Source of the DNA: Candidatus Aenigmatarchaeota archaeon
Lineage (GTDB): Archaea; Aenigmatarchaeota; Aenigmatarchaeia; GW2011-AR5
Direction: 5' to 3'
DNA length: 64,000 nucleotides
Assembly: GCA_016184005.1 (NCBI GenBank)
Contig: JACPDL010000004.1
Coordinates: 14,107 to 78,106, forward strand
Made by a program: the position numbers and the translations under genes
In this document: one piece after another, positions 1 through 64,000 of the stretch
Layout: every line of letters starts with the position of its first letter
Numbering within the stretch: the stretch's first letter is position 1
Notes under the pieces: generated by a model
What the model was told of the DNA's origin: nothing
Seen by the model: the letters and a program-made list of their open reading frames with translations, nothing else
Database searches by the model: none

Positions 1-123
1 CTCGTCGCCTGTTATTATTATCTTCTCGGCGTTGGTAACCGTCACTTCTTCGCCCTTAAGCAGTTCTCTTGCTACGCTGCTCGCGAGCCTTCCCAGCACA
101 GCATTCTTGCCGTTGATGATCAT
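1..123 (-). CDS. rpl13: ribosomal protein L13 (N-terminal part, runs off window)
   Basis: Reverse translation from the ATG at 121-123 gives [41 protein letters not shown], an archaeal L13 N-terminus. It overlaps the L18e stop by 4 nt (ATGA coupling). The L18e-L13 order matches the conserved archaeal operon. Confidence 0.75.
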
Positions 124-491
124 ATAAGAATCCTTCCCTTTTCTTTTGCATCAAATATCTTTTCAAGCTCGAGGCATCTGCCGCCTGCTTGCTTAATCTT
201 CTCCCTTGCTGTCTTCGAATACTTCCAGGCGTAGACGTTGACTTTTTTTATTATCTCGCCGCCGCCGACAACCTTGCCTGGCACAACAACATTCTCGCCA
301 TAGTTTGCATGCCTTTCTATCTTTCCGATATTAACGGCAGATTTCCTTCTTCTCGATTTTTCAAGATGTTTTGCAACAACTAGGTAAAACTTCTCTTTTT
401 TCCTTTTCAGATCGCTGATAAGTTTTTCCATGTTCGGGTCTGTAGGCCCTGTTGGGTGCGGCATAACAAGCTCACATTTAATCAGAAACAT
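120..491 (-). CDS. rpl18e: ribosomal protein L18e
   Basis: 123 aa with PTGPTDPN near the N-terminus and a basic C-terminus; lies between rpoD and rpl13 as in archaeal operons. Confidence 0.7.
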
Positions 492-511
492 TTAAGTGCC
501 TTCGTTTTGAG

Positions 512-605
512 GCTACAATATCTATAGGAGGTATCGGAACTCGGTATTGTCTGGTTCAATCTCGGCACAATAACCTGCTACAATATCTATAGGAGGTATC
601 GGAAC
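512..605. repeat. CRISPR-like mini-array: two perfect 29-bp direct repeats (GCTACAATATCTATAGGAGGTATCGGAAC) separated by a 36-bp unique spacer
   Basis: Seen directly: repeat at 512-540 and at 577-605, spacer 541-576. No cas genes in the window. Confidence 0.45.
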
Positions 606-1083
606 CTAGGTTCTGATGCCGGGGAAGAGATATTCTAAGCGTTTCTTTTCCAGGGTTTTCTTTTTGAAAGAAAAGCCTTTTCGAACTCTTGAAGGCACTA
701 AGCCACAGGATTTCTATCACAGCAGCAGCCTTACTGCGTTCTAGACTTAAGCTGTGTCTTAAGTAAGGCCCGATTATTTCTTTCGCAATAACCGTCCTGC
801 CCCTTTGGCCATTCCCTAGCTCTTTTGCTTAAACTGGTTTTTCGCAAGCGTTTTTGCGCGCTTTTCCCGCTTTTTTCAGTTTTTTTCAGTTTTTTTCCGC
901 AAGCGCTTTTTGCGAAGCAAAAAGGGCTTCTCGGGAACCCCGGCCCTGCAATTATAGTCATGCAAAGAAAGAATCGATATATACTTTCTTTGCTGACTAT
1001 ATGTGAAGCAAATAAATTATATCCTGTTTATTTATTTGCTTCACTATAATCTTGGAAAGAAGGAATTAAAAGTAGTTGTGCGT

Positions 1084-1446
1084 TCAAGCATCCAGTATTT
1101 TCTCGAATTCCCTGAATTTGTCCAGATGTCTCTTCAAGGCATTTTGTCGAAGGGACTCAGGCAGCCTATCCAGCATATGCGGGGTTCTGTCAAGAACTCC
1201 CCCGCCGGTTGATACAACATATACAATCTCGGCTCCTTCAGGACTCTCAGTTATTTGCAAGAGATCAGCAGGCTCCTTTGGAACTTCGATGACGCTTATT
1301 GCTCCTTTGTAAGATGTTAACCATTTTGCGAAAGTATAGCTTTTATTGCAGTGCCTTACGACTCTGTGCTCCTGATAAGCTTCTTCATCCGCGTGCCTTA
1401 CTCTGCATGATCTTCCAACGGACAATTCAATCGTCATAAGAATCAC
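1084..1446 (-). CDS. hypothetical protein, translationally coupled downstream of rpoD
   Basis: 120-aa ORF overlapping the rpoD stop by 4 nt; no recognisable motif. Confidence 0.4.
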   Translation of the reverse strand: MILMTIELSVGRSCRVRHADEEAYQEHRVVRHCNKSYTFAKWLTSYKGAISVIEVPKEPADLLQITESPEGAEIVYVVSTGGGVLDRTPHMLDRLPESLRQNALKRHLDKFREFEKILDA

Positions 1447-2219
1447 AGCTTCTTCTTCGCCTCGGCCAGGAAATCTTCTGCCTTCTGCTCCAATACATCC
1501 AGCGCGCTCTCAACGATTTCCCGCGGCTTCAGCCCCGACACGGATTCTATGGTGAATATGAACGAATTCTCGTCAGCCTTGACAGTCACGCCGTCGCTGG
1601 CCTCGACGCATCTCATGCAGAGTATGCAGCTGGATTCCTTTGCCACTCTGGGTTTGCCGTCGCGTTTTTCAAAAACATGCGTGGGGCATACGTCCGCTAT
1701 TTCCGGGCTGGCTTTTTCAGGGTTTACGCGAACAACAGGAAAATTCTGATACCCGACAACAGCCGCCTGCCACTTCACATGTTCCTTCCCGAAGCCTAGC
1801 TGTGCCGTAGCTGAAAACTTGAGTTTCTGCCTTTCCAGGAGTTCAACTATTGGAATATTCGGATCGATTGATGCAGCGTCTGCGTCGCTTTTCATGTCAC
1901 CTGCAGTTACAATACAGGGTCCTTCTTTTTCAACAACAAATGTAATTTCGCAGTTAGCGCAGCCTTTACCCCCGCATTTGCAGTCTTCTTTGAGCCTGTA
2001 CATTTTCTGGTCGAATAAAAGCGGGATCAGGCCAAGCCTGTGGGCAACAGCCTCATCAAAAAGCCCGGAAGTATTCTCTTCAAAATCCACGTCCTCGATA
2101 GCCATTATTGGTATCTCGCCGAACATAGTCCTTCGCAGTGCGTTAGCGAAGGCAAAATCTATTCCTTCTGCAACAAATTTCAGTTTTGTGCCGTTGTGTT
2201 CGAGAATTTTAACCTGCAT
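1443..2219 (-). CDS. rpoD: DNA-directed RNA polymerase subunit D (Rpo3) with ferredoxin-like Cys-rich insert
   Basis: 258 aa containing CPTHVF...CILCMRCVEA and CKCGGKGCANC cysteine clusters, typical of archaeal RpoD; sits after S11 as in the archaeal S13-S4-S11-RpoD operon. Confidence 0.85.
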   Translation of the reverse strand: MQVKILEHNGTKLKFVAEGIDFAFANALRRTMFGEIPIMAIEDVDFEENTSGLFDEAVAHRLGLIPLLFDQKMYRLKEDCKCGGKGCANCEITFVVEKEGPCIVTAGDMKSDADAASIDPNIPIVELLERQKLKFSATAQLGFGKEHVKWQAAVVGYQNFPVVRVNPEKASPEIADVCPTHVFEKRDGKPRVAKESSCILCMRCVEASDGVTVKADENSFIFTIESVSGLKPREIVESALDVLEQKAEDFLAEAKKKL

Positions 2220-2255
2220 AATACCACAGAAATTTCATCAGCAAAGGATTAAAAC

Positions 2256-2654
2256 CTATTTTAGCTTCTTTAGAACTTTGTCAAGCTTTCCCTCTATAAC
2301 ATCCAGTCTTTTCCCGATATCATCCCATGCGTCCAGCATTATCTCGTGAGGCGGTTTTGGCCTTGCTCCGGGAGGCAAAGGTCTTTCTTTTCTCAGGAAA
2401 TCCAGAATCCTTTTGTCTTTCAAAGAATAATATTTCTTGCCGTCTTTTACAGAACTTGTGACAAGCCCTATTTCTTCAAGCAAAGTCAGATGAAAATCAA
2501 CTGTCTGTGGTTTTTTCCCGAGTTCTTTGGATATTTCAGTCAGATATTTGTCGTCTTTCGCAAGGGTAAGAAGTATTTCCCTTCTCATTTCTGACGCCAA
2601 AGCTTTGTGGACAATGTCTTCAAAAAGCGGCATATGATCATCTTCTACTATCAT
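2256..2654 (-). CDS. winged-helix (ArsR-like) transcriptional regulator inserted between rps11 and rpoD
   Basis: 132 aa; the HTH segment ILLTLAKDDKYLTEISKELGKKPQTVDFHLTLLEEIGLV is followed by a wing and a coiled C-terminus. Confidence 0.55.
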   Translation of the reverse strand: MIVEDDHMPLFEDIVHKALASEMRREILLTLAKDDKYLTEISKELGKKPQTVDFHLTLLEEIGLVTSSVKDGKKYYSLKDKRILDFLRKERPLPPGARPKPPHEIMLDAWDDIGKRLDVIEGKLDKVLKKLK

Positions 2655-3031
2655 AGAAAACTCGAAAGCTTTAAATAGTTTGTATTTCTATTATTCTATG
2701 AAACTCGAAAGCAGGAGGTGATAAAAATGCCGCAATGGGAACCGCCGGAAACCGCAGAGGAGCCTTTGTTGCACAGGATGCATCCGCGGGAAATTGAGAC
2801 AACATTGTATGCTATAGGACTAGGCGTACAAACTACACAGCAGTATCCGCATAGAGAACAACTCCATCAAGCCCTGAGAAAGTATGGATTTGATGGCAGC
2901 TGTTTGGATTGCGTAGGCAGAGTCGCAAGAGCAGAAGGCACATTGGTAGGTCAGGGACATTTTGAGAGATTATACGAAGAAGAATGCTGGCCATACTTTT
3001 ACGTCAGATAGCAAGAAGGGTTATGCGCGCG

Positions 3032-3430
3032 CTATACCCTTCTTCCGCGTCTGCCACCCTTTTTCTTGCAGCCGTCGTGGGGTATCGGCGTGACGTCTTC
3101 AATGGAGCCAATCCTGAAACCTGCTCTTGCCAAGGCGCGTATTGCCGGCTGTGCTCCCTGGCCGGGCATTTTTGATTTTATTCCTCCCGGGGCTCTTATG
3201 CGTATGTGAAGATTTGTTATGCCCATGGACAATGCCTTTTCTGCTGCCTTTCTTGATGCAACCATGGCTGTGAATGGTTTTCCCTTGTTCATGTCTTTAT
3301 CCGACACCATGCCGCCTGAGACTGTTGCAATAGTCTCGCTGCCTGTAACGTCGGTTATATGTATGATAGTATTGTTTAGCGACGAAAAAATATGCGCGAC
3401 TCCCCATCGTTCTTTGTCCATTTCATTCAA
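3032..3430 (-). CDS. rps11: ribosomal protein S11
   Basis: C-terminus [57 protein letters not shown] is diagnostic of S11. Confidence 0.85.
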
Positions 3431-3939
3431 CTCTTTGCTTCTTCTTTTTCATTTTTTTCCTTTTCCATGACAGCTGTTTTTATCTTCGGGCTGAGGGAAA
3501 CGCTTCCTTCTTCCTCTTGCTTGATTATGTAACTTGGCCACCTGATTCTTCTTCTGTCCACCAGTATGTGGCCGTGAACAATGAGCTGTCTTGCCTGCCT
3601 TGGGCTGTGTGCAAGGCCTTTTTTGTGCACGATTGTCTGCAATCTTCTTGAAAGCAGATCGTTGAGGTTTGCCTCAAGTATATCATCAAGGGTCTGGCAT
3701 TTTATCCCGAGTTTATTTAATTTTTCTATGAGGTCCTTTTCCTTCTTCTTGTCATGATGCGCTTGCAGGTCTCTGGCGCGCCCGCGGAAATCACGCAGCA
3801 CCCCTTCTGCCCTCCATATTTCTTTTTTTCTGCGTAAGCCATAATCCTGTTCGAGCTTTTTCTCTCTTTCTATCCTGTCCTTGTCATAAGGCTTCTGCGG
3901 CCGCGAATATTTCTTTTCCTGTCTTTTCGGGTGTCCCAT
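3427..3939 (-). CDS. rps4: ribosomal protein S4
   Basis: S4-like C-terminal domain ([28 protein letters not shown]); overlaps the rps11 start by 4 nt. Confidence 0.85.
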
Positions 3940-4251
3940 GATTAATCACTAGATATATGCGTATACTTCTGCTTTTTCGGTCGCTGATAAAACCTCGTGC
4001 CTGTAAAGGGCTCTTATTGATTCCGCATAATTGTGCCGGCCAGGCGAATCAGGCTGCGTGGATTTATATCCCGCCACCGTGTCCCTGTTTCTTGCTGAAA
4101 AATGTCGTTTTGCATCAGCAAGACATCTCTTTCCGCCCGTCCTGAAAGCTTCCTGAATAGCACCCCTGAAAAATATCTTGGGAGAAGCTTCGCTTCTCCG
4201 AGATTCCAAAAAGCTGCGCTTTTTGAGAATCTTGTGTGCCTGAAGCGTCAT

Positions 4252-4755
4252 TTATTTCTTCTCCTCTTTTGCAGCGGGCTTTGCGGCTTGCAGGATCTTC
4301 TTTTTCACAACACCGACAGTTTTCTGGCTGCGGAATGAGGATCTTGTGCGCTGGCCTCTTACAGGCAGGCCAAATTCATGCCTTACGCCCCTGTAGGCGT
4401 GCATTTTTTTGAGGGTGTTTATGTCCTCCATTTTTTTAAACTGCAATTCAGAACCATATACATGCACATTGGTGCCTGTCTCGGTGTCCTTTCTTCTGTT
4501 CATCATCCACGCCGGCATCTCATTGTTTTCTTTTGCCAGTGATTTCACAAAATTTTCAAGCGTTTTTATCTCTGCTTCGGCCATGGTACCAAGCTTCTTT
4601 TTTCCGTCTATACCGGTCTTCTGGAGTATTGCGTTGGTGAGCATGAAACTTATGCCCGGGATTTTTCTCAAGCTTCTGCTTACAGGAAGCTCGCCGTTTA
4701 TATCAGTTGCAAGAAATCTTACTATCCTCCTGACTTCAGTTTTCTGTTCAGCCAT
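4252..4755 (-). CDS. rps13: ribosomal protein S13
   Basis: N-terminus VRRIVRFLATDINGELPVSRSLRKIPGI matches the S13/S18e family. Confidence 0.85.
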   Translation of the reverse strand: MAEQKTEVRRIVRFLATDINGELPVSRSLRKIPGISFMLTNAILQKTGIDGKKKLGTMAEAEIKTLENFVKSLAKENNEMPAWMMNRRKDTETGTNVHVYGSELQFKKMEDINTLKKMHAYRGVRHEFGLPVRGQRTRSSFRSQKTVGVVKKKILQAAKPAAKEEKK

Positions 4756-4919
4756 TAAATCGCCTTAGCCCACTTGAATTTTCTTGGGTCTCTTCCAAGT
4801 TTCATCATATTTTTTTCGCATTTGAGGGCGTCAAACCACAATATTTTGCCTGTTTTACCGATAACCATCTTCCCCGTCCCCTGCTCTACCTTCTTTGAAC
4901 AAAAACTGCAGTTTGCCAT
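4755..4919 (-). CDS. rpl24e: ribosomal protein L24e (start probably Met-16 of the tracked ORF 4755..4961)
   Basis: MANCSFCSKKVEQGTGKMVIGKTGKILWFDALKCEKNMMKLGRDPRKFKW has the TRASH-type C-x2-C...C pattern of L24e; completes the L7Ae-S28e-L24e operon. Confidence 0.7.
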   Translation of the reverse strand: MANCSFCSKKVEQGTGKMVIGKTGKILWFDALKCEKNMMKLGRDPRKFKWAKAI

Positions 4920-4921
4920 TC

Positions 4922-5110
4922 TTATGCACCGCATCTTCTGTAAACAAGCCTTATGAACCATTCACGAACCAAGGATGGCGGCGCTCCTTGCGCATCCATG
5001 TCTCTTGAAAAAAGTTCGTATGCCTGCCTGGCTCTTTCATCCGACCCCACTCGTTTTGCAACCCGTTGCCGGATATCTTCTTGAAATGCAGTTTCGTATG
5101 ATTCTCGCAT
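4922..5110 (-). CDS. small hypothetical protein (62 aa) embedded between rps28e and rpl24e
   Basis: Using the internal Met of ORF 4922..5155, the ORF exactly fills the gap between the S28e stop (5112) and the L24e start (4919) on the same strand. Confidence 0.35.
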   Translation of the reverse strand: MRESYETAFQEDIRQRVAKRVGSDERARQAYELFSRDMDAQGAPPSLVREWFIRLVYRRCGA

Positions 5111-5111
5111 T

Positions 5112-5318
5112 TTATCGCCTGCCGTAACTGCCTGAGGATTCCATTTCAGTCTCACGAAGCATGAGGATGTCGCCTATCCTTACGGGGCCTATAACATTAC
5201 GCGTCAGTATCTTGCCCTTGTCGCGGCCATCAGCAACCCTGGCTTTTACTCGTAAGACTCCTTTGGCGCCTACCCGCCCTATAATATTGATGACTTCTGC
5301 AGGTGAAGCTTCTTGCAT
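5112..5318 (-). CDS. rps28e: ribosomal protein S28e
   Basis: [52 protein letters not shown] closely follows the S28e consensus. Confidence 0.8.
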
Positions 5319-5417
5319 ATTATCACGTTATTTTGGATGCAAATTTCTCAAAAAGCGCAGCTTTTTGGAATTCCCGAAATCCAAAGGATTTCGGAGTTTC
5401 TCCGAAGATATTCTTGA

Positions 5418-5741
5418 TTACTTCAAAACGTCGCCGAGTTTTTTCTTGCCTTCGCCGGCATCAAGCACAGCTACCGCAGCTGTGGACACCTCTATGCCAG
5501 CCGCACGTCCCAGCTCTGATTTGCTGGATACGCGAACAAGCGGTATTTTTTTCTCGTCGCACAATGGCTGCAGATGCATAGCAATTTCTGGAGGATCGAC
5601 ATCATCTGCAACGACAATAAGCTTGGCTATTCCGCGCTCCACGGCCTTTGTTGCCTCGTTAAGGCCTCTCCTGATTTTTCCTGTTTCGCGAGCTATCTCG
5701 ATCACTTCAAGAATTTCATTGACCTTGTTCATTATATACAC
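5418..5741 (-). CDS. rpl7ae: ribosomal protein L7Ae (K-turn binding)
   Basis: IRRGLNEATKAVERGIAKLIVVADDVDPPEIAMHLQPLCDEKKIPLVRVSSKSELGRAAG is an L7Ae/L30e-family hallmark. Confidence 0.85.
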   Translation of the reverse strand: MYIMNKVNEILEVIEIARETGKIRRGLNEATKAVERGIAKLIVVADDVDPPEIAMHLQPLCDEKKIPLVRVSSKSELGRAAGIEVSTAAVAVLDAGEGKKKLGDVLK

Positions 5742-5866
5742 CCTGGTCTCAAATACAAAGCTGTATTAAGAAACGAAACTATTAAAATTAACCTTTTTAA
5801 GGATTTTATCCGAAAGATTGCTGGGTGCCTTGCATCTTCACCCGTCGTCTGCAATGATGAATTTAG

Positions 5867-6073
5867 ATGCTGGATCTAAAGATAGGTGGTGTTCCGGGTA
5901 TGGAAGAAAGAAGCAAATTCCTGAAAGTAAAATGCGAGAAATGCAAGAACGAGCAGATAATATTTAACAGATGCGCTACAGTAGTTAAATGTCTGGTTTG
6001 TGATGCTGTTTTAGCTGAGCCTACAGGCGGCAAAGCCAACATACAAGCAAGCATTCTGCAGGTTCTGGGTTGA
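5867..6073 (+). CDS. rps27e: ribosomal protein S27e (real start likely the MEERSKF Met near 5900)
   Basis: C4 zinc ribbon [37 protein letters not shown] matches S27e. Confidence 0.75.
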
Positions 6074-6119
6074 AGAGAAATCTTGTTTCTTCTTCCAATT
6101 TTCTTCAGGGGTTGATTTT

Positions 6120-6872
6120 ATGGTGAAAAAAAAGGGAGTTCCAGAGGTTGGCGAGCTTGTTATCTGCAGGATAAGCAAGATCAATCCACATTCTGCTTTT
6201 GCCCTTATGGAAGAATACGACATAGAAGGCATGGTGCATATCTCAGAGATCACCAGCGGGTGGGTCAGAGACATAAGACAATTCGTCAAGACAGGCGAAA
6301 CAAAGGTGGCAAGAGTCTTAAGCGTTGACGATCGCGGGCGCGTGTCGCTTTCGCTTAAGCGTGTAGGCGACCTTGACAAGAACAGGAAGATGAAATCCTA
6401 TCGCATGGAACACAGGGCGGAAAAGATGTTAGAGCTGGCTGCCCAGATGCTCAACAAGAAGCCTGAAGAGGCTTATAAGGAAGTGGGCAGCAAACTGATG
6501 GAAGGCATTGGATCTCTTTATGAAGGCTTCCTCGCTGCTATGCAGAAACCGGATTCCCTCCTGAAAATGGGCATTCCGGAGAAATGGATTGCCGTGCTGA
6601 AAGAGATTGCAGAAAAGAACATTGAGCAGAAGGAATTTGAATTCAAGGCAAAACTGGCAATTAAGACTTTTAAACCCGCGGGGATATATGTTATAAAAAG
6701 CATACTGTCAGAAGCAGAAAAAATGCATCTGAAAGTGCATTACATAGCGGCACCCTCGTATTTTGTCAAATATTCATCAAAGAATGCAAAGAAAGGAGAA
6801 AAGGAATTTCAGGAAAAGCTCAACAAGCTTGCGGAAAACAAAGAAGCTGACGTGTCTTTTGTGATTGCATGA
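6120..6872 (+). CDS. eif2a: translation initiation factor 2 alpha subunit (aIF2-alpha)
   Basis: N-terminal S1 domain (PEVGELVICRISKINPHSAFALMEEYDIEGMVHISEI) followed by a helical domain; S27e-aIF2alpha-Nop10 is the conserved archaeal neighbourhood. Confidence 0.8.
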   Translation: MVKKKGVPEVGELVICRISKINPHSAFALMEEYDIEGMVHISEITSGWVRDIRQFVKTGETKVARVLSVDDRGRVSLSLKRVGDLDKNRKMKSYRMEHRAEKMLELAAQMLNKKPEEAYKEVGSKLMEGIGSLYEGFLAAMQKPDSLLKMGIPEKWIAVLKEIAEKNIEQKEFEFKAKLAIKTFKPAGIYVIKSILSEAEKMHLKVHYIAAPSYFVKYSSKNAKKGEKEFQEKLNKLAENKEADVSFVIA

Positions 6873-7021
6873 GATTAAGAAAATGCCCGAAATGCAGCAG
6901 CTATTCGCTTAAGCATGTATGCTGCGGCTCGGCAACAGTCAGCCCGCATCCGGCGAAATATCATCCTGCCCGCGCAGCTTATCTGCGCCTTGCAAAGAAA
7001 CTTGAACATAAAACAGATTGA
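6869..7021 (+). CDS. nop10: H/ACA RNP protein Nop10 (below the ORF-track size cutoff)
   Basis: ATG at 6869 overlaps the aIF2alpha stop; the product MRLRKCPKCSSYSLKHVCCGSATVSPHPAKYHPARAAYLRLAKKLEHKTD has the Nop10 zinc ribbon. Confidence 0.65.
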   Translation: MRLRKCPKCSSYSLKHVCCGSATVSPHPAKYHPARAAYLRLAKKLEHKTD

Positions 7022-7033
7022 TGTTGATTTATA

Positions 7034-7801
7034 ATGCAGACAAAAACGCAGATACTCGAAAGGGTGAAGCTGAACAAACCTGTGCTTATTGAAGGGCTGC
7101 CGGGAATAGGCAATGTTGGCAGGGTTGCTGCGGGCTATCTTATTTCCGAGTTGAAGATGAAGAAATTTGCAGAGCTTTATTCACACCATTTCCTGCCCCT
7201 TGTCATGCTCCAGGAAGACGGAACCGCGAGCTTATTGAAATGCGAGTTCTACTATCAGAAGCAGAACAACCTCATTATTCTGACTGGCGACACGCAGAGC
7301 ATTTCCCCGGAAGGTCATTACGAAGTTTGTGAGGTAATCCTGGATCTCGCTGAAAAGATGGGCGTCAAGGAGATCATAACACTTGGCGGATTTGCAGAAG
7401 GCAAGCAGGTTGACGAACCGCGCGTCGTCGGGGCTGTAAATGACAAATCCCTTCTGAAGAAATATGGAAAGTATGGCATTGATTTTGGAAAAGAGCACCC
7501 GGTTGGCACTGTCGTCGGCGCTAGCGGCCTCCTGTTAGGTCTTGGAAGAAGCCGCGGAATGGATGGCCTGTGCCTGATGGGAGAGACTTTCGGCCTTCCA
7601 CTGATGACGGATCCAAAGGCGGCCGACAGGGTTCTTCACGTGCTTTCAAAGGTTCTCGGCATAAAGCTGGATCTCACAAAGCTTGAAAAGACGATAAAGG
7701 GCATGGAAGACAGGATCAGAACCACAGACAAGATACATAAGAGTATACTGGAACAGATACCAAAACAAGGCAAGGAAGACCAGACGGGATATATTGGCTA
7801 G
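7034..7801 (+). CDS. PAC2-family proteasome assembly chaperone-like protein
   Basis: 255 aa with the GLPGIGNVGRVAAGYL motif; archaeal Nop10 is commonly followed by a PAC2-family gene. Confidence 0.5.
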   Translation: MQTKTQILERVKLNKPVLIEGLPGIGNVGRVAAGYLISELKMKKFAELYSHHFLPLVMLQEDGTASLLKCEFYYQKQNNLIILTGDTQSISPEGHYEVCEVILDLAEKMGVKEIITLGGFAEGKQVDEPRVVGAVNDKSLLKKYGKYGIDFGKEHPVGTVVGASGLLLGLGRSRGMDGLCLMGETFGLPLMTDPKAADRVLHVLSKVLGIKLDLTKLEKTIKGMEDRIRTTDKIHKSILEQIPKQGKEDQTGYIG

Positions 7802-7939
7802 AGAATCAGTTTTGGCCCAATCTAAAAGCTTAAGAATTTGCAGTATGATATGTTCTGAGAACATGTCATCCAGAAAGCATTTAATTGCTTTCTGGGATAA
7901 CAGATAGGCTGTTTAACACTTATTTTCTGAGGATGAAAA

Positions 7940-8134
7940 ATGTTTGAATATAGTGGACTCACAAGATTCGAAAAGACAAGGGTAATATCCGCGCGGGCGC
8001 TGCAGTTATCAATGGGAGCGCCAGTGCTCATTAAGACACACCTGCACGAACCGAAAGAGATAGCTAAACTTGAATTCGAGAAGAACGTACTGCCCATAAC
8101 CGTGAAAAGGCGGGCACCTGTGAAAAATGACTGA
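7940..8134 (+). CDS. rpoK: RNA polymerase subunit K (Rpo6)
   Basis: LTRFEKTRVISARALQLSMGAPVLI is the RpoK/Rpb6 signature. Confidence 0.8.
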   Translation: MFEYSGLTRFEKTRVISARALQLSMGAPVLIKTHLHEPKEIAKLEFEKNVLPITVKRRAPVKND

Positions 8135-8151
8135 ATTCTGCTGGTGATTAT

Positions 8152-8739
8152 ATGCCTGTGAAAAAAGAGAAACTATTGGTGCCGAGAGAACAGTACCTCT
8201 CAGCAGGCGTTCACATAGGGCTGACTGCCAAGACAGCCGACATGGAAAAGTTCATATACAAAGTAAGGCCAAACGGGCTTGCTGTGCTTAATGTCGCTAC
8301 AATCGACAAGCGAATAGGCTATGTTGCAAACATGCTTGCTGGAAAGAAGAACGTGCTTGTTGTATCCAGAAAAGAAAACGGCCAAGATGCAGCAAGAAAG
8401 TTTGCAGAATTGATAGGTGCTAAGTCAATACTTGGCAGATTCATGCCTGGATCGCTTACAAATCCTACTTACAAGGAATTCTTCGAGCCCGACATAATTG
8501 TCATCACAGACCCTCTGGCAGACAAGCAGGTGATGAAAGAAGCTGTCCAGATGCGCATCCCTATTATAGGATTAGCTGACACATTCAACGAGACTACTTT
8601 CCTTGATGTAATAATCCCCTGCAACAACAAAGGCAAGAAGTCTCTGGCCTTAGTCTACTGGATACTTGCAAAACTCATAACTGAAAAGCGCAAGGAGAAG
8701 TTTGAAGCCACACTGGAAGATTTTGGTTACGAGAAATAG
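8152..8739 (+). CDS. rps2: ribosomal protein S2
   Basis: LLVPREQYLSAGVHIGLTAKTADMEKFIYKVRPNGLAVLNV matches S2/Sa; follows rpoK as in archaeal operons. Confidence 0.85.
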   Translation: MPVKKEKLLVPREQYLSAGVHIGLTAKTADMEKFIYKVRPNGLAVLNVATIDKRIGYVANMLAGKKNVLVVSRKENGQDAARKFAELIGAKSILGRFMPGSLTNPTYKEFFEPDIIVITDPLADKQVMKEAVQMRIPIIGLADTFNETTFLDVIIPCNNKGKKSLALVYWILAKLITEKRKEKFEATLEDFGYEK

Positions 8740-8757
8740 TTGGCAACAATTAGAATA

Positions 8758-9648
8758 TTATAACTTAACAACTGCTCTTCTCATTTCTTCAAGTACCCGT
8801 GCTTCATATATTGCTCTTGCTTGAGCCCTGCTTGCAATCGCTTGCTCTTTCTTATCTTCCAGAACCTTAAGCCCTGTTTCAGTATTAAAATCAATAGCAG
8901 GTAACTTTTGGAAAGGTTCTATTATCTTGTACAATTGATCTGCAGTGATATCAAATCTGCCTTGAATAAATTGTCCCGTTTCATTATCATATCCGCCTAC
9001 TATAGAGGCTTTGCTTTTTCCATGACCAACAAAATCGTGTCGTACACAATTGTCTACAAGTTGTGATACAACTACTCCATATTCAGGAGCATCATATTTG
9101 TTTGTTCTTTCACTGAATTGGCGTGTAATTCTTGTATTGTTCTTGAGACTCTTAACTGCTTTTTTTCCGCCCAGAATATCTTCAGCTTCTTTCAATTTAC
9201 GCGCGGTTTCTCTTGCCTGTTCTGCTTTTATGCGCGCTTCTTTCAATTGAGCATCTACTTTTGTTTTTTCTTCAGTTGGGAGTCTATCATACGTTAAAGA
9301 TCCAACAAGTGGCATATCGTCACGATCAGCATCATCAAGCTCCTCTGGCCTGTATCCATTTCTGCGCCTCTGTCCAACAGCATAGCCCACGCCACCAGCT
9401 GCGCTAGTTATCAACGTTGTTGCTAGTGCGTAAGTTGCTGCGTTAGCCAGCTTATATCTAGCATCGTTAGCAATATCAGGAGTCGGTTGCTGTTTACTGT
9501 ATATTCTTTCTTCTACGACGGCAGGAGCAGTTGCTTGGGTATTGCCAGTCGTGTTGTAGCCGACTAAAGCGGCAGCTGATACAAATAATGCCGCTACTGA
9601 TCTTTTGAGCCACCCCATATGTAACCACTCTTTAGTACTATAAAGCAA
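8758..9648 (-). CDS. hypothetical secreted/membrane-anchored coiled-coil protein in an AT-richer island
   Basis: 296 aa with an N-terminal hydrophobic segment and a K/E-rich coiled coil; composition looks AT-richer than the flanking r-protein genes (judged by eye). Confidence 0.5.
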   Translation of the reverse strand: MLYSTKEWLHMGWLKRSVAALFVSAAALVGYNTTGNTQATAPAVVEERIYSKQQPTPDIANDARYKLANAATYALATTLITSAAGGVGYAVGQRRRNGYRPEELDDADRDDMPLVGSLTYDRLPTEEKTKVDAQLKEARIKAEQARETARKLKEAEDILGGKKAVKSLKNNTRITRQFSERTNKYDAPEYGVVVSQLVDNCVRHDFVGHGKSKASIVGGYDNETGQFIQGRFDITADQLYKIIEPFQKLPAIDFNTETGLKVLEDKKEQAIASRAQARAIYEARVLEEMRRAVVKL

Positions 9649-9759
9649 AAGGCTTATAAGCCTTTTGCATGCACGGCTCGTAGCAGAAACTAACTTATTA
9701 CTTGATATTTATTGTACGTGAAAAACATTAAAAACCAGCTTATAATATCATGGTCACCA

Positions 9760-10542
9760 TTACGTAAGCCTTACAAGGCCCCCTGTTTTTCTTGCACGAT
9801 GAAAAACAATCTTGTAAGCCAGAAGCGAGAAGACAGCATAAGCAACAGTTATCAAAAATCCTTCTGTCAAAACGGCTGAATTCGTGGTTCCTGCTGAAAC
9901 CAAAGCCCTAGTCGCTTCGAAGATGTTTGTGAAAGGCATAAGTTTTGATACAACTTGAACTGGTTCCGGGAATATGGAAACAGGGTAGAACGGTGCGGAA
10001 AGCAATATGAATGCCTGGAGTGCAGACCATGCAAGAAAGCTGTATTCTCTGCCTGCTGCAATAATCATGGCGGCAAGTAGTATTGCCAATGTCAACGAAG
10101 CAAACAACGTCAAGGCCGATAAAATTAGTATATCTGATGCGTTAGTCGCTATCAATGAGAGGCCAAACACATAGTAAGATATTCCAAGCATCAGCAGCAT
10201 TATTCCAATGGATATGATTATTGCAAATATCATGCGCGCTGTGAGATACTCAAACTCGGTTATGCCTGTAATGAGTATTTGTTTTAAGCTGCCAGACCAA
10301 GTGTCGTCATTCATTTGCATGTTTACACTGCTTTGCGCAAGATAGGCAAAGTTCCAGAATATGTTGACAACTAGAACAACAAGTCCGGCTTCTACGGCCT
10401 TATCCCGGACAAAAACAGAAAACAAGCCCCATATAATTATTGTAGTTAGCGGAAAGTAAATGAATTCTGCAATCTTCCATCTAGAATTCTTGAATACAAG
10501 CATGTCGTAATAGACTAACGCAGCTATTTTGTACAGTTTCAT
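9760..10542 (-). CDS. ABC-2 type transporter permease
   Basis: 260 aa with six predicted TM helices; overlaps the start of the upstream ABC ATPase gene by 4 nt. Confidence 0.6.
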   Translation of the reverse strand: MKLYKIAALVYYDMLVFKNSRWKIAEFIYFPLTTIIIWGLFSVFVRDKAVEAGLVVLVVNIFWNFAYLAQSSVNMQMNDDTWSGSLKQILITGITEFEYLTARMIFAIIISIGIMLLMLGISYYVFGLSLIATNASDILILSALTLFASLTLAILLAAMIIAAGREYSFLAWSALQAFILLSAPFYPVSIFPEPVQVVSKLMPFTNIFEATRALVSAGTTNSAVLTEGFLITVAYAVFSLLAYKIVFHRARKTGGLVRLT

Positions 10543-11459
10543 TTCTTGCCACCAAGTATTTTTACGAAATAGTCCTCGAGTGTTGGTTTCCTGCTCTCAA
10601 TTTCGGTTATTTCTATGCCTTTTTCAGCAAGCATTGAGAGTGTTTCGCTTATGTTCTCATCAGCAGGCAGTTCTTTTTTCAAAATATTTCCTTTTATGAC
10701 AAAACCTCTTTTCCTTAGAAACTCCTTGTTCTTCACGCTTCTGACTTTAATTATCAGGTCGTATGTGGCGAATTTTCTTAGCTTAACGGATTCAACAGTT
10801 CCAATATCAACTATTCTGCCTTTGTTAATGAAAGCTATCCTGTCACATAGCTGTTCCAATTCATGCATGTAATGGCTTGTCAGTATGATAGTGGTGCCAA
10901 GCTCCTTGTTAATTCTCTTTATCTCATTTCTAGCCTTGATTGCAATGTCAGGATCAAGACCTACTGTCGGCTCATCAAGAAGCAGAAGTTCAGGACTATT
11001 CAATAGTGCTTTAGCCATTATGAGCCGCATTCTTTCGCCTGTAGAGATATTGCTAAACTTGCTTTCCATAATGCGCTCTATCTCAAAGAATTTTGCCAGC
11101 TTTTTTGTTTCTGTTATTCTCTTGTTCTTTGGGATGCCATATAATCGTCCGTGAAACTCAAATATGTCTTTTACTTTCAATGCCCAATGAAATCTTGTTT
11201 CTCCTGAAACAAAATTCATCTTTTCAAATAAATCGTTGTTTTTTAGTGGATTCTTTCCAAAGATTTTTACATTTCCAGAGTCTGGGAATAAGATACCGAT
11301 TAATATATTGAGCAGTGTAGATTTTCCAGCTCCGTTCGGTCCAAGAATGCCGAATATCTCACCTTCTTCTATGTCAAATGAAATGTCTTTCAAGGCGAAG
11401 AAATCTTTACCCTGGTATTTGAACTTTTTAGATACATTCTCAACTTCAACAACAGGCAT
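10539..11459 (-). CDS. ABC transporter ATP-binding protein
   Basis: Walker A GPNGAGKST, signature LSTGERMRLIMAKAL and Walker B LLLLDEP. Confidence 0.85.
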   Translation of the reverse strand: MPVVEVENVSKKFKYQGKDFFALKDISFDIEEGEIFGILGPNGAGKSTLLNILIGILFPDSGNVKIFGKNPLKNNDLFEKMNFVSGETRFHWALKVKDIFEFHGRLYGIPKNKRITETKKLAKFFEIERIMESKFSNISTGERMRLIMAKALLNSPELLLLDEPTVGLDPDIAIKARNEIKRINKELGTTIILTSHYMHELEQLCDRIAFINKGRIVDIGTVESVKLRKFATYDLIIKVRSVKNKEFLRKRGFVIKGNILKKELPADENISETLSMLAEKGIEITEIESRKPTLEDYFVKILGGKK

Positions 11460-11508
11460 GGAACACCGAACTCCGAAGATGTTATAAGAATTTGTCCTGC
11501 AGAAAGAA

Positions 11509-12033
11509 TTACTTCAGGCCCTCTATGGATATCCTTGTAGGCGTCGGCAGTTTGTAGCCTGCTTTTTTTAATGCAGTCTGTGCTACGCCTATTCCAGCTT
11601 TGTTGACCCGCACTTCCATTATTTTCTGCCCTTTTCTGACTCGTGCTGCAGTGCCAATAGGCTTGCCGAAGGACATGCGCATGCCCTGCTGGAATCTGTC
11701 GGCGCCCGCGCCGGTTGCCAGTGCATTTTCTCGAAGCACGTGATGAGGATACACGCGGATCTTCAGGAAAAATGCGGCGCCTTTGCCTATGTTCTTCTCA
11801 AGCGCCTGGACAGCTGTAATCCTGCTTGATTCCAAAGCATTGTGCCTGATTTGCACATCCCTTTCAGAAACAAGGAAAAGGGCATTATCATAATCGCCTT
11901 TCGTGCCCAGTTCAAATTCAGTGATCTTTGGCTTTGGCACTCCTTTCACGTAGCCTTTTCTGGGTGTTTTTCTAGATTGCCTCGTGTAGGGCCTTTCAAG
12001 CCTTCTATAACATCTTCCAGGACGTAGTGCCAT
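11509..12033 (-). CDS. rpl10e: ribosomal protein L10e (L16 family)
   Basis: MALRPGRCYRRLERPYTRQSRKTPRKGYVKGVP matches the L10e N-terminus. Confidence 0.85.
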   Translation of the reverse strand: MALRPGRCYRRLERPYTRQSRKTPRKGYVKGVPKPKITEFELGTKGDYDNALFLVSERDVQIRHNALESSRITAVQALEKNIGKGAAFFLKIRVYPHHVLRENALATGAGADRFQQGMRMSFGKPIGTAARVRKGQKIMEVRVNKAGIGVAQTALKKAGYKLPTPTRISIEGLK

Positions 12034-12049
12034 ATTTATCGCCAGAATG

Positions 12050-12391
12050 TTAACTTCTTACAAATCCAAGTTTCTTAGCTTGCGTTTCATCTGCAATTGT
12101 ATCTAGCCTGTATCCCAAGAGGAGCAATGTAGCACCAAGTTGCGGTTGCGGGCATAAATGATCCAAACGGCTGTCGCCTGCAATAAGCACGCTTTTACCT
12201 CTCATGTCGCTGTCTTTCCAGGGCGCTGGAGGTGAATATCCGACTACTTCAAAGCCTTCATTGTAACCTGTGTCCCTGGTTCTTATCTTGGGGAAAGCCG
12301 CTAGTATTGCCTGTGCTGGTTGTGGCATCTCGCCTATCATTGTAAGCTTGTGAAAATATCTCATCCTGCTATCAACCATAATCTTCTGCAT
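12050..12391 (-). CDS. hypothetical protein
   Basis: 113-aa ORF between rpl10e and the antiporter gene; no recognisable motif. Confidence 0.35.
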   Translation of the reverse strand: MQKIMVDSRMRYFHKLTMIGEMPQPAQAILAAFPKIRTRDTGYNEGFEVVGYSPPAPWKDSDMRGKSVLIAGDSRLDHLCPQPQLGATLLLLGYRLDTIADETQAKKLGFVRS

Positions 12392-12406
12392 ATAATATTT
12401 ATAAGC

Positions 12407-13534
12407 TTATTTTCCGAAAAAGCGCAGGAGAAAGGGAGAAAGAGCCACGCTAACAATAGTAAAAATAATTAGAGTAGAATAGGCGCCTGTGCTTATTATT
12501 GCGGCAGCCAGGGCAATTTGTGCTATGATTATTGTAAATTCTCCCTTTGGAAGCATCGCCAGTATAATTATCTTTTTCTCCCTGTTCTTGAGATTGAAGA
12601 AGTTGCCAAGCAGGCCGTAAACTGCTACCTTGCCCGCAACAGCGGCGGCAATCATGATCACTATAAGCCATACGCTGACGGAACCTATATCCATCGACAG
12701 CGCAGAATAAGCAAAGAAAAGCGGAATGAAGAATCCGTGGCCTATAGTTTTTATTTTCGGCACGATTGTAGACTCTGTAATTTGGAAATTTCTCATCATT
12801 ATGCCGATCAAGAACGCCCCCGCAAGTCCCAGGAGGCCTGTCCTTTCGCTGATGAATGCCGCGATGAACAGGATGATCAAAGGAATAGAGATGTATATTT
12901 GCTCGTCTTTTGCAAAGCGGAACAAAGATAGGAGTTTTTTTGTCACTGCCGGGCCCACTGTAACGGCTGCCGCCAAGAACGCTACGAAAGCTGAAACCAG
13001 GAGGAGGATTGTGAATGTATCAGCCTTCCCGCTAAACAATAAAGACAGGCCGGAAATCACGATTATTGCAAGAAAGCTTTCGGCAAGCTCAGCAGAGATT
13101 ACAAACTTGTAGGCCCTGGTTTTGTACTCCCCGAGCACTGCTATTGCATTCATTGTAGCTGAAGGGCTTGTAGAGAGCAATGCGGCTCCTACTACGCTTG
13201 AAAGAAAAATATCGCCTGAACTGTAAAAAGCAAGCGTGAAGCCGGCCGCAAATGACGCCAGTGAAGAGAGAACGGCAAGAATGCTGCTTGAATACAGCTC
13301 ACTCTTTTCAGATTTCAGATTGAGCCCTATGAGAAAGAATACAAAAAGAATGCCCAAGCCTGCTATCTCCTGCAGTGTTGCAGCCGGAGCGACAAGATGC
13401 AGAACTGGCCCTGCTATGATGCCGCCAAATATTTCACCGGCCAGAGATGCCATTTTCAGCCTTTCAGCAATTTCTCCGAATATCTTGGCGCTGATTATGA
13501 GTATTGCCAGACTGAGAAGTATCTGCACGGCCAT
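12407..13534 (-). CDS. cation:proton antiporter (CPA2/Kef-type)
   Basis: 375 aa, about 11 TM helices, glycine-rich helices typical of the Na+/H+-exchanger family. Confidence 0.65.
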   Translation of the reverse strand: MAVQILLSLAILIISAKIFGEIAERLKMASLAGEIFGGIIAGPVLHLVAPAATLQEIAGLGILFVFFLIGLNLKSEKSELYSSSILAVLSSLASFAAGFTLAFYSSGDIFLSSVVGAALLSTSPSATMNAIAVLGEYKTRAYKFVISAELAESFLAIIVISGLSLLFSGKADTFTILLLVSAFVAFLAAAVTVGPAVTKKLLSLFRFAKDEQIYISIPLIILFIAAFISERTGLLGLAGAFLIGIMMRNFQITESTIVPKIKTIGHGFFIPLFFAYSALSMDIGSVSVWLIVIMIAAAVAGKVAVYGLLGNFFNLKNREKKIIILAMLPKGEFTIIIAQIALAAAIISTGAYSTLIIFTIVSVALSPFLLRFFGK

Positions 13535-13848
13535 ATTTCTAGATTGTTTCGGGAAAATAAATAAGCGCCGAGAGAGGGAATTTCAGGCCTTTCTTTTATT
13601 TCTTTTCGTTTCTTTCAGCTTCTTTCAGCTTCTATCCGTTTCTTTCCGCTGGCGCTTTCTTTCAAAGAAAGGGCCATTTGAACCCTCAAGCCCTTGCGGG
13701 CACCAGCTTTCCAGGCTTGCGCTTTATTGAAATCTTCAATAAATTGGCGCGATACCAGGTTACGCGTACGAGATAGTTTCATTATCTCGGCATCTGCTCG
13801 GCAATAAACTAAAATCTGATCTGATAAGAATTTAATCCAATTGAAGAA

Positions 13849-14016
13849 TTAGAACTTCTCTGCGTCCTCGATGAGCATGTCAGGTATGTCGCCATCAAGA
13901 ACATGATATTTAAGCCTGCATTTGTTGCAGATGATCGCGTTTTTTTTAGCTTCGTACTTTATTTTGCCCTTGCATTTCGGGCAAACGAGTATATCAAGAA
14001 AATCTTTCTTCAACAT
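13849..14016 (-). CDS. Trm112-like zinc-ribbon protein (start likely the MLKKDF Met of ORF 13849..14115)
   Basis: LDILVCPKCKGKIKYEAKKNAIICNKCRLKYHVLDGDIPDML matches Trm112/DUF343. Confidence 0.55.
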   Translation of the reverse strand: MLKKDFLDILVCPKCKGKIKYEAKKNAIICNKCRLKYHVLDGDIPDMLIEDAEKF

Positions 14017-14017
14017 A

Positions 14018-14563
14018 TCAATCTTGTTCCTTCCTGGCTTTCCATTTTGATTTGACAGCTTCAAGGAAATCTTCTGCAATAGGACTGTAGGCTGTATACA
14101 AAGGTCTTCTGCCAAAGCCTATCACAGCCACGTCAACATCTCCCCTGAAAAGTGCATAACCGCCGTGGTTAGACCTTTCCAGTCTATAGCCGTGGCGTGG
14201 AGCTTCTGCCGCCAGCATACTGAACCATCTGTATCCTTCCATGAACTTTTGGGCGCCACGAATCATCTTTCTTATCTTTGCGTCTGATAGCAGAACTGTT
14301 TTATCTTGCCGCCTTGCTTCCGCGGCTTTGAATGTTTCTTCAAACTCAGGGGTGCGGGCTGAATATTCAGGGCCTTTTCCATAACCAAAAGTTCCACCGC
14401 ATAGGCCATCTTTAATAACATAATAACTGCCATCTATGCTTCTTCTCACATCAGAGCCGCGAGGCAGGGAACTCTCCACTGCACGGAACCACCTGTTCAT
14501 GCCGTTGTAAGTTCTAGTGAACTCTCTCGCGCCCGCACCCAGGCCTCTTGCTAGATTTGCCAT
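14018..14563 (-). CDS. hypothetical protein, co-oriented between cbf5 and the Trm112-like gene
   Basis: 181-aa ORF with no confident family assignment. Confidence 0.4.
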   Translation of the reverse strand: MANLARGLGAGAREFTRTYNGMNRWFRAVESSLPRGSDVRRSIDGSYYVIKDGLCGGTFGYGKGPEYSARTPEFEETFKAAEARRQDKTVLLSDAKIRKMIRGAQKFMEGYRWFSMLAAEAPRHGYRLERSNHGGYALFRGDVDVAVIGFGRRPLYTAYSPIAEDFLEAVKSKWKARKEQD

Positions 14564-14598
14564 TAATGCACCTGCTGGACTCTTGTTAAAATATCTTT

Positions 14599-15579
14599 TT
14601 ATTCCTTCTTTAGCTTCGGATAAGCTCCTTTTTCGATTATTACCCTGTCGGTTTTTACTGCAAGAGCCTTTCTTTTTATCATCTCTTCTGCATTAAGTGC
14701 CGACTTCGCCAGTGCCACCAGCTCGCCTTTCAATGACATTATTGCTGTGAGCTCACCGGGCTTAATTCCTTTCTGGACAAAACATATGCCGCCTGTATAA
14801 AGAGGCGAACCGTTGGCTATGGAATGAACAGCAGAATCTTTTATTATCACTTTAGGCAGATGTTCAACTGCCGCTTCTACTGGCAATATATATTCGCGCA
14901 GCTTCTCGTCCCCGTTTTCTTTCCAGTCCATGTAAGCGTCTGAAAGATCCTGTATTTTTACAAGAAAACTTTCATTAAACCTGCCTGCACGTATCCTCCG
15001 CAGTTCGGTCATATTTGCGCCTCCTGTCTCCTTGCCAATCTGGTGGCATAAAGTCCGGACATATGTGCCTGCCTGAGCAGCAACCCTGAATGCAACATCT
15101 TTGTGGTCTTTGTCAAGTATCTCGAATGAATAAACATGCCTTGCCCGCTCTTTTCTTGCTACTGCGCTCCTTACAGGTGGTCTCTGTTTTATTTCTCCGA
15201 TGAATTTTTTGATATTCCTTTCAAGTGTGACATCATCAACATCTTTGTGAAGATGCATCACGCCTGCATACTCCTTATCCAATCCTTGCAGTGCTGGTAT
15301 GGCTTTGCACGCATTGTCAAGTGCTATCGGAAGGACGCCGCTCACAGCAGGATCTAAGGTCCCAGAGTGTCCTGCGCGGGGAAGCGCGAAAAGTTTCTTC
15401 ACTGTTGCAACAACGTCGTGGCTGGTAGGCCCCGGCCACTTGTCAAGAATAATCAGGCCGTTTCTTATCAGTTCTTCAACGCTCCTGGCGCCGGGATATT
15501 TGCCATACTCAAGGCGCGAAACGTCCTCAGACTTTACAAAGAACCCGTCTTTTTCCCGCATGATTAGAACTTGTCGCAA
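14599..15579 (-). CDS. cbf5: H/ACA RNP pseudouridine synthase Cbf5 (TruB family with PUA domain)
   Basis: HSGTLDPAVSGVLPIALDNACK catalytic motif plus a C-terminal PUA-like region. Confidence 0.85.
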   Translation of the reverse strand: MRQVLIMREKDGFFVKSEDVSRLEYGKYPGARSVEELIRNGLIILDKWPGPTSHDVVATVKKLFALPRAGHSGTLDPAVSGVLPIALDNACKAIPALQGLDKEYAGVMHLHKDVDDVTLERNIKKFIGEIKQRPPVRSAVARKERARHVYSFEILDKDHKDVAFRVAAQAGTYVRTLCHQIGKETGGANMTELRRIRAGRFNESFLVKIQDLSDAYMDWKENGDEKLREYILPVEAAVEHLPKVIIKDSAVHSIANGSPLYTGGICFVQKGIKPGELTAIMSLKGELVALAKSALNAEEMIKRKALAVKTDRVIIEKGAYPKLKKE

Positions 15580-15593
15580 AAGTACAAAAACAG

Positions 15594-16082
15594 CTATTTG
15601 CTGTGTCTTTTCTTGTACTCTTTTTTGATAAACTTGAGTGTAAAAGGAAGATACTTTTTCTGCAGTTTTTCAGGCATAGAGAAGAAATCGCTAATAACCC
15701 AGCCAGTACAATTCTTGCTATTACAATGACATTTCCATTTCTGCTTGGTGTAGGCACTAATACGATAATCTACAGTTATTTCCTGTCCAGATTTGATACT
15801 TTTCGATGCAAAATATGATCTGCCCTTTGGAATTGCATTGGGATCGCATGAGTGGTTGATAAAACGTTCAGGTACCCCCATAATTTCCCATTTATCCTTA
15901 TCTAGTTCATTTAGATGGATCTTATCGTCGCGGGATAGTTTTCTGGCAGTTTTTGTATGAAATATTTTTCCCTTTTTGCCTTTGACAATAAGTTCTTCTT
16001 TCTTGAAATCTTTAGCAGCGAATACTCCTTTGCCTTTCTTTCCGGCTTGTTTAACGCAAATTGATTTTATCATCATATCCAC
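15594..16082 (-). CDS. SET-domain protein (putative protein-lysine methyltransferase)
   Basis: ERFINHSCDPNA (the NHSCxPN SET motif), a following Tyr region, and a post-SET CHCNSKNCTG cluster. Confidence 0.7.
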   Translation of the reverse strand: MDMMIKSICVKQAGKKGKGVFAAKDFKKEELIVKGKKGKIFHTKTARKLSRDDKIHLNELDKDKWEIMGVPERFINHSCDPNAIPKGRSYFASKSIKSGQEITVDYRISAYTKQKWKCHCNSKNCTGWVISDFFSMPEKLQKKYLPFTLKFIKKEYKKRHSK

Positions 16083-16084
16083 TT

Positions 16085-16225
16085 TATGAGAGAAGGTTGA
16101 TACATGGCAGATCTAAGATCTGCCTGTACAGGTGGAACTTTGTTCCATCATGCAAGGATGAGATGAGTGGAATGAAGTACCAAAGGTACTTCTAGCTGCT
16201 CGTTCTCGACTTATAAGTAAATCTT
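16085..16225. repeat. structured repeat element A (GAGARGGTTGATAC ... AAGGATGA ... hairpin ... GGTTCTCGACTTAT)
   Basis: Shares 5' and 3' terminal motifs and an internal AAGGATGA box with the elements at 17140-17283 and 17285-17400; the variable internal hairpins differ by compensatory changes. Confidence 0.45.
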
Positions 16226-16837
16226 CATTAGCTTTCGTGTCGTCATCATTACGAAAAAGAAAGAAAGCAAGTACCATCCAAGCCACCTGAGTTCATTCCC
16301 TACAAACGGCGCTTGAAATGGGAGCAGGGCTGCGACCGGCGAGACCTTTACGGCATCACCAGCTACTGCTGCGTCAAAAACATTTTTTCTTTCCTCTAGT
16401 CTGCAGGGCATTTCGCATGTTTTGCCTTCAAACGATACGGAGTTCCCCTCAACTGCAATTGAACCGCCGTTGAATAAAACTTCCCCTTTCCCGTCTGTAA
16501 GTTCTATTATCTTTTCCCCGTAAACGGCCCCTATCCATGGAACCGAGACAAGCGTTATTATCATGGATATAATCATTGGCTTGAAAGACATCCTCATTAT
16601 TTTTCCCTGTTCCTTCATGACTTCTTTGAACAGCACATCAACTTCAGTTTTGTTCTGCGATTTCTGCTGTTCTTTCATCTTCGCATTAAGTTCCTTGATC
16701 CTTTCCCTGGAAGCTTTTGCGTCCTGCTGCTTTACCAGCAGCTTGTAGAAGATGTTTACTACAACTGCCGTGAGTATTGAGAACAAGATTATATCAGCGG
16801 TTATTGAAAAAAATACCATATTTTCACTCCTTGACAA
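16211..16837 (-). CDS. DUF106/EMC3-like (YidC/Oxa1-related) membrane protein
   Basis: 208 aa: TM helix, K/E coiled-coil (KELNAKMKEQQKS), then a TM hairpin, the architecture of archaeal DUF106. Confidence 0.45.
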   Translation of the reverse strand: MSRSENMVFFSITADIILFSILTAVVVNIFYKLLVKQQDAKASRERIKELNAKMKEQQKSQNKTEVDVLFKEVMKEQGKIMRMSFKPMIISMIITLVSVPWIGAVYGEKIIELTDGKGEVLFNGGSIAVEGNSVSFEGKTCEMPCRLEERKNVFDAAVAGDAVKVSPVAALLPFQAPFVGNELRWLGWYLLSFFFVMMTTRKLMKIYL

Positions 16838-17108
16838 ATTCCAGTTTTTTAACCCTGAAACCTTCTCCTATTGAATGCTTCTTCTTGCATTCTGCGCACG
16901 TATAGCGCAGGTCCAGCTTCCTTGTAGGCTTTTCCCTTCCTTTTGGATTTTCTTTCGGGAAAGAACCGTAACCTGCAAGCTTTCTCAAGAATCTTCTCTG
17001 GCTTTTTGTATTCTGCCTTCTAGGCCGTCTTTTCGCCTCATCTGCCGTATGCTCGGTGTGTTTCTTGCAGAACGGGCAGTATCTTTTCTGTTTTTTTGGC
17101 ATTTTCAT
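16824..17108 (-). CDS. rpl44e: ribosomal protein L44e
   Basis: MKMPKKQKRYCPFCKKHTEHT...YTCAECKKKH has the L44e zinc ribbon. Confidence 0.8.
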   Translation of the reverse strand: MKMPKKQKRYCPFCKKHTEHTADEAKRRPRRQNTKSQRRFLRKLAGYGSFPKENPKGREKPTRKLDLRYTCAECKKKHSIGEGFRVKKLEFVKE

Positions 17109-17139
17109 GTTGCATCAAACTTTTTTCCGTTTAATATCT

Positions 17140-17283
17140 TTAATTAGGAGAGGAGGTTGATACGTGCAGAAAGCTTCGCTTTCTGACGTGCCAGAGAAGC
17201 TATGCTTCTCTGAGCAAGGATGACGGATGGAATGAAGCACCTCTGGTGCTTCTAGCCACTTGGTTCTCGACTTATTAATATTT
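17140..17283. repeat. structured repeat element B (same family as 16085-16225)
   Basis: AGGAGAGGAGGTTGATAC...AAGGATGACGGATGG...GGTTCTCGACTTAT; the inner hairpin is GAAGCACC/GGTGCTTC where element A has GAAGTACC/GGTACTTC. Confidence 0.45.
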
Positions 17284-17284
17284 T

Positions 17285-17400
17285 ATTTAGGAGAGGAGTT
17301 TGATCTTCAGAAAGCAAAGCTTTCTGAGATGCCAAAGACATTTACGATGTCTTTGAGCATAAGGATGAGAACCTAGGTTCTCGACTTATTCTTCAACTGT
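17285..17400. repeat. structured repeat element C (same family, shorter)
   Basis: AGGAGAGGAGTTTGATC...AAGGATGAGAACCTAGGTTCTCGACTTAT. Confidence 0.45.
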
Positions 17401-17892
17401 TTCGATTACGCCTTCCTTGAGCAACAAATCATTTAAAGGCTTGGGTAAAAAATCAGTAGAAATTATCTCGTTTTCTTTTAGTTCATAGGTTTTCATGTCG
17501 GGTCCCACGAAAGCCGGCAAGGCTTTCATCACCTTGTACGCCAGCTTTTTGTCCTTTTGGATCTCTGAAAAGAAATTTTCCCGGAAATTCTTTATGCGGC
17601 CTGTCAGGAAATAAAACAGGTCTTGTTCTTCTTTGGTCAGGTTTTCAGGCTGCAGGCCGGTTCTCACGGTATAAAGGGCCCCTTCAAGCAGTTTTTTCTC
17701 CCTCGACTCGAAGAATCTCCGTATTATATTTCTGACATTTTCAAGCTCATGCACATCCGCAGATGATTTTAGCTGTTCTTTTTTCTTTAGATAGTCCCTG
17801 AGATCCGAAAGAAAGTTTTCAGGCAATTTTTGCGGCTTTTTTGATTCCTTCTCGGCTCTTTCGATGTCACGAATCTTGTCAAATGTGAGCAT
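17386..17892 (-). CDS. hypothetical protein, possible GINS-like replication factor (directly downstream of the primase gene)
   Basis: 168-aa helical protein; the call rests on its position after the primase and its size only. Confidence 0.25.
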   Translation of the reverse strand: MLTFDKIRDIERAEKESKKPQKLPENFLSDLRDYLKKKEQLKSSADVHELENVRNIIRRFFESREKKLLEGALYTVRTGLQPENLTKEEQDLFYFLTGRIKNFRENFFSEIQKDKKLAYKVMKALPAFVGPDMKTYELKENEIISTDFLPKPLNDLLLKEGVIETVEE

Positions 17893-17924
17893 AAGGACTG
17901 TATAATTGGAAAGTATTAAAGCCG

Positions 17925-19322
17925 CTAATGCATTCTGCCCTTGTGAAGTTCAAGGCCTTGTCCTGTCTGGAACTGTTTCTTGCAGACAAGGCAGGAGAAG
18001 CCCTGGGGTTTTACGCGCTCTTTTTTTCTTGAACCCATGATTCTAAACGGGTAATTCACGGGGTTCTTTATTGTTATCCTTTCCGTTCTGCCCTTGCATA
18101 CATTGTCAGGTCTGCATATCCCAATGTCTTTGTAATACATTGCAACACTGCAGTTGGCGGGCGGCTTTGCTGTGTGCTGCTCCTGATAGCGCAACTGTGC
18201 AAGGAGATAATTTCTTGGAAGCGGTGGCTTGTTCTTTTCATTCCACTGGAACACCTTTTCCTGTATTTCTTCCAGTTTCCAGTTCATCATCCTTAGGAAA
18301 TTTATCAGGATGAAAAGGCTTCTTTTTCTGCCGTCCTGCATCCCTGAAAGAACAAGCCTGATGCAGGGCGGAAAAATATCCTCGCTGATCTTATTTTCCC
18401 ATTGTATCCTCGGCTTCTTCCCGGTTTCATTTCTTTCTGCTTTCTTGTGCATGGCGCGCCAGTCCATTGCAGCAAGAAACAGCGCTTCTGCAGAATTTTC
18501 TTCGGATATGAAGAATTCGGTTTCAGTGCTGATCTTTTCAGGCTTCGCTTCTGATTCGGAAAATGTCATTATGTCCTTGTGGCTTAATGGCAGCGATGCC
18601 AGCCAAGTCTTTTCGTTTAGGCTGTACGGTGCCCGGAACATGTGCCTTACTCCCCAGTTCTTCTCTACCTCCACGAAATAAAACGGATTCAGTTTGCTTG
18701 GCGGCTCAGCCAGCGAGTTTATGAGCTCGTTTGCTCCTCTTGATTTTACAAGTTCCTTCATTAGTTTTTTTGCTATTTTTTTCCTTATGTAAGCTGCCAG
18801 AATCCTCGCGGCATCCGGGTATAATTTTTGCAGCGGTTTGTAGTCGACCTCTTTTGGGAAGCTTTCCCATGGGATACATATATGGAATCCTCTGCGGCCT
18901 GAGAATTTGATCCCGAATGTCACGCCGTTTTTTTTGAGTAGCCTGCATATTAAGTCGGCAGTAATCTTTGATTCTTGCAAACCGATTTTTGAGTCTATGT
19001 CTATTATCAGGTCCCATCCGGTGCGCAGTTTTTCATAGTTATCCTGCCTGAGTGCCATTGGATTGCTCCAGTGTTCGACAGAAATGTGGAATGAAGTCAC
19101 ACCATTCTTGGCCATCTGGAATACGTCTGTAGGAAACTGAAGTATGTTCGGCCTCTTGTCATATGACCCGTCCCAGAATGCGCCGGCGACTTCCCTGTTT
19201 TTTGAGCTTTTGATAAGAGAATCAGCTATATCTTTCCTGGAGTAGTATTCAAGGATCTGCTGGCGGTTCATAGAACTAGTAAGGGTAAAAGAAATAAAAG
19301 GGTGCAAATCCAGCGTTTGCAA
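17925..19322 (-). CDS. fused DNA primase: PriS catalytic domain plus PriL-like C-terminal domain with a terminal zinc finger
   Basis: DLIIDIDSK and FSGRRGFHICI archaeo-eukaryotic primase motifs at the N-terminus; FPPCIRLVLSG PriL-CTD-like segment; C-terminal CLVCKKQF...H zinc finger. Confidence 0.65.
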   Translation of the reverse strand: MQTLDLHPFISFTLTSSMNRQQILEYYSRKDIADSLIKSSKNREVAGAFWDGSYDKRPNILQFPTDVFQMAKNGVTSFHISVEHWSNPMALRQDNYEKLRTGWDLIIDIDSKIGLQESKITADLICRLLKKNGVTFGIKFSGRRGFHICIPWESFPKEVDYKPLQKLYPDAARILAAYIRKKIAKKLMKELVKSRGANELINSLAEPPSKLNPFYFVEVEKNWGVRHMFRAPYSLNEKTWLASLPLSHKDIMTFSESEAKPEKISTETEFFISEENSAEALFLAAMDWRAMHKKAERNETGKKPRIQWENKISEDIFPPCIRLVLSGMQDGRKRSLFILINFLRMMNWKLEEIQEKVFQWNEKNKPPLPRNYLLAQLRYQEQHTAKPPANCSVAMYYKDIGICRPDNVCKGRTERITIKNPVNYPFRIMGSRKKERVKPQGFSCLVCKKQFQTGQGLELHKGRMH

Positions 19323-19331
19323 GGCTAGTAC

Positions 19332-19790
19332 TTACTTCACAAGCAGCCTTGCCTGGTCTATGCTGTATTTCCAGCCTTTCGGCAATTTTCCTGTCCGGGC
19401 ATAATACTTTCCCAGCCTTCGTATCTTGGATTCGACGAGCTCCACGCCGTGGATGGCCTTTGCATCTGCCTTGTTTTCCCCCAGATGCCTGTGCAGGTTG
19501 ACAGCCTGCTTCATCAGGTTGTACAAATCCTCCGGGACTTGTTTTTTTGCTGCCTTTTCCGTAATCTTTGCTATGCGCAAACCAAAGGCACGAACATCAG
19601 GAATGCCATATTGGTCCCTTAAGACGATGCCTATCTGGCTCGACGGCCTGCCGTCTTTCGCAAGCTTAACTATGAGCTTTTCCGCCTCTTCCTTGTCGTA
19701 AGCAAGCCATTCCTGGCGTATGCGCTTAATAGGCTTCTTGCTGCCGGATCTGCCGTGTTTTCTTGAATGCATTCGTGCCATGTTAATCAC
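19332..19790 (-). CDS. rps15: ribosomal protein S15 (S13e)
   Basis: 152 aa; C-terminal LHRHLGENKADAKAIHGVELVESKIRRLGKYY matches S15. Confidence 0.85.
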   Translation of the reverse strand: MINMARMHSRKHGRSGSKKPIKRIRQEWLAYDKEEAEKLIVKLAKDGRPSSQIGIVLRDQYGIPDVRAFGLRIAKITEKAAKKQVPEDLYNLMKQAVNLHRHLGENKADAKAIHGVELVESKIRRLGKYYARTGKLPKGWKYSIDQARLLVK

Positions 19791-19922
19791 AAAAATAATC
19801 TTCTTTCTTTTCTAGATTTTCTTTTTGGACATCTGCAGGAATTCTTAATTCCTGCGATGCAAGAAAAGCAACGCTTCTCTTCGCATACAAAGACTTTTTC
19901 TTTCTTAAAGAAAAAGGATTTG

Positions 19923-20522
19923 TTATCCAGCTCTTTCTCTGTATCTGCCGCGTTTCTCTATTTCATGCAACGTTTTAATAACTTTCTTTGCTTCGTCAAA
20001 TTTCTCTCCATAGGCTTCGATAGCCATTCTCCATACAATTTCTTTTATTTCATGATGGGTTGACTCAAGCGCTTCTTTGAGCACGTACAGGTCAACGGCT
20101 TTGTCCTCGGCTCTTTTGCTCTGGAAGCCCAGGCCGAAGTCGATTAAGTATACTTCATTCTCTTTTATTATCATGTTGCTTGTCGTCAGGTCGCCGTGTA
20201 TTATGCCGTAGTTGTGAAGCCTTGCAACAGATCCCGCTATTTTTCCCGCCAGCTCCGCTGCGTTTCCCGCGCTTATGGCGTCTCTTACCTTTTCGCCTTC
20301 AATAAACTCCATTTTCAGCGAGAAATCGCTTTCTTCCAGAATTCCCGGCACGTGCACGCCTGCCCTGCGCGCGGCGCGAAGCAGCGTCGCCTCGCTTTTC
20401 GTTCTCTTCCTTCTTAATTTGTCGTCTATCACAGGCAAACGATAGCCTTTTCTGACCCTTTTTTTCAGGATGCTGCCGTTCTCTTTGAGAATAACAGCTT
20501 CCGCGCCGTGGGCTATCTGCAT
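19923..20522 (-). CDS. bud32: KEOPS kinase Bud32
   Basis: RIO-like kinase motifs YGIIHGDLTTSNMIIKENEVYLIDFGLGF. Confidence 0.7.
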   Translation of the reverse strand: MQIAHGAEAVILKENGSILKKRVRKGYRLPVIDDKLRRKRTKSEATLLRAARRAGVHVPGILEESDFSLKMEFIEGEKVRDAISAGNAAELAGKIAGSVARLHNYGIIHGDLTTSNMIIKENEVYLIDFGLGFQSKRAEDKAVDLYVLKEALESTHHEIKEIVWRMAIEAYGEKFDEAKKVIKTLHEIEKRGRYRERAG

Positions 20523-20649
20523 GGATCAATTAACCAAGAATAAGCTTAAATTCTCAAAAAGCGCAGCTTTTTGGAATTCTCGAAATCCAAAGGATTTCAG
20601 AATAGGCGTTCCTGCGAGCAGTTTCTGCCTGTATGCTGCTGCCATAGAA

Positions 20650-21861
20650 TTACCCTTTTATCTCTGCAAGGAATTCTTCTTCGCCCATTTCTTTCCGGCC
20701 GCCCGTGTAAGGCAGCATTTTCTCAAGCTTCTGCCTGAAATTTTCGTCGTTTGCAGCTTTAACCATGAGGCTGTCTATCAACTGCGGGAACATCTTGCCA
20801 AGTTTCTGCAGGCGGTAGTTCGCTTTGATCTCGGGCCCAATGACTTCCCACAGGTCTTTGTCGTACTTCTTGAGAAACTTCTCGCTAACATCATTTTTTT
20901 CCATTGCTTCAATAGCCACTTGTACGGCTACTTTGCTTGATATCATTGCGTTGCCTACGCCTTCGCCGCTCAGCGGATCTATAAGGCTTGCGGCATCGCC
21001 AAGAAGCAGAAAGCCGTCGCCATAGCACTTCCTGTGATAACTCGCTATCGGAAGGCTCCACCCACGAACCCTCTCAACAAGTTCTGCATTTTTGAAGCGT
21101 TCTGTAAAAAGCGGGTTGTTTTTTATCTCATGTAAGAGCGCTTCCTGCAGGTTCACGTTCTTTTCATTCTTGTCCTTGACTATCATCCCGAGACCGACAT
21201 TCGCTTCGCCGTTTGGAAGCGGGAATATCCAGAAATATCCTGGAATGAGGGATTTTACCATGTGTATTTCTATTCTGTCCGTCATGCCTGTAACGCCGCG
21301 GTAATATGTCCGGATGGCAACTATGAAATGTTCCAGGGGGTTTTTGTTAAGGCCCATTTTTGTTGCCAGAACGCTGTTTGCGCCGTCCGCTGCAAGAACA
21401 ATCTTTGCCCTGTGTTCTTCTTTTTCTCCTTTCTTATTCGTGCCAACAATGCCTCTTACGAAGCCGTCTTCAACAATATAATCATTGACTGTCAGAACCC
21501 TGAATTCGGCCATGCTTTTTGCACACTGGAAGAGATAGTTGTCAAATACCATCCTCTTGTGCACGTATCCGGGAGCGGGCTTGTCGCGGCTCTCCACATC
21601 TACGTGGACCAGCGTGCCGTTGGGGCTGCTAAGCGTTATGCCGTATATCTTCTGTCCCGGCAGCTTCTCATAGCCCTCGTAAATACCAAGCTCCTTCATA
21701 ATAGTTGCTGCTTTCCTGCCCTGGGCATCCCCGCATATCTTATCCCTCGGGAACTCTGCCATGTCTACAAGAAGCGCTTTTTTGCCTGCCTTGGAAAGAT
21801 ACATGGCAGCCGTGGCTCCGGAAGGGCCGGCGCCTACAATAATTACATCAAAATCTGTCAT
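20650..21861 (-). CDS. geranylgeranyl reductase (FAD-dependent, archaeal lipid saturation)
   Basis: DVIIVGAGPSGATAAMYL FAD fingerprint plus the PRDKICGDA motif characteristic of GGR. Confidence 0.85.
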   Translation of the reverse strand: MTDFDVIIVGAGPSGATAAMYLSKAGKKALLVDMAEFPRDKICGDAQGRKAATIMKELGIYEGYEKLPGQKIYGITLSSPNGTLVHVDVESRDKPAPGYVHKRMVFDNYLFQCAKSMAEFRVLTVNDYIVEDGFVRGIVGTNKKGEKEEHRAKIVLAADGANSVLATKMGLNKNPLEHFIVAIRTYYRGVTGMTDRIEIHMVKSLIPGYFWIFPLPNGEANVGLGMIVKDKNEKNVNLQEALLHEIKNNPLFTERFKNAELVERVRGWSLPIASYHRKCYGDGFLLLGDAASLIDPLSGEGVGNAMISSKVAVQVAIEAMEKNDVSEKFLKKYDKDLWEVIGPEIKANYRLQKLGKMFPQLIDSLMVKAANDENFRQKLEKMLPYTGGRKEMGEEEFLAEIKG

Positions 21862-22154
21862 GGTAACCAGACTTTCTTAGACAAAAATACTTTTAAAAGT
21901 TAATTTAAGTTGGGTTTTTATACCTTTGGGCCGACACGCTTAGTTCTTTGCAGGTATGATTATATATACTATTTACAGGAAGTATATTCTGTATATGCCA
22001 GAAAATAATAACCACATGTCTACCATACGCATCTCCAAGAAAGCAAAAAAGATGCTTGAATCTTTCGGGCAATTTTCTGATACTTATGAGATTGTAATTG
22101 TGAAATTAGCTGAACACTACAAAAACTGCAAAAAGCACAGCAAGGTGAAAAATA

Positions 22155-24578
22155 ATGGTGCGTCTTGACAGGATAACCATGCAGGGCTTCAAGAGCTTTG
22201 CCGGCAAAGTGACCGTCCCGTTCCCTGCAGGCTTCAATATAGTCTGTGGTCCGAACGGCTCAGGCAAGTCCAATATAGTCGATGCACTAACATTTGTTCT
22301 CGGCACTGCATCGGCGAGAAGCATCCGGGCGCAAAAGCTCCAGAACCTTATCTTCAACGGGGGCGCTGACAAGAAGCCCGCCGAATTTTGCGAGGTTACA
22401 CTTTATCTCGACAACTCCGACAACAAAATACCGACAAACGAGACCGAAGTAAAAATCACTAGGCGAATAACGCGGTCTGGAATAAGCGTATACAAGCTTA
22501 ACGGCCGGACAGTCACAAGGAACAAGATCCAGGATTTGCTGGCAAATGCAAACATGTCTTCTGACGGCTATAACATCATCATGCAGGGCGATGTAACAAG
22601 GATAATTGAAATGGGCCTGCAGGAAAGAAGGGAGATAATAGATGAAGTTGCGGGGATAAAGGAATTCGATGAAAAGCGCGAGAAAGCAACAAGGGAGCTG
22701 GAGCGTGTAGAGCTGCGTGTCAGGGAAAATATGATTGTTGTTGCAGAAAAACAAAGATATGTCCAGCGGTTGAAAACAGAAAAGGAAATTGCAGAAAAAT
22801 ACGTTGATCTCAGCGAGAAATTACATATTTACCGTGCATCTTCGTTGCATAAAAAACTGACGGAGGCTGAGGAAAAGGGGGCTGTCATAGACAACGAAAT
22901 TAATGAAAAAACTTCTCTTTTTGAAGAAAAATCAAGGGTTTTTGAAGAATCTGAAAAGGATCTGGAAAACAAGGAAAAGGCAATGAGGAAGATAGACGAT
23001 GAAATAATGCAGAAGACAAAGAACATAGATATTTTAAGAAAAGCCGATGCCATCCGTACAGAAATAATCAGAAAGAAAGACAGAATTGATTTTAATGAAA
23101 GAGAAATATCCAGGCTAAAGGAATTTGAGGTGCCTGAAAGGAATGCTGCTATTAAAGAAATCCTCGCTATGAAATCGCCGGGGATTCACGGGACAGTTGA
23201 TTCGTTGGTTGATGTCCCAAGCGAGTATTCCACAGCAATCGAGGTAGCTATAGGCAGGCATTCAAAAGATATTGTTGTTGCGGACCATGAAATAGCAACA
23301 GGCTGCATAAAGCACCTGAAAGCTAAAAAGATTGGACGTGCCCGTTTCCTGCCGCTGGATAGGATAAGGGGCAGGGAAAAGAAAGAATACAAGGGAAAAG
23401 AACACATAATAGGTTATGCAATAGATTTAGTCAGATATGACAGGAAATTTTCTCCTGCAATAGAATTCGTTATTGGTTCTACTTTGGTTGTAAAAAATAT
23501 AGACATTGCAAAGAAAATCAAGGGCTTCAGAATAGTCACGCTTGATGGCGATTTGGTCGAGCCTTCTGGTGCAATGATAGGCGGATTCTACAGGAAACAG
23601 CACCGAGAATCTTATGCGGCCAAGATAAGGCAGCTTGGGGAGGATAGTGAAAGGCTTGAAGACGAAATAAGATCTTTGGACAAGGAGCTTGGAAAGTATA
23701 ATCTGCAGGACAAGGGAGAAACTGCAAATGTACGGGAAGACAAGATAAAGATAGAAAAAGATATCGAGTCCGCAAGAAAAAGATGGAAAGACATGTTTGA
23801 GGAAAAAATGATACTGCAGAATAGTATAAGCAGACTGAAGATCGAAAAGGCAAGGATAGAAGCTAATCTTGATAACCTGAAAGTAGAAATGGAAGAATTC
23901 AAGGAGGTAAAAAATTTTGAGGAAGGCTCTGTTGACCTTTTACAGGAAAAAGTGAGGCATTTTGTAGCAGAGATTAACAGGCTTGGGCCTATTAACATGA
24001 AAGCTCTGGAAGAATACAAGACACTGAATGTAGAATTCGAAGAACTGAAGAAGATCTTGGATAAGCTCCTTGAAGAAAAAAATGCAATAGTGAAAATATC
24101 AGAGGATATCGAAAAGAAAAGATACGACAAGTTCATGGAAACTTTCACTGAAATAGCTGCAAAATTCTCGACAATATATTATGATATGTCAGGCGGAACA
24201 GGGAGACTAAGGCTTGAAGAAGAGAACAAGATTGATTCCGGCCTGATTATTGAAGCCAATCCTTCAGGGAAAAAAGTCCTTAACTTGGACAGCATGTCGG
24301 GCGGAGAAAAGACGCTGACGTCCTTGGCGTTCCTTTTTTCCATTCTGCAGCATTACATGACGCCGTTTTATGTCCTGGACGAAGTGGATGCAGCCCTAGA
24401 CAAGCCGAACACAAAGAAGATAGCTGACCTGATCAAGAAATACTCAAAGAACGTGCAGTTCATCGTCATAAGCCACAATGACCTGACAATATCTGAGGCC
24501 GACAAAGTTTTCGGCGTGTCGATGGAAAACGGCGTTTCAAAGGTCTTTGGAATAGAATTGCCTGTGGCTAGCGAGTAA
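22155..24578 (+). CDS. smc: SMC-family chromosome segregation ATPase (short, 807 aa)
   Basis: N-terminal Walker A GPNGSGKSN, central hinge IHGTVDSLVDVPSEYSTAIEVAIG, C-terminal LSGGEKTLTSLAFLFS signature and Walker B YVLDEVDAALD. Confidence 0.8.
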   Translation: MVRLDRITMQGFKSFAGKVTVPFPAGFNIVCGPNGSGKSNIVDALTFVLGTASARSIRAQKLQNLIFNGGADKKPAEFCEVTLYLDNSDNKIPTNETEVKITRRITRSGISVYKLNGRTVTRNKIQDLLANANMSSDGYNIIMQGDVTRIIEMGLQERREIIDEVAGIKEFDEKREKATRELERVELRVRENMIVVAEKQRYVQRLKTEKEIAEKYVDLSEKLHIYRASSLHKKLTEAEEKGAVIDNEINEKTSLFEEKSRVFEESEKDLENKEKAMRKIDDEIMQKTKNIDILRKADAIRTEIIRKKDRIDFNEREISRLKEFEVPERNAAIKEILAMKSPGIHGTVDSLVDVPSEYSTAIEVAIGRHSKDIVVADHEIATGCIKHLKAKKIGRARFLPLDRIRGREKKEYKGKEHIIGYAIDLVRYDRKFSPAIEFVIGSTLVVKNIDIAKKIKGFRIVTLDGDLVEPSGAMIGGFYRKQHRESYAAKIRQLGEDSERLEDEIRSLDKELGKYNLQDKGETANVREDKIKIEKDIESARKRWKDMFEEKMILQNSISRLKIEKARIEANLDNLKVEMEEFKEVKNFEEGSVDLLQEKVRHFVAEINRLGPINMKALEEYKTLNVEFEELKKILDKLLEEKNAIVKISEDIEKKRYDKFMETFTEIAAKFSTIYYDMSGGTGRLRLEEENKIDSGLIIEANPSGKKVLNLDSMSGGEKTLTSLAFLFSILQHYMTPFYVLDEVDAALDKPNTKKIADLIKKYSKNVQFIVISHNDLTISEADKVFGVSMENGVSKVFGIELPVASE

Positions 24579-24591
24579 ATGGGCGGGTTTA

Positions 24592-25248
24592 ATGGTAGAC
24601 GAAGCAAGGCTTATAAGAACAATAGTTCTCGGTGCAGACTGGCACGAGGTACTGGAGAATATAGTTGTCGATGAAGACCTGGACCCTCTTGGGATAGATA
24701 TTGTAAAACTGGCCGAGGCCTTCATGAATTACTTGCAGAGTATCAAGAAGTTCGATTTCCGCATACCGGCCAGATTCATCCTGGTAGCTTCAATACTCCT
24801 CAGAATGAAATGCGAGTTGCTTTTAGAAGAGGAAGAAAAAGCAAGAAGGCAGGAACAGAAACTGCCGGAGATAAATCTGGAGAATATACCCCAGCTTTCG
24901 CCGCCGGTTGTAAGAAAACCTATAAGGAAAGTCACCCTCTCAGAACTGATATCTGCTCTGAATAAAGCCATGGAATTCAAGGAGAAGAAAGAAACAAAAC
25001 AAGTAAGACTCAGGCGGGCAGTAGAGACGCTTATCGAACCTGAAGAGGATATAGAATTAAGGATCTCTGGCATTTTCAGCAAGATTTCAAAGGCCGGCGA
25101 GATAAAATTCTCGGATCTTGTTCCTGCCTGGAAGAGGAGCGAAATAGTTGATACTTTCATGCCTCTTTTGTACTTGTGCATGCGCAGCAAGATATATTGT
25201 GACCAGCCGGAAATGTTCAGTGAAATATTCATCAAAGTTCGGGAATAG
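24592..25248 (+). CDS. scpA: segregation and condensation protein A (kleisin)
   Basis: 218 aa immediately downstream of smc; the FRIPARFILVASILLRMK region is ScpA-like. Confidence 0.55.
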   Translation: MVDEARLIRTIVLGADWHEVLENIVVDEDLDPLGIDIVKLAEAFMNYLQSIKKFDFRIPARFILVASILLRMKCELLLEEEEKARRQEQKLPEINLENIPQLSPPVVRKPIRKVTLSELISALNKAMEFKEKKETKQVRLRRAVETLIEPEEDIELRISGIFSKISKAGEIKFSDLVPAWKRSEIVDTFMPLLYLCMRSKIYCDQPEMFSEIFIKVRE

Positions 25249-25253
25249 ATCTT

Positions 25254-25775
25254 ATGAATGAAAAAACACAGCAAAGGCTTGCATTGCTTGAGGCAGCGCT
25301 TTTCACAACTACCGAACCTCTGAATATCGAGGATCTCCAGAAAACAACTAAGATAAGAAGGGAAGAACTGGAGAGGCTGATGAAAATGCTGGAAGAAAAG
25401 TATTCTTCAGCTGAAAGCGGAATAAAGCTGTCGACTGTAGGCGGCTACAGGCTAATGGTGAAGGAAGCCTTTGAGGAAAAGGTTTCCCACCTCACACCGC
25501 ACGCAGACCTTTCCAGAGGGCTGCTCCGGGTGCTTTCAATCATAGCTTACCACGAGCCCATAAAACAAGCAGACATCGTTAAGATAGTCGGCAACCGCGT
25601 TTATGACTACGTTAAAGAGCTTGAAGAAAAAGGGCTCGTGAAGACAGAGAAGAAGTCCAGGACAAAGGTTCTTTCGCTGACTCCGCAATTCGAGGAATAT
25701 TTCGGCGTTAAGAAGAAATTCATGAAGGAAAAAATAAACGAAATGAAGAATGACGAGCAGGATAAAGAAGAATGA
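25254..25775 (+). CDS. scpB: segregation and condensation protein B
   Basis: LEAALFTTTEPLNIEDL N-terminal motif and tandem winged helices typical of ScpB. Confidence 0.7.
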   Translation: MNEKTQQRLALLEAALFTTTEPLNIEDLQKTTKIRREELERLMKMLEEKYSSAESGIKLSTVGGYRLMVKEAFEEKVSHLTPHADLSRGLLRVLSIIAYHEPIKQADIVKIVGNRVYDYVKELEEKGLVKTEKKSRTKVLSLTPQFEEYFGVKKKFMKEKINEMKNDEQDKEE

Positions 25776-25779
25776 ATGA

Positions 25780-26370
25780 TCAGTTTATCTTGCCTGAAAT
25801 TTTTATTATTTCTCCCAAGACTTCCTCGGGGGCTCTGTTGCCGTCAACAATATACGTTTCTGGGAAAAGGTTTTTCATGGACAAATAGTTCCTTCTTATC
25901 TGCTCCAGTTTGTGCTCCTCTTCGAAGAGCTCCATGTGCGGCCGTGCCTTTTTCATCCTTTCCATGCAGATCTTCGGCTGTGTGTCAATTAAAATGGTAA
26001 TGTGCGGTTTCCTGAAATAGCTGTTTAATTGCTTCAGAACCGGCAACGAGACATCAAGGCTTCCAAATGCATAAGAGGAAAGGATGTACCTGTCACAAAT
26101 GACTATCTTGCCTTTTTTTAGAATCGGCTCGATTTCGCTCTGCACGTGGTGCGCCCTGTCAGCAGCGAAAAGCATCTGCAGTACAAGAGGTGATGTGTTC
26201 CACTCTTTCCTTAAGCAGGATTTTATCAGTCCACCCATCAGGCCTTCTGTCGGTTCTTTTGTGAGCACAGCATCTTTGTTTTTGCTTATGAAATAATTTC
26301 TTAGAAGCGTGGCCTGTGTCGTTATTCCGGACCCGTCTAGCCCCTCAAACACAATAAATTTTCCAGGCAT
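25780..26370 (-). CDS. tmk: thymidylate kinase
   Basis: FIVFEGLDGSGITTQ P-loop and DRY motif (ICDRYILSS). Confidence 0.85.
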   Translation of the reverse strand: MPGKFIVFEGLDGSGITTQATLLRNYFISKNKDAVLTKEPTEGLMGGLIKSCLRKEWNTSPLVLQMLFAADRAHHVQSEIEPILKKGKIVICDRYILSSYAFGSLDVSLPVLKQLNSYFRKPHITILIDTQPKICMERMKKARPHMELFEEEHKLEQIRRNYLSMKNLFPETYIVDGNRAPEEVLGEIIKISGKIN

Positions 26371-26437
26371 GTTTTTTCTTTACGCCCTGCAGCTATAAAT
26401 AGCTGAAATCAGCAGAAAACCAAAAAAGATGATCTAA

Positions 26438-26764
26438 TCAGCGCACAAAATAAGGGCTTCTTCCGGTTGGTTGCACACCTAATGGAGTTTCTGGGGTTTG
26501 GGCTTTTCCGCTGTTTGCTTCGTTGGCAAAGAATCTTGCATGCGCATCTTCTTCGGCACTTAAAGCATGTGCCAGGCAGTCTATTGGTGCAGTTCCAGTA
26601 TGATAGACATTCATTCCTGGATCGTCATGTGCATTTATCACATTGGCGTAACCTGTGTCGACTAAACGTCTATGCACGTATCGTTCTTTATCTTCAGGCT
26701 CTCCTTTAAATTCAGCTTCAAACGTTCTTCTTGCCGTTGCTACTTCTTCCATAGAGTAATTCAT
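26438..26764 (-). CDS. hypothetical protein
   Basis: 108-aa ORF with no recognisable family. Confidence 0.35.
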   Translation of the reverse strand: MNYSMEEVATARRTFEAEFKGEPEDKERYVHRRLVDTGYANVINAHDDPGMNVYHTGTAPIDCLAHALSAEEDAHARFFANEANSGKAQTPETPLGVQPTGRSPYFVR

Positions 26765-26776
26765 CCTTCATTCACC

Positions 26777-27100
26777 TCATTTTTTATTCTGCCTTGTTTC
26801 TTGACCGATCCATTTCAGGTAATCCGGGTTGCCTTTCACAATCTGCAATGCATTCACGCAGGGCATGCTGTAGCTGCTGTTTTCTTTCACGACCTTTATT
26901 ATTTTTTTAACCAGCTCTTTCTTCGTTTTTGCTACCAACAGGCTTTCGCCGTGCTGCTCAACCTTGCTGTTCCACCAGTACATAGACTCTATTTCTGGGA
27001 TTATGTTGATGCAGGCGGCAAGCCTTTCATGCAGCAGGATAGAGCCAATCTTTCGCGCTTCTTTGGCGTTTCTTGTTGTTATGTAAACGGCCACATGCAT
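26777..27100 (-). CDS. cutA: CutA1 divalent-cation tolerance protein (start likely MHVAVY)
   Basis: LAACINIIPEIESMYWWNSKVEQHGESLLVAKT...YSMPCVNALQIVKGNPDYLKWI matches CutA. Confidence 0.75.
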   Translation of the reverse strand: MHVAVYITTRNAKEARKIGSILLHERLAACINIIPEIESMYWWNSKVEQHGESLLVAKTKKELVKKIIKVVKENSSYSMPCVNALQIVKGNPDYLKWIGQETRQNKK

Positions 27101-27236
27101 GATTCTTACATAATTGACGTCCTGTTTTAAATTCTTAATGCAAAACAAACGTATACACTATACTGTATTCATGAGAAATTCGAATTAAAATAGAAGGCTT
27201 AAGAAGAATGCATTGGGATGTTAGGGGTGATAGCTT

Positions 27237-27416
27237 ATGGCTTACGTTAGATACAAGCTGCCTGAAGAGACGCACAAGATATTAAGAAAAGTGTGCAAAA
27301 AACTCGGGACGAAAGAATCAGAAATATCCAGGATAGCACTGATGGAATACCTCAAATCCCTGGGCTTGCTTTCAGAGAAAGTCAGGAGGATGAAGCTGAT
27401 AAGGTGGGGCAAATGA
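27237..27416 (+). CDS. ribbon-helix-helix (CopG/Arc-like) DNA-binding protein, 59 aa (below ORF-track cutoff)
   Basis: MAYVRYKLPEETHKILRKVCKKLGTKESEISRIALMEYL shows the RHH beta-strand plus two helices. Confidence 0.5.
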   Translation: MAYVRYKLPEETHKILRKVCKKLGTKESEISRIALMEYLKSLGLLSEKVRRMKLIRWGK

Positions 27417-27434
27417 TGTTGTCTTTGTACGACC

Positions 27435-27570
27435 ACCGACTTCAGTCGGTGGTTTCTTGAGACAACAGCATCCCAACGGCATTGAGCTTCACATGGTGGA
27501 ACTTCGTTCCACCTATGCAGGAAAAGCTTCGCTTTTCCAAGCATCTGCTGCCTAAAGGCAGCAGTTTTCA
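27435..27570. repeat. compound stem-loop element (CSL family), variant copy
   Basis: Outer stem CCCAACGGCATTGA/TCAATGCCGTTGCGG encloses inner hairpins CACCGACTTCAGTCGGTG and CTGCCTAAAGGCAG. Same architecture as 36555-36676 with compensatory base changes in the outer stem. Confidence 0.55.
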
Positions 27571-27586
27571 ATGCCGTTGCGGATGA

Positions 27587-28060
27587 TCAAGCCAGGGTCT
27601 TTTTCATAAGGTACCTGTGATATCCGATACCGTGATAGTCCTGCTCGAGTTTCTGTATCCTGAACCCGTGTTTTGAATACAGGTTTACAGTCGCGAGATT
27701 GAGGGGGTCTACGGTGGCAAAAACTGCCTGGGCAGACCGGCTCTTCAGCAAATCCAGAAATTTGCTGATCAAGACGGAGCCGATGCCCTTTTTCCTCAAA
27801 GATTCGTCAACGCACATGCTAAGAAGCCAGCCTTCTTTTTTCTCATGTTTCACGGCGCCTAACAGATAGCCAATAATATTTTTGTCAGCATCCCTGCAGA
27901 CCAGGAATGTATCCCCGAATAGCTCGGCAGATTGCCTGAAGAAATAGCGCGGATAGCCGTCAATGCCAAATATTTCTCTTTCGAGTTTGCAGAGTTTTTC
28001 TATATCATGCTTGAGCCTTTTCATATCGAGAAGCTCTATGACTATTTCTTCTTTTTGCAT
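27587..28060 (-). CDS. GNAT family N-acetyltransferase
   Basis: 157 aa with the acetyl-CoA-binding motif RKKGIGSVLISKFL. Confidence 0.75.
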   Translation of the reverse strand: MQKEEIVIELLDMKRLKHDIEKLCKLEREIFGIDGYPRYFFRQSAELFGDTFLVCRDADKNIIGYLLGAVKHEKKEGWLLSMCVDESLRKKGIGSVLISKFLDLLKSRSAQAVFATVDPLNLATVNLYSKHGFRIQKLEQDYHGIGYHRYLMKKTLA

Positions 28061-28114
28061 TTTACATACTCGAATACATAAAAATAAAAGAGTTAAGAAT
28101 AGTCTGGTATTCGG

Positions 28115-28837
28115 GTGCTTAGAATGAAAGTAGTAATTGTTATTCCAGCCTACAACGAAGAGGATACCGTGGGTGGCGTAGTTTCGATTGCAAAACAGTT
28201 CGGAAAAGTCATTGTAATCAACGACGCCTCGTCTGATAACACGGCGCTAATAGCCAGAAAATATGGCGCGACTGTTATCAGCCACTCAAAGAATATGGGC
28301 CTTGGAGCTTCTATACGGGATGGGTTCAAAGAAGCACTCAGGAATGGGGCCGATTTCGTTATAACGCTGGATGCTGACGGCCAGCACGACCCGAAAGACA
28401 TACCCAGGCTGGTTGAAAAGCTGAATGAAAGCTATGATTTTGTTTTGGGTGAAAGGAACCTTTCGCGCTACCCGTTTACAAAGAAGTTCGGCAACTTCTT
28501 CCTTAATCTGGCCACGAACCTTGTTTCAGGCACGGCAATAAGGGATACGGAATCCGGTTTTAGAGCCATAAAATCCGAAGCGTTGAAAAATTTCTACCTT
28601 AAGGCTGAAAGGTATGAAATATCGGTTGAAATAATATTTGAGGTGGGCAAACAAAAACTAAAGACGGCAAATGTCCCCATCAGTTCGCCTGTCTACGTCA
28701 AGGGTGTCGGCGTCCTGGATGGGGTAAAGAATTTCAGATATCTTGTCAAAAGAAGGAAAAGGAACCTCAAGAGCTATGTGGACGATTTCAAGTACGTGGC
28801 AAAGAATTTCATCGGGGCAAAAAGCCAGAGGAATTAA
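28115..28837 (+). CDS. family 2 glycosyltransferase (dolichol-phosphate hexosyltransferase-like)
   Basis: VIVIPAYNEEDTV...INDASSDNT...LDADGQHDP motifs of GT2. Confidence 0.8.
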   Translation: MLRMKVVIVIPAYNEEDTVGGVVSIAKQFGKVIVINDASSDNTALIARKYGATVISHSKNMGLGASIRDGFKEALRNGADFVITLDADGQHDPKDIPRLVEKLNESYDFVLGERNLSRYPFTKKFGNFFLNLATNLVSGTAIRDTESGFRAIKSEALKNFYLKAERYEISVEIIFEVGKQKLKTANVPISSPVYVKGVGVLDGVKNFRYLVKRRKRNLKSYVDDFKYVAKNFIGAKSQRN

Positions 28838-29672
28838 GAACTGACAGGACACCTTCTTCAAGAGAAAACTTCGGTTTCCACCCGAGCTTTTTTATTTTTG
28901 ATATGTCTGCTTTGCTTCTTTTTATTTCGCCTTTTTTTTCAGGCAAGAATTTAACGCTCGGCTTTGCCTTAGAGATATTATGTATGATGTCGACAAGCTG
29001 CAAAAGTGATGTTTCTTTTCCTGTGCCTGCGTTATAAATGCCGTTATTATCAGCTCCAAGAAGCAGTGCATCCACGACGTCGTTAACGAAAACAAAGTCC
29101 CTTGTCTGTAATCCGTTGCCAAATATTGTTATGTCCTTGTATTCCGGTATCTTGCCGCAAAATCTATTTGCAACGCCGTACCCGCGAGGTCCGTATACAT
29201 TGAAGAGCCTAAGAATAAAATAATCGCTCTGCTTTTTCAGCAGGTTTTCGGCCTTGAGCTTGCTCTTTCCATACTGTGAAACTGGTTTGCAGGTATCATC
29301 TTCATTGCAAGGCAGCTTCCCGTCAGCATAAACGGCAGCAGAAGAAGTGAAAATTGTTTTTGCTTTGTTCTTTTCCGCGCATTTGAATACATTTGCAGAA
29401 CCTATGAAATTTGTCTGGAAAACTGCATCTTCTCCGGCTTGTACGTCTGCTATTGCCGCCAAATGAAAGATAACTTTGCAGTCTTTGGCGGCCTTGTTCA
29501 CATCAGGCTGATTCCTTACGTCACCGTTGATGAATTTTGCAGCCTTGTCAAGATTTTCTTTTTTGCCGGTAGAAAGGTTATCAAGAACAACTACATCATG
29601 CCCTATTAAGATCAGCCTGTCCACTAAATGCGAGCCTATAAATCCACACCCGCCTGTAACAAGCACCTTCAT
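28809..29672 (-). CDS. NAD-dependent sugar epimerase/dehydratase
   Basis: MKVLVTGGCGFIGSHLVDRL Rossmann motif and a YxxxK-type SDR fold. Confidence 0.85.
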   Translation of the reverse strand: MKVLVTGGCGFIGSHLVDRLILIGHDVVVLDNLSTGKKENLDKAAKFINGDVRNQPDVNKAAKDCKVIFHLAAIADVQAGEDAVFQTNFIGSANVFKCAEKNKAKTIFTSSAAVYADGKLPCNEDDTCKPVSQYGKSKLKAENLLKKQSDYFILRLFNVYGPRGYGVANRFCGKIPEYKDITIFGNGLQTRDFVFVNDVVDALLLGADNNGIYNAGTGKETSLLQLVDIIHNISKAKPSVKFLPEKKGEIKRSKADISKIKKLGWKPKFSLEEGVLSVLNSSGFLPR

Positions 29673-29739
29673 ACAACAATACCACTATTTTTAGTGACAG
29701 AGAATCTTAAATCATTATGTCAAGGACAGCCGTCCCCTA

Positions 29740-29860
29740 AGATGATATGCTCTTAATACTCCCACGACTAAAGTCGTGGGTTTCTGAGAGCATGTCATCC
29801 CAACATTGTTTATGTAATATCTGCTGTCTAAAGACAGCAGTTTTAAGCAATGTTGCGGAT
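29740..29860. repeat. compound stem-loop element (CSL family) copy
   Basis: CACGACTAAAGTCGTG hairpin, then ATCCCAACATTGTTTATGTAATATCT GCTGTCTAAAGACAGC ...AAGCAATGTTGCGGATAA. Confidence 0.55.
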
Positions 29861-29954
29861 AACTTTGTTAGATAGGTGGTATGTTCAGGTATCACTGTGG
29901 TATTCTCTATCCCGGAAAGCAAAGCTTCCTGCAGATTTGCCCGCTTTTTGATTT

Positions 29955-30113
29955 TCAGGCCAGGAGCTTAAGCGCCATGACAAGTCCTGCAAATAAGAAC
30001 GAAGCTGCAACAATATGGGCAGGTTTGAGCCTGATGCCGGTTTCCTCGACGTCGTAGTATCTTATCAGGCCTGCCGTTGATTGCGGCATGTATGTTTTCT
30101 CTTTATCAGCCAT
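29955..30113 (-). CDS. secG: preprotein translocase subunit Sec61-beta (52 aa, below ORF-track cutoff)
   Basis: MADKEKTYMPQSTAGLIRYYDVEETGIRLKPAHIVAASFLFAGLVMALKLLA has the archaeal Sec61beta pattern (GLxRYxDxE then a TM helix). Confidence 0.55.
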   Translation of the reverse strand: MADKEKTYMPQSTAGLIRYYDVEETGIRLKPAHIVAASFLFAGLVMALKLLA

Positions 30114-30135
30114 GATTATTAGTTATTCTCTGCGC

Positions 30136-30390
30136 TTAAATTCTTTTGTTGTGCCTTTTGAGGAAAACTGCTCGTGCTTCCAGGCGCTTTCTATGGGCTT
30201 CAAGGTTTTTTCTAAATTCCTTTATTTCCTTTTCAATTGCCTCTATAGTCTCATCAGTATCTGACAGCAGCTGTTCTTTGTGATTGGCGATTTCTTTTTT
30301 GTATAGAGAATTATGGCTTTTGATGAGCCTCTCGATTTCGAGCGATATATTTTCTGTGCTTCTTTTTGCTTTGATTAATTCCGGCCACAT
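30136..30390 (-). CDS. hypothetical coiled-coil protein
   Basis: 84-aa K/E-rich helical ORF. Confidence 0.3.
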   Translation of the reverse strand: MWPELIKAKRSTENISLEIERLIKSHNSLYKKEIANHKEQLLSDTDETIEAIEKEIKEFRKNLEAHRKRLEARAVFLKRHNKRI

Positions 30391-30413
30391 AATCAGATAT
30401 CCAGGAGATTTAT

Positions 30414-31355
30414 TTAAGTCTTAGTCTTGGCGGATTTGGCAAGTGATAGTTCATTCTTCGACTTCCAGAAAAAGTAGCTTATCAAGAGTATTGTTATTAT
30501 CGGAGAGATCCATGGCGGGATATGCATGCCAAAGCTGTCCATTACCATAATAGTCCCTAGAAAGGCAACGGAATACATGGCGCCATTCTTCAGGTATTTG
30601 TATTTCTTGACGTTTTCTATATTGCTCACGGTCAGCTGGCGTACAACCACGGCCCCCATGCCGTTTCCTATGAGTATTATTGGAACAGAAAGGGTGAATG
30701 CGAAAGCGCCAAAAACGCCGTCTATGGAAAATGACGCATCGATTACTTCCAGATACATTATCTTGCTCCAGTCGCTCATTTTGCTGTTTTCCAGCATTTC
30801 CGCTTCTTTTTTCTCTGCATTTTCCCTGAAGCCGTGAACTATGAAGAATATGCTGGAGCCAACGACAGCGCCAAAAGCCATCAATGGGTTGATGTGTATG
30901 GAATACCATACTATTGTCGTCAGCAATACCGAAACGAGTGCAAAGAACCACACGCCTTTCCTTTCAATGTAATTCTCAACCATTAGCCCGTAGTATTTTG
31001 GTTCCAGGAACAGCCAGTGAAGGAAAAGGAATATTAGAAAAATACCTCCAGCCATCAGGAGGGGGGGTGCCGAGTTCTCAATAGCTTGGCTGATTGCAGG
31101 ATCTTCGTTGAAGGCTGCCGTCATAGTGCCCCAAAAGCCTAGCTGCGGATTCAATGAATAAACTATAATGAGTGGCAAAAGCCCCCGTATAAGGAATACG
31201 GCGATAAATATGCCCCATATAAGGAACCAGCGTCTCGCCTGTTTCGACATGGTTCTGAGCACGTCGGCGTTTATTACTGCATTGTCGACACTCGTCACAA
31301 TTTCAAAAAGAGAAAGCCCTACAAGGGTTAAAATGAGAAAAAATATCTCTGGCAT
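30414..31355 (-). CDS. TerC/DUF475-family integral membrane protein
   Basis: SVDNAVINADV and SIDGVFGAFAFT motifs in a multi-TM protein. Confidence 0.55.
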   Translation of the reverse strand: MPEIFFLILTLVGLSLFEIVTSVDNAVINADVLRTMSKQARRWFLIWGIFIAVFLIRGLLPLIIVYSLNPQLGFWGTMTAAFNEDPAISQAIENSAPPLLMAGGIFLIFLFLHWLFLEPKYYGLMVENYIERKGVWFFALVSVLLTTIVWYSIHINPLMAFGAVVGSSIFFIVHGFRENAEKKEAEMLENSKMSDWSKIMYLEVIDASFSIDGVFGAFAFTLSVPIILIGNGMGAVVVRQLTVSNIENVKKYKYLKNGAMYSVAFLGTIMVMDSFGMHIPPWISPIITILLISYFFWKSKNELSLAKSAKTKT

Positions 31356-31516
31356 AAGGAATCAGTTATAAACACTGAATGCAAGATTTATAAGTTTGTT
31401 GGTTTCTCTGCAAATATTCTGCAGAACATTTTTTGCCAACATGGGCAGTCGCATGGCAGATGAACAGTGTAATTTTTAATACTATGCTGTGTAATCTATT
31501 ATTGGAGGATTAACCT

Positions 31517-32023
31517 GTGAATAGAACAGTGTATCTGATTTTTGTGTTGTCTGTTGTTGCTTCAGTGGCCGGCGCTCACGAAGAAATGCAGACGCCGGAA
31601 GAGATGATGAACGTGATAATGGCACGCCAGGGCGTTTCAAGCATAGGCGAGGTGGATTGCGGCAGTGTTTTAGAAGTGGATTTCGAGATGCTGGGGGACG
31701 CCGTGATGGGAAGGATGGCCGGAAGCCACGAGCTGCACGAGCAGATGGACAGCATGATGGGCGGCGAGGGCTCGGCGGGCCTGCAAAGCACGCACGTTGC
31801 GATGGGAAAAAACTGGCTTGGCTGCAGCCAGGGAGTAATGGGCAGTGGAATGATGGGCGTGAATATGATGCCGATGATGATGAGGATGATGGGCAATTAC
31901 TACCCTGCATACTACAGCGGCTACGATGCTGTTCTTTTGCTTGCTGTTGCCGGCTGGATTCTTTTCTTTGCGATGCTTTATTTATATCTGTCAAGGATGT
32001 CCAAGAAAACGCGCAGGAGATGA
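31517..32023 (+). CDS. secreted Met-rich protein with C-terminal TM anchor (putative Cu(I)-binding)
   Basis: Signal peptide ending VAGAHEE, multiple MxxM/MMxM runs (GVMGSGMMGVNMMPMMMRMMGNYY) and a C-terminal TM helix. Confidence 0.55.
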   Translation: MNRTVYLIFVLSVVASVAGAHEEMQTPEEMMNVIMARQGVSSIGEVDCGSVLEVDFEMLGDAVMGRMAGSHELHEQMDSMMGGEGSAGLQSTHVAMGKNWLGCSQGVMGSGMMGVNMMPMMMRMMGNYYPAYYSGYDAVLLLAVAGWILFFAMLYLYLSRMSKKTRRR

Positions 32024-32213
32024 AAATCCTCTATGTTACCATCAACTAATTCGAGAAAAGCAAAGCTTTCCTGAATTTCTCAAAGGGTTTCTGTGAAATC
32101 CTTTGCAGAAAGGTTGATGGTTTCTTTGTGGATTTCTTTCAAGAACATTGCTTTCATCTACTATCTGAAGATAGTAGTTTTTAATGTTCTTAGAATAAGG
32201 CTGCTTTTGCAAG

Positions 32214-32774
32214 GTGACAAATATTCTTGAAGATTTCATGGTTCCTTTTGTTTCAATCCTTGTTGCAGAATTCGGCGACAAGAGCCAGATGGCGCTGTTC
32301 CTTTTGTCAGCCAGGACAAAAATGCACAAGCGGCTGCTTGCTGGGGCTTTTCTGGCGTTTCTTGTTGTAGACGGCGTTGCAATACTGGCAGGCCACTACA
32401 TCCTGAATATTATTCCTGTTCAGGCTGTCAGGTTCGCAGCCGGCGCTGTTTTTGCTGCCGTGGGGATATTTTATTTGTTTCACATGCCATCGGAAGAAAA
32501 GGAAACCGCAAGGCTGGTTTCCCCGTTTTATTCTGGCTTCGCTGTAACGTTCTTTTCAGAATGGGGCGACAAGACGCAGCTGGCTTCAGGCCTCCTTGCA
32601 ACAAAATTCATTCCTTTTTTTGTTCTGTCCGGAGTCCTTGCTTCTCTGCTTCTGCTTTCTTATCTGGCAGTGCGTTCCGGGAAGTTTATTCATGCGCGGG
32701 TTGACAGGAAAGTCATGCAGAAAATATCAGGCGCAATATTTATAGTGCTTGGCATAACATTTATCATAGGCTGA
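32214..32774 (+). CDS. UPF0016/GDT1-family cation (Ca2+/Mn2+):H+ antiporter
   Basis: Two E-x-G-D-(KR)-(ST) motifs (EFGDKSQ and EWGDKTQ), one in each repeat unit. Confidence 0.75.
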   Translation: MTNILEDFMVPFVSILVAEFGDKSQMALFLLSARTKMHKRLLAGAFLAFLVVDGVAILAGHYILNIIPVQAVRFAAGAVFAAVGIFYLFHMPSEEKETARLVSPFYSGFAVTFFSEWGDKTQLASGLLATKFIPFFVLSGVLASLLLLSYLAVRSGKFIHARVDRKVMQKISGAIFIVLGITFIIG

Positions 32775-32778
32775 GCGA

Positions 32779-34593
32779 ATGAAAAACCAGAAACTGAAAA
32801 AAGAGCTGTCTCTTTTCACGGCTACCCTGTACGGCGTCGGCATAATCCTGGGTGCCGGCATCTACGTCCTCATCGGCCAAGGGGCAGGCGTAGCCGGGAA
32901 TGCTATATGGCTTTCTTTTGTCGTGGCTGCTATAATCGCAGCCTTTACAGGCCTGAGCTATGCAGAGCTTGCCAGCATGTTCCCCCGGGTCGCCGCGGAA
33001 TATGTTTATACAAAGCACGCGTTCAGCAGGAATTATCTTTCTTTCATCGTGCAGTGGATAATGATATTCACACTTATCGTTAGCGCCTCGACGGTGGCGC
33101 TGGGCTTCGGGGGATACGCCTCTTTCATGTTCGGTATATCGCCGGTTGTTGCTGCCGCCGGCCTTCTTGTCGTGCTTTCGGCCATAAACTACATAGGCAT
33201 AAAAGAATCGGCCCGCTATAATATCCTGTCAACGGTTGTTGAGGTTTCTGGGCTTGTATTCGTCGCAATAATCGGGCTGTTTTTTATCGGAAAGGCAGAA
33301 ATAGATTACTTTTCCTCCCCTGCCGGTCTTGGCGGCGTCCTCTCCGCAACTGCGCTCATATTCTTTGCTTACATAGGGTTTGAGGAACTTGTGAACCTCT
33401 CGGAAGAGACGAAAAACGCAAGGAAAGTGATACCGAAGGCACTTGTTTTGTCGCTGGGGATATCCACGCTCCTTTACATCCTTGTTTCCGTGTCCTCCAT
33501 AAGCATCATCGGAGCTGAGGAGCTTGGGAAATCGCCCGCGCCCCTGACAGCTGTTGTGTCCGCGGCATTGCCTGAAGCCGGATTTCTGATGTCGCTGATA
33601 GCCCTGTTTGCAACCTCCAACACCGTGCTCGTCATCCTGATAGTTGTTTCACGCATGCTGTACGGCCTGGCCTGCAACAACACGTTCCCCGCTGTCTGCG
33701 GCAGGGTGGGCGGCAGAAAAACGCCGTATGTTTCCGTGTTTATTGTAATGGTCATGTCTCTTGTTTTTTTGCTCATCGGCGGCATAAAAACGATTGCCAT
33801 GCTCACTGATGTCGGCATATTTGTTGTCTATGTCTTTGTTAACGCGTCGCTGATACGGCTCAGGTACAAGGCGCCGGGCGCAAAGAGGACTTTCAGGTCG
33901 CCGGTGAATATCGGCCGTTTTCCTGTGCTCGCGTTGCTGGGCATCATAAGCTCCGGCCTGATGCTGCTTCATTTCGAGCCGATGCTTATTATTTACGAGA
34001 TGATAGTTGTTTTTGTAGGCCTGGTGTTCTATAAGACCTTTACAAAAGTGCAGAAGCTGCACGAACGGGAAAAGATATACACAAAACTGTTCAGGAAGTC
34101 CATATTCACGTCAAAGGAAAGGGATTTAATCCGAGCTGTTATAAAATATCCTATGAAAATCTCACCTATCATGGTAAGAAATGTAAAAACGGTGGCGTCG
34201 CGGGACACTGTCAGGAAAGCCGTCACAGTCATGAACAGGCATAAAATCGGCAGTGTTGTTGTTCTGGACAAAGGCAAGGTTGTAGGCATCGTGACCGAGA
34301 GGGATGTGCTCAAGCGCGTCGTGGCTGTGAACAAAAAACCGGAGAGCGTCCGCTGCAAAAGTATAATGAGCAGGCCTGTGAAAACAATCGATGCGGAGGA
34401 AAGCGTTGTGGATGCAATAGAGCTCATGGCAAGATACAGGATAAAGAAGCTTGTTGTAACAAAGGGCCGCGAAATTGCAGGCATCATAACCGCTACTGAT
34501 ATACTCAGGAGCGGCGAGCGGATAGAGTACGCCGCCTTGAAAAAGCTGGCGCAGTTTTTCCCTGTTTACCAGCCGGCTGCGCAGGCCGGATGA
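32779..34593 (+). CDS. APC-family amino acid permease fused to a C-terminal CBS-domain pair
   Basis: About 12 TM helices of APC type followed by two CBS motifs (IMVRNVKTVASRDTVRKAVTVM... and GIVTERDVLKRV...). Confidence 0.8.
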   Translation: MKNQKLKKELSLFTATLYGVGIILGAGIYVLIGQGAGVAGNAIWLSFVVAAIIAAFTGLSYAELASMFPRVAAEYVYTKHAFSRNYLSFIVQWIMIFTLIVSASTVALGFGGYASFMFGISPVVAAAGLLVVLSAINYIGIKESARYNILSTVVEVSGLVFVAIIGLFFIGKAEIDYFSSPAGLGGVLSATALIFFAYIGFEELVNLSEETKNARKVIPKALVLSLGISTLLYILVSVSSISIIGAEELGKSPAPLTAVVSAALPEAGFLMSLIALFATSNTVLVILIVVSRMLYGLACNNTFPAVCGRVGGRKTPYVSVFIVMVMSLVFLLIGGIKTIAMLTDVGIFVVYVFVNASLIRLRYKAPGAKRTFRSPVNIGRFPVLALLGIISSGLMLLHFEPMLIIYEMIVVFVGLVFYKTFTKVQKLHEREKIYTKLFRKSIFTSKERDLIRAVIKYPMKISPIMVRNVKTVASRDTVRKAVTVMNRHKIGSVVVLDKGKVVGIVTERDVLKRVVAVNKKPESVRCKSIMSRPVKTIDAEESVVDAIELMARYRIKKLVVTKGREIAGIITATDILRSGERIEYAALKKLAQFFPVYQPAAQAG

Positions 34594-34611
34594 TGGAATC
34601 TTTTAATCCGT

Positions 34612-35124
34612 TTGCAATTATGTTTTCTCATGCCGGCGCAAAATATGGACAACGTGACAAGAATATTTCTTGTGGCTTTTGTGGTTGCCGCGGCTTATCT
34701 TGTTCTCAGCATAATCATAAGGCCCTTATTCGTGCAGCAGCCGGAAACAATGTACGGAATGATGCAGCAGGCGATGGGCTTTTCCCAGCAAAGCGCTATA
34801 CCAAATATGCTGGCTTTGGTGGCTGCGTTGGGATTGGGCATACTTGCTTCCCTGAAATTTAAGACGAAAACGGTTACAGGAATAAGGGGCGGCAGGGAAC
34901 GGGCTCTTTCCATAGTCAGGAAAAGGCTTTCTGACGACGAAAAGAAAATGCTGAAGGAAATAGAAAGGGCGGGATCAATAACCCAGGACTCGCTTCGCGC
35001 AAGGCTCGCCTGGAGCAAGGCAAAGGTTTCCACGACACTTACAAGATTTGACAAGATGAATCTCATCCAGCGGGAAAGGCAGGGAAAGACGTACAGGGTT
35101 TTCCTGCCGAAGGACCTGAAATGA
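34612..35124 (+). CDS. membrane-anchored winged-helix regulator with a Met-rich extracytoplasmic loop
   Basis: Two TM helices flank the loop QQPETMYGMMQQAMGFSQQ; the cytoplasmic C-terminus KKMLKEIERAGSITQDSLRARLAWSKAKVSTTLTRFDKMNLI is a wHTH. Confidence 0.5.
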   Translation: MQLCFLMPAQNMDNVTRIFLVAFVVAAAYLVLSIIIRPLFVQQPETMYGMMQQAMGFSQQSAIPNMLALVAALGLGILASLKFKTKTVTGIRGGRERALSIVRKRLSDDEKKMLKEIERAGSITQDSLRARLAWSKAKVSTTLTRFDKMNLIQRERQGKTYRVFLPKDLK

Positions 35125-35136
35125 GAGGAACTGCTT

Positions 35137-35865
35137 ATGGAAGAAAAAATAGAATGCCGGGACTGCGGGAAAAGATTTTCCGTGCAGGAAGCCCTTGAGC
35201 AGCACAGGAAGGCGAAGCACGAGGAAATGAAAAAGGAGAGAAAACTGAAGCTCCCGATGAAATGGATTGCAGTTACGGCAATTGTCATAATTATTGCTGC
35301 AGGCGGGTACATGCTGGTTTCGTCCGCACCAAAATACACACCTGTATCAGGGTATAGCGAGCATTTTTTGGGCGCGGAAAACGCTTCTGTGGTTGTCATA
35401 GAGTACAGTGATTTCCAGTGCTCTTTCTGCGGAAGATTCTACCAGCAAACAGAGCCCCAGATTATCGAGGAATATGTTGACACAGGAAAGGTGAAGTTTG
35501 TCTACAGGCACTTCCCGCTGGCGCAGACGCACCAGTATGCACAGAAGGCTGCCGAGGCAAGCGAATGTGCATCTGACCAGGGCAAGTTCTGGGAGTATCA
35601 CGACAGGCTGTTTGATAATCAGAACGCGCTTTTCCCGGCATCACTGAAGAAATACGCTGCGGATATCGGTCTTGACAAGGCCGCGTTTGATGCATGTTTA
35701 GATTCTGGTGTGATGGCTTCCAGGGTGCAAAGCGGTTTTGAAGAGGGTCAGGGCAGGGGCGTGAGGTCAACGCCAACCTTTTTTGTAAATAACGTGAAAA
35801 TAGAGGGTGCCCAGCCTTTTGCTTCATTCAAGCAGGCAATAGAGTCGGAGCTTGGCAAGACGTGA
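35137..35865 (+). CDS. membrane-anchored DsbA-like thiol:disulfide oxidoreductase with N-terminal C2H2 zinc finger
   Basis: N-terminal CRDCGKRF...H...H finger, one TM helix, then a thioredoxin fold with CSFC active site and DsbA-like helical insert. Confidence 0.65.
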   Translation: MEEKIECRDCGKRFSVQEALEQHRKAKHEEMKKERKLKLPMKWIAVTAIVIIIAAGGYMLVSSAPKYTPVSGYSEHFLGAENASVVVIEYSDFQCSFCGRFYQQTEPQIIEEYVDTGKVKFVYRHFPLAQTHQYAQKAAEASECASDQGKFWEYHDRLFDNQNALFPASLKKYAADIGLDKAAFDACLDSGVMASRVQSGFEEGQGRGVRSTPTFFVNNVKIEGAQPFASFKQAIESELGKT

Positions 35866-35987
35866 ACGGGTAAAAATCATGATCTTGGCGGTAGCCCTTG
35901 GTTCGGTGCCGGGCTGAAAACCGTTTTAAACCGTTCCAGAGGCAACCTAGTTATTCCGGCCGCTACTATAGTTATATGGTGATTAAG

Positions 35988-36287
35988 ATGGAAAACAAAT
36001 ATGTGCTAGCGCTGCTGCTCGCCGCGGCAGTTGGAATATTGGCCGTAAGCGTAGCAGGCGCGCACAGCAATGGCAATCAAAACGCTATGATGGGTGATGG
36101 GAACTCCGGCATGATGGGGATGATGGGTGGCATGGGAATGATGAACGGCATGATGAGCACAGACGGCTTTGTCCACAACGAAGATGACATAGACTGGATG
36201 AGAGAAGAGATGAAAGAGCACATGAATTTCACGGACGAGGAATTCGACGGGATGGCCGAGCACTGCCCGATGATGAGAGGGCGCTGA
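35988..36287 (+). CDS. secreted Met-rich protein, paralog of 31517..32023 (start at MENKYV inside tracked ORF 35898..36287)
   Basis: Signal peptide ending VAGAHSNG followed by MMGDGNSGMMGMMGGMGMMNGMM repeats. Confidence 0.5.
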   Translation: MENKYVLALLLAAAVGILAVSVAGAHSNGNQNAMMGDGNSGMMGMMGGMGMMNGMMSTDGFVHNEDDIDWMREEMKEHMNFTDEEFDGMAEHCPMMRGR

Positions 36288-36361
36288 TTTTTATTTTTTC
36301 TTTTCTGATTATGCCCATGGAAGTAAAAGATATTCTGACAAAATAGAAAGAGGATTGGAAA

Positions 36362-36547
36362 ATGAGAAAGAAAAACCGCAATGACAATAACATGGCAATC
36401 ACAGTCATTATACTCGTTCTGCTGCTTCTGGTTGGCTTCGGATGGGGTTTCGGCCATACAGGCGGCATGTTTTTGGGGCCGGCTTTCATGATACTTGTGC
36501 TGTTTCTTGTAGTCTGGCTGGTAATGTCGTTGACTCAAAATAAATGA
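36362..36547 (+). CDS. small membrane protein
   Basis: 61 aa with two hydrophobic helices. Confidence 0.3.
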   Translation: MRKKNRNDNNMAITVIILVLLLLVGFGWGFGHTGGMFLGPAFMILVLFLVVWLVMSLTQNK

Positions 36548-36554
36548 GGTGAAA

Positions 36555-36676
36555 TCATATCGTTCTTGATATAACCCACAACTTTAGTTGTGGGTTTGTT
36601 GAACGATGTGATCCCAACATTGTTTATGTAGTATCTACCGACTAAAGTCGGTAGTTTTAAACAATGTTGAGGATAA
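36555..36676. repeat. compound stem-loop element (CSL family), near-identical to 44098-44222; its 3' end abuts the osmC start codon
   Basis: ATCATATCGTTC..[ACCCACAACTTTAGTTGTGGGT]..GAACGATGTGAT then CCCAACATTGTTTA..[ACCGACTAAAGTCGGT]..TAAACAATGTTGAGGATA followed by ATG at 36676. Confidence 0.6.
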
Positions 36677-37206
36677 TGACTATACATGAAGATGATATGA
36701 AACTAAACAATGTAGACATGAACAAGGCTGGCGCTTTTTTGGAAGAGGTAAAGGCCGACAGAAACAAGGCAATAAAAATAAAGCGCGTGGAAGGCGAATG
36801 GAATTTCTCGGGTGTGCAATTCGCTGCAACATTAGAGCATGCGACTGGAAAGACTATCGTTGAGGCAGACGGCCCTCCTATAATGGGCGGCTCCGGTTTG
36901 AAGCCCGACCCTGTGCAGTACTGTTTGTTTGGCCTTGCAGCATGCTTTGCGCAGACATTCGCGTCGATAGCTGCCGAAAAGGGCATTGAGCTCAAGCGCC
37001 TGAAGGTGTCTGCAGAAAATAAAGTCAACCTGTCGAGGTCTTTGGGAATTGGCGACGAGCCGATAGTGGAAAATGTGAAACTATTTGTCACTGCTTCCGG
37101 CAGCGGCGACCTGAAAGAAGTGGAGCAGCTTGCGAAGGATAGGTGCCCGGGCGTTTACTGCCTGACGAACCCGATAAAACTGGATATAGAAAGCGACTTC
37201 TCCTAA
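36676..37206 (+). CDS. OsmC/Ohr-family thiol peroxidase
   Basis: GGSGLKPDPVQYCLFGLAACFAQTF and CPGVYCL motifs carry the two conserved Cys of OsmC/Ohr. Confidence 0.7.
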   Translation: MTIHEDDMKLNNVDMNKAGAFLEEVKADRNKAIKIKRVEGEWNFSGVQFAATLEHATGKTIVEADGPPIMGGSGLKPDPVQYCLFGLAACFAQTFASIAAEKGIELKRLKVSAENKVNLSRSLGIGDEPIVENVKLFVTASGSGDLKEVEQLAKDRCPGVYCLTNPIKLDIESDFS

Positions 37207-37414
37207 GGAATAAACGGTGACCTGCCATAGCCCGTCATTAAAACTGTAATCTGCCGACTAATTCATGGAGAGCAAAGCTCTACTGAATTCATTAGAAAAT
37301 CTGTAAGATTTTCTATGCACCGGAATAGCTATGCTATTCCGAGTGTCTCAAAGGGCTTCATACGAAACCCTTTGCAGAAAAGTCGGTAGTTTTAAACAAT
37401 GTTGGGGATAATTA

Positions 37415-37645
37415 ATGACTATGAAAATAGTATTCGACAGGAACAAGTGCACAGGCGCTTACTCGTGCGTGCAGGAAGAGCCTGAGAAATGGAAGCCTGC
37501 AAGCGACGGCAAAGTGGATCTGGACGGCTCAGTCCAGAAGAAGCCAGGGATCTTCGAGTGCGCAATAACGCAGGAAGAACTGGAAAAAGCCAGGATTGCG
37601 GCCGCTGTCTGTCCTGCATCCGCCATAAAGGTTGTTGAAGAGTAA
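37415..37645 (+). CDS. single-cluster [Fe-S] ferredoxin
   Basis: 76 aa with C-x5-C ... C ... CP spacing (CTGAYSC...FECAIT...AVCPASAI). Confidence 0.55.
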   Translation: MTMKIVFDRNKCTGAYSCVQEEPEKWKPASDGKVDLDGSVQKKPGIFECAITQEELEKARIAAAVCPASAIKVVEE

Positions 37646-37697
37646 ATTTTGCCGCAATGTAACATCTGGATAAAATCTCGAGAGGCTGTGATACTTA

Positions 37698-38081
37698 ATG
37701 AAAAGGAAAAAAATCATTTATGTTGCAGGCAATCCGCTTGTGAAGGAAGACAGCATACCGCTGCGCATAATGGCGAAGCTGCAGGAAGATTTCAAGCACT
37801 TTGAATTCCGCGAGCTTGAGCCTACAGACAACCCGCCAGAAGAAAAAACGCTGCACATAATAGATACGGTAATAGGCATAGATAATGTCAGGGTGATAAA
37901 GGATATAGACAGCCTCGTTACGGGCAAGGTTTACTCCTTGCACGACTTCGATCTTGGCTTCAACCTCAAGCTTATGAAAAAAATGGGAAAGCTGAAAGGC
38001 GTGCGCATAATTGGCGTGCCTGCGCACATGAAAGAGCACCTCGCGCTGAAAGGTGTAAGAAAGGCCCTAAGAAACATGTAG
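37698..38081 (+). CDS. hycI: [NiFe]-hydrogenase maturation endopeptidase (HycI/HyaD family)
   Basis: 127 aa with a GNPLVKEDSIPLRIM N-terminus, the IDTVIG metal-ligand region and a HDFDLG motif. Confidence 0.65.
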   Translation: MKRKKIIYVAGNPLVKEDSIPLRIMAKLQEDFKHFEFRELEPTDNPPEEKTLHIIDTVIGIDNVRVIKDIDSLVTGKVYSLHDFDLGFNLKLMKKMGKLKGVRIIGVPAHMKEHLALKGVRKALRNM

Positions 38082-38099
38082 TGCCTGGATGAGGGACGT

Positions 38100-38290
38100 T
38101 GCGGCTGAATGTTTTCCGGCTGCATGCGTTTATCTTGGGAGAAGCGAAGCTTCTCCCAAGATATATGGCAGAAACTTCGTTTCTGCCTATACAGGCGGAG
38201 CTTTGCTCCGCCATGTTCCCTAAATCCTTTGGATTTCGGGAATTCCAAAAAGCTGCGCTTTTTGAGAATGTTGGTTTTCCTGTTGCCCTT
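38100..38290. repeat. cluster of short hairpin repeat modules (HPR family)
   Basis: TTGGGAGAAGCGAAGCTTCTCCCAAG, CAGAAACTTCGTTTCTG, GGCGGAGCTTTGCTCCGCC, CCGAAATCCAAAGGATTTCGG and CCAAAAAGCTGCGCTTTTTGAG; the same modules recur at about 10 other sites. Confidence 0.6.
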
Positions 38291-38295
38291 TTTCT

Positions 38296-39585
38296 CTAGA
38301 GCCACTTTACCTTCAGGAAATGGCTTGCGCAGCTCAGGCAGGGATCGTAGGCGCGCAGGAGCTTCTCTATTTCGTATTCTATCTTTTCCTTCGGCAGCTT
38401 TTCCACGCTGTCCTGCACAAGTTTCGCGATGTCTTTTTCTATGTTTATCTGGTTTTGGGCTGTGGGCACAACGACATTTGCCTTCTTTATCTTTCCCGAT
38501 TTGCCAACTGTAAGCCTGTAATATAAAGTGCCGCGGGGCGCCTCTATAACACCTACGCCCACATTTTCCTCCTTTATATCGGTCTTCTGCAGCTCTTCCT
38601 TATGGAACGACGCGGTTTCCAGAAGCTCAATGGAATGGTCTATGCTGTGAAGGATTTCTATTGCCTGCGCCACATTGTTGTGAAAGATGTTGGTTGAAGG
38701 GAATGCCTGCACGTATTCCCTGGCGCTGTCTTTTGTTTCGGGATGCAGCATGCCCTTATTGAGATTGAGGCGCGAAAGGGCGCCCACCATGAACTCCTCA
38801 CCTTCGAATTCAAAGCCAGAAGCTTGCGAATATGGTATGATAACCCTGATAAGATGATCTAAATAGTCCTTCTCTTTTATGCAGATGCCCCTGCTGCTTT
38901 TTATCTCGCCTTCAAGGAAGCTGTAATCGTTCGTTGCCAGTGCCACAAAGTCCGTCTCCCTATCGAATCTTTCATCCCATCTGAAGAACGTATCTATCAG
39001 GTCGATCGCAAGAGGCCTGACGTACCTGAGCTCTTTTATCGCCTTTTTTACGCCTTCTTCGTCAGGTGTGTGCAGAAAGCCGCCTACTGTCGGATAAGGC
39101 GCATGCACGGCTTTGCCTGCCACTAGAGTGGAAAGCGTGTTGCCTGCGCGCTTCAGGTCGAATGAGTCATGTAGCAGCTTGTGTTCCCTTTCGTTTTTTT
39201 CGTCAAAATCCAGTATGGAGTCCTTTCCTATCAGGTCTGGCAGGCTGAAAAAATAAAGATGAAGCGCGTGATCCCTTATCATAAGCCCGTACATCGCAAG
39301 CTTCTTCATTAGCAGCGCCTGCTCCGTAGGCTCTATGCCTACGGCGTTCTCGATTGCCTCGATGCAACACGTCATGTGAGCTATGCTGCACGTGCCGCAT
39401 ATGCGCGACATAAGCTGTGGAGCGGTTGTTATCGGCTGCCCTCTTACAGCCTGCTCGTAAAATCTCTGGTTCTCTGTTATCTGCAACTTTACGTATTCAA
39501 CCTTGTCGTCGCGCACGCGGACATCCAGGTTTGCATGGCCTTCCACCTTTGTCAGGTTTTCTATGTTTATGTCAAAGCTGTGCAT
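38296..39585 (-). CDS. [NiFe]-hydrogenase large (catalytic) subunit, group-3-like size
   Basis: N-terminal EGH and RICGTCSIAH motifs and C-terminal DPCLSCASHF motif for Ni-Fe ligation; 429 aa as in sulfhydrogenase alpha subunits. Confidence 0.85.
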   Translation of the reverse strand: MHSFDINIENLTKVEGHANLDVRVRDDKVEYVKLQITENQRFYEQAVRGQPITTAPQLMSRICGTCSIAHMTCCIEAIENAVGIEPTEQALLMKKLAMYGLMIRDHALHLYFFSLPDLIGKDSILDFDEKNEREHKLLHDSFDLKRAGNTLSTLVAGKAVHAPYPTVGGFLHTPDEEGVKKAIKELRYVRPLAIDLIDTFFRWDERFDRETDFVALATNDYSFLEGEIKSSRGICIKEKDYLDHLIRVIIPYSQASGFEFEGEEFMVGALSRLNLNKGMLHPETKDSAREYVQAFPSTNIFHNNVAQAIEILHSIDHSIELLETASFHKEELQKTDIKEENVGVGVIEAPRGTLYYRLTVGKSGKIKKANVVVPTAQNQINIEKDIAKLVQDSVEKLPKEKIEYEIEKLLRAYDPCLSCASHFLKVKWL

Positions 39586-41080
39586 CTATGCCTAACCCCT
39601 TTATTTGTCTGTTCATGACTGCAAGAAATCCTGTTTCCGTCATCGGGCAGCCTGGAACGATATCGTCCACTTTCACGATTTCATGAAGCGGCTTGACCTC
39701 TTTGCTGTAGCTGAAAGTGCTGACTATCGGCTCTATTTCCCTGCTCCTTCTTTCGTCAAATGTATTTCTCTGTCCCGAAGGCATGCCTGTTATGGCGCAT
39801 GCGCCGATGGCGATAAGCACCTTTGAATTTTCCCTTATCTTTCTCAGCTCTTCGGCGGCTTTCTCGTTTGATATCGCGCCCTCAACGAAAGCTATGTCCA
39901 GGTTCGTCATGTCGTTCTGTTTTCTCAGCGCTCTTGCGTAAGTTATGTCAGCCACGCTTTTTATTTTGTCGTAGTAGTCGTTGAGGATTTCGGTGAACAC
40001 TATAGTGCTGTCCTCGCAGCAACTGAAGGAGAACCACCCGATGCGAAGCTTCCTTTTCGGCGCAGCCGGTTCTGCGATCCTTCTGGCTGTTGTGACTGCG
40101 GCCTGAACCGGTGTTGACGACGACGCTTGCGCTGTCTGCTGCGCTGATGTCCCGTGCACATAATCGAAGTAAAGTTCCCGTGAGCGCAGGTATTTGATGA
40201 CATTCACGGCGGCGTTGCAGCCGTCGCCGACGTTTTTTGCTATCTGCCTGCAGCGGCCCGCGCAGTTGCCAGCCGCGAAAGCGCCCTCCATGCTCGTCAT
40301 GTTATTTTCGTCCACAACAAGCACGTTGTCCCTTATTTCCAGTCCGAGATCTGTGGCAAAATCCAGTGCGCCGGCTGTGCCGCATGCCATGAAAACGCCG
40401 TCAAATTTCAGCTTCGTTCCGTCTTCCAGAACAACGCCTTCAAACCATTTTCCGCCAGTGAATTCCTTTACATTCGACACGAGCGTCTCTATCCGCCATT
40501 TTTTAATTTCCCTGCCGTAATTTTCGGAGAAATCGAATTTCGTGGCATTCGATATTATTGTTATGTCTTTCGTATAGGAAAGCGCCTCTACGGCGTCCTC
40601 TGCCGCATGATTGCCGCTGCCTATTATGGCAAGCTTCTTGTTCTTGTACAGGGGGCCGTCGCATGACACGCAGTAATGCACGCCCTTGCCTGTCAGCTCC
40701 TGCTCGTTTTTGATACCCGAAAGCCTTATCGGCACGCCCGTAGCTATTATCATGGCCCTGCTTTTCAGGTTTTCTCCTTTGCTTGTCTTTATCGAGAAGA
40801 ATTTTTTGCCGCTTTCTTCGCAAGCAGTAGCAGCGACAACCTCATCTTTGAGGAACTTGACATCGAATTTTTGCGCCTGCCTTATTCCTTTGTTCAAAAG
40901 CATGGAGCCGTCTACGCCTTCCGGAAAACCAAAATAATTTTCTATGTGCATTGCCAGCTGCGCCTGGCTCTTCTCAACCATTCCTATTATCAGCGTTTTC
41001 AGTTCAGCGCGGCCGCAGAAAATAGCTGCCGACAGGCCCGCAGGGCCGCAGCCAACTATTATGACGTCGCATTCCTCCAC
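39572..41080 (-). CDS. fusion protein: thioredoxin-reductase-like flavoprotein (CVSC redox-active disulfide, no NADPH-binding Arg pair) plus [NiFe]-hydrogenase small subunit proximal-cluster domain
   Basis: Residues 1-300 resemble TrxR: IVGCGPAGLSAA FAD site, CVSCDG, second GSGNHAAEDA dinucleotide fold; the HRR NADPH motif is replaced by ISNATKF. A Q/A/S/T-rich linker follows. Residues about 340-502: GWFSFSCCEDS...DIAFVEGAIS...AIGACAITGMPS...VPGCPM match the small-subunit four-Cys proximal FeS site. Confidence 0.75.
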   Translation of the reverse strand: MEECDVIIVGCGPAGLSAAIFCGRAELKTLIIGMVEKSQAQLAMHIENYFGFPEGVDGSMLLNKGIRQAQKFDVKFLKDEVVAATACEESGKKFFSIKTSKGENLKSRAMIIATGVPIRLSGIKNEQELTGKGVHYCVSCDGPLYKNKKLAIIGSGNHAAEDAVEALSYTKDITIISNATKFDFSENYGREIKKWRIETLVSNVKEFTGGKWFEGVVLEDGTKLKFDGVFMACGTAGALDFATDLGLEIRDNVLVVDENNMTSMEGAFAAGNCAGRCRQIAKNVGDGCNAAVNVIKYLRSRELYFDYVHGTSAQQTAQASSSTPVQAAVTTARRIAEPAAPKRKLRIGWFSFSCCEDSTIVFTEILNDYYDKIKSVADITYARALRKQNDMTNLDIAFVEGAISNEKAAEELRKIRENSKVLIAIGACAITGMPSGQRNTFDERRSREIEPIVSTFSYSKEVKPLHEIVKVDDIVPGCPMTETGFLAVMNRQIKGLGIDAQL

Positions 41081-41997
41081 TAGATTCCCCTCTGCTCACT
41101 TTTTATTCCTGCAGCAAGATAGGCGCCTATCAGTATAACGGCGGAGCCCGCAAGCTGCACGGGCGGTGTAGGTTCACCCAGGAATGCCGCGCCTATGGCG
41201 AGCGAAACAACAGGAGCCAGCAGAAGCAGGACCGCCGCCTTTGACACGTTGATGAGCTTCAGCGAGCAGTAGTAGAAAAGGACGTAGCTGAACAGCAGAA
41301 GCGTGGACATGCCTATGTTGAGGATCTGCGCGTTTGTCAGTGCGAGCAGTGTGTCCGTCTTATTCATCAGCAGGGCGGCGCCGAATAAAATAAGCCCGCC
41401 GAAAAACATCCTTGCGAATGACACTATGAAATTTGTTTCACCCTTTACCATGGCTTTTTTCGCTATGACATTTTCAGCTGCCCAGAGTAATGTGGCTAAA
41501 ATAACGAGCATGTCTCCAAGTTGGGGGTTTAACCACAGTTCAGAAGGAACTATCGATGAGAAGTATATCGCAACGGTGCCTGCAAACATAAGCGACGTTG
41601 CGGCAAGATATTTTTTTGTTATCCGCTCCCTGAGGAAGAAGAATGCAAGCAAGGCGGTGTAGAGTGGCAGCGTTTTGTGGAGGAACGCCGCATGGCCAGC
41701 CGTGGTCAGCTTAAGCCCTGTAAAGTACAGGAAAAATGCAGCGGAGCCGCCAATGACTGCTATGGCTGCCAGGTATTTCCAGGAAACGGAAATGAATCTT
41801 TGCCTTTTCTTCGCTTTTGATTTGAACAGCCACCACGAAAGAAGAAGGAAAACCGTGCCGATAATTACGGAGCGCACGGCAGTGAAAACCAGCGGCTCGA
41901 TGTTTACTATGAAAATCTTGTTGGCAGGTATGGCTATGCCGCTGACAAAAGCTGCAATAGCCGCCAGTAGCGTTCCAAGCGTCTCTTTTTTCATCAC
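41080..41997 (-). CDS. EamA/DMT-superfamily transporter located inside the hydrogenase operon
   Basis: 305 aa, 10 TM helices, duplicated EamA domains. Confidence 0.65.
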   Translation of the reverse strand: MMKKETLGTLLAAIAAFVSGIAIPANKIFIVNIEPLVFTAVRSVIIGTVFLLLSWWLFKSKAKKRQRFISVSWKYLAAIAVIGGSAAFFLYFTGLKLTTAGHAAFLHKTLPLYTALLAFFFLRERITKKYLAATSLMFAGTVAIYFSSIVPSELWLNPQLGDMLVILATLLWAAENVIAKKAMVKGETNFIVSFARMFFGGLILFGAALLMNKTDTLLALTNAQILNIGMSTLLLFSYVLFYYCSLKLINVSKAAVLLLLAPVVSLAIGAAFLGEPTPPVQLAGSAVILIGAYLAAGIKSEQRGI

Positions 41998-42515
41998 AAT
42001 ACCTGCAGCTGTTTTTTCTGTTTTTTCATTTTTTCCGTTGTTGCCCTGTCTATTTTCTCCACGATAAAATCCCAGTGCGTAACAACCAGGTCGCCTTCTT
42101 TCACGTCACAGTAATCTGCCTTGTACCTGCTCCTGCCAAGAGAATTTTCAACGACAGCGAAGCCGTTACCCATCTTACGAACTACTCCGGGTCTTATGCG
42201 GCACGCCTGTGGATCGAAGTCGCCCATCTCGCCATACCTTTTGCTGACGGCCGTATCGTGACCGAACAGGAAATATTGGTGTACGATGTCCGCATCTATT
42301 TCTTTTTTTCCGCTGTCCTTGGCTATCAGGGAGCAGGCGGCAAAGGCGACCTTGAAAATTCTCTCCGCATCTTTGGGTATCGGCCTGTTGTTTTTTACAG
42401 CGGCTATTAGCATGTCGACGTACTCCTGCCTTGCGCTGCCGCGCTGCACAAGCGTGCCTGCACACGGCACTGCATATTTCATGAAGAGCATGCGGCTTTT
42501 TTCCTCTATTTCCAT
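41994..42515 (-). CDS. protein with C-terminal HypC-like domain and about 100-aa N-terminal extension
   Basis: The C-terminal 60 aa (ACRIRPGVVRKMGNGFAVVENSLGRSRYKADYCDVKEGDLVVTHWDFIVEKI) align with HypC, but the conserved Cys is internal rather than at position 2. Confidence 0.4.
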   Translation of the reverse strand: MEIEEKSRMLFMKYAVPCAGTLVQRGSARQEYVDMLIAAVKNNRPIPKDAERIFKVAFAACSLIAKDSGKKEIDADIVHQYFLFGHDTAVSKRYGEMGDFDPQACRIRPGVVRKMGNGFAVVENSLGRSRYKADYCDVKEGDLVVTHWDFIVEKIDRATTEKMKKQKKQLQVL

Positions 42516-42524
42516 TGACACTAC

Positions 42525-42686
42525 CTATTCTGCCTTCTCCACGGCCATTCCTGCGGCGCAGTATACATAATCGCCTGTCTTTGCGTCGACAAGGTCTATC
42601 CGCACCTCGGAAAGCTTGCCGTTTATGTCAACAACGGCCGTGTTGCCTTTTATTTCCAATACCTTTCCAACAGAGGTGACGCACAC
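42525..42686 (-). CDS. hypC: hydrogenase assembly chaperone HypC (GTG start, 53 aa, below ORF-track cutoff)
   Basis: Reverse translation gives (M)CVTSVGKVLEIKGNTAVVDINGKLSEVRIDLVDAKTGDYVYCAAGMAVEKAE with Cys at position 2 and a HypC beta-barrel pattern. Confidence 0.55.
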   Translation of the reverse strand: MCVTSVGKVLEIKGNTAVVDINGKLSEVRIDLVDAKTGDYVYCAAGMAVEKAE

Positions 42687-42719
42687 AAATATATTTTCCT
42701 GTTTTGTATTTATAACATG

Positions 42720-44048
42720 TTACCAGAGCAGCCCTATGAATGCGAGGAGCAGAAGGCCGATGAAGGCTATCACTATTCCGGCTTTTGCTATGTCCTTCAT
42801 GTTTACGAATTTTGTTCCGTATGCAATAGCCGTTGGGGGCGTGCCGAAGGGGAACATGAAATCGAGGGAAACGCCCATGGCTGCAACAACGACTATGTTT
42901 GTTGTATCTGCTCCTAATGTGGATGCGAGGGCGACGATGATAGGCAAGTAAACAGCTGCTGCTGTCGTATTGCTTACGACGACCGTCATAAGGATGCCAA
43001 AGAACCCAAGAAACAACAGGAGCGCAAGGATGCTCTGGCCACTGACAACATTTGAAAGAATAGAAGCGAAGGAGCTGTCTAGAGCCGATTGATGTATTCC
43101 AAAACCGAGCGCAAGCCCCCCGCCTACAAGGAGCAGCGTTGGCCAGTCAATTCTTGTAAAGTCCTCTGCCTCAAGAAGCCCCGCAAAATAGAATAGAATT
43201 ATTGGAACAATGGCAACAACGCTGCTGGATATGCCGTGCAAAGGCTCAGAAAGCCACAAGATGATTGTAAGCAGAAATATCACCAGTACTTTTTTTTGGT
43301 TTCTGTTTATTTGTGGCGCCTTCTCCAGGGTTGAAATGTTTCTTTTTTCGGGTTTGTACAGCAGAACAAGTATAGCCCAGCAGAATACCAGCAAAATTAA
43401 CATGAATGGGAAGCCTCGGTAGAACCATTCAAAAAAGCCGAAGGAAGTTCCAGAATCCTGTAGGAATTTTGCTGCTATGACATTCGGCGTGCTTCCGACT
43501 ATAGTTCCCAAGCCGCCTATTGTTGCGCCGTAAGCAACAGCAAGGACGGATGCTTTTCCAAAATTTGATTTTCCGGCTTTCATTCTGTTTTTTGCAAGTA
43601 TCACAAGTGCTATTGGCATGATTATTGCTGCAGCTGCAGAATTGCTTATCCACATTGATATGAAAGCGGTTGTAAACAGGAGCGCAAAAACAACGTTTTT
43701 CGTGCTTCTGCCGGCTGTTTTTATGATCTTATACGCTATGTACTCGTCCAAGCCGTATTTTCTCATTGCCATGGCGATCACGAATCCGCCAAGTAAAAGC
43801 ACTATAACCGGATCGAAGTATTGGGAGAAAACTTCTTTGGAGTCAATGTCTGCCACTGTTGTCAGAAGGAACGCAACAAAAAGTGCCGTTACATGGAGAG
43901 GAATAGCCTCTGTTATCCACAAACAAACAGCAAGTGCCATGACAGCGAGCATGACTTGTTGGTTGCCTGGCAGCCCAAAAGGGAGCACATAAACCAAAAA
44001 GGCCGCGACAAATGACAAAGTTATGAATTTTGCGCGCACGTTCTTCAT
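42720..44048 (-). CDS. ArsB/NhaD-superfamily (SLC13/DASS-like) anion permease
   Basis: 442 aa, more than 12 TM helices, internal duplication typical of the ArsB/CitT/NhaD fold. Confidence 0.65.
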   Translation of the reverse strand: MKNVRAKFITLSFVAAFLVYVLPFGLPGNQQVMLAVMALAVCLWITEAIPLHVTALFVAFLLTTVADIDSKEVFSQYFDPVIVLLLGGFVIAMAMRKYGLDEYIAYKIIKTAGRSTKNVVFALLFTTAFISMWISNSAAAAIIMPIALVILAKNRMKAGKSNFGKASVLAVAYGATIGGLGTIVGSTPNVIAAKFLQDSGTSFGFFEWFYRGFPFMLILLVFCWAILVLLYKPEKRNISTLEKAPQINRNQKKVLVIFLLTIILWLSEPLHGISSSVVAIVPIILFYFAGLLEAEDFTRIDWPTLLLVGGGLALGFGIHQSALDSSFASILSNVVSGQSILALLLFLGFFGILMTVVVSNTTAAAVYLPIIVALASTLGADTTNIVVVAAMGVSLDFMFPFGTPPTAIAYGTKFVNMKDIAKAGIVIAFIGLLLLAFIGLLW

Positions 44049-44097
44049 TAGATAAAACTTTATCTCGCGGCTATATATTCATTATCAGAATGCCAGA

Positions 44098-44222
44098 AAA
44101 ATCATATCGTTCTTGATATAACCCACAACTAAAGTTGTGGGTTTGTTGAACGATGTGATCCCAACATTGTTTATGTAGTATCTACCGACTAAAGTCGGTA
44201 GTTTTAAACAATGTTGAGGATG
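44098..44222. repeat. compound stem-loop element (CSL family), near-identical to 36555-36676
   Basis: About 120 nt nearly identical to the osmC-upstream copy; ends AAACAATGTTGAGGATGAGC. Confidence 0.6.
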
Positions 44223-44271
44223 AGCATAAAGGTGGCCTGCCATCAAGGATGCGGAGAAGGAAGGCGGCTGC

Positions 44272-44691
44272 TCACTTGATTTTGCCCTGCTTGTAATAAT
44301 ACGTGACCAGTCCTGCGCCCAGAGTCACGGCCATCACAATTGCGCTGCCGTATAGAAATTTGTCGATGTGCTGCCATGGCCATGTTTCCGGCGGGTACGG
44401 GAAGAAGAACACCCGGAATACAAATGCTTTCAGGCCATGTATGATGACTGAAAACAGAATGCCTGTGAAAAATATGTGCTTTGGCCCGAATTTGTGCTTC
44501 CAGACCAGCGTAAAGGCAGCTGCCGCGACAAAAATTTCCCATAGCCACTGTGTTATTCTTGCCACAAGAGGGTCATATCCCATCTGGGCGATCATGCCTT
44601 CGTACTGGAAAATAACAACGATAACGGACGCAATGACATACCACTTGACCGGCCAGAGGTATTCATAAAGCGATTTGCCGAAGACTTTCAT
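44272..44691 (-). CDS. hypothetical membrane protein
   Basis: 139 aa with four hydrophobic helices. Confidence 0.45.
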   Translation of the reverse strand: MKVFGKSLYEYLWPVKWYVIASVIVVIFQYEGMIAQMGYDPLVARITQWLWEIFVAAAAFTLVWKHKFGPKHIFFTGILFSVIIHGLKAFVFRVFFFPYPPETWPWQHIDKFLYGSAIVMAVTLGAGLVTYYYKQGKIK

Positions 44692-45204
44692 AAGGATACT
44701 TGATGCAGGAAATTTAAATATAGCCCGGCCAGATAAGGTGGGAAAAAGAAGCGGTGACCTGCCATAGCCCGTCTTCTGTAAGCCCTCTTTTGCTTCCTGA
44801 GAAGTTTTCTTTTCCCAGGGGTTTTCTTTTGCAAAAAGAAAAGGCCTTGCAACATTTGTCTGTGCGTTTGAAACTTACACCCGCGTGTAGCAGGCCGTTT
44901 CAACTGGTCGCATGTTTTACCACGCACGGCATATCACAGCGTTTGCTCTATGCCCCAGTATCGTTTCTGTTCCTGCCAATGACTTCTCAGCCATGCAATT
45001 TGCTTGCCACGCCTTTTCACAAGGGGCAATGACACAGCGAAGCCGCGTCAGTCCTTCTCATGAGAGTGGACAGAGCTTCCTCAATCAGAACCTATGGTTC
45101 CGATACCTCCCTTTAGGAAGGATTTCAGATAAAGTTCCGACCGGTGGTTGCTTGACAGGTCACCGAGGATATAATGCTAGAGAGGGTTAATAAAGATTTG
45201 GGAT

Positions 45205-45507
45205 TTATCGACTTTGTCCTGTAAGCCAATATCGAAGGGCTTTTGATCGGGTCTGAAATGGACCTTTAAGATCGAAACCAAATTGTCTCAAATCCGTTCT
45301 AATGCGCGCGAACATAGGACTGAATATATCAATATCCCTTGTAGCTGCATATTTCCTGTTATCCGATGAAGGGACTAATCGATCAATTGTAACATCATAC
45401 TCTTCTAGAAGATTACGAATTTGAATAGCAACACCACCATCCAAAAGCGGATCTCGAGAGCTTTCATCTCGCACAAGCACGTAATAAGACATAGGTTCTC
45501 GTATCAA
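45205..45507 (-). CDS. hypothetical protein
   Basis: 100-aa ORF in a low-density region; no family recognised. Confidence 0.3.
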   Translation of the reverse strand: MIREPMSYYVLVRDESSRDPLLDGGVAIQIRNLLEEYDVTIDRLVPSSDNRKYAATRDIDIFSPMFARIRTDLRQFGFDLKGPFQTRSKALRYWLTGQSR

Positions 45508-45712
45508 AATAAAATATTAAAAGCCGCCCCAAAAGGGGGTTTTGGGGCGAAAATGGCAAAGAAATCCATATTGTGTTGAATGCAATGCATTCGCACAATC
45601 TGGCAATCTTCTTTGGTTGCGCCAACATTTAAGGCTAACCGTTTTAAATACATTTGTAGGTTAAAATAATAGAAATAGCCCGCCAGTAAGCCGGTCAAAT
45701 GTATCTAGACAT

Positions 45713-45859
45713 CTAAAGTCTAAATTCTTTGCCGCAAAATCCGCAAAAAACAACACCGCGGGCTTTGACTACCTGTCCTCTGAAGCCGTCGCCACAGTAA
45801 TGTATCTTCTTTGCAGATGGCAAACCATATTTGTTTGTCTTGCTTGTCTTCTTTTTCAT
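45713..45859 (-). CDS. small zinc-ribbon protein, ribosomal S27ae-like (48 aa, below ORF-track cutoff)
   Basis: MKKKTSKTNKYGLPSAKKIHYCGDGFRGQVVKARGVVFCGFCGKEFRL has a basic N-terminus and a C-x-x...C-x-x-C ribbon. Confidence 0.35.
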   Translation of the reverse strand: MKKKTSKTNKYGLPSAKKIHYCGDGFRGQVVKARGVVFCGFCGKEFRL

Positions 45860-46058
45860 CATACCACACCACCAAATGACCAGCTAGTAAATTCTCAAAA
45901 AGCGAAGCTTTTTGGAATCTCGGAAAGCTATGCTTTCCCGAGATAGCTTAATCTAATATCCATTTTAGGATTCCCACAGAAATCCCACACCCTTAACACC
46001 GTTATTATGGTTTTGCGGGTTTATATTGATTTCTCTGATCAAGAGGCTAGATGTTAAC

Positions 46059-46244
46059 CTACGTCAAATGCCTCTTCTCTTGCCTTTTGACATGAAGCGC
46101 ATAACCACTACTTGGCTTGAATTCGACTATTGCGCCTTCTTTGTAACAGGCAACATCTCCTGCTCTCAGCCTGTAATACCTGCCGTCAGAAGCTGCAACT
46201 GTGCCATCTCGCGTAACTTTGCCTGTAAGATTGTGTTTTATCAT
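46059..46244 (-). CDS. hypothetical small beta-rich protein
   Basis: 61-aa ORF; no family recognised. Confidence 0.25.
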   Translation of the reverse strand: MIKHNLTGKVTRDGTVAASDGRYYRLRAGDVACYKEGAIVEFKPSSGYALHVKRQEKRHLT

Positions 46245-46379
46245 AGGGATTACACTTTGGACACTATTAAACTACTACAATGTGATGCCTCACCACCCTA
46301 AAGGGTGGTGCGTCCGCTTTCGTTTCGCATACCGTCCATCTACACCTTGAAGGGTGAGCGTTGCGAAACGAAAGTAAAC

Positions 46380-46515
46380 AATATATACGATTTTCTCTTG
46401 GGAGAAGCGAAGCTTCTCCGAGATCTTCGGAGAAACTCCGTCTCTCCGAGATTCCGAAATCCTTTGGATTTCGAGAATTCCAAAAAGCTATGCTTTTTGA
46501 GAATTTAGCAGGTTA
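46380..46515. repeat. HPR hairpin-module cluster
   Basis: TTGGGAGAAGCGAAGCTTCTCCGAG, CCGAAATCCTTTGGATTTCGAG and CCAAAAAGCTATGCTTTTTGAG, the same modules as at 38100-38290. Confidence 0.55.
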
Positions 46516-46539
46516 TATATTCTTTAACCTACTTTATGC

Positions 46540-46735
46540 AGAAATCATATCTTCTTAATATACCACCGACTAAAGTCGGTGGTTTGTGAGAAGATGTGAT
46601 CCCAGAGACATTGTGTTTCATCTGCTGTCTAATCCTAAATCAAGCAAAGCTTGATTTGAATTTCTCAAAGGATTTTGAAGAAATCCTTTGCAGAAAAGAC
46701 AGCAGTTTTCAATGTCTCTGAGGATAATTAGAGTA
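46540..46735. repeat. CSL-family element carrying inserted HPR modules, abutting the 23S 3' end
   Basis: ACCGACTAAAGTCGGTGG, then outer stem CCCAGAGACATTG...CAATGTCTCTGAGGATAA enclosing HPR hairpins. The outer stem covaries relative to the other copies. Confidence 0.55.
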
Positions 46736-47136
46736 AAGCAGAATTCACAGGTCCGGAGGCCAAGAATATATCTTGGATCGCAAAGCCGCAACTGTGCGAT
46801 TTTAAAGGCTAGCATTGGCTTAGGAGAGCATGAGCTGAACATCTCGCTTGCGCTTGATGCGTACACCCTGCTTCCATATCTGGTCGTCTTCCAGCGCCGA
46901 TTGCCTCTTTTCGAGAGTGGCTTGGGGCTTAGATGCCTTCAGCCCTTATCCACATGGGGCGTGGCTACCCGGCGATGCCTTGTCAGACAACCGGTACACT
47001 AGAGGCCCCGAAAGGATGTTCCTTTCGTACTTATCCTTCCTTTCTCTCAGGCAAAAACACCTCCAGCAGATATAGACCAAACTGGCTATGGTGCCAATTC
47101 TGCAAGATAATTAAAGCTAAGTTCAACTGAACTAAG

Positions 47137-47793
47137 CTAAAGCATAACATCAGAACTCACAGAAACGGTCACACCGTTCTGAATTGCTGAAGAATCAGGA
47201 ATCCATTTTTTTATCAGAATATCAAATTTTCTCTGTTTTTCTGGGTGTGGAATTTGTATTGTTTTATAGAATTTCAATACATCTTCCTTTCTACCTATTC
47301 TTAAGATAAACTCGGTTTTGTTTTTTTCTAGAAAACATGTTGATTCTATATCCATTTCTCTTAGAACGTCTTTAAACCACATTATCATTTCTTGGTTTTT
47401 TGACCAGATTTCTACTTTTGCTCTCATTCTATCATGAGTAACGCTTCCATCGCCAGCTATCCATCCACACAAATAATCTTTTCGATTTTTTATGGAAAAT
47501 AGTTGAGGTGGTTTAATTGTTTTTGATTTTGCGCCCGCTGGAATGTTATATTGCTCCACAAGCGTTTTCCATAAATCTCGTGAAGCTACGCGAACTACAT
47601 ACTTACCATCACTAAAACCTGATGAAATAAAAGAAATCTTTGGTGTCTTTTTTGTATTTGCAATAAACAGAGGAATTACAATTCTTTCTAGAAATTCTAA
47701 ATCTTTGTTTATTACATAAACTGAATAGCCACCTAATTTTTGTATGTGACCGTCACTTCCAACTATTCCAGCTAGCAAATCTAAATCAGACAT
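47137..47793 (-). CDS. LAGLIDADG homing endonuclease (double-motif) encoded in a 23S rRNA intron (intron about 47118-47835)
   Basis: LLAGIVGSDGHI and LCGWIAGDGSV motifs about 100 aa apart. The flanking exons join as ...AGCTGGGCAAGAATCAGG / CCAGTTTGGTC, corresponding to the E. coli 23S region around position 2593. Confidence 0.8.
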   Translation of the reverse strand: MSDLDLLAGIVGSDGHIQKLGGYSVYVINKDLEFLERIVIPLFIANTKKTPKISFISSGFSDGKYVVRVASRDLWKTLVEQYNIPAGAKSKTIKPPQLFSIKNRKDYLCGWIAGDGSVTHDRMRAKVEIWSKNQEMIMWFKDVLREMDIESTCFLEKNKTEFILRIGRKEDVLKFYKTIQIPHPEKQRKFDILIKKWIPDSSAIQNGVTVSVSSDVML

Positions 47794-49039
47794 GTCTAAC
47801 TTTTATTAGTTTGTTTTATACTGATTTCTATATTGCGTTAGATAGTATATAGATATCCTGATTCTTGCCCAGCTAACGTGCCCTTTTAATCTGTGAACTC
47901 CAGCACCCTTGGCTGCTGCTGCACAGCCAGGAGAGGACGAGCCGACAGCGACGCCGCAACGCACGGGGTCGATTTGTTCTCCGCATTGCATGGAATAAGC
48001 GTAGTAACGCCAATTTCATTGCTAGGTAAATCAACACTTATCCTGATACTAACGCCAATTTTCATTGTAAGCTTTTTGCTTAACTCTATCGGTTGAGGGT
48101 ATCAGGATTCGCCTAATCAGCCTGAGCACATCTGAGCTCTTCGTTTGGCTAAAACTGCTAAGGCAAAGATAGCTCTGAATAAGTTTTGATTAAGCTAACT
48201 TTGACTTCCAATTAAAGAGTCAGACTTTCAGGCCTGCGGATAAGAACTCTCACCCGCCACGACACCATTATCCCCGAGGTAGCTTTTCTCATGTCACAGT
48301 CAGCCATCTAGGCCAAACTGCGTATCGCTAACTCACGCTTTCACGGTTGGACACCATTATGTTAGGAGTCCAATCAATGCAGCTTTTGCGTTTGCACTCT
48401 ACCCGCGATTTCTGACCGCGGTGAGCTGCACTTTGAGGGCCTTTGATATAACCTCGAGCATCGCAAGGGATTATACATGCTATGCTTGATACAATTTCAA
48501 AGGCGTACCGCCCCAGTCAAACTATCCACCTGCTGCTGTCACGCTTTCGCGTTAAGCAGTAGAGTCAAAAAAGGGTAGTGTTACATTGTCGCCGAAGCTC
48601 CTACCTACACTATACAATCCCAACTCAACCACAACAACAAGCTATAGTAAAGCTCTACGGGGTCTACTCTTCCCACTGGAGGTCTCTGGCCTAATCACCA
48701 GAACAATAGTTTCGCCGAGTTCCAGTTCGGGACAGCACCCATCTGGTTAATCTATCATGCAGGCCAACTGTTACAGCCTTTTCCTCATAATATGCTTTCT
48801 TTTTCCCAAGGGTTTCTCTTTGCGAAAGAAAAAGGCTTATTTAATTGGCAAGGGATTTAACGAATCCTCTAACATGACGTTTTTAGTCGTGATAGGATTT
48901 TACGCTACCTTAAGACCCTCAGAGTTAGGGCCGGCCTACAGCGGGGCTTCGACCGGTTGAAACCAGTTTTAACACACCGCTAGTGGCCACGACTCGCTGG
49001 CTATACTAAGCCTTTCGGCTTTGCAGCCAGCTATGTTTG

Positions 49040-49591
49040 TTAACTCCGAAGAATAGGTTTCCTTATCTTGATTCCACGGACGCTTTTCCTGAAAATTTCT
49101 ATAGATTTCGCTCTGTATATCTGAACTCCAAATATTTTGCCGAATCTATAGATTTTGCAGGTCAAACCTTGCTTGCTAAGGAACTCTGAAATTGCTTCCA
49201 GAAGCTTGAGGTGGCTGTTATAGATTACAATTCTGTCTGTAACAGTCCCTTCTGCGTCAAAAAATCCTGAAATGAAATCCCATTTATCTTTATCCTGTAG
49301 ATTATCAAAAAACTCTACAGGATTTTCTCTTAGGATCTCGAATTCTTTGTACAAATTTTTGGAATAAACTAATGATCTAGTCTTATCCAAAAATCCGTAC
49401 TGATGAACTCGTAATTCCATTTCTCTGAATTTTTTAGACGCTTCTTCGGCAATTTCCTTATTTCTGTTGCACTGATCTATCCATACTGCGAACGCACGAT
49501 TCTTTCCGTGATTCATCGTACCGTCGCCGTACAGCAGACCTGCAAGGTAAGCATCCATCAAGAATTTACATGCTGCGTGGCACATAAACAT
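49040..49591 (-). CDS. LAGLIDADG homing endonuclease (double-motif) encoded in a second 23S rRNA intron (intron about 49030-49615)
   Basis: LAGLLYGDGT and ISGFFDAEGTV motifs. The ORF begins right after the exon sequence GGACTGTTTAACAAAC (the conserved GACUGUUUAAUAAAAACA region). Confidence 0.8.
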   Translation of the reverse strand: MFMCHAACKFLMDAYLAGLLYGDGTMNHGKNRAFAVWIDQCNRNKEIAEEASKKFREMELRVHQYGFLDKTRSLVYSKNLYKEFEILRENPVEFFDNLQDKDKWDFISGFFDAEGTVTDRIVIYNSHLKLLEAISEFLSKQGLTCKIYRFGKIFGVQIYRAKSIEIFRKSVRGIKIRKPILRS

Positions 49592-52500
49592 TTCTGTTTT
49601 CTACTCTTCAGGTTTGTTAAACAGTCCGATGGATCTTGTCACTGCGACCTGCCCATCACTGAGCAGGCACGTCATATACCTAAGATACGACGCTAATTTG
49701 CCGAGTTCCCTAAACTGGATTATCTCGAACACCTTCGCCTTCTCGGCGAGGGGCACCTGTTTCCCGAATCCTTTCCGTAAACGCTTTTCGCGTGAGTCGG
49801 AAAGGGTTTGTCGGTTCTGAGTACGAGCGTTCAATGTCATAACATACCAGGATTTTCAAGGGCTCCAGGAATTATCCAAAGCCGCCATACGGCAGCCTTA
49901 TCGCGCCTTCCCAAAGTTCTCGTCATGATGACACTCCCTTTGGTTGAGCGTTTAAACATAGCGACAACCATGTTCGGACTATCCCGAAGCGTCTCCGGTA
50001 TGGTAAACATAGAGCGGTTCGGGAATATTAACCCGATCTCCATTCGCGCACTTCTTCTTAAGGGTGCACTTAGGCTCGACTTACCCCCAGCAGATAAACT
50101 TTACTGGGGAACCCTTGCCCCTTAGGTGGACGAGATTCTCACTCGTCTGAATTGCTACTCCCGGCAGGATCTTCATTGCTGCTAGGTCCACACCCGCTTA
50201 CGCGGACGCTTCTGCCCTCGCAGCACGCCTCCCTACCACATGCAGTTTGCTGCATGTCATTTGTATCGGCAAGGGACTTAGCCCCGTCCATTTTCCCCGC
50301 CCTGAAGCTCGGTGGGTCCGCTATATCGCGAGAAGCCCCTTCTCTTGTAAGAGAAAGGCCCTTGGGTTCAAAGAGAACTTTTACTCGCTTCGCTCGAATA
50401 TTATATTTTGTAATAATGCGAACACAGCGAGCCCATTAGTTTTCTTTTCCCAAGGTCTTTTCTTTTCTGCAGAAGACGAACGTCTTCTGCAGAAATCCAA
50501 GAAGCTTTTGCTTCTTAGGATTTGCAAAAAGAAAAGCCTTCTTTACGCGTTGTTTGAAGGGTGGCTGCTTCTAAGCCTACCTTCCCACTGTCTGAGCTTC
50601 AAGACCAAGTTCGATACACTTAGTCCCTATTTAGGGGCCTTAACAAATGTCTCGGTTGTTTCCGTCTCGGATGCCAAACTTACTCCAGGCACCCTCACTC
50701 CCGCCTGCGCAACAGCAGATTTGGAGTTTGACAAGGTGGTTGGACCTCTCGGCCCTTAGCCATCTAATCAGTGCTCTACCCTGCTGTCAGCCATAGGCGA
50801 GGCTGCACTTAGATGCATTTCGGGAGGAACCAGCTATCACCAGACTCGATTGGCTTTTCACCCCTAACCCCAGGTCACCCGACAAGTTTGGACTATGTTC
50901 GGTATCAGGCCTCCATTTCGCTTTCGCGAAACTTCACCTTGCCCAGGGCTAGATCGTCTGGTTTCGGGTCTCAATCCCGTGACTAATCGCGCGTTAACAC
51001 GACGAACCTTGTTGCCTGCGTTCTATCGCTTTCGCTTCGCATTTCTGCTCGCCACGAGAATGAACTCCCTGCCCCGTTTTTCGAAACGGACGACGGAATC
51101 ATCTGCTCTTGCGAGCAGCGTTACCCGTCTAACTATAGGTACCTGGTTTCAGGCTCTTTTTATTGGGTGTTACCCCTTCTTTTCAGCTTTCCGTCACCGT
51201 ACTACTGCGCTATCGGTTTCAGGCAGTATTTAGGATTGGATCTAGATGAGACCCGTATTCCTGCTCCTAATTCAAGAAACAGTACTCTGGATACTCGCCA
51301 TTCACCTTCTCAACTTCGGATACGCGGCTGTCACGCTTTGGCGCGCTGCTTATGCTGAAACTTTTCAGAAGTTTTTGATCAAACTTTTTCTAAAAAGTTT
51401 ATCCAGCAGACTTCTCCTCGTTGAATGAGGCAAGACACGAGTCCAAACACCACATTGCTTTGTCTTTTCAGCAAAGCTTCGGTTTGTCCTTTGCTGCTTT
51501 CACTCGCCGTTACTAACAGCATCGCAATTGCTTTCTTTTCCTGGCCGTAATAAGATGTTTCAATTCTGGCCGTTCGCCCTCCCTTGCGGGAGTATACAGG
51601 ATGTCCCATTCGGCAATTCTCGGTTCGAAGACTGCATGCGTCTCGCCGAGACTTTTGGCAGCTTACCACCGCCTTCGTCGCCACCTGAACCAAGCCATCC
51701 ACCAAATACCATGGGAGCTAGCTATCTTTACCTCCGGACCTGTGACCGCTTCATATGTTTTTGAAAAGGAAAACGCTAAAAGCGTATTCCATTTGCTCTG
51801 CGCTTAACCCAGCAAATTTCTTCGTGGGCCGCAATCATACTAGATGATTATGAAATTACCAGATATTTTTGAACGATCAAAGCTTCATTCGACATTATTC
51901 ACATCTTGTTAACACTGTTCAGAATTAGACAGAGAGAAAGCATAGATACGTTCTTGATTTTGCCATATGCCATCTACCTGCTGCAAACTTCGTCTTTTGC
52001 CACAAAGACCAAAGCCACTCTGAACAGCTTTCGGTAGTTCAACTTTATTGTAGAAATGCAGGATTTCTGACCCTGCGTAACCAGAAGTAATGTATAAAAA
52101 TATAAAAAGGTTTGGGTGGGCTCAATAAACAAGTTCTGGATGATCTTTGCGCAAAAAACATCTTATAGCTGGAACAAGTTGCATAACTACTGCGTCATCT
52201 TGTTTACGAGCAAAGACATCGTAATGAAATTCTCCATGAGTTACTGTACGAAGATATGTTAATTCTGGGTTTAACGCACCCTTGCGCTCATTTTGAGAAT
52301 GAACGAATTCTTCTGCCGTGAATGGTCACTAATTAATCTATTGTCCAGAACCCCTTTATTAATTTTCAAAGTATGAAGAAACACGCAAATTTAAAATCAG
52401 AGTTCATACAATTAAGATTCAAGCGGGGGTTCCCTAGCCTGGTCAACAAATCCCTTTCTTTAAAGAAAGGTCTTTGTATGTCCCAAAGAACATTTGGGAT

Positions 52501-52753
52501 ATTAATTTGACTATTGGGGCAAGGTTGAGGGCCTTGTGACTTAGTGTCTACGAGAGTTCAAAGAAGCCCTTTTTCCTAATGAAATGACGTACCATAGGTA
52601 CGTCTTGGTGTTTGAAAAAGCGCTTGCGGAAAAAGAATTAAGAAGAATGAGAAAGGGTTTGGAAATTCTCTCCCCCCGCATTTTTAATCCAAATGTTTGG
52701 TACGAAGTCAGGCTTAAATTAGTTTTTAGCTTTAATTAAAATTAAAGAGCGGG

Positions 52754-53071
52754 TTGATCCCTATGGAAAAGAAAAACAAAAATTTCAGTTTCTATTGGGA
52801 AGAAAATCATAAACAGGGCAAAACATCTGAGATAAACATAGAGCTTCCCGGATTCAACAAAAATGAAATTAATGTTTCTATAGAAAACGGTTTCATCAAT
52901 ATATCTGCAGAAAAGAAAAGCCATGAACAGGAAAAGGGAAAAAATTTCTATAGAGAAGAATTCTTTCAGCAAGCCCTCAGACGTTCTATATCATTGCCAG
53001 AAGGAGCAAACCCTAAAGGCCTTGAAATCAAAATAGGAAATGGCTCTGTAAACATTAGAAGAAAAGGCTGA
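52754..53071 (+). CDS. small Hsp20/alpha-crystallin-domain protein
   Basis: IELPGFNKNEINVSIENGFINISAEKK ... RSISLPEGANPKGLEIKIGNGSVNI follows the ACD beta-sandwich pattern. Confidence 0.55.
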   Translation: MIPMEKKNKNFSFYWEENHKQGKTSEINIELPGFNKNEINVSIENGFINISAEKKSHEQEKGKNFYREEFFQQALRRSISLPEGANPKGLEIKIGNGSVNIRRKG

Positions 53072-53102
53072 GATATATTCAAATACTTCTTTTTGCAATT
53101 AC

Positions 53103-53468
53103 ATGTTAATGGGTGGACAAAGAGAAAAAAGATTCTGGTACTTTACTGAATTGAAAGATACAGCAGAGTTGCGAGAATGCAGAAAAAAGTATTCTGCAGA
53201 AAGGCTGTTAAATCCGGACTTAACATTTCCACAATTTGCAGTTCAATATATGGGAAGACCAGTGCCAACTATAGCTGATGTGTTTACTCAATTGAAAAAG
53301 AAAGGTTATGATCCTCAAACGCCCCCAGTAAAAGATGGATCTGGTAAAGTGATTGCACAAGATATGTCGTCTGAATTATACCAAGCTGTTTCTTTCTGGG
53401 TCAGCAAACCAATTTCAGAAGAAGACTCTAAAGCAGTAACTGATCTCGGTTTTGAACTTTCCCAATAG
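53103..53468 (+). CDS. hypothetical protein
   Basis: 121-aa ORF between Hsp20 and the 16S rRNA; no family recognised. Confidence 0.35.
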   Translation: MLMGGQREKRFWYFTELKDTAELRECRKKYSAERLLNPDLTFPQFAVQYMGRPVPTIADVFTQLKKKGYDPQTPPVKDGSGKVIAQDMSSELYQAVSFWVSKPISEEDSKAVTDLGFELSQ

Positions 53469-53791
53469 GGCCCCTTATTAACCTTTATATAACTTTCTCC
53501 GGTATTATAACTGTTTTTGATGTGAATTTTCATTTACATCATTGGGCGGTCAGGTTTGGCAAAACTTGTTTTCTAAACTTGGGTATGCCCATCTATCTCA
53601 ATATCATATTGATGTCTGCATCAAGGCGCGGTTTCAGATAAGGCTGTTTGCCATGCGTGAAGAAATCATTTTTCCAGATGCAGACAAGCGTGATTGCGTG
53701 ATGTTGTCATTATGCAAGATAGAAGCACGAAGAGACGCAACTCTATCATGAATAGAGGGACAGTAAATATATTAGTAGTGCTAACCTAACA

Positions 53792-56406
<2,615 letters not shown>

Positions 56407-56636
56407 TAAATTTTTTATATGCAAGGTCATGATAGGCGCCAAATCGCAGAAGCTGCGGCTTCTGTGTTTTTCCAGAAACCTTTTTCTGAGAAAATCTTCG
56501 TGCTTCTGTCAAAACTTGTCAAGGACCACCGTCTGAAGACGGTGGCATGCTGAAATTGGTGAATCCTTGAGCATCCCGCATTCCACCTTGAACCACTGTT
56601 TGAAAACAGTGGAATGCAAGATTTCCAAGAAGGTAT

Positions 56637-56828
56637 ATGATGTTCCAATGCATCAAATGTAAATGTGATCTCGATATACTATCGACTGCAAAATTCTCAA
56701 CAAAGAACTGCAATCTCCTTGGTGCTATGACTGTAGCAAACGTAGAATGCGGCAAATGCAATGCCCTGCAGCTTGTTTCAGTTGGTCACGGAATTCTTTT
56801 CAGCAAGGTTGAAGAAAAGAAGAAGTGA
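56637..56828 (+). CDS. hypothetical zinc-ribbon protein
   Basis: CIKCKC...ECGKCN cysteine pairs; 63 aa. Confidence 0.25.
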   Translation: MMFQCIKCKCDLDILSTAKFSTKNCNLLGAMTVANVECGKCNALQLVSVGHGILFSKVEEKKK

Positions 56829-57124
56829 ACATACGTAATTTTCTCGTGGTGCTCAGAAATTACTTGCTTCTGGCTTAAAAGATTTTGTGTCTTATTTTTA
56901 TTATGAAGTCTGTTATATTTCTAACTGTGCTGGTTGGAATGTTATTGCTGTTGGCTATTCCGGCCCATGCACTGTTCAGGACAAACGTTGATGTTTCATA
57001 TGGCATATTCAAGCCGAAGGTTTTCAGCGGCGGTCTTGGTATAAGTGTTTTTCACAGAAGCTTCGCACCCCAGTTTTCTGGTGGTGGAATGTTTTCTTTT
57101 AGATTACGTTTTGTAGATCCGTAG

Positions 57125-57688
57125 CTAATTCTTTTTGTATTTTTCTACAAGCCTGCTTATTCTTTCTCTAACAGCTTCAGACGGTTTTTGCATCTGCACG
57201 CCGAGGTGCCAGTATTTGCCTCTGTGATAAATAAGTGGTTTCTTTTCGTTGGCTGAAGCTTCAAGAGCTTCACCTACGATCATTGTATGGTCGCCTAGTT
57301 TTTCCATTTTCAGGAGTTTGCATTCAATATTCAGCACAGCCCCTTTCACCATGAGGGCATCTATTTTTTTGCCTTTGTAGAATTCAGTTCCTAATTCCTT
57401 AAGCACCTTTATTTTGTCGACGTCTTTTCCGCTGCTGCCGCCGGATATGCTAGCAGCAACATCCTGGTCAAAAGCAGCTAGACTGACACCAAATTGTTTT
57501 GTGTTTGTGATATTAGCTTCCGTAGCTTTGTTGAAGCCGACGTTGACCATTATAAGACCCGGAGAATAAGATACCTGATGCGTCCATTCGGCTGCCATGA
57601 TGTTGTAGCCGTACGGTCCATTGCTCGTTATCAATCCTACGTTTGTTACAAACTTTGTCGTCTTCTCGTCTCCCCATGGCAGGTCCAT
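57125..57688 (-). CDS. flavin reductase-like (FMN-binding split-barrel) protein
   Basis: LITSNGPYGYNIMAAEWTHQVSYSPGLIMVNVG matches the flavin reductase/DIM6 domain. Confidence 0.7.
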   Translation of the reverse strand: MDLPWGDEKTTKFVTNVGLITSNGPYGYNIMAAEWTHQVSYSPGLIMVNVGFNKATEANITNTKQFGVSLAAFDQDVAASISGGSSGKDVDKIKVLKELGTEFYKGKKIDALMVKGAVLNIECKLLKMEKLGDHTMIVGEALEASANEKKPLIYHRGKYWHLGVQMQKPSEAVRERISRLVEKYKKN

Positions 57689-57746
57689 ATAATCACCTAT
57701 TCACAAAAATCAACGGAAAAATAAAATGAAAAATTAAAAGCAGTTT

Positions 57747-58013
57747 TTATTCTTCTAGAGCATCTTTGAGCTTTTCTCTTATTTCACCGCTTTTTGCATC
57801 TGCTTCCTGCGCTCTTTTCATCTTATTTCTTGAAGCTTCTACAAGAAGTTCTGCTATTTTCTCGAGTTTTTCTCCTTCTTGCTGCTCTATTTTCTGCTTT
57901 ATCTTCTCAAAGAGGACTTCTTTGTGTGCCCAGAAAGTCATCTGCATCAGTCTGTGCTCCATCAAATCGTACATGTCCTCTTTATCGCAGTTTTCTATGC
58001 ATATAGAGTCCAT
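57747..58013 (-). CDS. hypothetical helical protein
   Basis: 88-aa ORF; no family recognised. Confidence 0.3.
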   Translation of the reverse strand: MDSICIENCDKEDMYDLMEHRLMQMTFWAHKEVLFEKIKQKIEQQEGEKLEKIAELLVEASRNKMKRAQEADAKSGEIREKLKDALEE

Positions 58014-58115
58014 TGTTATTACCTCCGCTGTTGTTATTTATCCCATATAGGATATCCTATACATGGCTCGCTCAAGTATTTAAATATATAGGATGCCCAA
58101 TATATTGTAGTTAAT

Positions 58116-58445
58116 ATGAAGCGTAAATATGGTTGCGACATGCGGGGAATGCTGTCTTTCCACATTTTGTGGCTGCTTTCCAAGAAGCCTATGCATGGCG
58201 AGCAGCTTGCTGAAGAAATAGGAAACCGCCGCGGCGAGAAACCTAAGCCTGGCACCATTTATCCTGCACTGAAAGACCTCAAGGAAAAGCGCCTAATTAA
58301 GGGTGAGAAAAAGGGTAAAACAGTCGTATACTCAATCACGCCCGAAGGGCGGAAAACCGTCAGATATGCGCGCGATTATTTCTGCCGCGCCTTCGAAGAC
58401 ATCTTCGAACACTACAAGAAGATTAAGCCTTGGACAGAACATTAG
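58116..58445 (+). CDS. PadR-family transcriptional regulator
   Basis: LSFHILWLLSKKPMHGEQLAEEI...GTIYPALKDLKEKRLIKGE wHTH of PadR. Confidence 0.75.
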   Translation: MKRKYGCDMRGMLSFHILWLLSKKPMHGEQLAEEIGNRRGEKPKPGTIYPALKDLKEKRLIKGEKKGKTVVYSITPEGRKTVRYARDYFCRAFEDIFEHYKKIKPWTEH

Positions 58446-59251
58446 TCTATCTCGTTCGGATTCCAGCACGTTCTGTAATCCTCATTAAGCTCGTCCAGAA
58501 CCTTCATGTCTCCTTCAGACAGCCTGAAATCGAAGATGTCTGCGTTCTCTAATATCCTTTCCCTGCTTCTGGATTTAGGTATTATTACAATATCCTTTTG
58601 CAGCGCCCACCGGAGAATTATCTGTGCCGGGGATTTCTTGTTCTTTGTGGCAACTGCTGCTAATTCTAAATCACCAAGCTTTCGCCCTCTTGTCAGCGGG
58701 CTGTAGGCTTCGAGTCCTATGCCTTTTGACTTGCAGAACTCAAGAAGTTCTTTTTGATAAAGGAAAGGCGAGAATTCCACCTGGTTCACAGCCGGCATGA
58801 TCTTTGCTGTTTTCATTAGCTCTGTAAGATGTTTTATAGTGAAGTTGCTGACTCCTATAGACTTGCATTTTCCATCTTTTAGAAACTGCTCAAGTTTCTT
58901 CCACGTCTCATTTCTTTGCTTTGCAGGCCAATGAATAAGATAAAGATCAACATAACCCATCCCGAGCTTTTGCAGGCTGGATTCCAGTGCCTTTTCGGGA
59001 TTCTTGTGGTCGGAGTTCCACAGCTTCGTTGTAACAAATATTTCTTCGCGCGGAACCTTGCTTTTTTTGATTGCGCTGCCCACTTCTTTCTCGTTGCCGT
59101 AGATAGAAGCAGTATCGATGTGCCTGTAGCCGGCTTCAAGGGCCCACAACACAGACTGTTCGGCGTTTTTGCCGGTGAGTTCCCAAGTGCCCAAACCGAG
59201 GATAGGTATCTTGCTGCTATTGTTCAGTTTTATTGTGGTTTTTATGTCCAT
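58442..59251 (-). CDS. aldo/keto reductase (start likely MDIKTT, i.e. 59251 rather than the tracked 59371)
   Basis: IPILGLGTWELTG...GYRHIDTASIYGNEKEVG...LIHWP motifs of the AKR family. Confidence 0.8.
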   Translation of the reverse strand: MDIKTTIKLNNSSKIPILGLGTWELTGKNAEQSVLWALEAGYRHIDTASIYGNEKEVGSAIKKSKVPREEIFVTTKLWNSDHKNPEKALESSLQKLGMGYVDLYLIHWPAKQRNETWKKLEQFLKDGKCKSIGVSNFTIKHLTELMKTAKIMPAVNQVEFSPFLYQKELLEFCKSKGIGLEAYSPLTRGRKLGDLELAAVATKNKKSPAQIILRWALQKDIVIIPKSRSRERILENADIFDFRLSEGDMKVLDELNEDYRTCWNPNEID

Positions 59252-59307
59252 AGTGACCAACATCAGAAACAATTTATTTAAGCTCTCTACTAATATCTCT
59301 AAGTCTC

Positions 59308-59498
59308 GGGCCGGTAGATCAACACAAATCCCTTTCTTGAAAGAAAGGTCTTTGTAATGCTCAAAGAACATTCAAAGATATTAGGGATTTTGGGAGAAGG
59401 AAGATCGCTTGCTTTGCAATAACCTTTCTTAAAAAGAAAGGTTAATCAAAGAATAACTGAACAGCAAGAGGCTCTGGGTTCAAATCCCAGCCGGTCCA
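59308..59498 (+). tRNA. probable tRNA-Ala(UGC) with two introns (D-loop and canonical 37/38)
   Basis: Acceptor GGGCCGG (59308-14) pairs 7/7, with one G-U, to CCGGTCC (59491-97), followed by discriminator A. D-stem GATC (59317-20) pairs GATC (59403-06). Anticodon stem CTTGC (59408-12) / GCAAG (59464-68) with loop TTTGCAA. T-arm CTGGG-TTCAAAT-CCCAG (59474-90). Intron 1 is about 80 nt and carries HPR hairpins; intron 2 is about 44 nt and carries the CCTTTCTTAAAAAGAAAGG hairpin. Confidence 0.35.
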
Positions 59499-59614
59499 TA
59501 AGAGGATTTGAATCCTTGGGTTCATCCTCAAATAATCAGAGGTTATTTGGGAGCTCAAAGAGCTCCGCTCTTTGCAGCAATCCCGGCAGGTCCATTGGAC
59601 TTTCCAGTTAATTC

Positions 59615-60481
59615 GTGATGTTTTTAATTGTTGCACGCCATTATGTTCTTATGGGAAAAATGCACACCCTTCTGGCCCTTTTGCTCTTTGCGCTCCCTGC
59701 TTATGCGCAGCAGGAGGCGAACATAACTTTTGATATCCAGCCAGACAGCTCTGTCAAGCACGCGATTGTCTTTTCTTTCAGCAGCCCCTTAACGGCTGCG
59801 TCAATAGACTACGCGCTTGACGGCATTGTACGCGATACTGAGGTTTCAGGCGGCGGGCAAAAGATGGAACACGAGCTGATCAGGTCTGACAGCGGATACA
59901 TCATGCGAATTTTCCTCAAGGGACCGACAAGATCGCTTTCAATCAGCTACACCGCCGACAATGTGGTATTCCGCAGCGATTCAGTGAACCATTTCTTTAC
60001 TGAACTTTCGTTTGAACAGCCAACAAACATCAGCGCCCGGCTGGAGCTGCCGGCAGGCTATGGACTCTACCAGGATTCGTACAGGCCAGCGGGTGCGAGC
60101 ACTGTTTCCGATGGCAGGCGAATAATCTTGTTGTGGAGACCGACAAATGTTCAGTCCGTCTTTTTCTCCGTGAAATTCGCCAAGCTTGAGGAAGGCGGGT
60201 TACTGATTGCTTCTGTAGCCGTGCTTTCCGGTCTGACTATATTTCTTTTCCTTTACTTGAGGCACAAGACAAGGGAGGAATTCCTGAGGGGCTTCCGCGA
60301 GGACGAGAAAAGGGTAATAGAGTACCTGCAGGAGAGAAAGACAGCCCTGCAAAGCGACTTGGAGCATGAGTTCAAGTTCTCCCGCGCAAAGGCGACAAGG
60401 ATTGTTTCAAAGCTGCAGGAGAAAAACCTTGTCGGAAAGCAGAAATATGGAAGGACTAACAAGCTTTTCTGGCTGAAGTAG
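59615..60481 (+). CDS. membrane-anchored regulator: signal peptide, about 190-aa extracellular domain, TM helix, cytoplasmic winged-helix
   Basis: MHTLLALLLFALPAYAQQ signal, single TM LLIASVAVLSGLTIFLFLYL, C-terminal EKRVIEYLQERKTALQSDLEHEFKFSRAKATRIVSKLQEKNLV wHTH. Confidence 0.5.
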   Translation: MMFLIVARHYVLMGKMHTLLALLLFALPAYAQQEANITFDIQPDSSVKHAIVFSFSSPLTAASIDYALDGIVRDTEVSGGGQKMEHELIRSDSGYIMRIFLKGPTRSLSISYTADNVVFRSDSVNHFFTELSFEQPTNISARLELPAGYGLYQDSYRPAGASTVSDGRRIILLWRPTNVQSVFFSVKFAKLEEGGLLIASVAVLSGLTIFLFLYLRHKTREEFLRGFREDEKRVIEYLQERKTALQSDLEHEFKFSRAKATRIVSKLQEKNLVGKQKYGRTNKLFWLK

Positions 60482-60578
60482 CAGCCGCTTCTTTCTGGAC
60501 TTATAGCGACCGTTTCACGAACGTTTCACCACACTCTCTTGTGGGTGAAACATACTATATTCTATCAGGTGATTTTGC

Positions 60579-60851
60579 ATGCTGCGAACCATCCAAAGGC
60601 TGCTTGGAAAAGAAAAGGAAGTCGTTTACGACAAAACCCTCGGATATCTGACACGAGAAGACATAGAGAGGCTGAAGGAGGCGACAAAGAAGCCGGAAAG
60701 CCCCGTTAGGAAGAAATTTTACAAGACGTGGATTTGCGGTTCGGGCCACCTGTTTTTTTACAGGATTCTGAGGTGCCCTCTTTGCGAATCCCGGAAAATA
60801 GAAGAGCAAACAAATGCAACGAGCAGCGAATTAGTGCTGGAGGCGGAGTAA
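60579..60851 (+). CDS. small zinc-ribbon protein
   Basis: CGSGH...CPLCES; 90 aa. Confidence 0.35.
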   Translation: MLRTIQRLLGKEKEVVYDKTLGYLTREDIERLKEATKKPESPVRKKFYKTWICGSGHLFFYRILRCPLCESRKIEEQTNATSSELVLEAE

Positions 60852-61121
60852 TAAATGCACTACAAGGACGAGAAATACAGGATAGCAGACAAGATTTACA
60901 CCGTGGACTGCCCGCTTTGCAGCACATATCATGAATTAAGGCTGAAGCGTCTCTGGCGGGAATTATGAACTGCATAGTTTGCAGAAAATGGGCGGCGGCG
61001 ATTATCAAGCGGGGAGAAGTGGGAGTGGTGTTTTGTCACCGCCACTTTCCCCTCAAAGAAGCGAGAGCCAGAATATGGCATCCCGTCCGTTGAAGACTGG
61101 TGATGAATGGAGGTGTAGAAC

Positions 61122-62210
61122 ATGAAATGGATTGCAGGGCTTCTGGCAGCGCTTGTATTGGCGATGCCACTGGCTGTTGCCCAGGAGGCGACAGTTCAGG
61201 CAGAAACAAAAGCGGAAGCAAAGACGGTTTCCGTTTTCGACCTTAGATTAAGGCAGATAGGCCAAGCCTTCGGCGATTTCGTCTTCCATATAAAAAAGGT
61301 ATTAACGTTCGATGAGAAAGCAAAGGTCGAGCTGATTAAGGAAAGGAACGCGGAGATGAAGGCAAGGCAGCAGGCATGGCTGGAAACAAAGGCAAATGCC
61401 CTGGCACAGTTCGAATCCGGCAACATGACAGCCGAAGAGAAGCAGCAGGTGATAAGCACCCTGCATGCAGAGCATGAGGCGATAATAAAAGAGCACCTCA
61501 GGACTACAGAAGAAATAAGGGAGCTCCAGCTCAGGGCAAAGGCAAAAGGCGATGCAGAGCTTGAGCACAAAGCACAAACAGAAGCTGAGCTAACAGAGGA
61601 ATCGGGGCTTTCAGAGGGCCTGAAAATCAGGGAGGCACTGAAAGCAGGAGCCAGGGTACAGGGCAATGTTGCCCTCAATGAAGAAGCAAGAGCAACACTA
61701 AGCGCGCTTGTTTCCAGCCTTTCCAGCACGCAGAGCAACGCTGAACTGGAAATGGAAGTGAAGAAGGAAAACGGAAGCGCTGAGGTGGATGCAGAAGTTG
61801 AAGGAAGCCTCACAGCTGAACAGAACAGCCTCTGGTTAAGGTTGCAGGACCAGGCAAATGCCCTTGTAGAAGCTTCTTCGTCCAGCAACGCAAAGCTGAA
61901 GATTGAAATAGAAAGCGCCTTTGCTGCGAAAGGGGAAACAAACCTGACATCTGAAGAGGCAAAGCTGCTTGTGAAGACAAAGCTGGGGTTTGAGACGGGC
62001 GCAGTGACAACACAGTCTCGGGGCGGCACAACTTTCTTTGTTGTGACAGGAACGGATACAGAGACAACCGGCGGGTTTGTACTCGCGAAGAACTTTGAGG
62101 TGTGGGTGCAGGCAGACACGGGGCTCATAACATCCGTGGATCTGGACACGCATATAGAGGCGATATCTGTCGGTGCGGGAGGCAACAGCGGTGTCGGGAT
62201 AGGTGTGTAA
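61122..62210 (+). CDS. secreted acidic coiled-coil protein (signal peptide), paralog of 62255..63229
   Basis: MKWIAGLLAALVLAMPLAVAQE signal peptide; the N-terminal domain FxxxFTFDxxAKxxL is shared with the next ORF. Confidence 0.5.
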   Translation: MKWIAGLLAALVLAMPLAVAQEATVQAETKAEAKTVSVFDLRLRQIGQAFGDFVFHIKKVLTFDEKAKVELIKERNAEMKARQQAWLETKANALAQFESGNMTAEEKQQVISTLHAEHEAIIKEHLRTTEEIRELQLRAKAKGDAELEHKAQTEAELTEESGLSEGLKIREALKAGARVQGNVALNEEARATLSALVSSLSSTQSNAELEMEVKKENGSAEVDAEVEGSLTAEQNSLWLRLQDQANALVEASSSSNAKLKIEIESAFAAKGETNLTSEEAKLLVKTKLGFETGAVTTQSRGGTTFFVVTGTDTETTGGFVLAKNFEVWVQADTGLITSVDLDTHIEAISVGAGGNSGVGIGV

Positions 62211-62254
62211 GCAGCTAGGAGACCTCCCTTTTTATTTTTTCTTTTTAACATAAA

Positions 62255-63229
62255 ATGTATAGAGACAAGAAAATGAAAATACATTCGATAATTCTGATAC
62301 AGGCGGTACTTATTGCGGCTTTCGTTAGCCCTGCCCATGCGCAGCTTGCTGCGCAAACCTTCCCTGATGTAAACTTCAAAGATAATGTAGTTACTAAAGC
62401 AGAGCTTGATCTGGTGGAGACTGAGTTTTCACGTCCAGGCTTGCTGCCAGACCAGCCGCTTTATTTCCTGAAAAGATTTGCAGAGCGTATTAGATTATTT
62501 TTCACATTTGATGCTGCGGAAAAGGCAAAGCTCCATCTGGATTTTGCCAAGGTTCGCCTGGCGGAGGCGAAAGGCCTTGTAGAAAAGAACAAGACAGAGG
62601 AAGCAGATCAGGCACTCGGCGAATACAACAAGGAGCTTACTGAATTCGAGTCAACGGCGGGAAGGAACGTATCACTGCTTGTTAAAGAAAGCTCTGATGC
62701 CTTGGAAAAAAGCTCGATTGTACTTGATCTTGTTTTGCAAAAGGTCCCTGAGCAGGCAAGACCCGCAATAGAGAAGGCGCTGAATAATTCCATCGAGAAA
62801 AAAGTCAGGATAGAAGCCAACGAAACGCAGGAAACAGGGAAGGAAATCCAGGCAAATGTCATCCGGGAAAAAAGACGGAACACTGAGATCATGGAAGAAA
62901 TCATGAAAATACAGCGCACAGAAAGAACGGAGAAAACAGGAGAAAAGAAACCAGGAATTTGCATCCAGGTCATCACTCCGGCAAGAAGCCCGGAAGGCGA
63001 ATGCAGGGAATTTCCTACGCCCTGCGACGTGCCGGAAGGATGGGAAACGATGGTTATTTGCCCAACACAAAAGCCTGTGGCAGACATTTCAATTGAGACT
63101 CCAGCCGAAAAATCAGATGAAACGCAGAAACGCGGGAAAACATCAGAACCAGAGAACGTTGTTCCAGTTTCCAGTCCTGCTGAAATCCCGGCCCAAGTAA
63201 AAACCCAGCTTCCGTCAGGATCTATTTAA
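62255..63229 (+). CDS. secreted protein (signal peptide), paralog of 61122..62210, with a Cys-containing C-terminal domain
   Basis: MKIHSIILIQAVLIAAFVSPAHAQ signal; shared FTFDAAEKAKLHLDFAKVRLAEAK region; C-terminal CIQVITPARSPEGECREFPTPCDVPEGWETMVICP. Confidence 0.5.
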   Translation: MYRDKKMKIHSIILIQAVLIAAFVSPAHAQLAAQTFPDVNFKDNVVTKAELDLVETEFSRPGLLPDQPLYFLKRFAERIRLFFTFDAAEKAKLHLDFAKVRLAEAKGLVEKNKTEEADQALGEYNKELTEFESTAGRNVSLLVKESSDALEKSSIVLDLVLQKVPEQARPAIEKALNNSIEKKVRIEANETQETGKEIQANVIREKRRNTEIMEEIMKIQRTERTEKTGEKKPGICIQVITPARSPEGECREFPTPCDVPEGWETMVICPTQKPVADISIETPAEKSDETQKRGKTSEPENVVPVSSPAEIPAQVKTQLPSGSI

Positions 63230-63263
63230 GCGAATGTGAAATCTTGCATTCCAGCCGGTCCAT

Positions 63264-63971
63264 TCAGCACCAGTCCTGTTTCTTCTTTTCTTTCGGCTGC
63301 GGGTTAGTGTACAGCGCAGTTTCATCTTTGCCAGCCCCGTAACCTGATATACCAGCAAGTTGCGATTCTGAAGAATATCCGGACTTCTTTTCTGACGTAG
63401 TTGTTTTTCCCATAGATATCGTGGTAAGCGTCGCTTCCGGTATGGACTTTATCTGGTCTTCGCTCAGGTTCGAGCCTATGAGGCATGACCATGTCAGGTT
63501 TGCATTCTCTATGCTGCTTCTTGCAAGGTCGCTTTCGCAGAGATGGGCCCACATCAGGTTTGCCCTGCCCAGCCGCGTGTTCTCGAAGTATGCGTTTTTA
63601 AGCGTCGCGTAGCTGAGGTCAGCTTCTTCGAAATTCGTCTTTTTGAGAACTGCGCCAAAGAAGGAACATCTTGTCATATGGCAGTTGCTGAAATCTGCGC
63701 CTGACAGGTCGCTGTGGTCAAAATGCGTGTCAGATAAGTTGCAATTCTTGAATACCGCTCCTTCCAAAATTATCCCGGAAAGATTTGCATTTGTGAGTTT
63801 TATGCCTGAGAAATCCCTCCTGCCCTTCCTGTATTCTTCCAAAAGCTGATTAGAATCCATAGTAACCGGTAATAAACTACTGATCCAAGCAATTAAAATA
63901 GAACTTCTGTCATTACGAGGATGTGATTGGCTTTTCTGCTGCAGAAAAAGACAGAGAAGATAGCATGTCAT
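63264..63971 (-). CDS. pentapeptide-repeat protein
   Basis: Tandem A(D/N)LSx repeats (ANLSGIILEGAVFKNCNLSDTHFDHSDLSGADFSNCHMTRCSFFGAVLKKTNFEEADLSYATLKNAYFEN...). Confidence 0.7.
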   Translation of the reverse strand: MTCYLLCLFLQQKSQSHPRNDRSSILIAWISSLLPVTMDSNQLLEEYRKGRRDFSGIKLTNANLSGIILEGAVFKNCNLSDTHFDHSDLSGADFSNCHMTRCSFFGAVLKKTNFEEADLSYATLKNAYFENTRLGRANLMWAHLCESDLARSSIENANLTWSCLIGSNLSEDQIKSIPEATLTTISMGKTTTSEKKSGYSSESQLAGISGYGAGKDETALYTNPQPKEKKKQDWC

Positions 63972-64000
63972 CTAGGAAGCAATAAGAATTGCTGGCTTTC

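Follow-up and report, generated by a model that had tools for sequence, protein, structure and literature searches.

Maturation of [NiFe] hydrogenases is thought to depend on a fixed set of Hyp proteins. What, then, does an EamA/DMT permease do inside a hydrogenase operon of a DPANN archaeon, and to which of its neighbours is it tied? The 64,000-nucleotide stretch analysed here (the window) comes from a metagenome-assembled genome (MAG) of Candidatus Aenigmarchaeota (DPANN), and the initial annotation had put forward, as a hypothesis for part of it, an H2-driven disulfide reductase feeding a peroxidase. Comparison of 36 non-redundant related loci (window included) from Aenigmatarchaeota and Micrarchaeota suggests instead that the window probably holds a lineage-specific DPANN [NiFe]-hydrogenase cassette, consisting of a minimal enzyme and a maturation set that includes an EamA permease partnered with an N-extended HypC (hereafter HypCx).

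Every gene listed in the initial annotation was present in the position and arrangement described (from open reading frame (ORF) coordinates), and Pfam and NCBIfam profile searches of the ORFs recovered most of the family labels, the window's HycI excepted. On the minus strand, hypC, hypCx, eamA, a fusion of a TrxR-like protein with a hydrogenase small subunit, and the large-subunit gene follow one another with a 3-nt gap and then overlaps of 4, 1 and 14 nt, coordinates that support the single operon proposed earlier and would fit translational coupling of its genes; on the plus strand, genes for an OsmC-like protein, a ferredoxin and a HycI-like protease converge on this operon. Immediately 5′ of hypC and in the same orientation lies a DASS-family anion:Na+ symporter gene (42720..44048, minus strand; TIGR00785, 316 bits, over the cut-off), which adjoins the cluster in 8 other loci, is nearby in 3 further and is a frequent neighbour in the Aenigmatarchaeota only. 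The block from OsmC to DASS is bracketed by two directly oriented copies of a 123-nt structured repeat, R (36552..36674 and 44099..44221, both plus strand), which are 98% identical (chance expectation, 0 matches), share a consensus fold of 41 pairs with compensatory changes in 4, and match no family in Rfam. The 3′ end of the first copy (TTTTAAACAATGTTGAGGATAAT) extends into the OsmC start region, and the point at which the initial annotation had begun this region (36555) falls within the repeat, outside any gene.

The large subunit (429 aa, 38296..39585, minus strand; Pfam NiFeSe_Hases PF00374, 3e-30) carries the motifs RICGTCSIAH and DPCLSCASH and, behind the His, a tail of 7 residues (FLKVKWL); a short C-terminal tail is conserved among its orthologues. 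Its best NCBIfam match, to the alpha subunit of sulfhydrogenase (ShyA), reached 243 bits where the cut-off is 700, and HydA reached 232 against 880. The fusion protein (502 aa, 39572..41080, minus strand; Pfam Pyr_redox_2, PF07992, 3e-36, plus Oxidored_q6) has a 100% identical counterpart in NCBI, from an Aenigmarchaeota MAG, and combines a TrxR-like flavoprotein (residues 1–300), in which CVSC is kept and the HRRD motif is missing, with a hydrogenase small-subunit domain that has 4 Cys and one cluster (residues 344–490). Among orthologues the TrxR CxxC is conserved as CV(S/N/W)C; in the window SNATK occupies the HRRD position, and the domain scores 217.9 against 343.45 for the TIGR01292 equivalog. 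The best PDB match was 5nii (3e-50), with 6gna at 2e-28, and the TQGK motif present in 5nii has been described for NAD(P)H-independent TRi (PMC5627308); searches for structure entry 5NII and for TrxR–hydrogenase fusions found no relevant literature. Across the 36 loci, TrxR and small subunit are fused in 14, split in 2 and, in about 20, TrxR is absent. One Aenigmatarchaeota subclade, including the window, has a TrxR domain of the NAD(P)H-independent type joined to the small subunit, for a predicted electron path from H2 through the NiFe site, [4Fe-4S] and FAD to a Cys-Cys disulfide reductase.

Such a fusion might use H2 to reduce a dithiol carrier that recycles the adjacent OsmC/Ohr protein, forming a peroxide/disulfide detoxification unit. 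The OsmC-like gene (36697..37206, plus strand; the ORF opens at 36664, and 36697 is the likely true start because alignment with the homologue in L034, the closest relative, begins only at about 36691) does encode an OsmC-superfamily protein (PF02566, 55.6 bits against 27.5, 7e-15) with Cys at both the peroxidatic and resolving positions (AACF, aligned with the Ohr peroxidatic Cys, and a DRCPG motif). Retention of the TrxR CxxC also speaks for this reading, as do two further observations: in L034, OsmC lies no more than 5 kb from the cluster together with a DsbA-like protein and a MarR-type regulator, and in the window's genome the OsmC and ferredoxin genes share a near-identical 31-nt upstream element. 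However, the label of Ohr-type peroxidase did not survive the profile comparison, since the protein is neither an Ohr (TIGR03561, 19.6 against 88.85 bits) nor an OsmC (TIGR03562, 17.1 against 85.8 bits) equivalog; its best PDB match was an uncharacterised ‘hypothetical protein’ (2opl, 4e-9). The window also has no thioredoxin-like WCxxC ORF, and Ohr enzymes normally depend on lipoylated proteins for their recycling. Above all, just 2 of the 36 loci have OsmC within 10 kb, 34 of the 35 others lacking it at that distance, and in L034 it flanks the cluster at the opposite end. By the test that the initial annotation itself had set, homologous loci in relatives without the OsmC linkage, synteny largely refutes the proposed detoxification unit, which we consider improbable, and OsmC, the DsbA-like protein and other such neighbours are, on this comparison of sequences, best placed as local context outside the conserved cassette.

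The conserved unit comprises hypC, hypCx, the permease gene, the HycI-like protease gene (present in 33 of the 36 loci) and minimal small and large [NiFe] subunits. The hypC-hypCx-eamA order is kept in 34 of the 36 loci, in two DPANN phyla and with TrxR present or not; in the same number an EamA orthologue directly follows hypCx, including about 20 loci that lack the TrxR domain. Presence of a DMT/EamA transporter within the hydrogenase operon, as first annotated, therefore emerged as the most conserved feature of the locus comparison, while its supposed tie to the TrxR fusion did not hold, the permease being equally present where TrxR is absent. In the Micrarchaeota, an operon made up of the four maturation genes alone converges with the small and large subunit genes, and EamA is 55–61% identical to the window copy (large subunit, 52–58%); EamA identity tracks large-subunit identity across loci (r = 0.74), and in distant loci no component, the catalytic subunit included, is better conserved than the permease. 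Natural fusions further tie the transporter to maturation chaperones rather than to disulfide reduction: HypCx is fused to EamA in P0315 (545 aa with a 65-aa linker, between hypC and hycI in locus L040) and in the partial P0282, the former a complete gene call and the latter truncated, HypC to HypCx in P0137/L008, P0370, P0389 and P0421, and HypCx to HycI in P0343.

These patterns bear on two ways of explaining the permease away from maturation. The first, that it shuttles cysteine/cystine or another low-molecular-weight thiol or disulfide in concert with TrxR, comparable to Escherichia coli EamA (YdeD), draws on a weak match to the O-acetylserine/cysteine exporter model (NCBIfam, 3e-7, far below cut-off) and on the overlap of the eamA stop with the start of the fusion gene; it is quite improbable given the equal conservation of EamA in about 20 loci without TrxR, its place in the maturation operon rather than beside the structural genes in Micrarchaeota, and its fusion to HypCx rather than TrxR. 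The second, that the gene order is a relic of shared ancestry or of operon hitch-hiking and that EamA has no functional tie to the hydrogenase, would be in line with one closed 846-kb genome (L036), in which the hypC-hypCx-eamA trio has no hydrogenase within 10 kb (there the trio might serve another purpose, or the structural genes might lie elsewhere). Adjacency that persists over two phyla and three operon architectures, together with the gene fusions, makes this explanation very improbable.

What the permease itself might do is less easily read from its family. EamA (305 aa, 10 TM, 41080..41997, minus strand) matches PF00892 over two repeats (133 bits, 8e-39), and falls far short of the cut-off of every NCBIfam equivalog, which leaves it outside any subfamily of known substrate. 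Within the membrane, polar and charged residues (E123, D161, E174, N188, R195, N249, K252 and E274) are more than 93% conserved, and the alignment of the membrane domain contains no invariant His or Cys, which argues against direct coordination of Ni2+ or Fe2+; a role as a direct Ni2+ channel was dropped for this reason. A C-terminal KSEQRG(I/V) was also considered as a docking peptide, but its conservation is confined to loci in which the next gene begins at that point, and it probably reflects the downstream ribosome-binding site. A protein without any transport role, acting instead as a dock that holds the maturation complex or the completed hydrogenase at the membrane, would agree with the HypCx fusion, which places the chaperone at the membrane, with the lack of conserved cofactor- or metal-binding residues in EamA, and with the uncharacterised 4–6-TM protein that adjoins DPANN [FeFe] hydrogenases (Greening et al. 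2024, PMC11216029). Because the conserved intramembrane residues are typical of active DMT carriers and a simple anchor would hardly need such high conservation overall, we regard a pure dock as rather unlikely and continue to favour a permease that acts with HypCx. Searches for an EamA–HypC association found no literature.

The chaperones themselves are paralogous members of the HypC family. The short HypC (53 aa, 42525..42686, minus strand, GTG start; HupF_HypC PF01455, 50.4 bits against a gathering score of 28.5, 2.5e-13) begins MCVTS, with Cys directly after the initiator Met and MC(I/V)T in every orthologue. Aligned with E. coli HypC/HybG, it lacks the canonical His (E. coli His51), having Ala at that position and Cys one residue before; the short HypC of L007 has neither the His nor this preceding Cys. 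HypCx (ORF 41994..42521, minus strand, 175 aa; NCBI call P0121, 173 aa, start MEIEEK) joins a helical N-domain of ~100 aa to a complete HypC OB-fold. The window protein alone falls below the Pfam threshold (HupF_HypC, 23.1 bits against 28.5, 8e-5), but its family profile matches HypC structure 2z1c over the whole of HypC (3.4e-8), and in an AF2 model (pLDDT 95) the C-domain resembles HypC chains at TM 0.77–0.88 (Foldseek). A PDB structure search with the model found no match for the N-domain. C18, C61, H86, D87, C105 and H147 are invariant in the family alignment (P0121 numbering), and the family numbers 232 clusters at 50% identity with E ≤ 1e-10. The HypC-like C terminus with an internal Cys, noted when the window was first read, was thereby confirmed and sharpened: this Cys (residue 105/107) aligns exactly with Cys2 of the solved HypC, behind a folded 100-aa domain rather than at a free N terminus.

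The remaining hyp genes were sought with E. coli proteins as phmmer queries. No hypA, hypB, hypD, hypE or hypF was found among all six-frame ORFs of the window, in agreement with the initial annotation, or in ~0.5 Mb of locus flanks; a regex motif scan for HypD/E/F/A gave nothing meaningful and was replaced by phmmer, and no relevant literature on DPANN hyp genes was found. Sua5/YrdC and Kae1/TsaD, which lie near several loci, were considered as a ‘split HypF’, but are more simply explained as universal t6A genes in conserved local synteny. A bolder extension, to which we give little credence, is that this hydrogenase matures without the full HypABDEF set, EamA importing a metal complex or cofactor precursor (possibly host-derived) and handing it straight to the Cys-rich HypCx/HypC pair, a self-contained scaffold replacing HypD; it would amount to a minimal, transporter-coupled route to the NiFe(CN)2CO site in genome-reduced DPANN archaea.

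The last maturation gene encodes a divergent, putative HycI-type endopeptidase for the large-subunit C terminus (127 aa, 37698..38081, plus strand). Its label stands through its orthologues, five of six of which match PF01750 (best 7e-6), while the window copy has no Pfam match on its own. A 32-sequence family profile reached E. coli HybD/HyaD/HycI at 3e-5 by hmmsearch and at E = 6e-4 (probability 29%) by hhalign; an hhalign comparison with E. coli HycI alone gave a probability of 1%, and a profile search of the PDB had no match. The family alignment has an invariant GN..xxD with D18, D56 and H82, candidates for an Asp/Asp/His metal site, and the single-sequence AF2 model has a pLDDT of 35. 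The monocluster ferredoxin (37415..37645, plus strand, 52 nt upstream of the HycI-like gene; Fer4_15, 4.6e-10) had been linked to this neighbourhood, and the linkage is real in the nearest subclade (paired with hycI in the window, L034 and L035, and loosely nearby in L008) and absent from the other loci, so that it covers 4 of the 36.

Taken together, we propose a minimal two-subunit enzyme (a large subunit of ~430 aa and, as a subunit or a domain, a one-cluster small component of ~160 aa) that would be served by a dedicated maturation set of HypC, HypCx, EamA and HycI. HypC, which retains the N-terminal Cys, and HypCx, which has both Cys and His and adds two more invariant Cys in its helical domain, are most likely partners that together carry the iron moiety and pass it to the large subunit, after which the HycI-like protease would cut the 7-residue tail behind the C-terminal His. 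EamA would be the physical partner of HypCx at the membrane, where, as our best guess, it would transport a small molecule or a metal chelate that cofactor assembly either requires or releases, with the cargo handed to, or taken from, HypCx. The nearest relatives appear additionally to have placed a ferredoxin gene before hycI.

Co-inheritance of a DMT carrier and an N-extended HypC with a minimal hydrogenase over two DPANN phyla, sometimes as a single fused protein, points to a membrane-linked step, so far undescribed, in metal supply or the assembly of the cofactor; hydrogenase maturation is not known to involve a DMT protein. The fused TrxR of one subclade suggests where the orphan TRi class may naturally obtain its electrons, and the cassette, at only six or seven genes, is small enough for heterologous expression.

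Among the closest known systems are group 3b sulfhydrogenases (Pyrococcus HydADBG/ShyABCD), the large subunit and small-subunit domain being nearest to alpha and delta. Published MAG surveys label such DPANN enzymes group 3b (PMC8407114, PMC8561730), and the label ‘group 3b, NADPH-coupled’ is corrected here for enzymes that lack the beta and gamma diaphorase subunits: all loci have small and large genes only, the small subunit is reduced to one cluster, scores lie far below the equivalog cut-offs, and the electron-acceptor module in the window is a fused TrxR-like flavoprotein. That flavoprotein resembles the NAD(P)H-independent TrxRs (Desulfovibrio vulgaris TRi; FFTR, 6gna-6gnd) in keeping CxxC and missing the HRRD 2′-phosphate motif, but has SNATK where TRi/FFTR have TQ/NGK, and its covalently fused small-subunit domain would replace their unknown or ferredoxin donor.

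On the maturation side, the protease is like HycI/HybD/HyaD (PF01750) in size, position by the large subunit, GNxLxxD start motif and conserved Asp/His, and the large subunit appears to carry a cleavable tail, but the protein is very divergent and the tail for removal has just 7 residues. Both HypC proteins share with HypC/HybG/HupF (Thermococcus kodakarensis 2z1c, E. coli) the OB-fold, a Cys on Cys2 and genes adjoining hydrogenase structural genes; HypCx also has the His aligned with His51, and two paralogues per cluster recall bacteria with HypC plus HybG or HupF. Canonical HypC, however, requires Cys at the processed N terminus and has HypD, HypE and HypF as its known partners, none of which was found in the window or the flanks searched, whereas HypCx has its Cys internal, behind the helical domain, and the short HypC is truncated and His-less. 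Finally, nickel permease genes such as HoxN/HupN (NiCoT family) and HupE/UreJ are embedded in hydrogenase clusters, and EamA is likewise a membrane transporter co-inherited among hydrogenase accessory genes, but it belongs to the unrelated DMT superfamily, lacks their His/Asp metal motifs and, unlike them, can be fused to a HypC-type chaperone.

The gene calls of the initial annotation around the hydrogenase were borne out, including the overlapping minus-strand order and the presence of convergent plus-strand genes. On the minus strand lie, in order, hypC (42525-42686; GTG start, 53 aa), the N-extended HypC-like protein HypCx (41994-42521; 175 aa, with an NCBI call of 173 aa), an EamA permease (41080-41997), a fusion of a TrxR-like domain to a hydrogenase small subunit (39572-41080; 502 aa) and the [NiFe] large subunit (38296-39585; 429 aa). 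The first junction is a 3-nt gap, and at the other three the genes overlap, by 4, 1 and 14 nt. Directly upstream of hypC on the same strand is the gene of a DASS transporter (42720-44048). The fusion is 100% identical to a protein encoded in an NCBI 'Candidatus Aenigmarchaeota archaeon' MAG, which places the host among the DPANN archaea. Genes for an OsmC-like protein, a 76-aa Fer4_15 ferredoxin and a 127-aa protein converge on the operon from the plus strand, and all of these gene labels were upheld by Pfam and NCBIfam except HycI, the label given to the 127-aa protein. The reported absence of hypA, hypB, hypD, hypE and hypF from the window also stood in phmmer searches with E. coli proteins as queries.

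Conservation of the cassette (hypC, hypCx, eamA, a hycI-like gene and minimal small- and large-subunit genes) was assessed in a non-redundant set of 36 loci representing Aenigmatarchaeota, Micrarchaeota and unclassified archaeal MAGs, which were gathered from contigs encoding homologues of the fusion, HypCx and EamA and by a HypCx-profile scan of GTDB species genomes, and whose genes were assigned by HMMs derived from the proteins of the cassette. The linkage of EamA was widely retained, with an orthologue no more than 0.2 kb after hypCx in 34 of the 36 loci (the exceptions being L025, in which EamA is 3.4 kb away, and L029, which has a paralogue only); hycI was found in 33 loci, as was a separate short hypC. 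The TrxR–small-subunit fusion occurred in 14 loci, all Aenigmatarchaeota-type, and TrxR was absent from about 20 and a separate gene in two, where it adjoins the small-subunit gene (L008 8001-9428 and L015 13623-15061), an arrangement that is either an intermediate from before the fusion or the result of a later split. DASS was a frequent cassette neighbour in Aenigmatarchaeota only. Mean identities to the window proteins were 52% for HypC, 52% for HypCx, 63% for EamA, 53% for HycI, 59% for the small subunit and 66% for the large subunit; in Micrarchaeota loci, EamA was 55-61% identical to the window copy versus 52-58% for the large subunit, the carrier being at least as conserved there as the catalytic subunit. 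The Micrarchaeota gene order, hypC-hypCx-eamA-hycI convergent with large-small, indicates that EamA travels with the maturation genes. One 846-kb Aenigmatarchaeota genome (CP070809.1) carries the hypC-hypCx-eamA trio (L036 9281-10906) without hycI or any hydrogenase structural gene inside 10 kb; the gene of a Carbam_trans_N protein of 306 aa lies 8 kb downstream. Several Aenigmatarchaeota loci (L001 1999-3557, L006 2180-4170, L035 15262-16914 and L037 5290-6279) have Sua5/YrdC-like and Kae1/TsaD-like genes at a distance of a few kb from the cassette; their products are homologous to domains of HypF, and they are probably t6A genes in conserved synteny. An acylphosphatase gene (4111-4386) is also present in locus L008, and a regulator of NikR type (NikR_C) is encoded there at 16770-16942, beside DASS and ferredoxin genes and about 7 kb away from the cassette.

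PF01455 clearly identifies the 53-aa protein as a HypC (50 bits); it starts with Met-Cys, and the His that is conserved in E. coli HypC/HybG is missing from it. The description of its 175-aa neighbour as having a HypC-like C-terminus with an internal Cys proved correct: the HypCx profile matches T. kodakarensis HypC over its full length (2z1c, 3.4e-8), with C105 aligned to HypC Cys2 and H147 to the HypC His, and the AlphaFold model (pLDDT 95, pTM 0.89) consists of five helices followed by an OB-fold, to which the PDB relatives of the model are confined. In an alignment of 27 homologues, C18, C61, H86, D87, C105 and H147 are invariant. With regard to the Cys/His pair, HypCx is more canonical than the short HypC. 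An exhaustive HMM search (E<=1e-10) recovered 232 clusters at 50% identity, nearly all of this two-domain length, making HypCx a sizeable family without a name.

Three kinds of natural fusion were observed among HypCx search representatives from other metagenomic archaea: HypC::HypCx (proteins P0137 (L008 6307-6987), P0370, P0389 and P0421); HypCx::EamA (P0315 (L040 4811-6448), a 545-aa protein whose E/K/P-rich linker spans 65 residues, preceded by hypC and followed by a HycI-like gene and the large subunit, and P0282, whose gene is truncated by the contig end); and HypCx::HycI (P0343). HypCx forms the N-terminal part of the EamA fusion, which fits the cytoplasmic N-terminus of 10-TM DMT proteins. 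Together, the fusions and the synteny indicate that EamA is functionally, and probably also physically, tied to HypC-type chaperones. Since no His or Cys is invariant among EamA orthologues, a free metal ion is not an obvious cargo. We regard a Hyp-poor, transporter-fed route of hydrogenase maturation as unlikely.

For the 127-aa protein, the HycI label survived through relatives, although the window copy itself has no HycI match in Pfam or NCBIfam: PF01750 matches five of six orthologues (best 7e-6), a 32-member family profile reaches E. coli HybD at 3e-5, and hhalign places the GNxLxxD, D and H positions in register (E 6e-4, probability 29%). Neither a PDB sequence search nor a single-sequence structure model returned anything. 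The large subunit ends in DPCLSCASH-FLKVKWL, a tail kept in orthologues, and the 127-aa protein is likely to be a divergent HycI-type endopeptidase.

The large subunit is closest to sulfhydrogenase alpha subunits, scoring far under the equivalog cut-offs, and the small-subunit domain, with four Cys only (SCC...GAC...GCP), matches the first 150 residues of sulfhydrogenase delta. Neither beta nor gamma subunits were found in any of the loci. The first two cluster ligands are neighbouring cysteines (FSCCEDS, fusion residues about 350-356); standard hydrogenase small subunits have a CxxC instead, and the arrangement is more like the tandem-Cys motif found in NuoB of complex I. The TrxR domain keeps its CxxC and has SNATK in place of the HRRD of NADPH-dependent enzymes. 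Electrons would pass from H2 through NiFe, [4Fe-4S] and FAD to a disulfide. Among TrxR relatives that work independently of NAD(P)H, FFTR is known to receive electrons from a ferredoxin, and by this analogy the neighbouring ferredoxin is a plausible alternative redox partner of the fusion. Its gene was found only in the window, L034 (the closest relative), L035 and L008; the ferredoxin–hycI pair is real but restricted to the nearest subclade.

The initial annotation had proposed that an H2-driven disulfide reductase feeds an adjacent OsmC/Ohr peroxidase. The encoded protein does belong to the OsmC superfamily and has both Cys, but is neither an Ohr nor an OsmC equivalog, and OsmC lies within 10 kb of the cassette only in the window and L034, the other 34 loci being without it. 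In L034, OsmC, MarR-type and DsbA-like genes are beyond the DASS gene, whereas in the window OsmC adjoins ferredoxin, and the OsmC-to-DASS block lies between two direct repeats of 123 nt that are 98% identical; given this difference in place and the bracketing repeats, the present adjacency looks like the product of a rearrangement. The OsmC and ferredoxin genes share a 31-nt element upstream, which speaks for a local link but is weak evidence beside the 34 loci without OsmC. Nearby, the window encodes a DsbA-like protein of thioredoxin fold that has a TM segment and, at its N-terminus, a C2H2 zinc finger (35137-35865). The product of the next gene (35898-36287; 129 aa) contains a tract rich in Met and Gly, MMGDGNSGMMGMMGGMGMMNGMM, and has no Pfam match.

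A structured repeat family of about 120 nt occurs at 36552-36674, 44099-44221, 29759-29860 and 46562-46730 (the last with an internal insertion), with the 3' half only at 37379-37409. The repeat folds into two hairpins enclosed by a further stem, and some of the base changes that separate the copies are compensatory. Rfam has no matching family, and none of the related loci contains a copy; its 3' end places a TATA-like TTTTAAAC and GAGGATAAT just upstream of the OsmC and ferredoxin start codons, and the repeat may be a small RNA or else a mobile element that carries a promoter. Intergenic regions 37207-37414 and 38082-38295 are made up of successive short, perfect hairpins that differ from one another (stems of 8-10 bp); some recur, both directly and inverted, at other places in the window, and related pieces lie at 38219-38269, 45888-45926 and 46454-46507. 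The window's rRNA genes are divergent and unlinked, and their lengths relative to the Rfam models suggest introns or insertions (23S, 47816-51726, minus strand, 3911 versus 2987 nt; 16S, 53792-55534, plus strand, 1743 versus 1478 nt).

Among solved structures, the best relative of the TrxR domain is 5nii (3e-50), which we take to be D. vulgaris TRi itself and which has TQGK at the HRRD position. TQGK is the motif of the NAD(P)H-independent TRi class, whose electron donor is unknown (PMC5627308). MAG surveys have labelled these enzymes group 3b, assuming NADPH coupling (PMC8407114; PMC8561730). Our literature search found no publication linking EamA with HypC and none on the TrxR–small-subunit fusion, and the present cassette is not described by Greening et al. 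2024 (PMC11216029), whose account covers small-subunit fusions of other kinds and, adjoining DPANN [FeFe] hydrogenases, an uncharacterised TM protein.

Follow-up and report, generated by a model that had tools for sequence, protein, structure and literature searches.

The intergenic hairpin arrays in this stretch of an archaeal genome are best explained, with a probability of roughly 0.6, as non-autonomous mobile hairpin DNA of a REP/BIME- or MITE-like kind, combined with BHB introns as the source of the hairpin-rich inserts in the rRNA and tRNA genes. According to this explanation, composite M elements, units of ~125 nt and other small units would be copied into new intergenic sites in either orientation, and hairpin units would also enter other repeats at their unpaired loops. 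By analogy with bacterial REP/BIME and IS200/IS605 ends, movement would occur as single-stranded DNA hairpins, with a putative enzyme acting in trans. The BHB inserts would be excised from the transcript by the tRNA-splicing endonuclease, with ligation of the exons, and the intron interiors, since they are free to vary, would gather the same kind of hairpins, with at least one recent nested insertion.

The window, namely the whole stretch of 64,000 nt that was analyzed, belongs to a Candidatus Aenigmarchaeota MAG (DPANN), a groundwater archaeon with a genome of ~1 Mb and 45% G+C. Perfect hairpins (stem >= 8, loop 0-8) number 74 window-wide as compared to ~10 (5-17) in ten dinucleotide shuffles, which bears out the view of the initial annotation that hairpin repeats are pervasive and modular. 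Those with 3-nt loops amount to 34, against 1-3 in the shuffles, and those with 2-nt loops to 21, against 0-2. GC-NNN-GC closure is present in 21/44 three-base-loop hairpins, 13 of which have GNA or its complement as the loop; loops of the d(GCGAAGC) type give very stable DNA mini-hairpins. At 38120-38280, five hairpins follow each other in series (38131-38163, 38167-38187, 38194-38212, ~38217-38241 and 38246-38264), and the ssDNA fold of this region reaches -50 kcal/mol, compared to -18 +/- 3 in shuffles (z = -10.9). The hairpins are of several kinds, comprising the M1-M4 composite, a ~125-nt two-hairpin unit, other small units and 17 predicted BHB introns (Table 1). The description of each module as a perfect hairpin holds for the 74 perfect ones, but a single bulged base in a lower stem is common among the modules. 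Likewise, the example sequences and almost all of the sites originally listed were found, yet these sites do not form a single family: the hairpins at 32055-32125 and 37295-37385 are part of, or lie within, the second repeat type, and the module at 44795-44855, which is indeed present, is located at the 3' end/trailer of the RNase P RNA and is not intragenic.

In the main intergenic family, up to four distinct bulged hairpins are joined in a set order to form a composite 55-140 nt in length, of which the window has six intergenic copies and none in rRNA or tRNA genes. Its hairpins are M1 (ATCTTGGGAGAAGC-nnn-GCTTCTCCGAGAT), M2 (CTTCAGAGAAAC-nnn-GTTTCTCTGAGAT), M3 (TCCGAAATCC-TTT-GGATTTCGAGAA) and M4 (TTCCAAAAAGC-nnn-GCTTTTTGAGAAT), which are combined as M1-M4, M1-M3-M4 or M1-M2-M3-M4, and the ends of the element read ATCTTGG... 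and ...TTGAGAAT. Dozens of copies are found in the sister population; nhmmer returned 58 matches in roughly 400 kb of related, partly redundant sequence, with 19 distinct full-length sequences that are ~90-98% alike. Some copies carry the reverse complement of a loop triplet found in others (GAA/TTC, TGC/GCA, TAC/GTA) on stems that are unchanged; compensatory stem changes are few (4/43 pairs), and covariation says little on structural selection because the copies are too similar. A right flank consensus, A-T-n-T-T-G, is partial, and in the clean insertion event described below those bases are the target's own. The orientation of the M elements relative to flanking genes has no significant bias (8 vs 3).

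The second repeat type, class B, is a ~125-nt unit of two hairpins, each of which has, besides an internal loop, an apical loop centred on AA, and other small units accompany it in the intergenic DNA. All class B copies in the window share one strand, which hints at a strand bias. IS110 bridge RNA was considered for class B and rejected, as no recombinase is among the neighboring ORFs, which encode a citrate transporter, an epimerase, OsmC and an acetyltransferase. No Rfam match above chance level explains any of the repeats, and the motifs needed to read class B and the units at 16083-17400 as C/D-box, H/ACA or K-turn RNAs are too degenerate by eye. The intergenic M elements and the class B loop insertions are not regarded as RNA-level introns, because no BHB motifs were seen by eye at the element ends or at those insertions.

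Table 1. Hairpin elements and RNA genes with predicted introns in the window.
Feature	Coordinates	Strand	Remarks
Short form M1-M4	4175..4231	+	in S13-S4 ribosomal protein gene spacer
Partial composite: M2-like, M3, M4	5344..5409	-	
Partial composite M3-M4	20549..20603	-	
Expanded composite: M1, M2-like, one extra hairpin, M3-like, M4	38132..38270	+	between convergent 3' ends of 127-aa gene and NiFe hydrogenase large subunit gene
Partial composite: M4 and variant hairpin	45890..45933	-	
Full-length composite M1-M2-M3-M4	46395..46505	+	111 nt
Class B variant	27410..27587	+	two small hairpins inserted in internal loop
Class B unit	29739..29863	+	RNA fold z = -10.3
Class B unit	36552..36678	+	
Second-hairpin half of class B unit	37260..37412	+	four hairpins inserted in apical loop
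Class B unit	44098..44225	+	98% identical to 36552-36678; missing from same spacer in relative L001
Class B unit	46542..46728	+	two extra hairpins within apical loop of second hairpin; whole unit missing here in sister contigs
93-98-nt two-hairpin unit	952..1049	+	
Another intergenic unit, three copies (16083-16210, 17140-17275, 17280-17400)	16083..17400	.	ends conserved, internal hairpins differ
23S rRNA gene, 4922 nt	46805..51726	-	10 predicted BHB introns
23S predicted intron	51352-51401		
23S predicted intron	50325-50543		
57-nt block of two hairpins	50467..50526	-	nested in apical loop of older hairpin, 219-nt 23S intron
23S predicted intron	49762-49808		
23S predicted intron	49039-49613		LAGLIDADG ORF
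23S predicted intron	48857-48900		
23S predicted intron	48768-48837		
23S predicted intron	48448-48490		
23S predicted intron	47974-48241		
23S predicted intron	47184-47867		LAGLIDADG ORF
23S predicted intron	47088-47168		
16S rRNA gene, 2616 nt	53792..56407	+	7 predicted introns
16S predicted intron	54216-54282		
16S predicted intron	54331-54418		
16S predicted intron	54495-54616		
16S predicted intron	54737-54810		
16S predicted intron	54995-55028		
16S predicted intron	55440-56032		192-aa ORF
16S predicted intron	56079-56244		
tRNA-Ala(UGC) gene	59308..59498	+	hairpin-rich introns in D-loop (~65-70 nt) and anticodon loop (~44 nt)
Second multi-intron tRNA gene, putative Leu-GAG by eye	52425..52682	+	

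The window was compared with contigs of a sister population, in which the rRNA exons are 99-100% identical. In the cleanest event, an M element occupies positions 2801-2909 of contig L023, whereas the corresponding window site (7009|7010) is empty and the target is not duplicated; a further copy at L023 5738-5847 faces an empty site at window ~9743. In the sister contigs, the M element at 46395-46505 is found across a small palindrome from its window position and in the opposite orientation. Class B behaves likewise, as the unit at window 46542-46728 is missing in L030, L038 and L061, and one in L023 (1547-1673) is missing at window ~5870. The 93-nt unit has a copy in a sister strain that is 99% identical to 952-1049 and located elsewhere, at a site that is empty at window 7915. 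Such clean empty and filled sites between near-identical strains are the pattern expected of mobile DNA and support the proposed mobility of the modules, although the insertion signature comes from few events, some of which are equally compatible with AT duplication. At syntenic loci of relatives with 77-82% protein identity the elements are lacking, and hairpin density is 1.7 compared to 11.6 per 10 kb; in one relative (L004), only 2 nt separate the 127-aa gene from the NiFe hydrogenase large subunit gene. The elements are lineage-restricted. The ORF 3949..4251, flagged early on as spurious, is not conserved, because the S13-S4 spacer is unrelated in sister contig L045.

The hairpin arrays could instead be selected cis elements, namely bidirectional terminators, protectors of mRNA 3' ends or binding sites of a conserved DPANN protein, which is considered unlikely. 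In M4, the 3' arm includes a run of T5 whichever strand is read, one exact match, in a Lachnoclostridium MAG, lies beside a typical bacterial terminator, and several copies are found between convergent genes, e.g., 38132-38270. Moreover, the same 25-nt M4 hairpin recurs within unrelated intergenic repeats, at five loci of a Woesearchaeota MAG and in a Nanoarchaeota MAG, between housekeeping genes, which could hint at a conserved function of the M4-like sequence rather than selfish spread. However, copies come and go between near-identical strains with the neighboring genes unchanged, they are also located between divergent genes and in the S13-S4 operon spacer, in both orientations, and close relatives lack them at the same sites; the 90-98% identity of the full-length copies is that expected after a recent burst.

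Somewhat less probable still is that the hairpins arise in place, by template switching during replication, rather than being moved in. Quasipalindrome correction via template switching is an established mutational process, and it would fit with stems that are perfect even in divergent copies, loops that flip between copies, new hairpins that are nested in the loops of older ones and the unique sequences of most mini-introns. What template switching cannot give is the same ordered 110-nt composite of four hairpins, or 93-nt and 125-nt units that are 99-100% identical, at many unrelated loci. It may nevertheless be a source of hairpin growth in introns and of the upkeep of perfect stems.

In the rRNA genes, the 17 predicted introns account for all of the extra length, i.e., 42-44% of each gene, and their removal in silico brings the 23S to 2841 nt and the 16S to 1472 nt, which are normal lengths, with residual insertions of at most 16 nt relative to haloarchaeal rRNA. 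A canonical or one-mismatch BHB (4-bp helix between two 3-nt bulges) is found in at least 13/17 inserts; the 16S inserts 54216-54282 and 55440-56032 have relaxed BHB motifs only, and no convincing motif was found at 16S insert 54737-54810. Conserved loops are interrupted, namely the 16S 530 loop, the GTPase-centre loop of 23S H44, H71 and the peptidyl transferase centre region, and predicted splicing restores universally conserved sequences such as GCGUA|AUAGC (23S H44 loop), GCGGUA|AUAAC (16S 530 loop) and GGCUGAA|ACUUAAGGGAAUUGGCGGGGGAGC. Comparison of the insertion sites with relatives, an approach put forward in the initial annotation, revealed that introns of 43, 81 and 684 nt are missing in a sister strain (L030), and that the intron-less allele is the predicted splice product. 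Two introns contain LAGLIDADG ORFs, and the small intron 47088-47168 adjoins one of these endonuclease introns (47184-47867), with which it shares presence and absence. Short hairpin BHB introns in 16S genes, as well as co-conversion with a neighboring homing-endonuclease intron, have been described in Thermoproteales (PMC4496867). The rRNA insertions are thus most likely spliced archaeal introns built of hairpins. Retained expansion segments, of the sort that Asgard archaea and eukaryotes have in their mature ribosomes, had been raised as a possible reading and are improbable: two inserts do lie in the variable helices h17 and h21 of the 16S, where extra RNA may be tolerable, and 54737-54810 has no clear splicing motif, but the breaks in universally conserved functional loops, the canonical or near-canonical BHB motifs, the identity of predicted products to sister-strain alleles and the lack of any remaining insertion above 16 nt all speak against it.

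The proposal that modules invade rRNA genes stands in so far as hairpins are present at 48790-48850 and 50440-50530 (23S) and at 54218-54285 and 54497-54600 (16S), but all of these lie inside predicted BHB introns, and M1-M4 is absent. Within the introns, mobility is indicated for one 57-nt block, which is missing from sister contig L038 with flanks ~99.5% identical; most mini-introns are unique sequences. Modules common to introns and intergenic DNA are few, namely a hairpin of 19-21 nt, a motif of 24 nt and a portion of one tRNA intron. One hairpin of the 16083..17400 units has an identical counterpart in a 16S intron. Palindromic modules in rRNA genes and tRNA introns had been described as outside any standard annotation class, whereas the rRNA inserts are best read as archaeal hairpin introns, a known class (PMC4496867). 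Group I introns were rejected, as the covariance model was unmatched window-wide at the gathering threshold, the level that applies to the rRNA region outside 26000-47800, and over 26000-47800 at E <= 5; a group I intron has been reported in an Aenigmarchaeota 23S gene (PMC6125680).

The tRNA gene insertions are likewise predicted to be archaeal BHB introns, with approximate boundaries. For neither tRNA gene did a strict BHB search give a clean tRNA, and brute-force removal of two segments worked for tRNA-Ala only, which was then recognized (G3:U70, TGC anticodon); the hairpins noted earlier in the putative tRNA-Ala introns are thus confirmed in a gene that emerges after in silico intron removal. 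The two genes share a 49-nt segment of the D-loop intron at 90% identity.

A chimeric assembly artefact, to which the breaking of short-read contigs at the repeats (four assemblies all break within the same module) might point, can be dismissed for both the repeats and the rRNA region, since an independent MAG (JAGVVX01) contains the same elements with their flanks, together with the intron-bearing 23S and other rRNA genes, and so do JGI metagenome contigs of several samples, with identities of 95-99.7%. The breaks do indicate that the repeats disturb assembly here.

Among known systems, REP/BIME sequences (REPINs) resemble the M elements in being short (20-40 nt), imperfect intergenic palindromes with many copies, clustered as composite mosaics of bulged-base hairpins, with no obvious target duplication and no transposase inside the element. 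In contrast, M elements comprise four different hairpins in fixed order and the same orientation, whereas REP clusters consist of one REP in alternating orientation, and they lack the GTAG or CGTC tetranucleotide that, as outlined in PMC3733652, marks one end of a REP palindrome. A survey of complete genomes identified REP-associated Y1 proteins only in bacteria, with only the IS200-type subclass in archaea (PMC6006769). Neither a RAYT gene nor an IS200-type Y1 transposase (ORF with HuH...Y motif) was seen in the 531 kb scanned, which is a weak negative because this covers only part of the genome. With MITEs, including the Sulfolobus SM elements, the hairpin elements share a length of 50-150 nt, a non-coding, structured and intergenic nature, strain variability and nested insertions, but their terminal inverted repeats are weak and arise only from the palindromic nature of each end, and target duplication is lacking in the cleanest insertion. 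The window and the related loci examined contain no parent insertion sequence, and similarity between the ends is weak. With respect to PATE-like elements derived from IS200/IS605, hairpins at the ends and an unduplicated target are compatible, and the A-T-n-T-T-G flank consensus is only partial. In the search for a transposase, the Woesearchaeota repeats proved to have housekeeping genes on either side, a 1.6-kb extra segment of L030 has a weak HNH match only, and the hairpin elements have no matches among viral contigs or among phage and plasmid records. The literature search found no paper that links DPANN archaea to such repeats, which does not imply their absence from the literature.

Mobile hairpins are also known from mitochondria, as double-hairpin elements in Allomyces and chytrids and as GC clusters in yeast, and palindromic repeats occur in the organelles of Volvox. 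Like the present repeats, these have spread in intergenic DNA, introns and tolerant parts of rRNA, often nested; however, they belong to another domain of life, have no sequence relationship to the repeats described here, and the rRNA copies of the latter lie within predicted spliced introns, not in variable rRNA regions. The BHB introns of Thermoproteales are similar in their location in conserved rRNA loops, with some below 50 nt and hairpin-shaped and others bearing LAGLIDADG genes (PMC4496867), in the joint presence or absence of a small intron and its neighboring endonuclease intron and, for the tRNA introns, in non-canonical positions and sequence shared between genes, as in non-canonical or transposed introns. 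Unlike in Thermoproteales, the host is a mesophilic-type DPANN archaeon with 45% G+C, one 16S/23S pair carries 17 introns that consist mostly of hairpins in tandem or nested arrangement, and some introns lie in variable regions, where the Thermoproteales survey (PMC4496867) had found none. The number of introns is unusually high.

A bolder and rather doubtful proposal is that the repeats represent an undescribed archaeal counterpart of REP/RAYT or IS200-end systems, with M4, the hairpin common to Aenigmarchaeota, Woesearchaeota and Nanoarchaeota repeats, as recognition core; its elements would favour single-stranded loops as insertion sites and could enlarge, perhaps even found, introns. Loop insertions could enlarge or found rRNA and tRNA introns because the splicing endonuclease removes anything that is BHB-bounded, and if true, this would directly link a DNA parasite to intron gain in archaea.

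For annotation, it follows that gene callers will put false ORFs across hairpin arrays. Finders of rRNA and tRNA fail here, with no tRNA detected by ARAGORN and both rRNA genes truncated by Rfam; since short-read assemblies also break at the repeats, similar DPANN genomes will be under-annotated and fragmented. Streamlining is expected of a ~1 Mb genome, yet this one tolerates a recent burst of hairpin repeats, and more than 40% of its rRNA gene length consists of predicted introns that vary between near-identical strains. This provides a natural system for observing the turnover of archaeal introns and repeats, and if REP/RAYT-like transposition of single-stranded hairpins holds true here, such biology would be extended to archaea.

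Hairpin modules, described in the initial annotation as pervasive in this DNA, are real and far more frequent than chance predicts: a scan for perfect hairpins (stem at least 8, loop 0-8) found 74 in the window and 5-17 in ten dinucleotide-preserving shuffles, with 34 against 1-3 for 3-nt loops and 21 against 0-2 for 2-nt loops. Hairpin density is 11.6 per 10 kb in the window compared with 1.7 in the syntenic loci of relatives. The array at 38100-38290 comprises five consecutive hairpins between two convergent genes, which are separated by only 2 nt in a relative at 77% protein identity; the single-stranded DNA fold of the array is better than that of shuffles by 10.9 standard deviations. In each of four independent short-read assemblies of the same strain, the sequence stops inside the last module, ~50 nt beyond the hydrogenase stop codon, as is expected of a multi-copy repeat.

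The adjoining NiFe-hydrogenase large subunit matches a protein from a Candidatus Aenigmarchaeota MAG at 100% identity and its next-nearest matches are in other Aenigmarchaeota, hence the window (~45% G+C) derives from a DPANN archaeon. The SMC protein (22155-24578) has only 807 aa, implying a much shortened coiled coil, as would fit a reduced DPANN genome. The archaeal RNase P RNA (44836-45061, minus), directly followed by a hairpin module, scores 43.9 bits against an Rfam gathering score of 84, lacks several model regions and looks like a reduced form.

Repeat finding and inspection divide the hairpins into several distinct kinds rather than one family (Table). When GTDB species genomes were scanned for the exact pattern of the array's last module, 22 loci were returned, namely 13 in the Aenigmatarchaeota MAG JAGVVX01, five in a Woesearchaeota MAG, two in another uncultured archaeon and one each in a Nanoarchaeota and a Lachnoclostridium MAG. 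The Aenigmatarchaeota copies carry up to four different hairpins, in the fixed order M1-M2-M3-M4 as read from the flanks, each with an 8-9-bp upper stem, a 3-nt loop, a one-base bulge and a short lower stem; M1-M4 and M1-M3-M4 occur as shorter forms. An HMM of this composite element, trained on its full-length copies, gave 58 matches in ~400 kb of related, partly redundant sequence, including 19 distinct full-length sequences about 90-98% alike. Class B units consist of two hairpins, each with an internal loop, and occur in five to six copies in the window and in further copies in the sister genome. Their strand is the same whichever way the neighboring genes run, their lower stems vary by compensatory changes, and their internal loops resemble degenerate C/D-like motifs (UGAUAU / CUGA); class B may be mobile DNA alone or may encode a small RNA. 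The units at 16083-17400 have conserved ends (AGGAGAGGAGGTTGATAC ... GCAAGGATGAG ... GGTTCTCGACTTATT), differing inner hairpins, an 18-20-codon ORF behind a GGAGG-like site and no Rfam match.

The mobility of the hairpin elements is shown by comparison with a sister population, represented by JAGVVX01 together with JGI metagenome contigs that a second scan recovered, whose syntenic blocks are 84-99% and rRNA exons 99-100% identical to the window. In the sister contig L023, a 108-nt M element is inserted exactly between window bases 7009 and 7010 with no base duplicated or lost, and a second is present in the sister at the equivalent of ~9743. The M element at 46395-46505 occupies one side of a small palindrome in the window and, flipped, the opposite side in sister contigs. 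Three sister contigs lack the class B unit at 46542-46728, L023 has one without counterpart at window ~5870, and the 93-nt unit recurs at 99% identity elsewhere in the sister strain, at a site that is empty in the window (7915). Elements occur in both orientations, and their flanking genes may be tandem, convergent or divergent; the S13-S4 operon spacer also holds one. Among distinct flanks, T precedes the element at -1 in 39/39 and A at -2 in 23/39, while the right flank has the consensus A-T-n-T-T-G (39, 25, -, 34, 23 and 25 of 40); since the right-flank bases are already in the empty site at the clean event, they look like a target preference rather than element sequence. ORF 3949..4251, previously called spurious, lies with an M1-M4 element in the S13-S4 spacer and is not conserved in the sister contig L045; this spacer (3940-4251; L045 2797-3033) is wholly unrelated between the two, both genes being 92-97% identical. 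A non-hairpin 186-nt segment (4926-5111) is missing from L023 and L045 at the same place. The 14-nt CGGTGACCTGCCAT, found once in the window (44753-44766), forms direct repeats in the sister contig L030 that bound a 1.6-kb extra segment (4042-5628); this segment has two ORFs, of which one gave a weak HNH match. The arrangement resembles the integration site of a small cassette; similar motifs adjoin two class B units (37218-37240, 44232-44244).

Loop triplets vary between otherwise identical copies and are often reverse complements (GAA/TTC, TGC/GCA, TAC/GTA, TCC/GGA, TTT/AAA), indicating that the palindromic hairpins invert. Stems remain paired, with compensatory changes at 4/43 pairs, the copies being too similar for a real covariation test. 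GC-NNN-GC closure is found in 21/44 three-base-loop hairpins (stem at least 7), 13 of these 21 having GNA or its complement. GNA loops of the d(GCGAAGC) type give unusually stable DNA mini-hairpins, whereas RNA prefers tetraloops, and the loop type thus suggests DNA rather than RNA hairpins. Small hairpins are also repeatedly nested in unpaired parts of other elements. Taken with the lack of target duplication, the bulged hairpin ends and the loop preference, the DNA-type loops suggest that the elements would move as single-strand DNA hairpins by some enzyme. No transposase was found near element copies, a motif scan of 531 kb gave no match to IS200-type Y1 enzymes, and neither viral contigs nor phages or plasmids matched the elements. 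Among the complete genomes of one survey, archaea had only the IS200-type Y1 subclass, and REP/RAYT systems are described from bacteria only (PMC6006769).

The 25-nt M4 hairpin extends to other archaea. In the Woesearchaeota MAG JACPID01 (31% G+C; five contigs), it stands beside unrelated hairpins in a ~200-nt intergenic repeat between housekeeping genes, and in a Nanoarchaeota contig it is preceded by another A/T-stem hairpin. M4 may be a shared recognition or functional core of these repeats, but the sharing may equally reflect convergence on a terminator-like hairpin.

The rRNA genes are interrupted by predicted introns. Rfam identifies an archaeal 23S (46805-51726, minus strand) and a 16S (53792-56407, plus strand), each of which greatly exceeds its model in length; the two genes are unlinked and divergently oriented. 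The 23S extends from ~51726 to 46805, its 3' end beyond a LAGLIDADG ORF being covered by a bacterial-model match, and the 16S runs to its GGATCACCTCC end at ~56407; the Rfam gene ends are reported truncated because of terminal introns. Alignment to haloarchaeal and E. coli rRNA operons located the insertions, most of which are bounded by a canonical bulge-helix-bulge (BHB) splicing motif, i.e., a 4-bp helix between two 3-nt bulges, with a further helix, and cutting after the second bulge base regains conserved rRNA sequence. The 17 predicted BHB introns (34-684 nt) account for 42-44% of each gene span (23S, 2081 nt; 16S, 1144 nt), and their removal in silico leaves a 2841-nt 23S and a 1472-nt 16S, with residual insertions of at most 16 nt relative to haloarchaeal rRNAs. 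The 16S inserts 54216-54282 and 55440-56032 have relaxed BHB motifs only, and 54737-54810 has no convincing one. Hairpin-bearing insertions in the rRNA genes are present as first described, but they are best read as BHB introns. Three are missing in a sister strain, whose unbroken sequence equals the predicted splice product. Comparison thereby supports their identity as introns, splicing being predicted. The 684-nt and 81-nt introns, the latter 15 nt downstream of the former, share presence and absence, which resembles the co-conversion of a hairpin intron with an endonuclease intron described in Pyrobaculum (PMC4496867). Sister contigs have two introns absent from the window; near-identical strains differ in their rRNA intron content. 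Short hairpin BHB introns are known from Thermoproteales 16S genes, in which variable regions were intron-free (PMC4496867); the 122-nt intron lies in variable helix 21. An Rfam search at the gathering threshold detected no group I intron in the window; one is reported from an Aenigmarchaeota 23S gene (PMC6125680), and the ~742-nt sister insert lies near that intron site.

Table. Hairpin elements, shared motifs and introns (window coordinates unless a contig is named; ^, junction).
Feature	Position	Length	Location	Remarks
Composite element	4175-4231, 5344-5409, 20549-20603, 38132-38270, 45890-45933, 46395-46505			HMM, six window copies
Class B	27410-27587, 29739-29863, 36552-36678, 37260-37412, 44098-44225, 46542-46728	~125 nt		all plus strand
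Two-hairpin unit	952-1049	93-98 nt		
Three-copy unit	16083-16210, 17140-17275, 17280-17400		intergenic	repeat finding
Nested hairpins	37260-37412, 46620-46700		class B hairpin II apical loop	
Nested hairpin	27480-27545		internal loop	
Nested hairpins	16083-17400		loop of units	
TTCTTTTCCCARGGNTTTTCTTT	642			
TTCTTTTCCCARGGNTTTTCTTT	44806		RNase P RNA 3' trailer	
TTCTTTTCCCARGGNTTTTCTTT	48798		23S helix-71 intron	
TTCTTTTCCCARGGNTTTTCTTT	50442		23S helix-44 intron	
23S intron	51352-51401	50 nt	near E. coli ~295	GCUG/CAGC
23S intron	50325-50543	219 nt	helix 44 loop	CGCG[UAA]...CGCG[AUA]; GCGUA^AUAGC
23S intron	49762-49808	47 nt	near E. coli ~1610	CCGA/UCGG
23S intron	48448-48490	43 nt		missing in sister
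23S intron	47184-47867	684 nt		LAGLIDADG; missing in sister
23S intron	47088-47168	81 nt		missing in sister
Sister-only intron	L030 811-1411	~600 nt	window equivalent ~48271	LAGLIDADG ORF
Sister-only insert	L038 2513-3255	~742 nt	window equivalent 48906/48907	
16S intron	54331-54418	88 nt	530 loop	GCGGUA^AUAAC
16S intron	54495-54616	122 nt	helix 21 (variable)	GGUGAA^AUC
16S intron	54995-55028	34 nt	near E. coli ~908	GGCUGAA^ACUUAAGGGAAUUGGCGGGGGAGC
16S intron	56079-56244	166 nt	near E. coli ~1370	outer helix 8 bp, inner 12 bp

The overlap between intergenic modules and intron contents is smaller than the initial annotation implied, but above zero. The composite-element HMM found no copies in the rRNA or tRNA region of the window and most mini-intron sequences are unique, yet a few modules do recur. 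The hairpin CAGAAAGC-GAA-GCTTTCTG of the 122-nt 16S intron, which is the insertion of modules originally noticed in that gene, is 100% identical at window 17167 and at three sister loci. The 24-nt motif TTCTTTTCCCARGGNTTTTCTTT has five matches at four sites against 0.02 expected by chance, and TTTGCAGAA has 10 occurrences where 2.2 would be expected; among them are the two ends of one 16S intron, the beginning of a second 16S intron and three loop modules of class B. The most direct overlap is in the helix-44 23S intron, where a 57-nt two-hairpin block inside the apical loop of an older hairpin is missing from the sister contig L038, whose flanks are ~99.5% identical. Just upstream of the region bearing the 24-nt motif (560-950), the window (513-608) has ~80 nt more than L045, with a tandem duplication of CTACAATATCTATAGGAGGTATCGGAAC and no match to any RNA family.

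The tRNA genes are similarly interrupted. ARAGORN found no tRNAs on the raw window; a tRNA-Ala(UGC) with G3:U70 emerges at 59308-59498 after removal of D-loop and anticodon-loop segments, and a second multi-intron tRNA (52425-52682) has a 49-nt D-loop intron stretch 90% identical to the tRNA-Ala gene. The hairpin repeats and introns are of known kinds and form no new class. In the best-supported reading, small mobile DNA elements of several families, all hairpin-forming and non-autonomous, recently expanded in this Aenigmarchaeota lineage, and BHB introns are unusually abundant in its rRNA and tRNA genes; the intron interiors would be neutral ground where hairpins accumulate.

Follow-up and report, generated by a model that had tools for sequence, protein, structure and literature searches.

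Two overlapping genes on the reverse strand of the 64,000-nucleotide stretch analyzed here (the window) encode a [NiFe]-hydrogenase large subunit and a fusion protein in which a thioredoxin reductase (TrxR)-like flavoprotein is joined by a low-complexity linker to a one-cluster [NiFe] small-subunit domain (Table 1). A sequence-only reading of this DNA had proposed that architecture, with an FAD GxGxxG motif, a CVSC disulfide, a second dinucleotide fold, and ISNATKF in place of HRR, together with a 14-nt overlap with a 429-aa large subunit carrying both Ni-binding motifs. Motif positions in both proteins were checked by script, and every one of these elements was recovered where it had been placed (overlap, 39572-39585). 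Residues 5-286 of the fusion match Pfam Pyr_redox_2 (3e-36), residues 5-298 match NCBIfam TRX_reduct (1.3e-64; 217.9 bits, under the cutoff of 343), and residues 355-489 match Pfam Oxidored_q6, the [NiFe] small-subunit/NuoB fold (7e-20); NCBIfam also returns FrhG/HydD N-terminal matches. The large subunit matches Pfam NiFeSe_Hases (3e-30). The domain matches of the two proteins are far beyond chance, with E-values down to 1e-64.

Table 1. Features of the hydrogenase locus, by window position
Feature	Coordinates	Strand	Basis or remark
Small single-cluster ferredoxin, 76 aa, C-x2-A-x2-C...CP	37415..37645	+	Pfam Fer4_15 4.6e-10
Probable HycI/HybD-type large-subunit endopeptidase, 127 aa	37698..38081	+	convergent with hydrogenase genes
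[NiFe] large subunit, 429 aa	38296..39585	-	NCBI MBI2233253.1
L2 DPCLSCASH, large-subunit residues 414-422	38320-38346	-	script
L1 RICGTCSIAH, large-subunit residues 61-70	39376-39405	-	script
Fusion gene: TrxR-like flavoprotein, linker, one-cluster [NiFe] small-subunit domain	39572..41080	-	502 aa, GTG start
[NiFe] small-subunit domain, proximal-cluster fold only, residues 344-502	39575..40051	-	
PGCPM, fusion residues 476-480	39641-39655	-	cluster cysteines
GACA, fusion residues 426-429	39794-39805	-	cluster cysteines
SCCEDS, fusion residues 353-358	40007-40024	-	cluster cysteines
Low-complexity Q/A/S/T/P linker, residues ~306-343	40052..40165	-	
TrxR-like domain, residues 1-305	40166..41080	-	
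ISNATKF replacing HRRDGFR, fusion residues 176-182	40535-40555	-	script
Second dinucleotide motif GSGNHAAE, fusion residues 154-161	40598-40621	-	script
Redox disulfide CVSC, fusion residues 137-140	40661-40672	-	script
FAD motif GCGPAG, fusion residues 10-15	41036-41053	-	script
EamA/DMT-family transporter, 305 aa, abuts fusion gene	41080..41997	-	Pfam EamA 8e-39
HypC-like/DUF6390-related protein, 175 aa	41994..42521	-	weak Pfam HupF_HypC and DUF6390 matches
HypC chaperone, 53 aa, N-terminal MC motif	42525..42686	-	NCBIfam hypC_hupF 2.6e-8
DASS-family anion symporter, 442 aa	42720..44048	-	NCBIfam dass 316 bits (>198.6-bit cutoff)

All four NiFe-ligand cysteines are present in the large subunit, the catalytic motifs of which are invariant among six homologues and which ends in a 7-residue C-terminal extension (FLKVKWL). 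Its best PDB match is the sulfhydrogenase I alpha subunit (9nez_D, 3.5e-64), and that of the small-subunit domain is the N-terminal half of the Pyrococcus furiosus sulfhydrogenase I delta subunit (9e15_A, 9e-16), with HoxY as a further match (5xf9_C, 6e-15). The pair thus resembles group 3b sulfhydrogenases (P. furiosus SHI HydABDG; Thermococcus kodakarensis Hyh), which provide the best PDB matches for both subunits (9nez_D, 5yxy, and 9e15_A) and are likewise cytoplasmic with a short C-terminal extension. However, HydB and HydG are missing here, the small-subunit part of the fusion lacks the C-terminal two-cluster domain, the proximal-cluster CxxC (TSCYGC) is replaced by SCCEDS, and the NCBIfam scores (243 and 232 bits) lie far under the equivalog cutoffs (700 and 880). 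The linker ranges from ~14 to 95 residues among fused homologues, in frame in all of them and without sequence conservation. In the AlphaFold model of the fusion (pTM 0.55), the linker is disordered (pLDDT <50 at residues 302-340) and interdomain packing is predicted without confidence.

A search for the fusion in other genomes yielded ~28 non-redundant, full-length fused homologues (58-83% identity) from independent NCBI, JGI, ENA, and Logan assemblies, with a mean column identity of 66% and every catalytic residue kept in both domains. The identical protein (NCBI MBI2233254.1) was found on four contigs from separate runs or assemblies. In loci L006, L007, L043, and L077, the same modules are encoded separately as a TrxR-like protein (300-313 aa), a small subunit (161-163 aa), and a large subunit, with abutting stop and start codons. 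In Woesearchaeota, TrxR-like genes (53-57% identity) share an operon with the genes for the ferredoxin and the hydrogenase protease, and this operon converges on the small- and large-subunit genes. A neighbor-joining tree places the fused forms in one clade nested within the hydrogenase-linked standalone TrxR-like forms. Although the low-complexity linker could in principle mask an assembly join, and split versions do occur (L006 and L007), an artifact (frameshift, misassembly, or decaying pseudogene) is effectively refuted by the recurrence of the fusion across runs and independent projects, by the conservation of both domains, and by the existence of split versions. Because the same three modules occur in both fused and split forms, they are likely to be functionally linked (Rosetta-stone reasoning).

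The TrxR-like domain retains the determinants of disulfide chemistry. Across its clade, CxxC is kept, the DG after it and Y145 do not vary, 108/108 sequences have the G(K/R)G motif for thioredoxin docking, and the position matching F142 of the Escherichia coli enzyme is hydrophobic. ISNATKF aligns in register with HRRDGFR of E. coli TrxB, and HRR is absent from all 120 closest relatives, which carry I(I/V)SNxxxF instead. With the HRR/R arginines lost and neither a conserved basic nor an acidic (NADH-type) residue in their place at the end of beta-2, NAD(P)H is unlikely to be the electron donor. The second motif, G(N/S)G(N/D)HAAE, is preserved within a strongly conserved segment, so binding of some nucleotide-type ligand is possible. 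The best PDB match is 5nii_A (1.5e-50), which carries GEGxxAxN and VxxxTQGKxxSI, the motifs described for DvTRi, a TrxR reduced by neither NADH nor NADPH and whose donor is not known (PMC5627308). Judged by these sequence features, the domain looks catalytic and NADPH independent.

Loss of the NADPH site had been likened to that in ferredoxin-dependent TrxR variants, and the parallel holds in part. DvTRi (5NII), FFTR (6GNA), DTR (5J60), and Thermoplasma acidophilum TrxR (3CTY) share the fold, FAD site, and CxxC with the present domain and have likewise lost the HRRxxxR 2'-phosphate site; FFTRs pass single electrons from the Fe-S protein ferredoxin to FAD. In contrast to TRi and FFTR, in which GxGxxAxE is degenerate (PMC5627308, PMC10880999), that motif is retained here, and the former NADPH site reads I(I/V)SNxxxF rather than TQ/NGK. 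TRi was also published as absent from Archaea (PMC5627308), whereas the present family is archaeal. None of the known NAD(P)H-independent TrxRs is fused or operon linked to a hydrogenase.

The locus had been described as a two-gene unit; the coupled pair is real but sits in a larger conserved cassette containing HypC, a HypC-like protein, an EamA transporter, a HycI-like protease, and, in this genome, a ferredoxin. The transporter is conserved across DPANN and CPR loci and holds the same position in L001, L003-L007, and L013. HypC scores 33.6 bits, under the 48-bit NCBIfam cutoff, and the identical gene in L001 matches Pfam HupF_HypC; the adjoining HypC-like protein is conserved in archaeal loci and is probably a maturation factor. 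The window copy of the protease has no Pfam match. HycI is matched by its homologues in L042 (3.1e-5; 24.3 bits, >23-bit cutoff) and, weakly, L003; GN, D18, D56, and H82-D83 are invariant, and the gene occurs in nearly all loci of the clade. No HypD, HypE, or HypF was seen, and maturation is thus not fully accounted for. The ferredoxin gene precedes the protease gene in L007, L017, L042, L081, and L082 as well, and its product is a possible electron relay or alternative acceptor. It lies beside the protease in 6-7 of 10 loci with a separate TrxR-like gene versus 1 of 9 fused loci, which fits a relay made dispensable by fusion. A DASS symporter is found near the cassette in L001, L003, L005, L006, L081, and L082, and its membership in the system is uncertain. 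Neither the cluster nor those window ORFs that were scanned include a beta- or gamma-type subunit, in agreement with the earlier reading. Thioredoxin, glutaredoxin, and peroxiredoxin genes were absent from the window and from ~80 related loci except L062 and L060, where a membrane-anchored WCPHC thioredoxin-like gene lies inside the operon.

The architecture had been considered undescribed, which holds for the TrxR coupling and not for the hydrogenase core. The core is of the 'hyd2' type, a group-3b-related clade reported from CPR bacteria, whose small subunit is truncated and whose function was left uncertain (Jaffe 2020, PMC7304191). Shared features include the length of the small subunit (mean, 164 aa there; ~160 aa here), the lack of beta/gamma subunits, a nearby HypC-like gene, and, in some members, an adjoining PF07992 flavoprotein and small Fe-S protein. 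Large subunits from CPR that our own large-subunit alignment recovered have 47-57% identity, and (S/T)CCED in the small subunit is shared as well. That study considered only CPR genomes, regarded the clade as CPR specific, and made no mention of thioredoxin reductase. The present searches place the clade throughout DPANN archaea as well; the PF07992 partner here is of the TrxR type with CxxC and, in Aenigmatarchaeota, forms one protein with the small subunit.

GTDB species representatives (~34 archaeal and ~39 CPR loci) were scanned for a TrxR-like gene within 6 kb of the hydrogenase. One was present in 13 of the ~34 archaeal loci, in four arrangements, and in none of the ~39 CPR loci. In DPANN, genes of a dedicated HRR-less TrxR-like clade are fused to the hydrogenase, lie adjacent to it, or share an operon with the small ferredoxin and the protease. 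CPR loci instead carry a different flavoprotein, of the ferredoxin/rubredoxin-NAD+ reductase type and without the TrxR-type CxxC, directly upstream of the small subunit. The closest large-subunit relatives (L013 and L015; 71-74% identity) have EamA, small-subunit, and large-subunit genes and no TrxR-like gene near the large subunit; the hydrogenase core therefore also functions with different partners. HypC::HydE together with HydG occurs in some CPR members.

From sequence comparison, we consider the fusion and large subunit to be an H2:disulfide oxidoreductase, most likely an H2-dependent thioredoxin reductase (probability, roughly 0.6). The sequence-only reading had reached the same function, which remains the best supported in view of the fused and split forms, CxxC, G(K/R)G, and the DvTRi match, with details amended. 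H2 would be split at the NiFe center of the large subunit, which would be matured by HypC, the HypC-like protein, and the HycI-like protease. Electrons would pass to the single proximal Fe-S cluster, by homology, and from there to the FAD of the tethered domain, either directly, as described in citing papers for Thermococcus FrhAG and TrxR in vitro, or via the 76-aa ferredoxin, as in ferredoxin-dependent flavin TrxRs. Given the ferredoxin gene in the cassette, its product may be interposed between the proximal cluster and FAD. By homology with low-Mr TrxR, FAD would then reduce the C137/C140 disulfide, and the dithiol would reduce a thioredoxin-type protein or another disulfide. Transfer from H2 to thioredoxin is downhill (E0', -414 mV versus ~-270 mV). 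If this reading is correct, thiol reduction in these genome-reduced archaea is tied to H2.

The concept of H2-driven TrxR reduction is known; novel here is a hard-wired version that does without NAD(P)H, a wiring with no earlier description as a gene fusion. According to the citing papers, FrhAGB of Thermococcus onnurineus passes H2 electrons directly to TrxR in vitro, with FrhB dispensable (Jung 2020, AEM 86:e02630-19; PMC13333549, PMC7278568): a cytoplasmic group-3 [NiFe] core reduces a low-Mr TrxR by protein-protein contact, the chemistry proposed here. In that system, however, hydrogenase and TrxR are separate proteins, without an operon link as far as those papers report; its TrxR uses NAD(P)H in the ordinary way, and its small subunit carries three clusters. 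Here, hydrogenase and flavoprotein share a polypeptide or an operon, the flavoprotein has lost its NADPH site, and the small subunit has one cluster. HoxY of the NAD-reducing group 3d enzyme (5XF9) is likewise a 160-190-aa small subunit that has the proximal cluster alone and hands electrons straight to its partner module, and small subunits fused to a redox partner exist (P0254, a HoxF-like::small-subunit protein; P0356; P0371). Instead of a disulfide reductase, HoxY and such HoxF-like and [FeFe] hybrids have an FMN/NADH diaphorase or an [FeFe] hydrogenase as their partner. The methanogen Mvh-Hdr system couples H2 oxidation by a group-3 [NiFe] enzyme to disulfide reduction. Hdr, however, is a bifurcating Fe-S/FAD enzyme whose substrates are CoM-S-S-CoB and ferredoxin; it has neither TrxR fold nor fusion, and the present large subunit matches MvhA more weakly (1.5e-45).

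An alternative substrate for the CxxC flavoprotein, namely polysulfide, persulfide, S0, or a small disulfide (cystine or CoA-disulfide) in place of thioredoxin, is unlikely. Such an enzyme would be a functional analogue of sulfhydrogenase, whose alpha subunits the large subunit most resembles, and the flanks contain no thioredoxin gene; the operon-conserved EamA protein might carry a thiol or disulfide, its family including the O-acetylserine/cysteine exporter (weak NCBIfam match, 3e-7). EamA is, however, equally conserved in CPR loci whose flavoprotein lacks a TrxR-type CxxC and therefore goes with the hydrogenase core rather than with disulfide chemistry. By homology, the flavoprotein belongs with low-Mr TrxRs, not with CoADR/NSR-type enzymes, and all members of its clade carry the docking signature. 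The S0 reductase activity of P. furiosus belongs to the beta and gamma subunits, neither of which occurs here.

It is quite unlikely that the TrxR-like domain replaces gamma/HoxF as a diaphorase, passing electrons from H2 to NADH or another nucleotide cofactor, with CxxC regulatory or vestigial. The intact pyrophosphate motif of the second Rossmann fold would suit this role, as would the NAD+ reductase-type flavoprotein of the CPR members and, according to the citing papers, the ability of T. onnurineus FrhAGB to reduce FAD enzymes that in turn reduce NADP+. Against it stand the unreplaced HRR/R arginines, the inertness of DvTRi, the closest structure, toward NADH and NADPH, and the invariance of CxxC, DG, and Y145, which is unexpected in a vestigial site.

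That the hydrogenase mainly disposes of ferredoxin reductant as H2, or that the TrxR-like domain gates its activity according to thiol redox state without being a net electron sink, is very unlikely. DPANN and CPR 3b-type enzymes are usually read as fermentative H2 producers (PMC8421398), many loci, TrxR-less ones among them, conserve a ferredoxin gene, L013 and L015 manage without any TrxR-like gene, and sensory small-subunit fusions occur (P0365). Proton reduction by thiols would nevertheless be uphill, the complete TrxR catalytic apparatus is conserved, and the recurrent linkage to the electron-exit subunit, whether fused, split, or operonic, is explained more parsimoniously by a redox partner than by a mere regulator.

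The hydrogenase gene pair forms the end of a tight minus-strand operon in which neighboring ORFs abut or overlap (see the table below). A script check found every motif and coordinate that the sequence-only reading had assigned to the fusion and the large subunit, and the two ORFs overlap by 14 nt as claimed. Residues 5 to 286 of the fusion matched Pfam Pyr_redox_2 (3e-36), and residues 5 to 298 matched the NCBIfam thioredoxin-disulfide reductase model (TIGR01292, 1.3e-64) with 217.9 bits, under the equivalog cutoff of 343.45. Residues 355 to 489 matched Oxidored_q6 (7e-20), whose fold NuoB shares with [NiFe] small subunits, and aligned with the delta subunit of Pyrococcus furiosus sulfhydrogenase I (SHI) and with HoxY, which bears out the assignment of the C-terminal part as a proximal-cluster small-subunit domain. 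Among named families it best matched FrhG and sulfhydrogenase delta, in each case the N-terminal half. In its public entry the fusion is called just "FAD-dependent oxidoreductase," and JGI labels homologues "thioredoxin reductase (NADPH)"; given such vague names, the hydrogenase small subunit is missed in annotation-based hydrogenase surveys of these genomes.

Coordinates of features in the window and in related loci (prefix L)
Feature	Position	Strand	Remarks
DsbA/Thioredoxin_4 protein	35137-35865		membrane-anchored; N-terminal C2H2 zinc finger
OsmC-family protein	36664-37206		
Fer4_15 ferredoxin, 76 aa	37415-37645	+	convergent with hydrogenase operon
HycI-like protein, 127 aa	37698-38081	+	convergent; homologues match HycI maturation protease
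Large subunit, 429 aa	38296-39585	-	MBI2233253.1; RICGTCSIAH 61-70, DPCLSCASH 414-422
Fusion, 502 aa	39572-41080	-	MBI2233254.1; GTG start; GCGPAG, CVSC 137-140, GSGNHAAE, ISNATKF, SCCEDS, GACA, PGCPM
First proximal-cluster motif	40007-40024	-	within fusion
EamA/DMT transporter	41080-41997	-	operon member
HypC-like/DUF6390-related protein, 175 aa		-	operon member
HypC	42525-42686	-	operon member
DASS-family symporter	42720-44048		recurrent cassette neighbor
123-nt direct repeat	36552-36674, 44099-44221		98% identical, hairpin-rich
Pieces akin to 123-nt repeat	32072-32111, 37351-37414, 46562-46604, 46667-46730		shorter
51-nt intergenic repeat	38219-38269, 46454-46504		92% identity
23S rRNA gene	47816-51726	-	archaeal
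LAGLIDADG-type ORFs	47137-47793, 49040-49591		just outside and inside 23S, respectively
16S rRNA gene	53792-55534	+	archaeal
Second TrxR type, 323 aa	L027:9659-10630, L035:7986-8957, L040:7984-8955		downstream of large subunit
WC(P/Q)HC protein, 125-130 aa	L062:5546-5923, L060:5139-5528, L025:780-1163, L031:138-509		N-terminal TM helix
HypC::HydE fusion and HydG	L061:2831-5461, L052, L053, L057, L080		partial in L018
415-aa flavoprotein	L024-L026, L028, L031, L034, L036, L044, L045, L050, L055, L058, L075, L078		directly upstream of small subunit

The thioredoxin reductase (TrxR)-like domain retains all of the FAD-type motifs of low-Mr TrxRs (GCGPAG, IIATGVP, and GAFAAGN, the last with N for D). 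Neither C137 nor C140 varies among 24 fused sequences, and all 120 relatives have the CxxC motif. The residues after CDG are P or A, then L, M, or F, then Y, and the equivalent of Escherichia coli F142 stays hydrophobic. All 108 clade members carry the thioredoxin-docking motif G(K/R)G (defined in PMC5627308). Thioredoxin is a candidate substrate of the domain.

The NADPH site, in contrast, is altered as had been proposed: ISNATKF aligns with HRRDGFR of E. coli TrxB, and no Arg or Lys is conserved at this place. A conventional NAD(P)H-binding domain with an intact HRR found no support, as all 120 of the closest relatives, fused or not, lack HRR and have I(I/V)SNxxxF instead. The best solved relative was 5nii_A (1.5e-50), the TRi of Desulfovibrio vulgaris, a TrxR that is reduced by neither NADH nor NADPH and is recognized by the motifs GEGxxAxN and VxxxTQGKxxSI (PMC5627308). 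The suggested parallel with ferredoxin-dependent TrxR variants held for the loss of HRR but not for the second nucleotide motif, G(N/S)G(N/D)HAAE, which is intact and conserved. In the NAD(P)H-independent enzymes FFTR and TRi, both NADPH motifs (GxGxxA and HRRxxxR) are absent or degenerate, whereas the fusion family has lost HRR alone; it also lacks the TQ/NGK signature of TRi. An extra Fe-S site built from C273, C277, and C288 was rejected because C273 (GDC) and C288 (GxGC) have counterparts in alignments of ordinary TrxRs.

In other assemblies, about 28 further full-length fused proteins were found, at 58 to 83% identity (NCBI, JGI, ENA, and Logan). Conservation is strong in both domains, and the low-complexity linker, which spans about 14 to 95 residues, shows none. 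A single representative stands for the fused family at 50% clustering of 1.84 billion proteins, which makes it a narrow lineage. The cassette (HypC, HypC-like, EamA, fusion, and large subunit, with the putative protease convergent) recurs amid unrelated flanks in loci L003, L004, and L005. In four other loci (L006, L007, L043, and L077) it is split: a TrxR-like gene of 300 to 313 aa is followed directly by a small subunit of 155 to 163 aa and then by the large subunit, and HypC, HypC-like, and EamA genes lie upstream wherever the contig reaches far enough. In a neighbor-joining tree, the closest relatives of the N-terminal domain formed one long-branched clade, with the fused forms as a single subclade and two split forms nested within. 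Two TrxR-like proteins of Woesearchaeota, chosen from the homologue list, were 53 to 57% identical to the N-terminal part of the fusion; each is encoded in an operon of TrxR-like, ferredoxin, and protease genes that converges on the small- and large-subunit genes. Loci L013 and L015, which are close relatives, have the hydrogenase core with no TrxR-like gene. Since the HRR-less relatives form one clade linked to hydrogenase, they make up a dedicated hydrogenase-associated TrxR-like family, of which the fusion is the most extreme form.

Scanning one genome per GTDB species with the large-subunit alignment as the query yielded 73 loci, which we then surveyed by ORF and HMM. They came from Aenigmatarchaeota, Woesearchaeota, Pacearchaeota, Micrarchaeota, Iainarchaeota, and Nanoarchaeia, as well as from numerous CPR/Patescibacteria phyla. 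A short small subunit (about 160 aa) was found in every surveyed locus, the protease was nearly universal, and EamA was common in archaea and bacteria alike. In 13 of about 34 archaeal loci, a strong TrxR-like match lay within 6 kb (7 fused, 2 adjacent upstream, and 4 downstream or convergent); none of about 39 bacterial loci had one. Fourteen CPR loci encode instead a flavoprotein of the ferredoxin-NAD+ reductase type (Pyr_redox_2 with Rubredoxin_C/Reductase_C; see table). It never occurred together with the TrxR-like gene in the surveyed loci; the minimal hydrogenase seems to take one flavoprotein or the other as its partner. A second TrxR type occurs in another subgroup of Aenigmatarchaeota, 0.7 to 2.4 kb downstream of the large subunit (L027, L035, and L040; TRX_reduct, 318 bits). 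It has a CSIC active site and HRGSEFR or HESNEFR at the nucleotide site and is a further linkage of hydrogenase with TrxR. The representative search also returned other fusions of the small-subunit fold (proteins P0254, P0356, P0371, and P0365), among them a HoxF-like protein (Complex1_51K plus NADH_4Fe-4S) joined to a small subunit, a small subunit joined to ferredoxin and [FeFe]-hydrogenase, and a response-regulator/HATPase joined to a small subunit and ferredoxin.

The large subunit (Pfam PF00374, 3.2e-30) has both nickel-binding motifs, which are invariant in six homologues. Its best NCBIfam matches were the group 3b alpha subunits ShyA (242.8 bits; cutoff, 700) and HydA (232.1 bits; cutoff, 880), although neither curated-family threshold was reached. 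Among solved structures, P. furiosus SHI alpha (3.5e-64) and Thermococcus kodakarensis Hyh alpha ranked ahead of Mvh (1.5e-45) and HoxH (2.4e-34). As the sequence-only reading had claimed for the gene pair, beta (HydB) and gamma (HydG; FAD/NADP, 2Fe-2S) subunits were absent from the operon, the scanned window ORFs, and the flanks of about 80 related loci. Jaffe et al. (2020) described two 3b-related clades in CPR bacteria, regarded as CPR specific (PMC7304191). In one of these, hyd2, small subunits are consistently truncated (mean, 164 aa), beta and gamma subunits are lacking, and the neighbors include a HypC-like protein; some members have a PF07992 protein nearby, others an Fe-S protein. The function of hyd2 was left uncertain (PMC7304191). 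The loci studied here match hyd2 in the short small subunit, the absent beta and gamma subunits, the HypC-like neighbor, and the PF07992 flavoprotein near some members. CPR large subunits with an equally short small subunit are 47 to 57% identical to that of the window. The hydrogenase core is therefore probably of the hyd2 type, and the hydrogenase class itself is probably not new; the sequence-only reading had not recognized the architecture as a described class. What stands of that remark is the coupling: we found no paper on TrxR joined to a hydrogenase, by fusion or in an operon, in Aenigmarchaeota, DPANN, or CPR. What is new is that a minimal hydrogenase is coupled, by fusion or in an operon, to a TrxR without an NADPH site and that this coupling is spread through DPANN; the parts of the system, and even its chemistry, have precedent.

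The small-subunit domain (159 aa in total) stops 24 residues past the GCP cysteine and lacks the C-terminal medial/distal-cluster domain of groups 1, 2, 3a, 3b, and 3c. Its match to SHI delta spans residues 12 to 157 of 266 alone, and HoxY, the other match, has one cluster. Cysteines C354/C355, C428, and C478 are invariant. Across the clade, the first proximal-cluster motif reads (S/T)CCED(S/N), with the variants SCSEDS and TGDEGC. SHI delta has CxxC at this place (TSCYGC), whereas the clade has tandem cysteines followed by Glu-Asp, so that the fourth ligand of the cluster could be a tandem cysteine or a carboxylate. Cluster N2 of complex I NuoB has tandem-Cys ligation, of which CCED is reminiscent. 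The proximal cluster may have an unusual ligation and potential. A role of the small-subunit tail FGIDAQL in TrxR docking was rejected because the tail is also present in the TrxR-less locus L013.

Taken together, the intact NiFe site, one-cluster small-subunit domain, FAD site, conserved CxxC and docking motif, and lost NADPH 2'-phosphate site suggest that the system is an H2-driven thioredoxin-type disulfide reductase, a reading to which we assign a probability of roughly 0.6. Electrons would pass from H2 to NiFe, to the proximal cluster, possibly through a ferredoxin, to FAD, to C137/C140, and on to thioredoxin or another disulfide. Two lines of evidence favor a direct route from cluster to FAD. 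First, Thermococcus onnurineus FrhAGB is reported to hand H2 electrons directly to TrxR, with FrhB dispensable, and also to reduce other FAD enzymes and rubredoxin (Jung 2020 and later work, summarized in PMC13333549 and listed in PMC7278568). Second, a ferredoxin gene stands beside the protease in 6 to 7 of 10 loci with a separate TrxR-like gene; among 9 fused loci, the window is the one such case. The Woesearchaeota operon and the analogy with FFTRs, in which the FAD of a TrxR fold is reducible by an Fe-S protein, favor a relay instead, and ferredoxin is a candidate donor to the TrxR-like FAD. AlphaFold2 modeling of the fusion (24-sequence alignment; mean pLDDT, 72; pTM, 0.55) gave a disordered linker and no confident interdomain geometry.

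Among the alternatives, a sulfur or small-disulfide reductase ranks first but is unlikely. In its favor, motif scans, phmmer searches (queries: E. coli TrxA, Methanocaldococcus jannaschii Trx, and the thioredoxin-like protein of L062), and Pfam analysis of unassigned window ORFs found no cytoplasmic thioredoxin, glutaredoxin, or peroxiredoxin near any locus; against it, the docking motif is kept throughout the clade. A nucleotide-linked diaphorase, which would draw on the second nucleotide motif retained in the TrxR-like domain and would have to do so with HRR lost, comes next and is improbable. Lower still we place an H2-evolving or sensing arrangement, which seems quite improbable; from standard potentials, electron transfer from H2 to thioredoxin would be downhill by about 140 mV at 1 bar H2 and favorable to about 10^-5 bar. 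An assembly or frameshift artefact has a negligible chance and was treated as rejected, because the identical protein was recovered from an NCBI Aenigmarchaeota MAG and from four contigs that stem from different sequencing runs. A bolder form of the H2-driven disulfide reductase we hold tentatively, at somewhat under even odds: a new functional [NiFe] class, a self-contained H2:thioredoxin oxidoreductase passing electrons directly from cluster to FAD and bypassing pyridine nucleotides, F420, and soluble ferredoxin alike. In many DPANN, thiols would be kept reduced chiefly or solely by this route, and hyd2 would be a plug-in H2 module on TrxR-like (archaea) or ferredoxin-reductase-like (CPR) flavoproteins.

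On the disulfide reductase reading, a hydrogenase clade found widely in DPANN and CPR, and annotated by routine as NADPH-coupled group 3b, as in DPANN papers (PMC8421398), would gain a defined redox partner and with it a role in physiology. The reading also points to a source of electrons for the TrxR-like enzymes without an NADPH site, a large family in archaea; the same donor question stands for Thermoplasma acidophilum TrxR and D. vulgaris TRi. This testable function and candidate donor for an orphan TrxR family are what give the fusion its interest. If the reading is true, thiol redox homeostasis in genome-reduced, probably symbiotic organisms is tied to environmental or host H2 rather than NADPH, and disulfide repair, peroxide defense, and perhaps ribonucleotide reduction share this dependence. 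With a hydrogenase module and a disulfide reductase on a single polypeptide, the fusion is also an attractive scaffold for H2-driven biocatalysis.

Other thiol-redox proteins were observed near some loci. In two loci the operon itself includes a small protein in which an N-terminal TM helix is combined with a WC(P/Q)HC thioredoxin-like domain: in L062 its gene falls between those of the small and large subunits, and in L060 it immediately precedes the small-subunit gene. The protein also occurs in L025 and L031 and is a possible membrane-anchored disulfide partner. In the window, the DsbA-like and OsmC genes lie 1 to 3 kb from the hydrogenase, and each of L027, L035, and L040 has a similar membrane-anchored DsbA-like gene some 4 kb upstream. 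This proximity may be a coincidental thiol-redox context.

The maturation genes seen were HypC, HypC-like/DUF6390, and the protease, plus HypA in L020, L030, L042, and L065; a NicO transporter occurs in L082. The window copy of the putative protease has no Pfam match, and its homologues match PF01750 with 24.3 bits (cutoff, 23) or weakly. Invariant residues D18, D56, and H82 of the family fit the Asp/Glu-Asp-His metal triad of HybD/HycI; a profile search of the family against PDB sequences returned nothing significant. HypD, HypE, and HypF were absent from the scanned window ORFs and the examined flanks of about 80 related loci, a survey of near-gene context. In five CPR loci (Peregrinibacteria/Patescibacteria) of the same [NiFe] clade, a HypC::HydE fusion (rSAM_HydE, 272 bits, cutoff 254.6; hypC_hupF, 51.9 bits, cutoff 48) and HydG (574 bits, cutoff 312) lie just upstream of the small and large subunits, and a PP2C-like gene separates HydG from the small subunit in L053 and L057. 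HydE and HydG are maturases of the [FeFe]-hydrogenase H cluster. The large subunits of these loci retain RICGTC and DPCMSC, and neither a HydA motif nor HydF was found in their flanks. This suggests that the Fe(CO)(CN)2 unit of those CPR [NiFe] enzymes may be made by HydG, not HypCDEF; we found no literature on HydG or HydE serving [NiFe] maturation. The motif of the window ferredoxin, C-x2-A-x2-C...CP, suggests a 3Fe-4S-type cluster. EamA accompanies the cassette in DPANN and CPR whatever the flavoprotein partner, and its role might be metal uptake or thiol export.

The two copies of the 123-nt repeat flank a 7.5-kb block that holds the genes from OsmC through the DASS transporter (OsmC, ferredoxin, protease, large subunit, fusion, EamA, HypC-like, HypC, and DASS). 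The repeat may be an intergenic element present in many copies, or it may record past mobility of the block. One copy of the 51-nt repeat sits in the gap that separates the 3' end of the large-subunit gene from the protease gene. A scan for bacterial-type promoters and terminators was set aside as uninformative, the host being an archaeon. The window as a whole yielded no tRNA. The two rRNA genes are not linked and have opposite orientations; the 16S gene is about 265 nt and the 23S gene about 0.9 kb longer than the respective model. ORF-like translations containing KKRSFLE recur near 4.0 and 5.6 kb.
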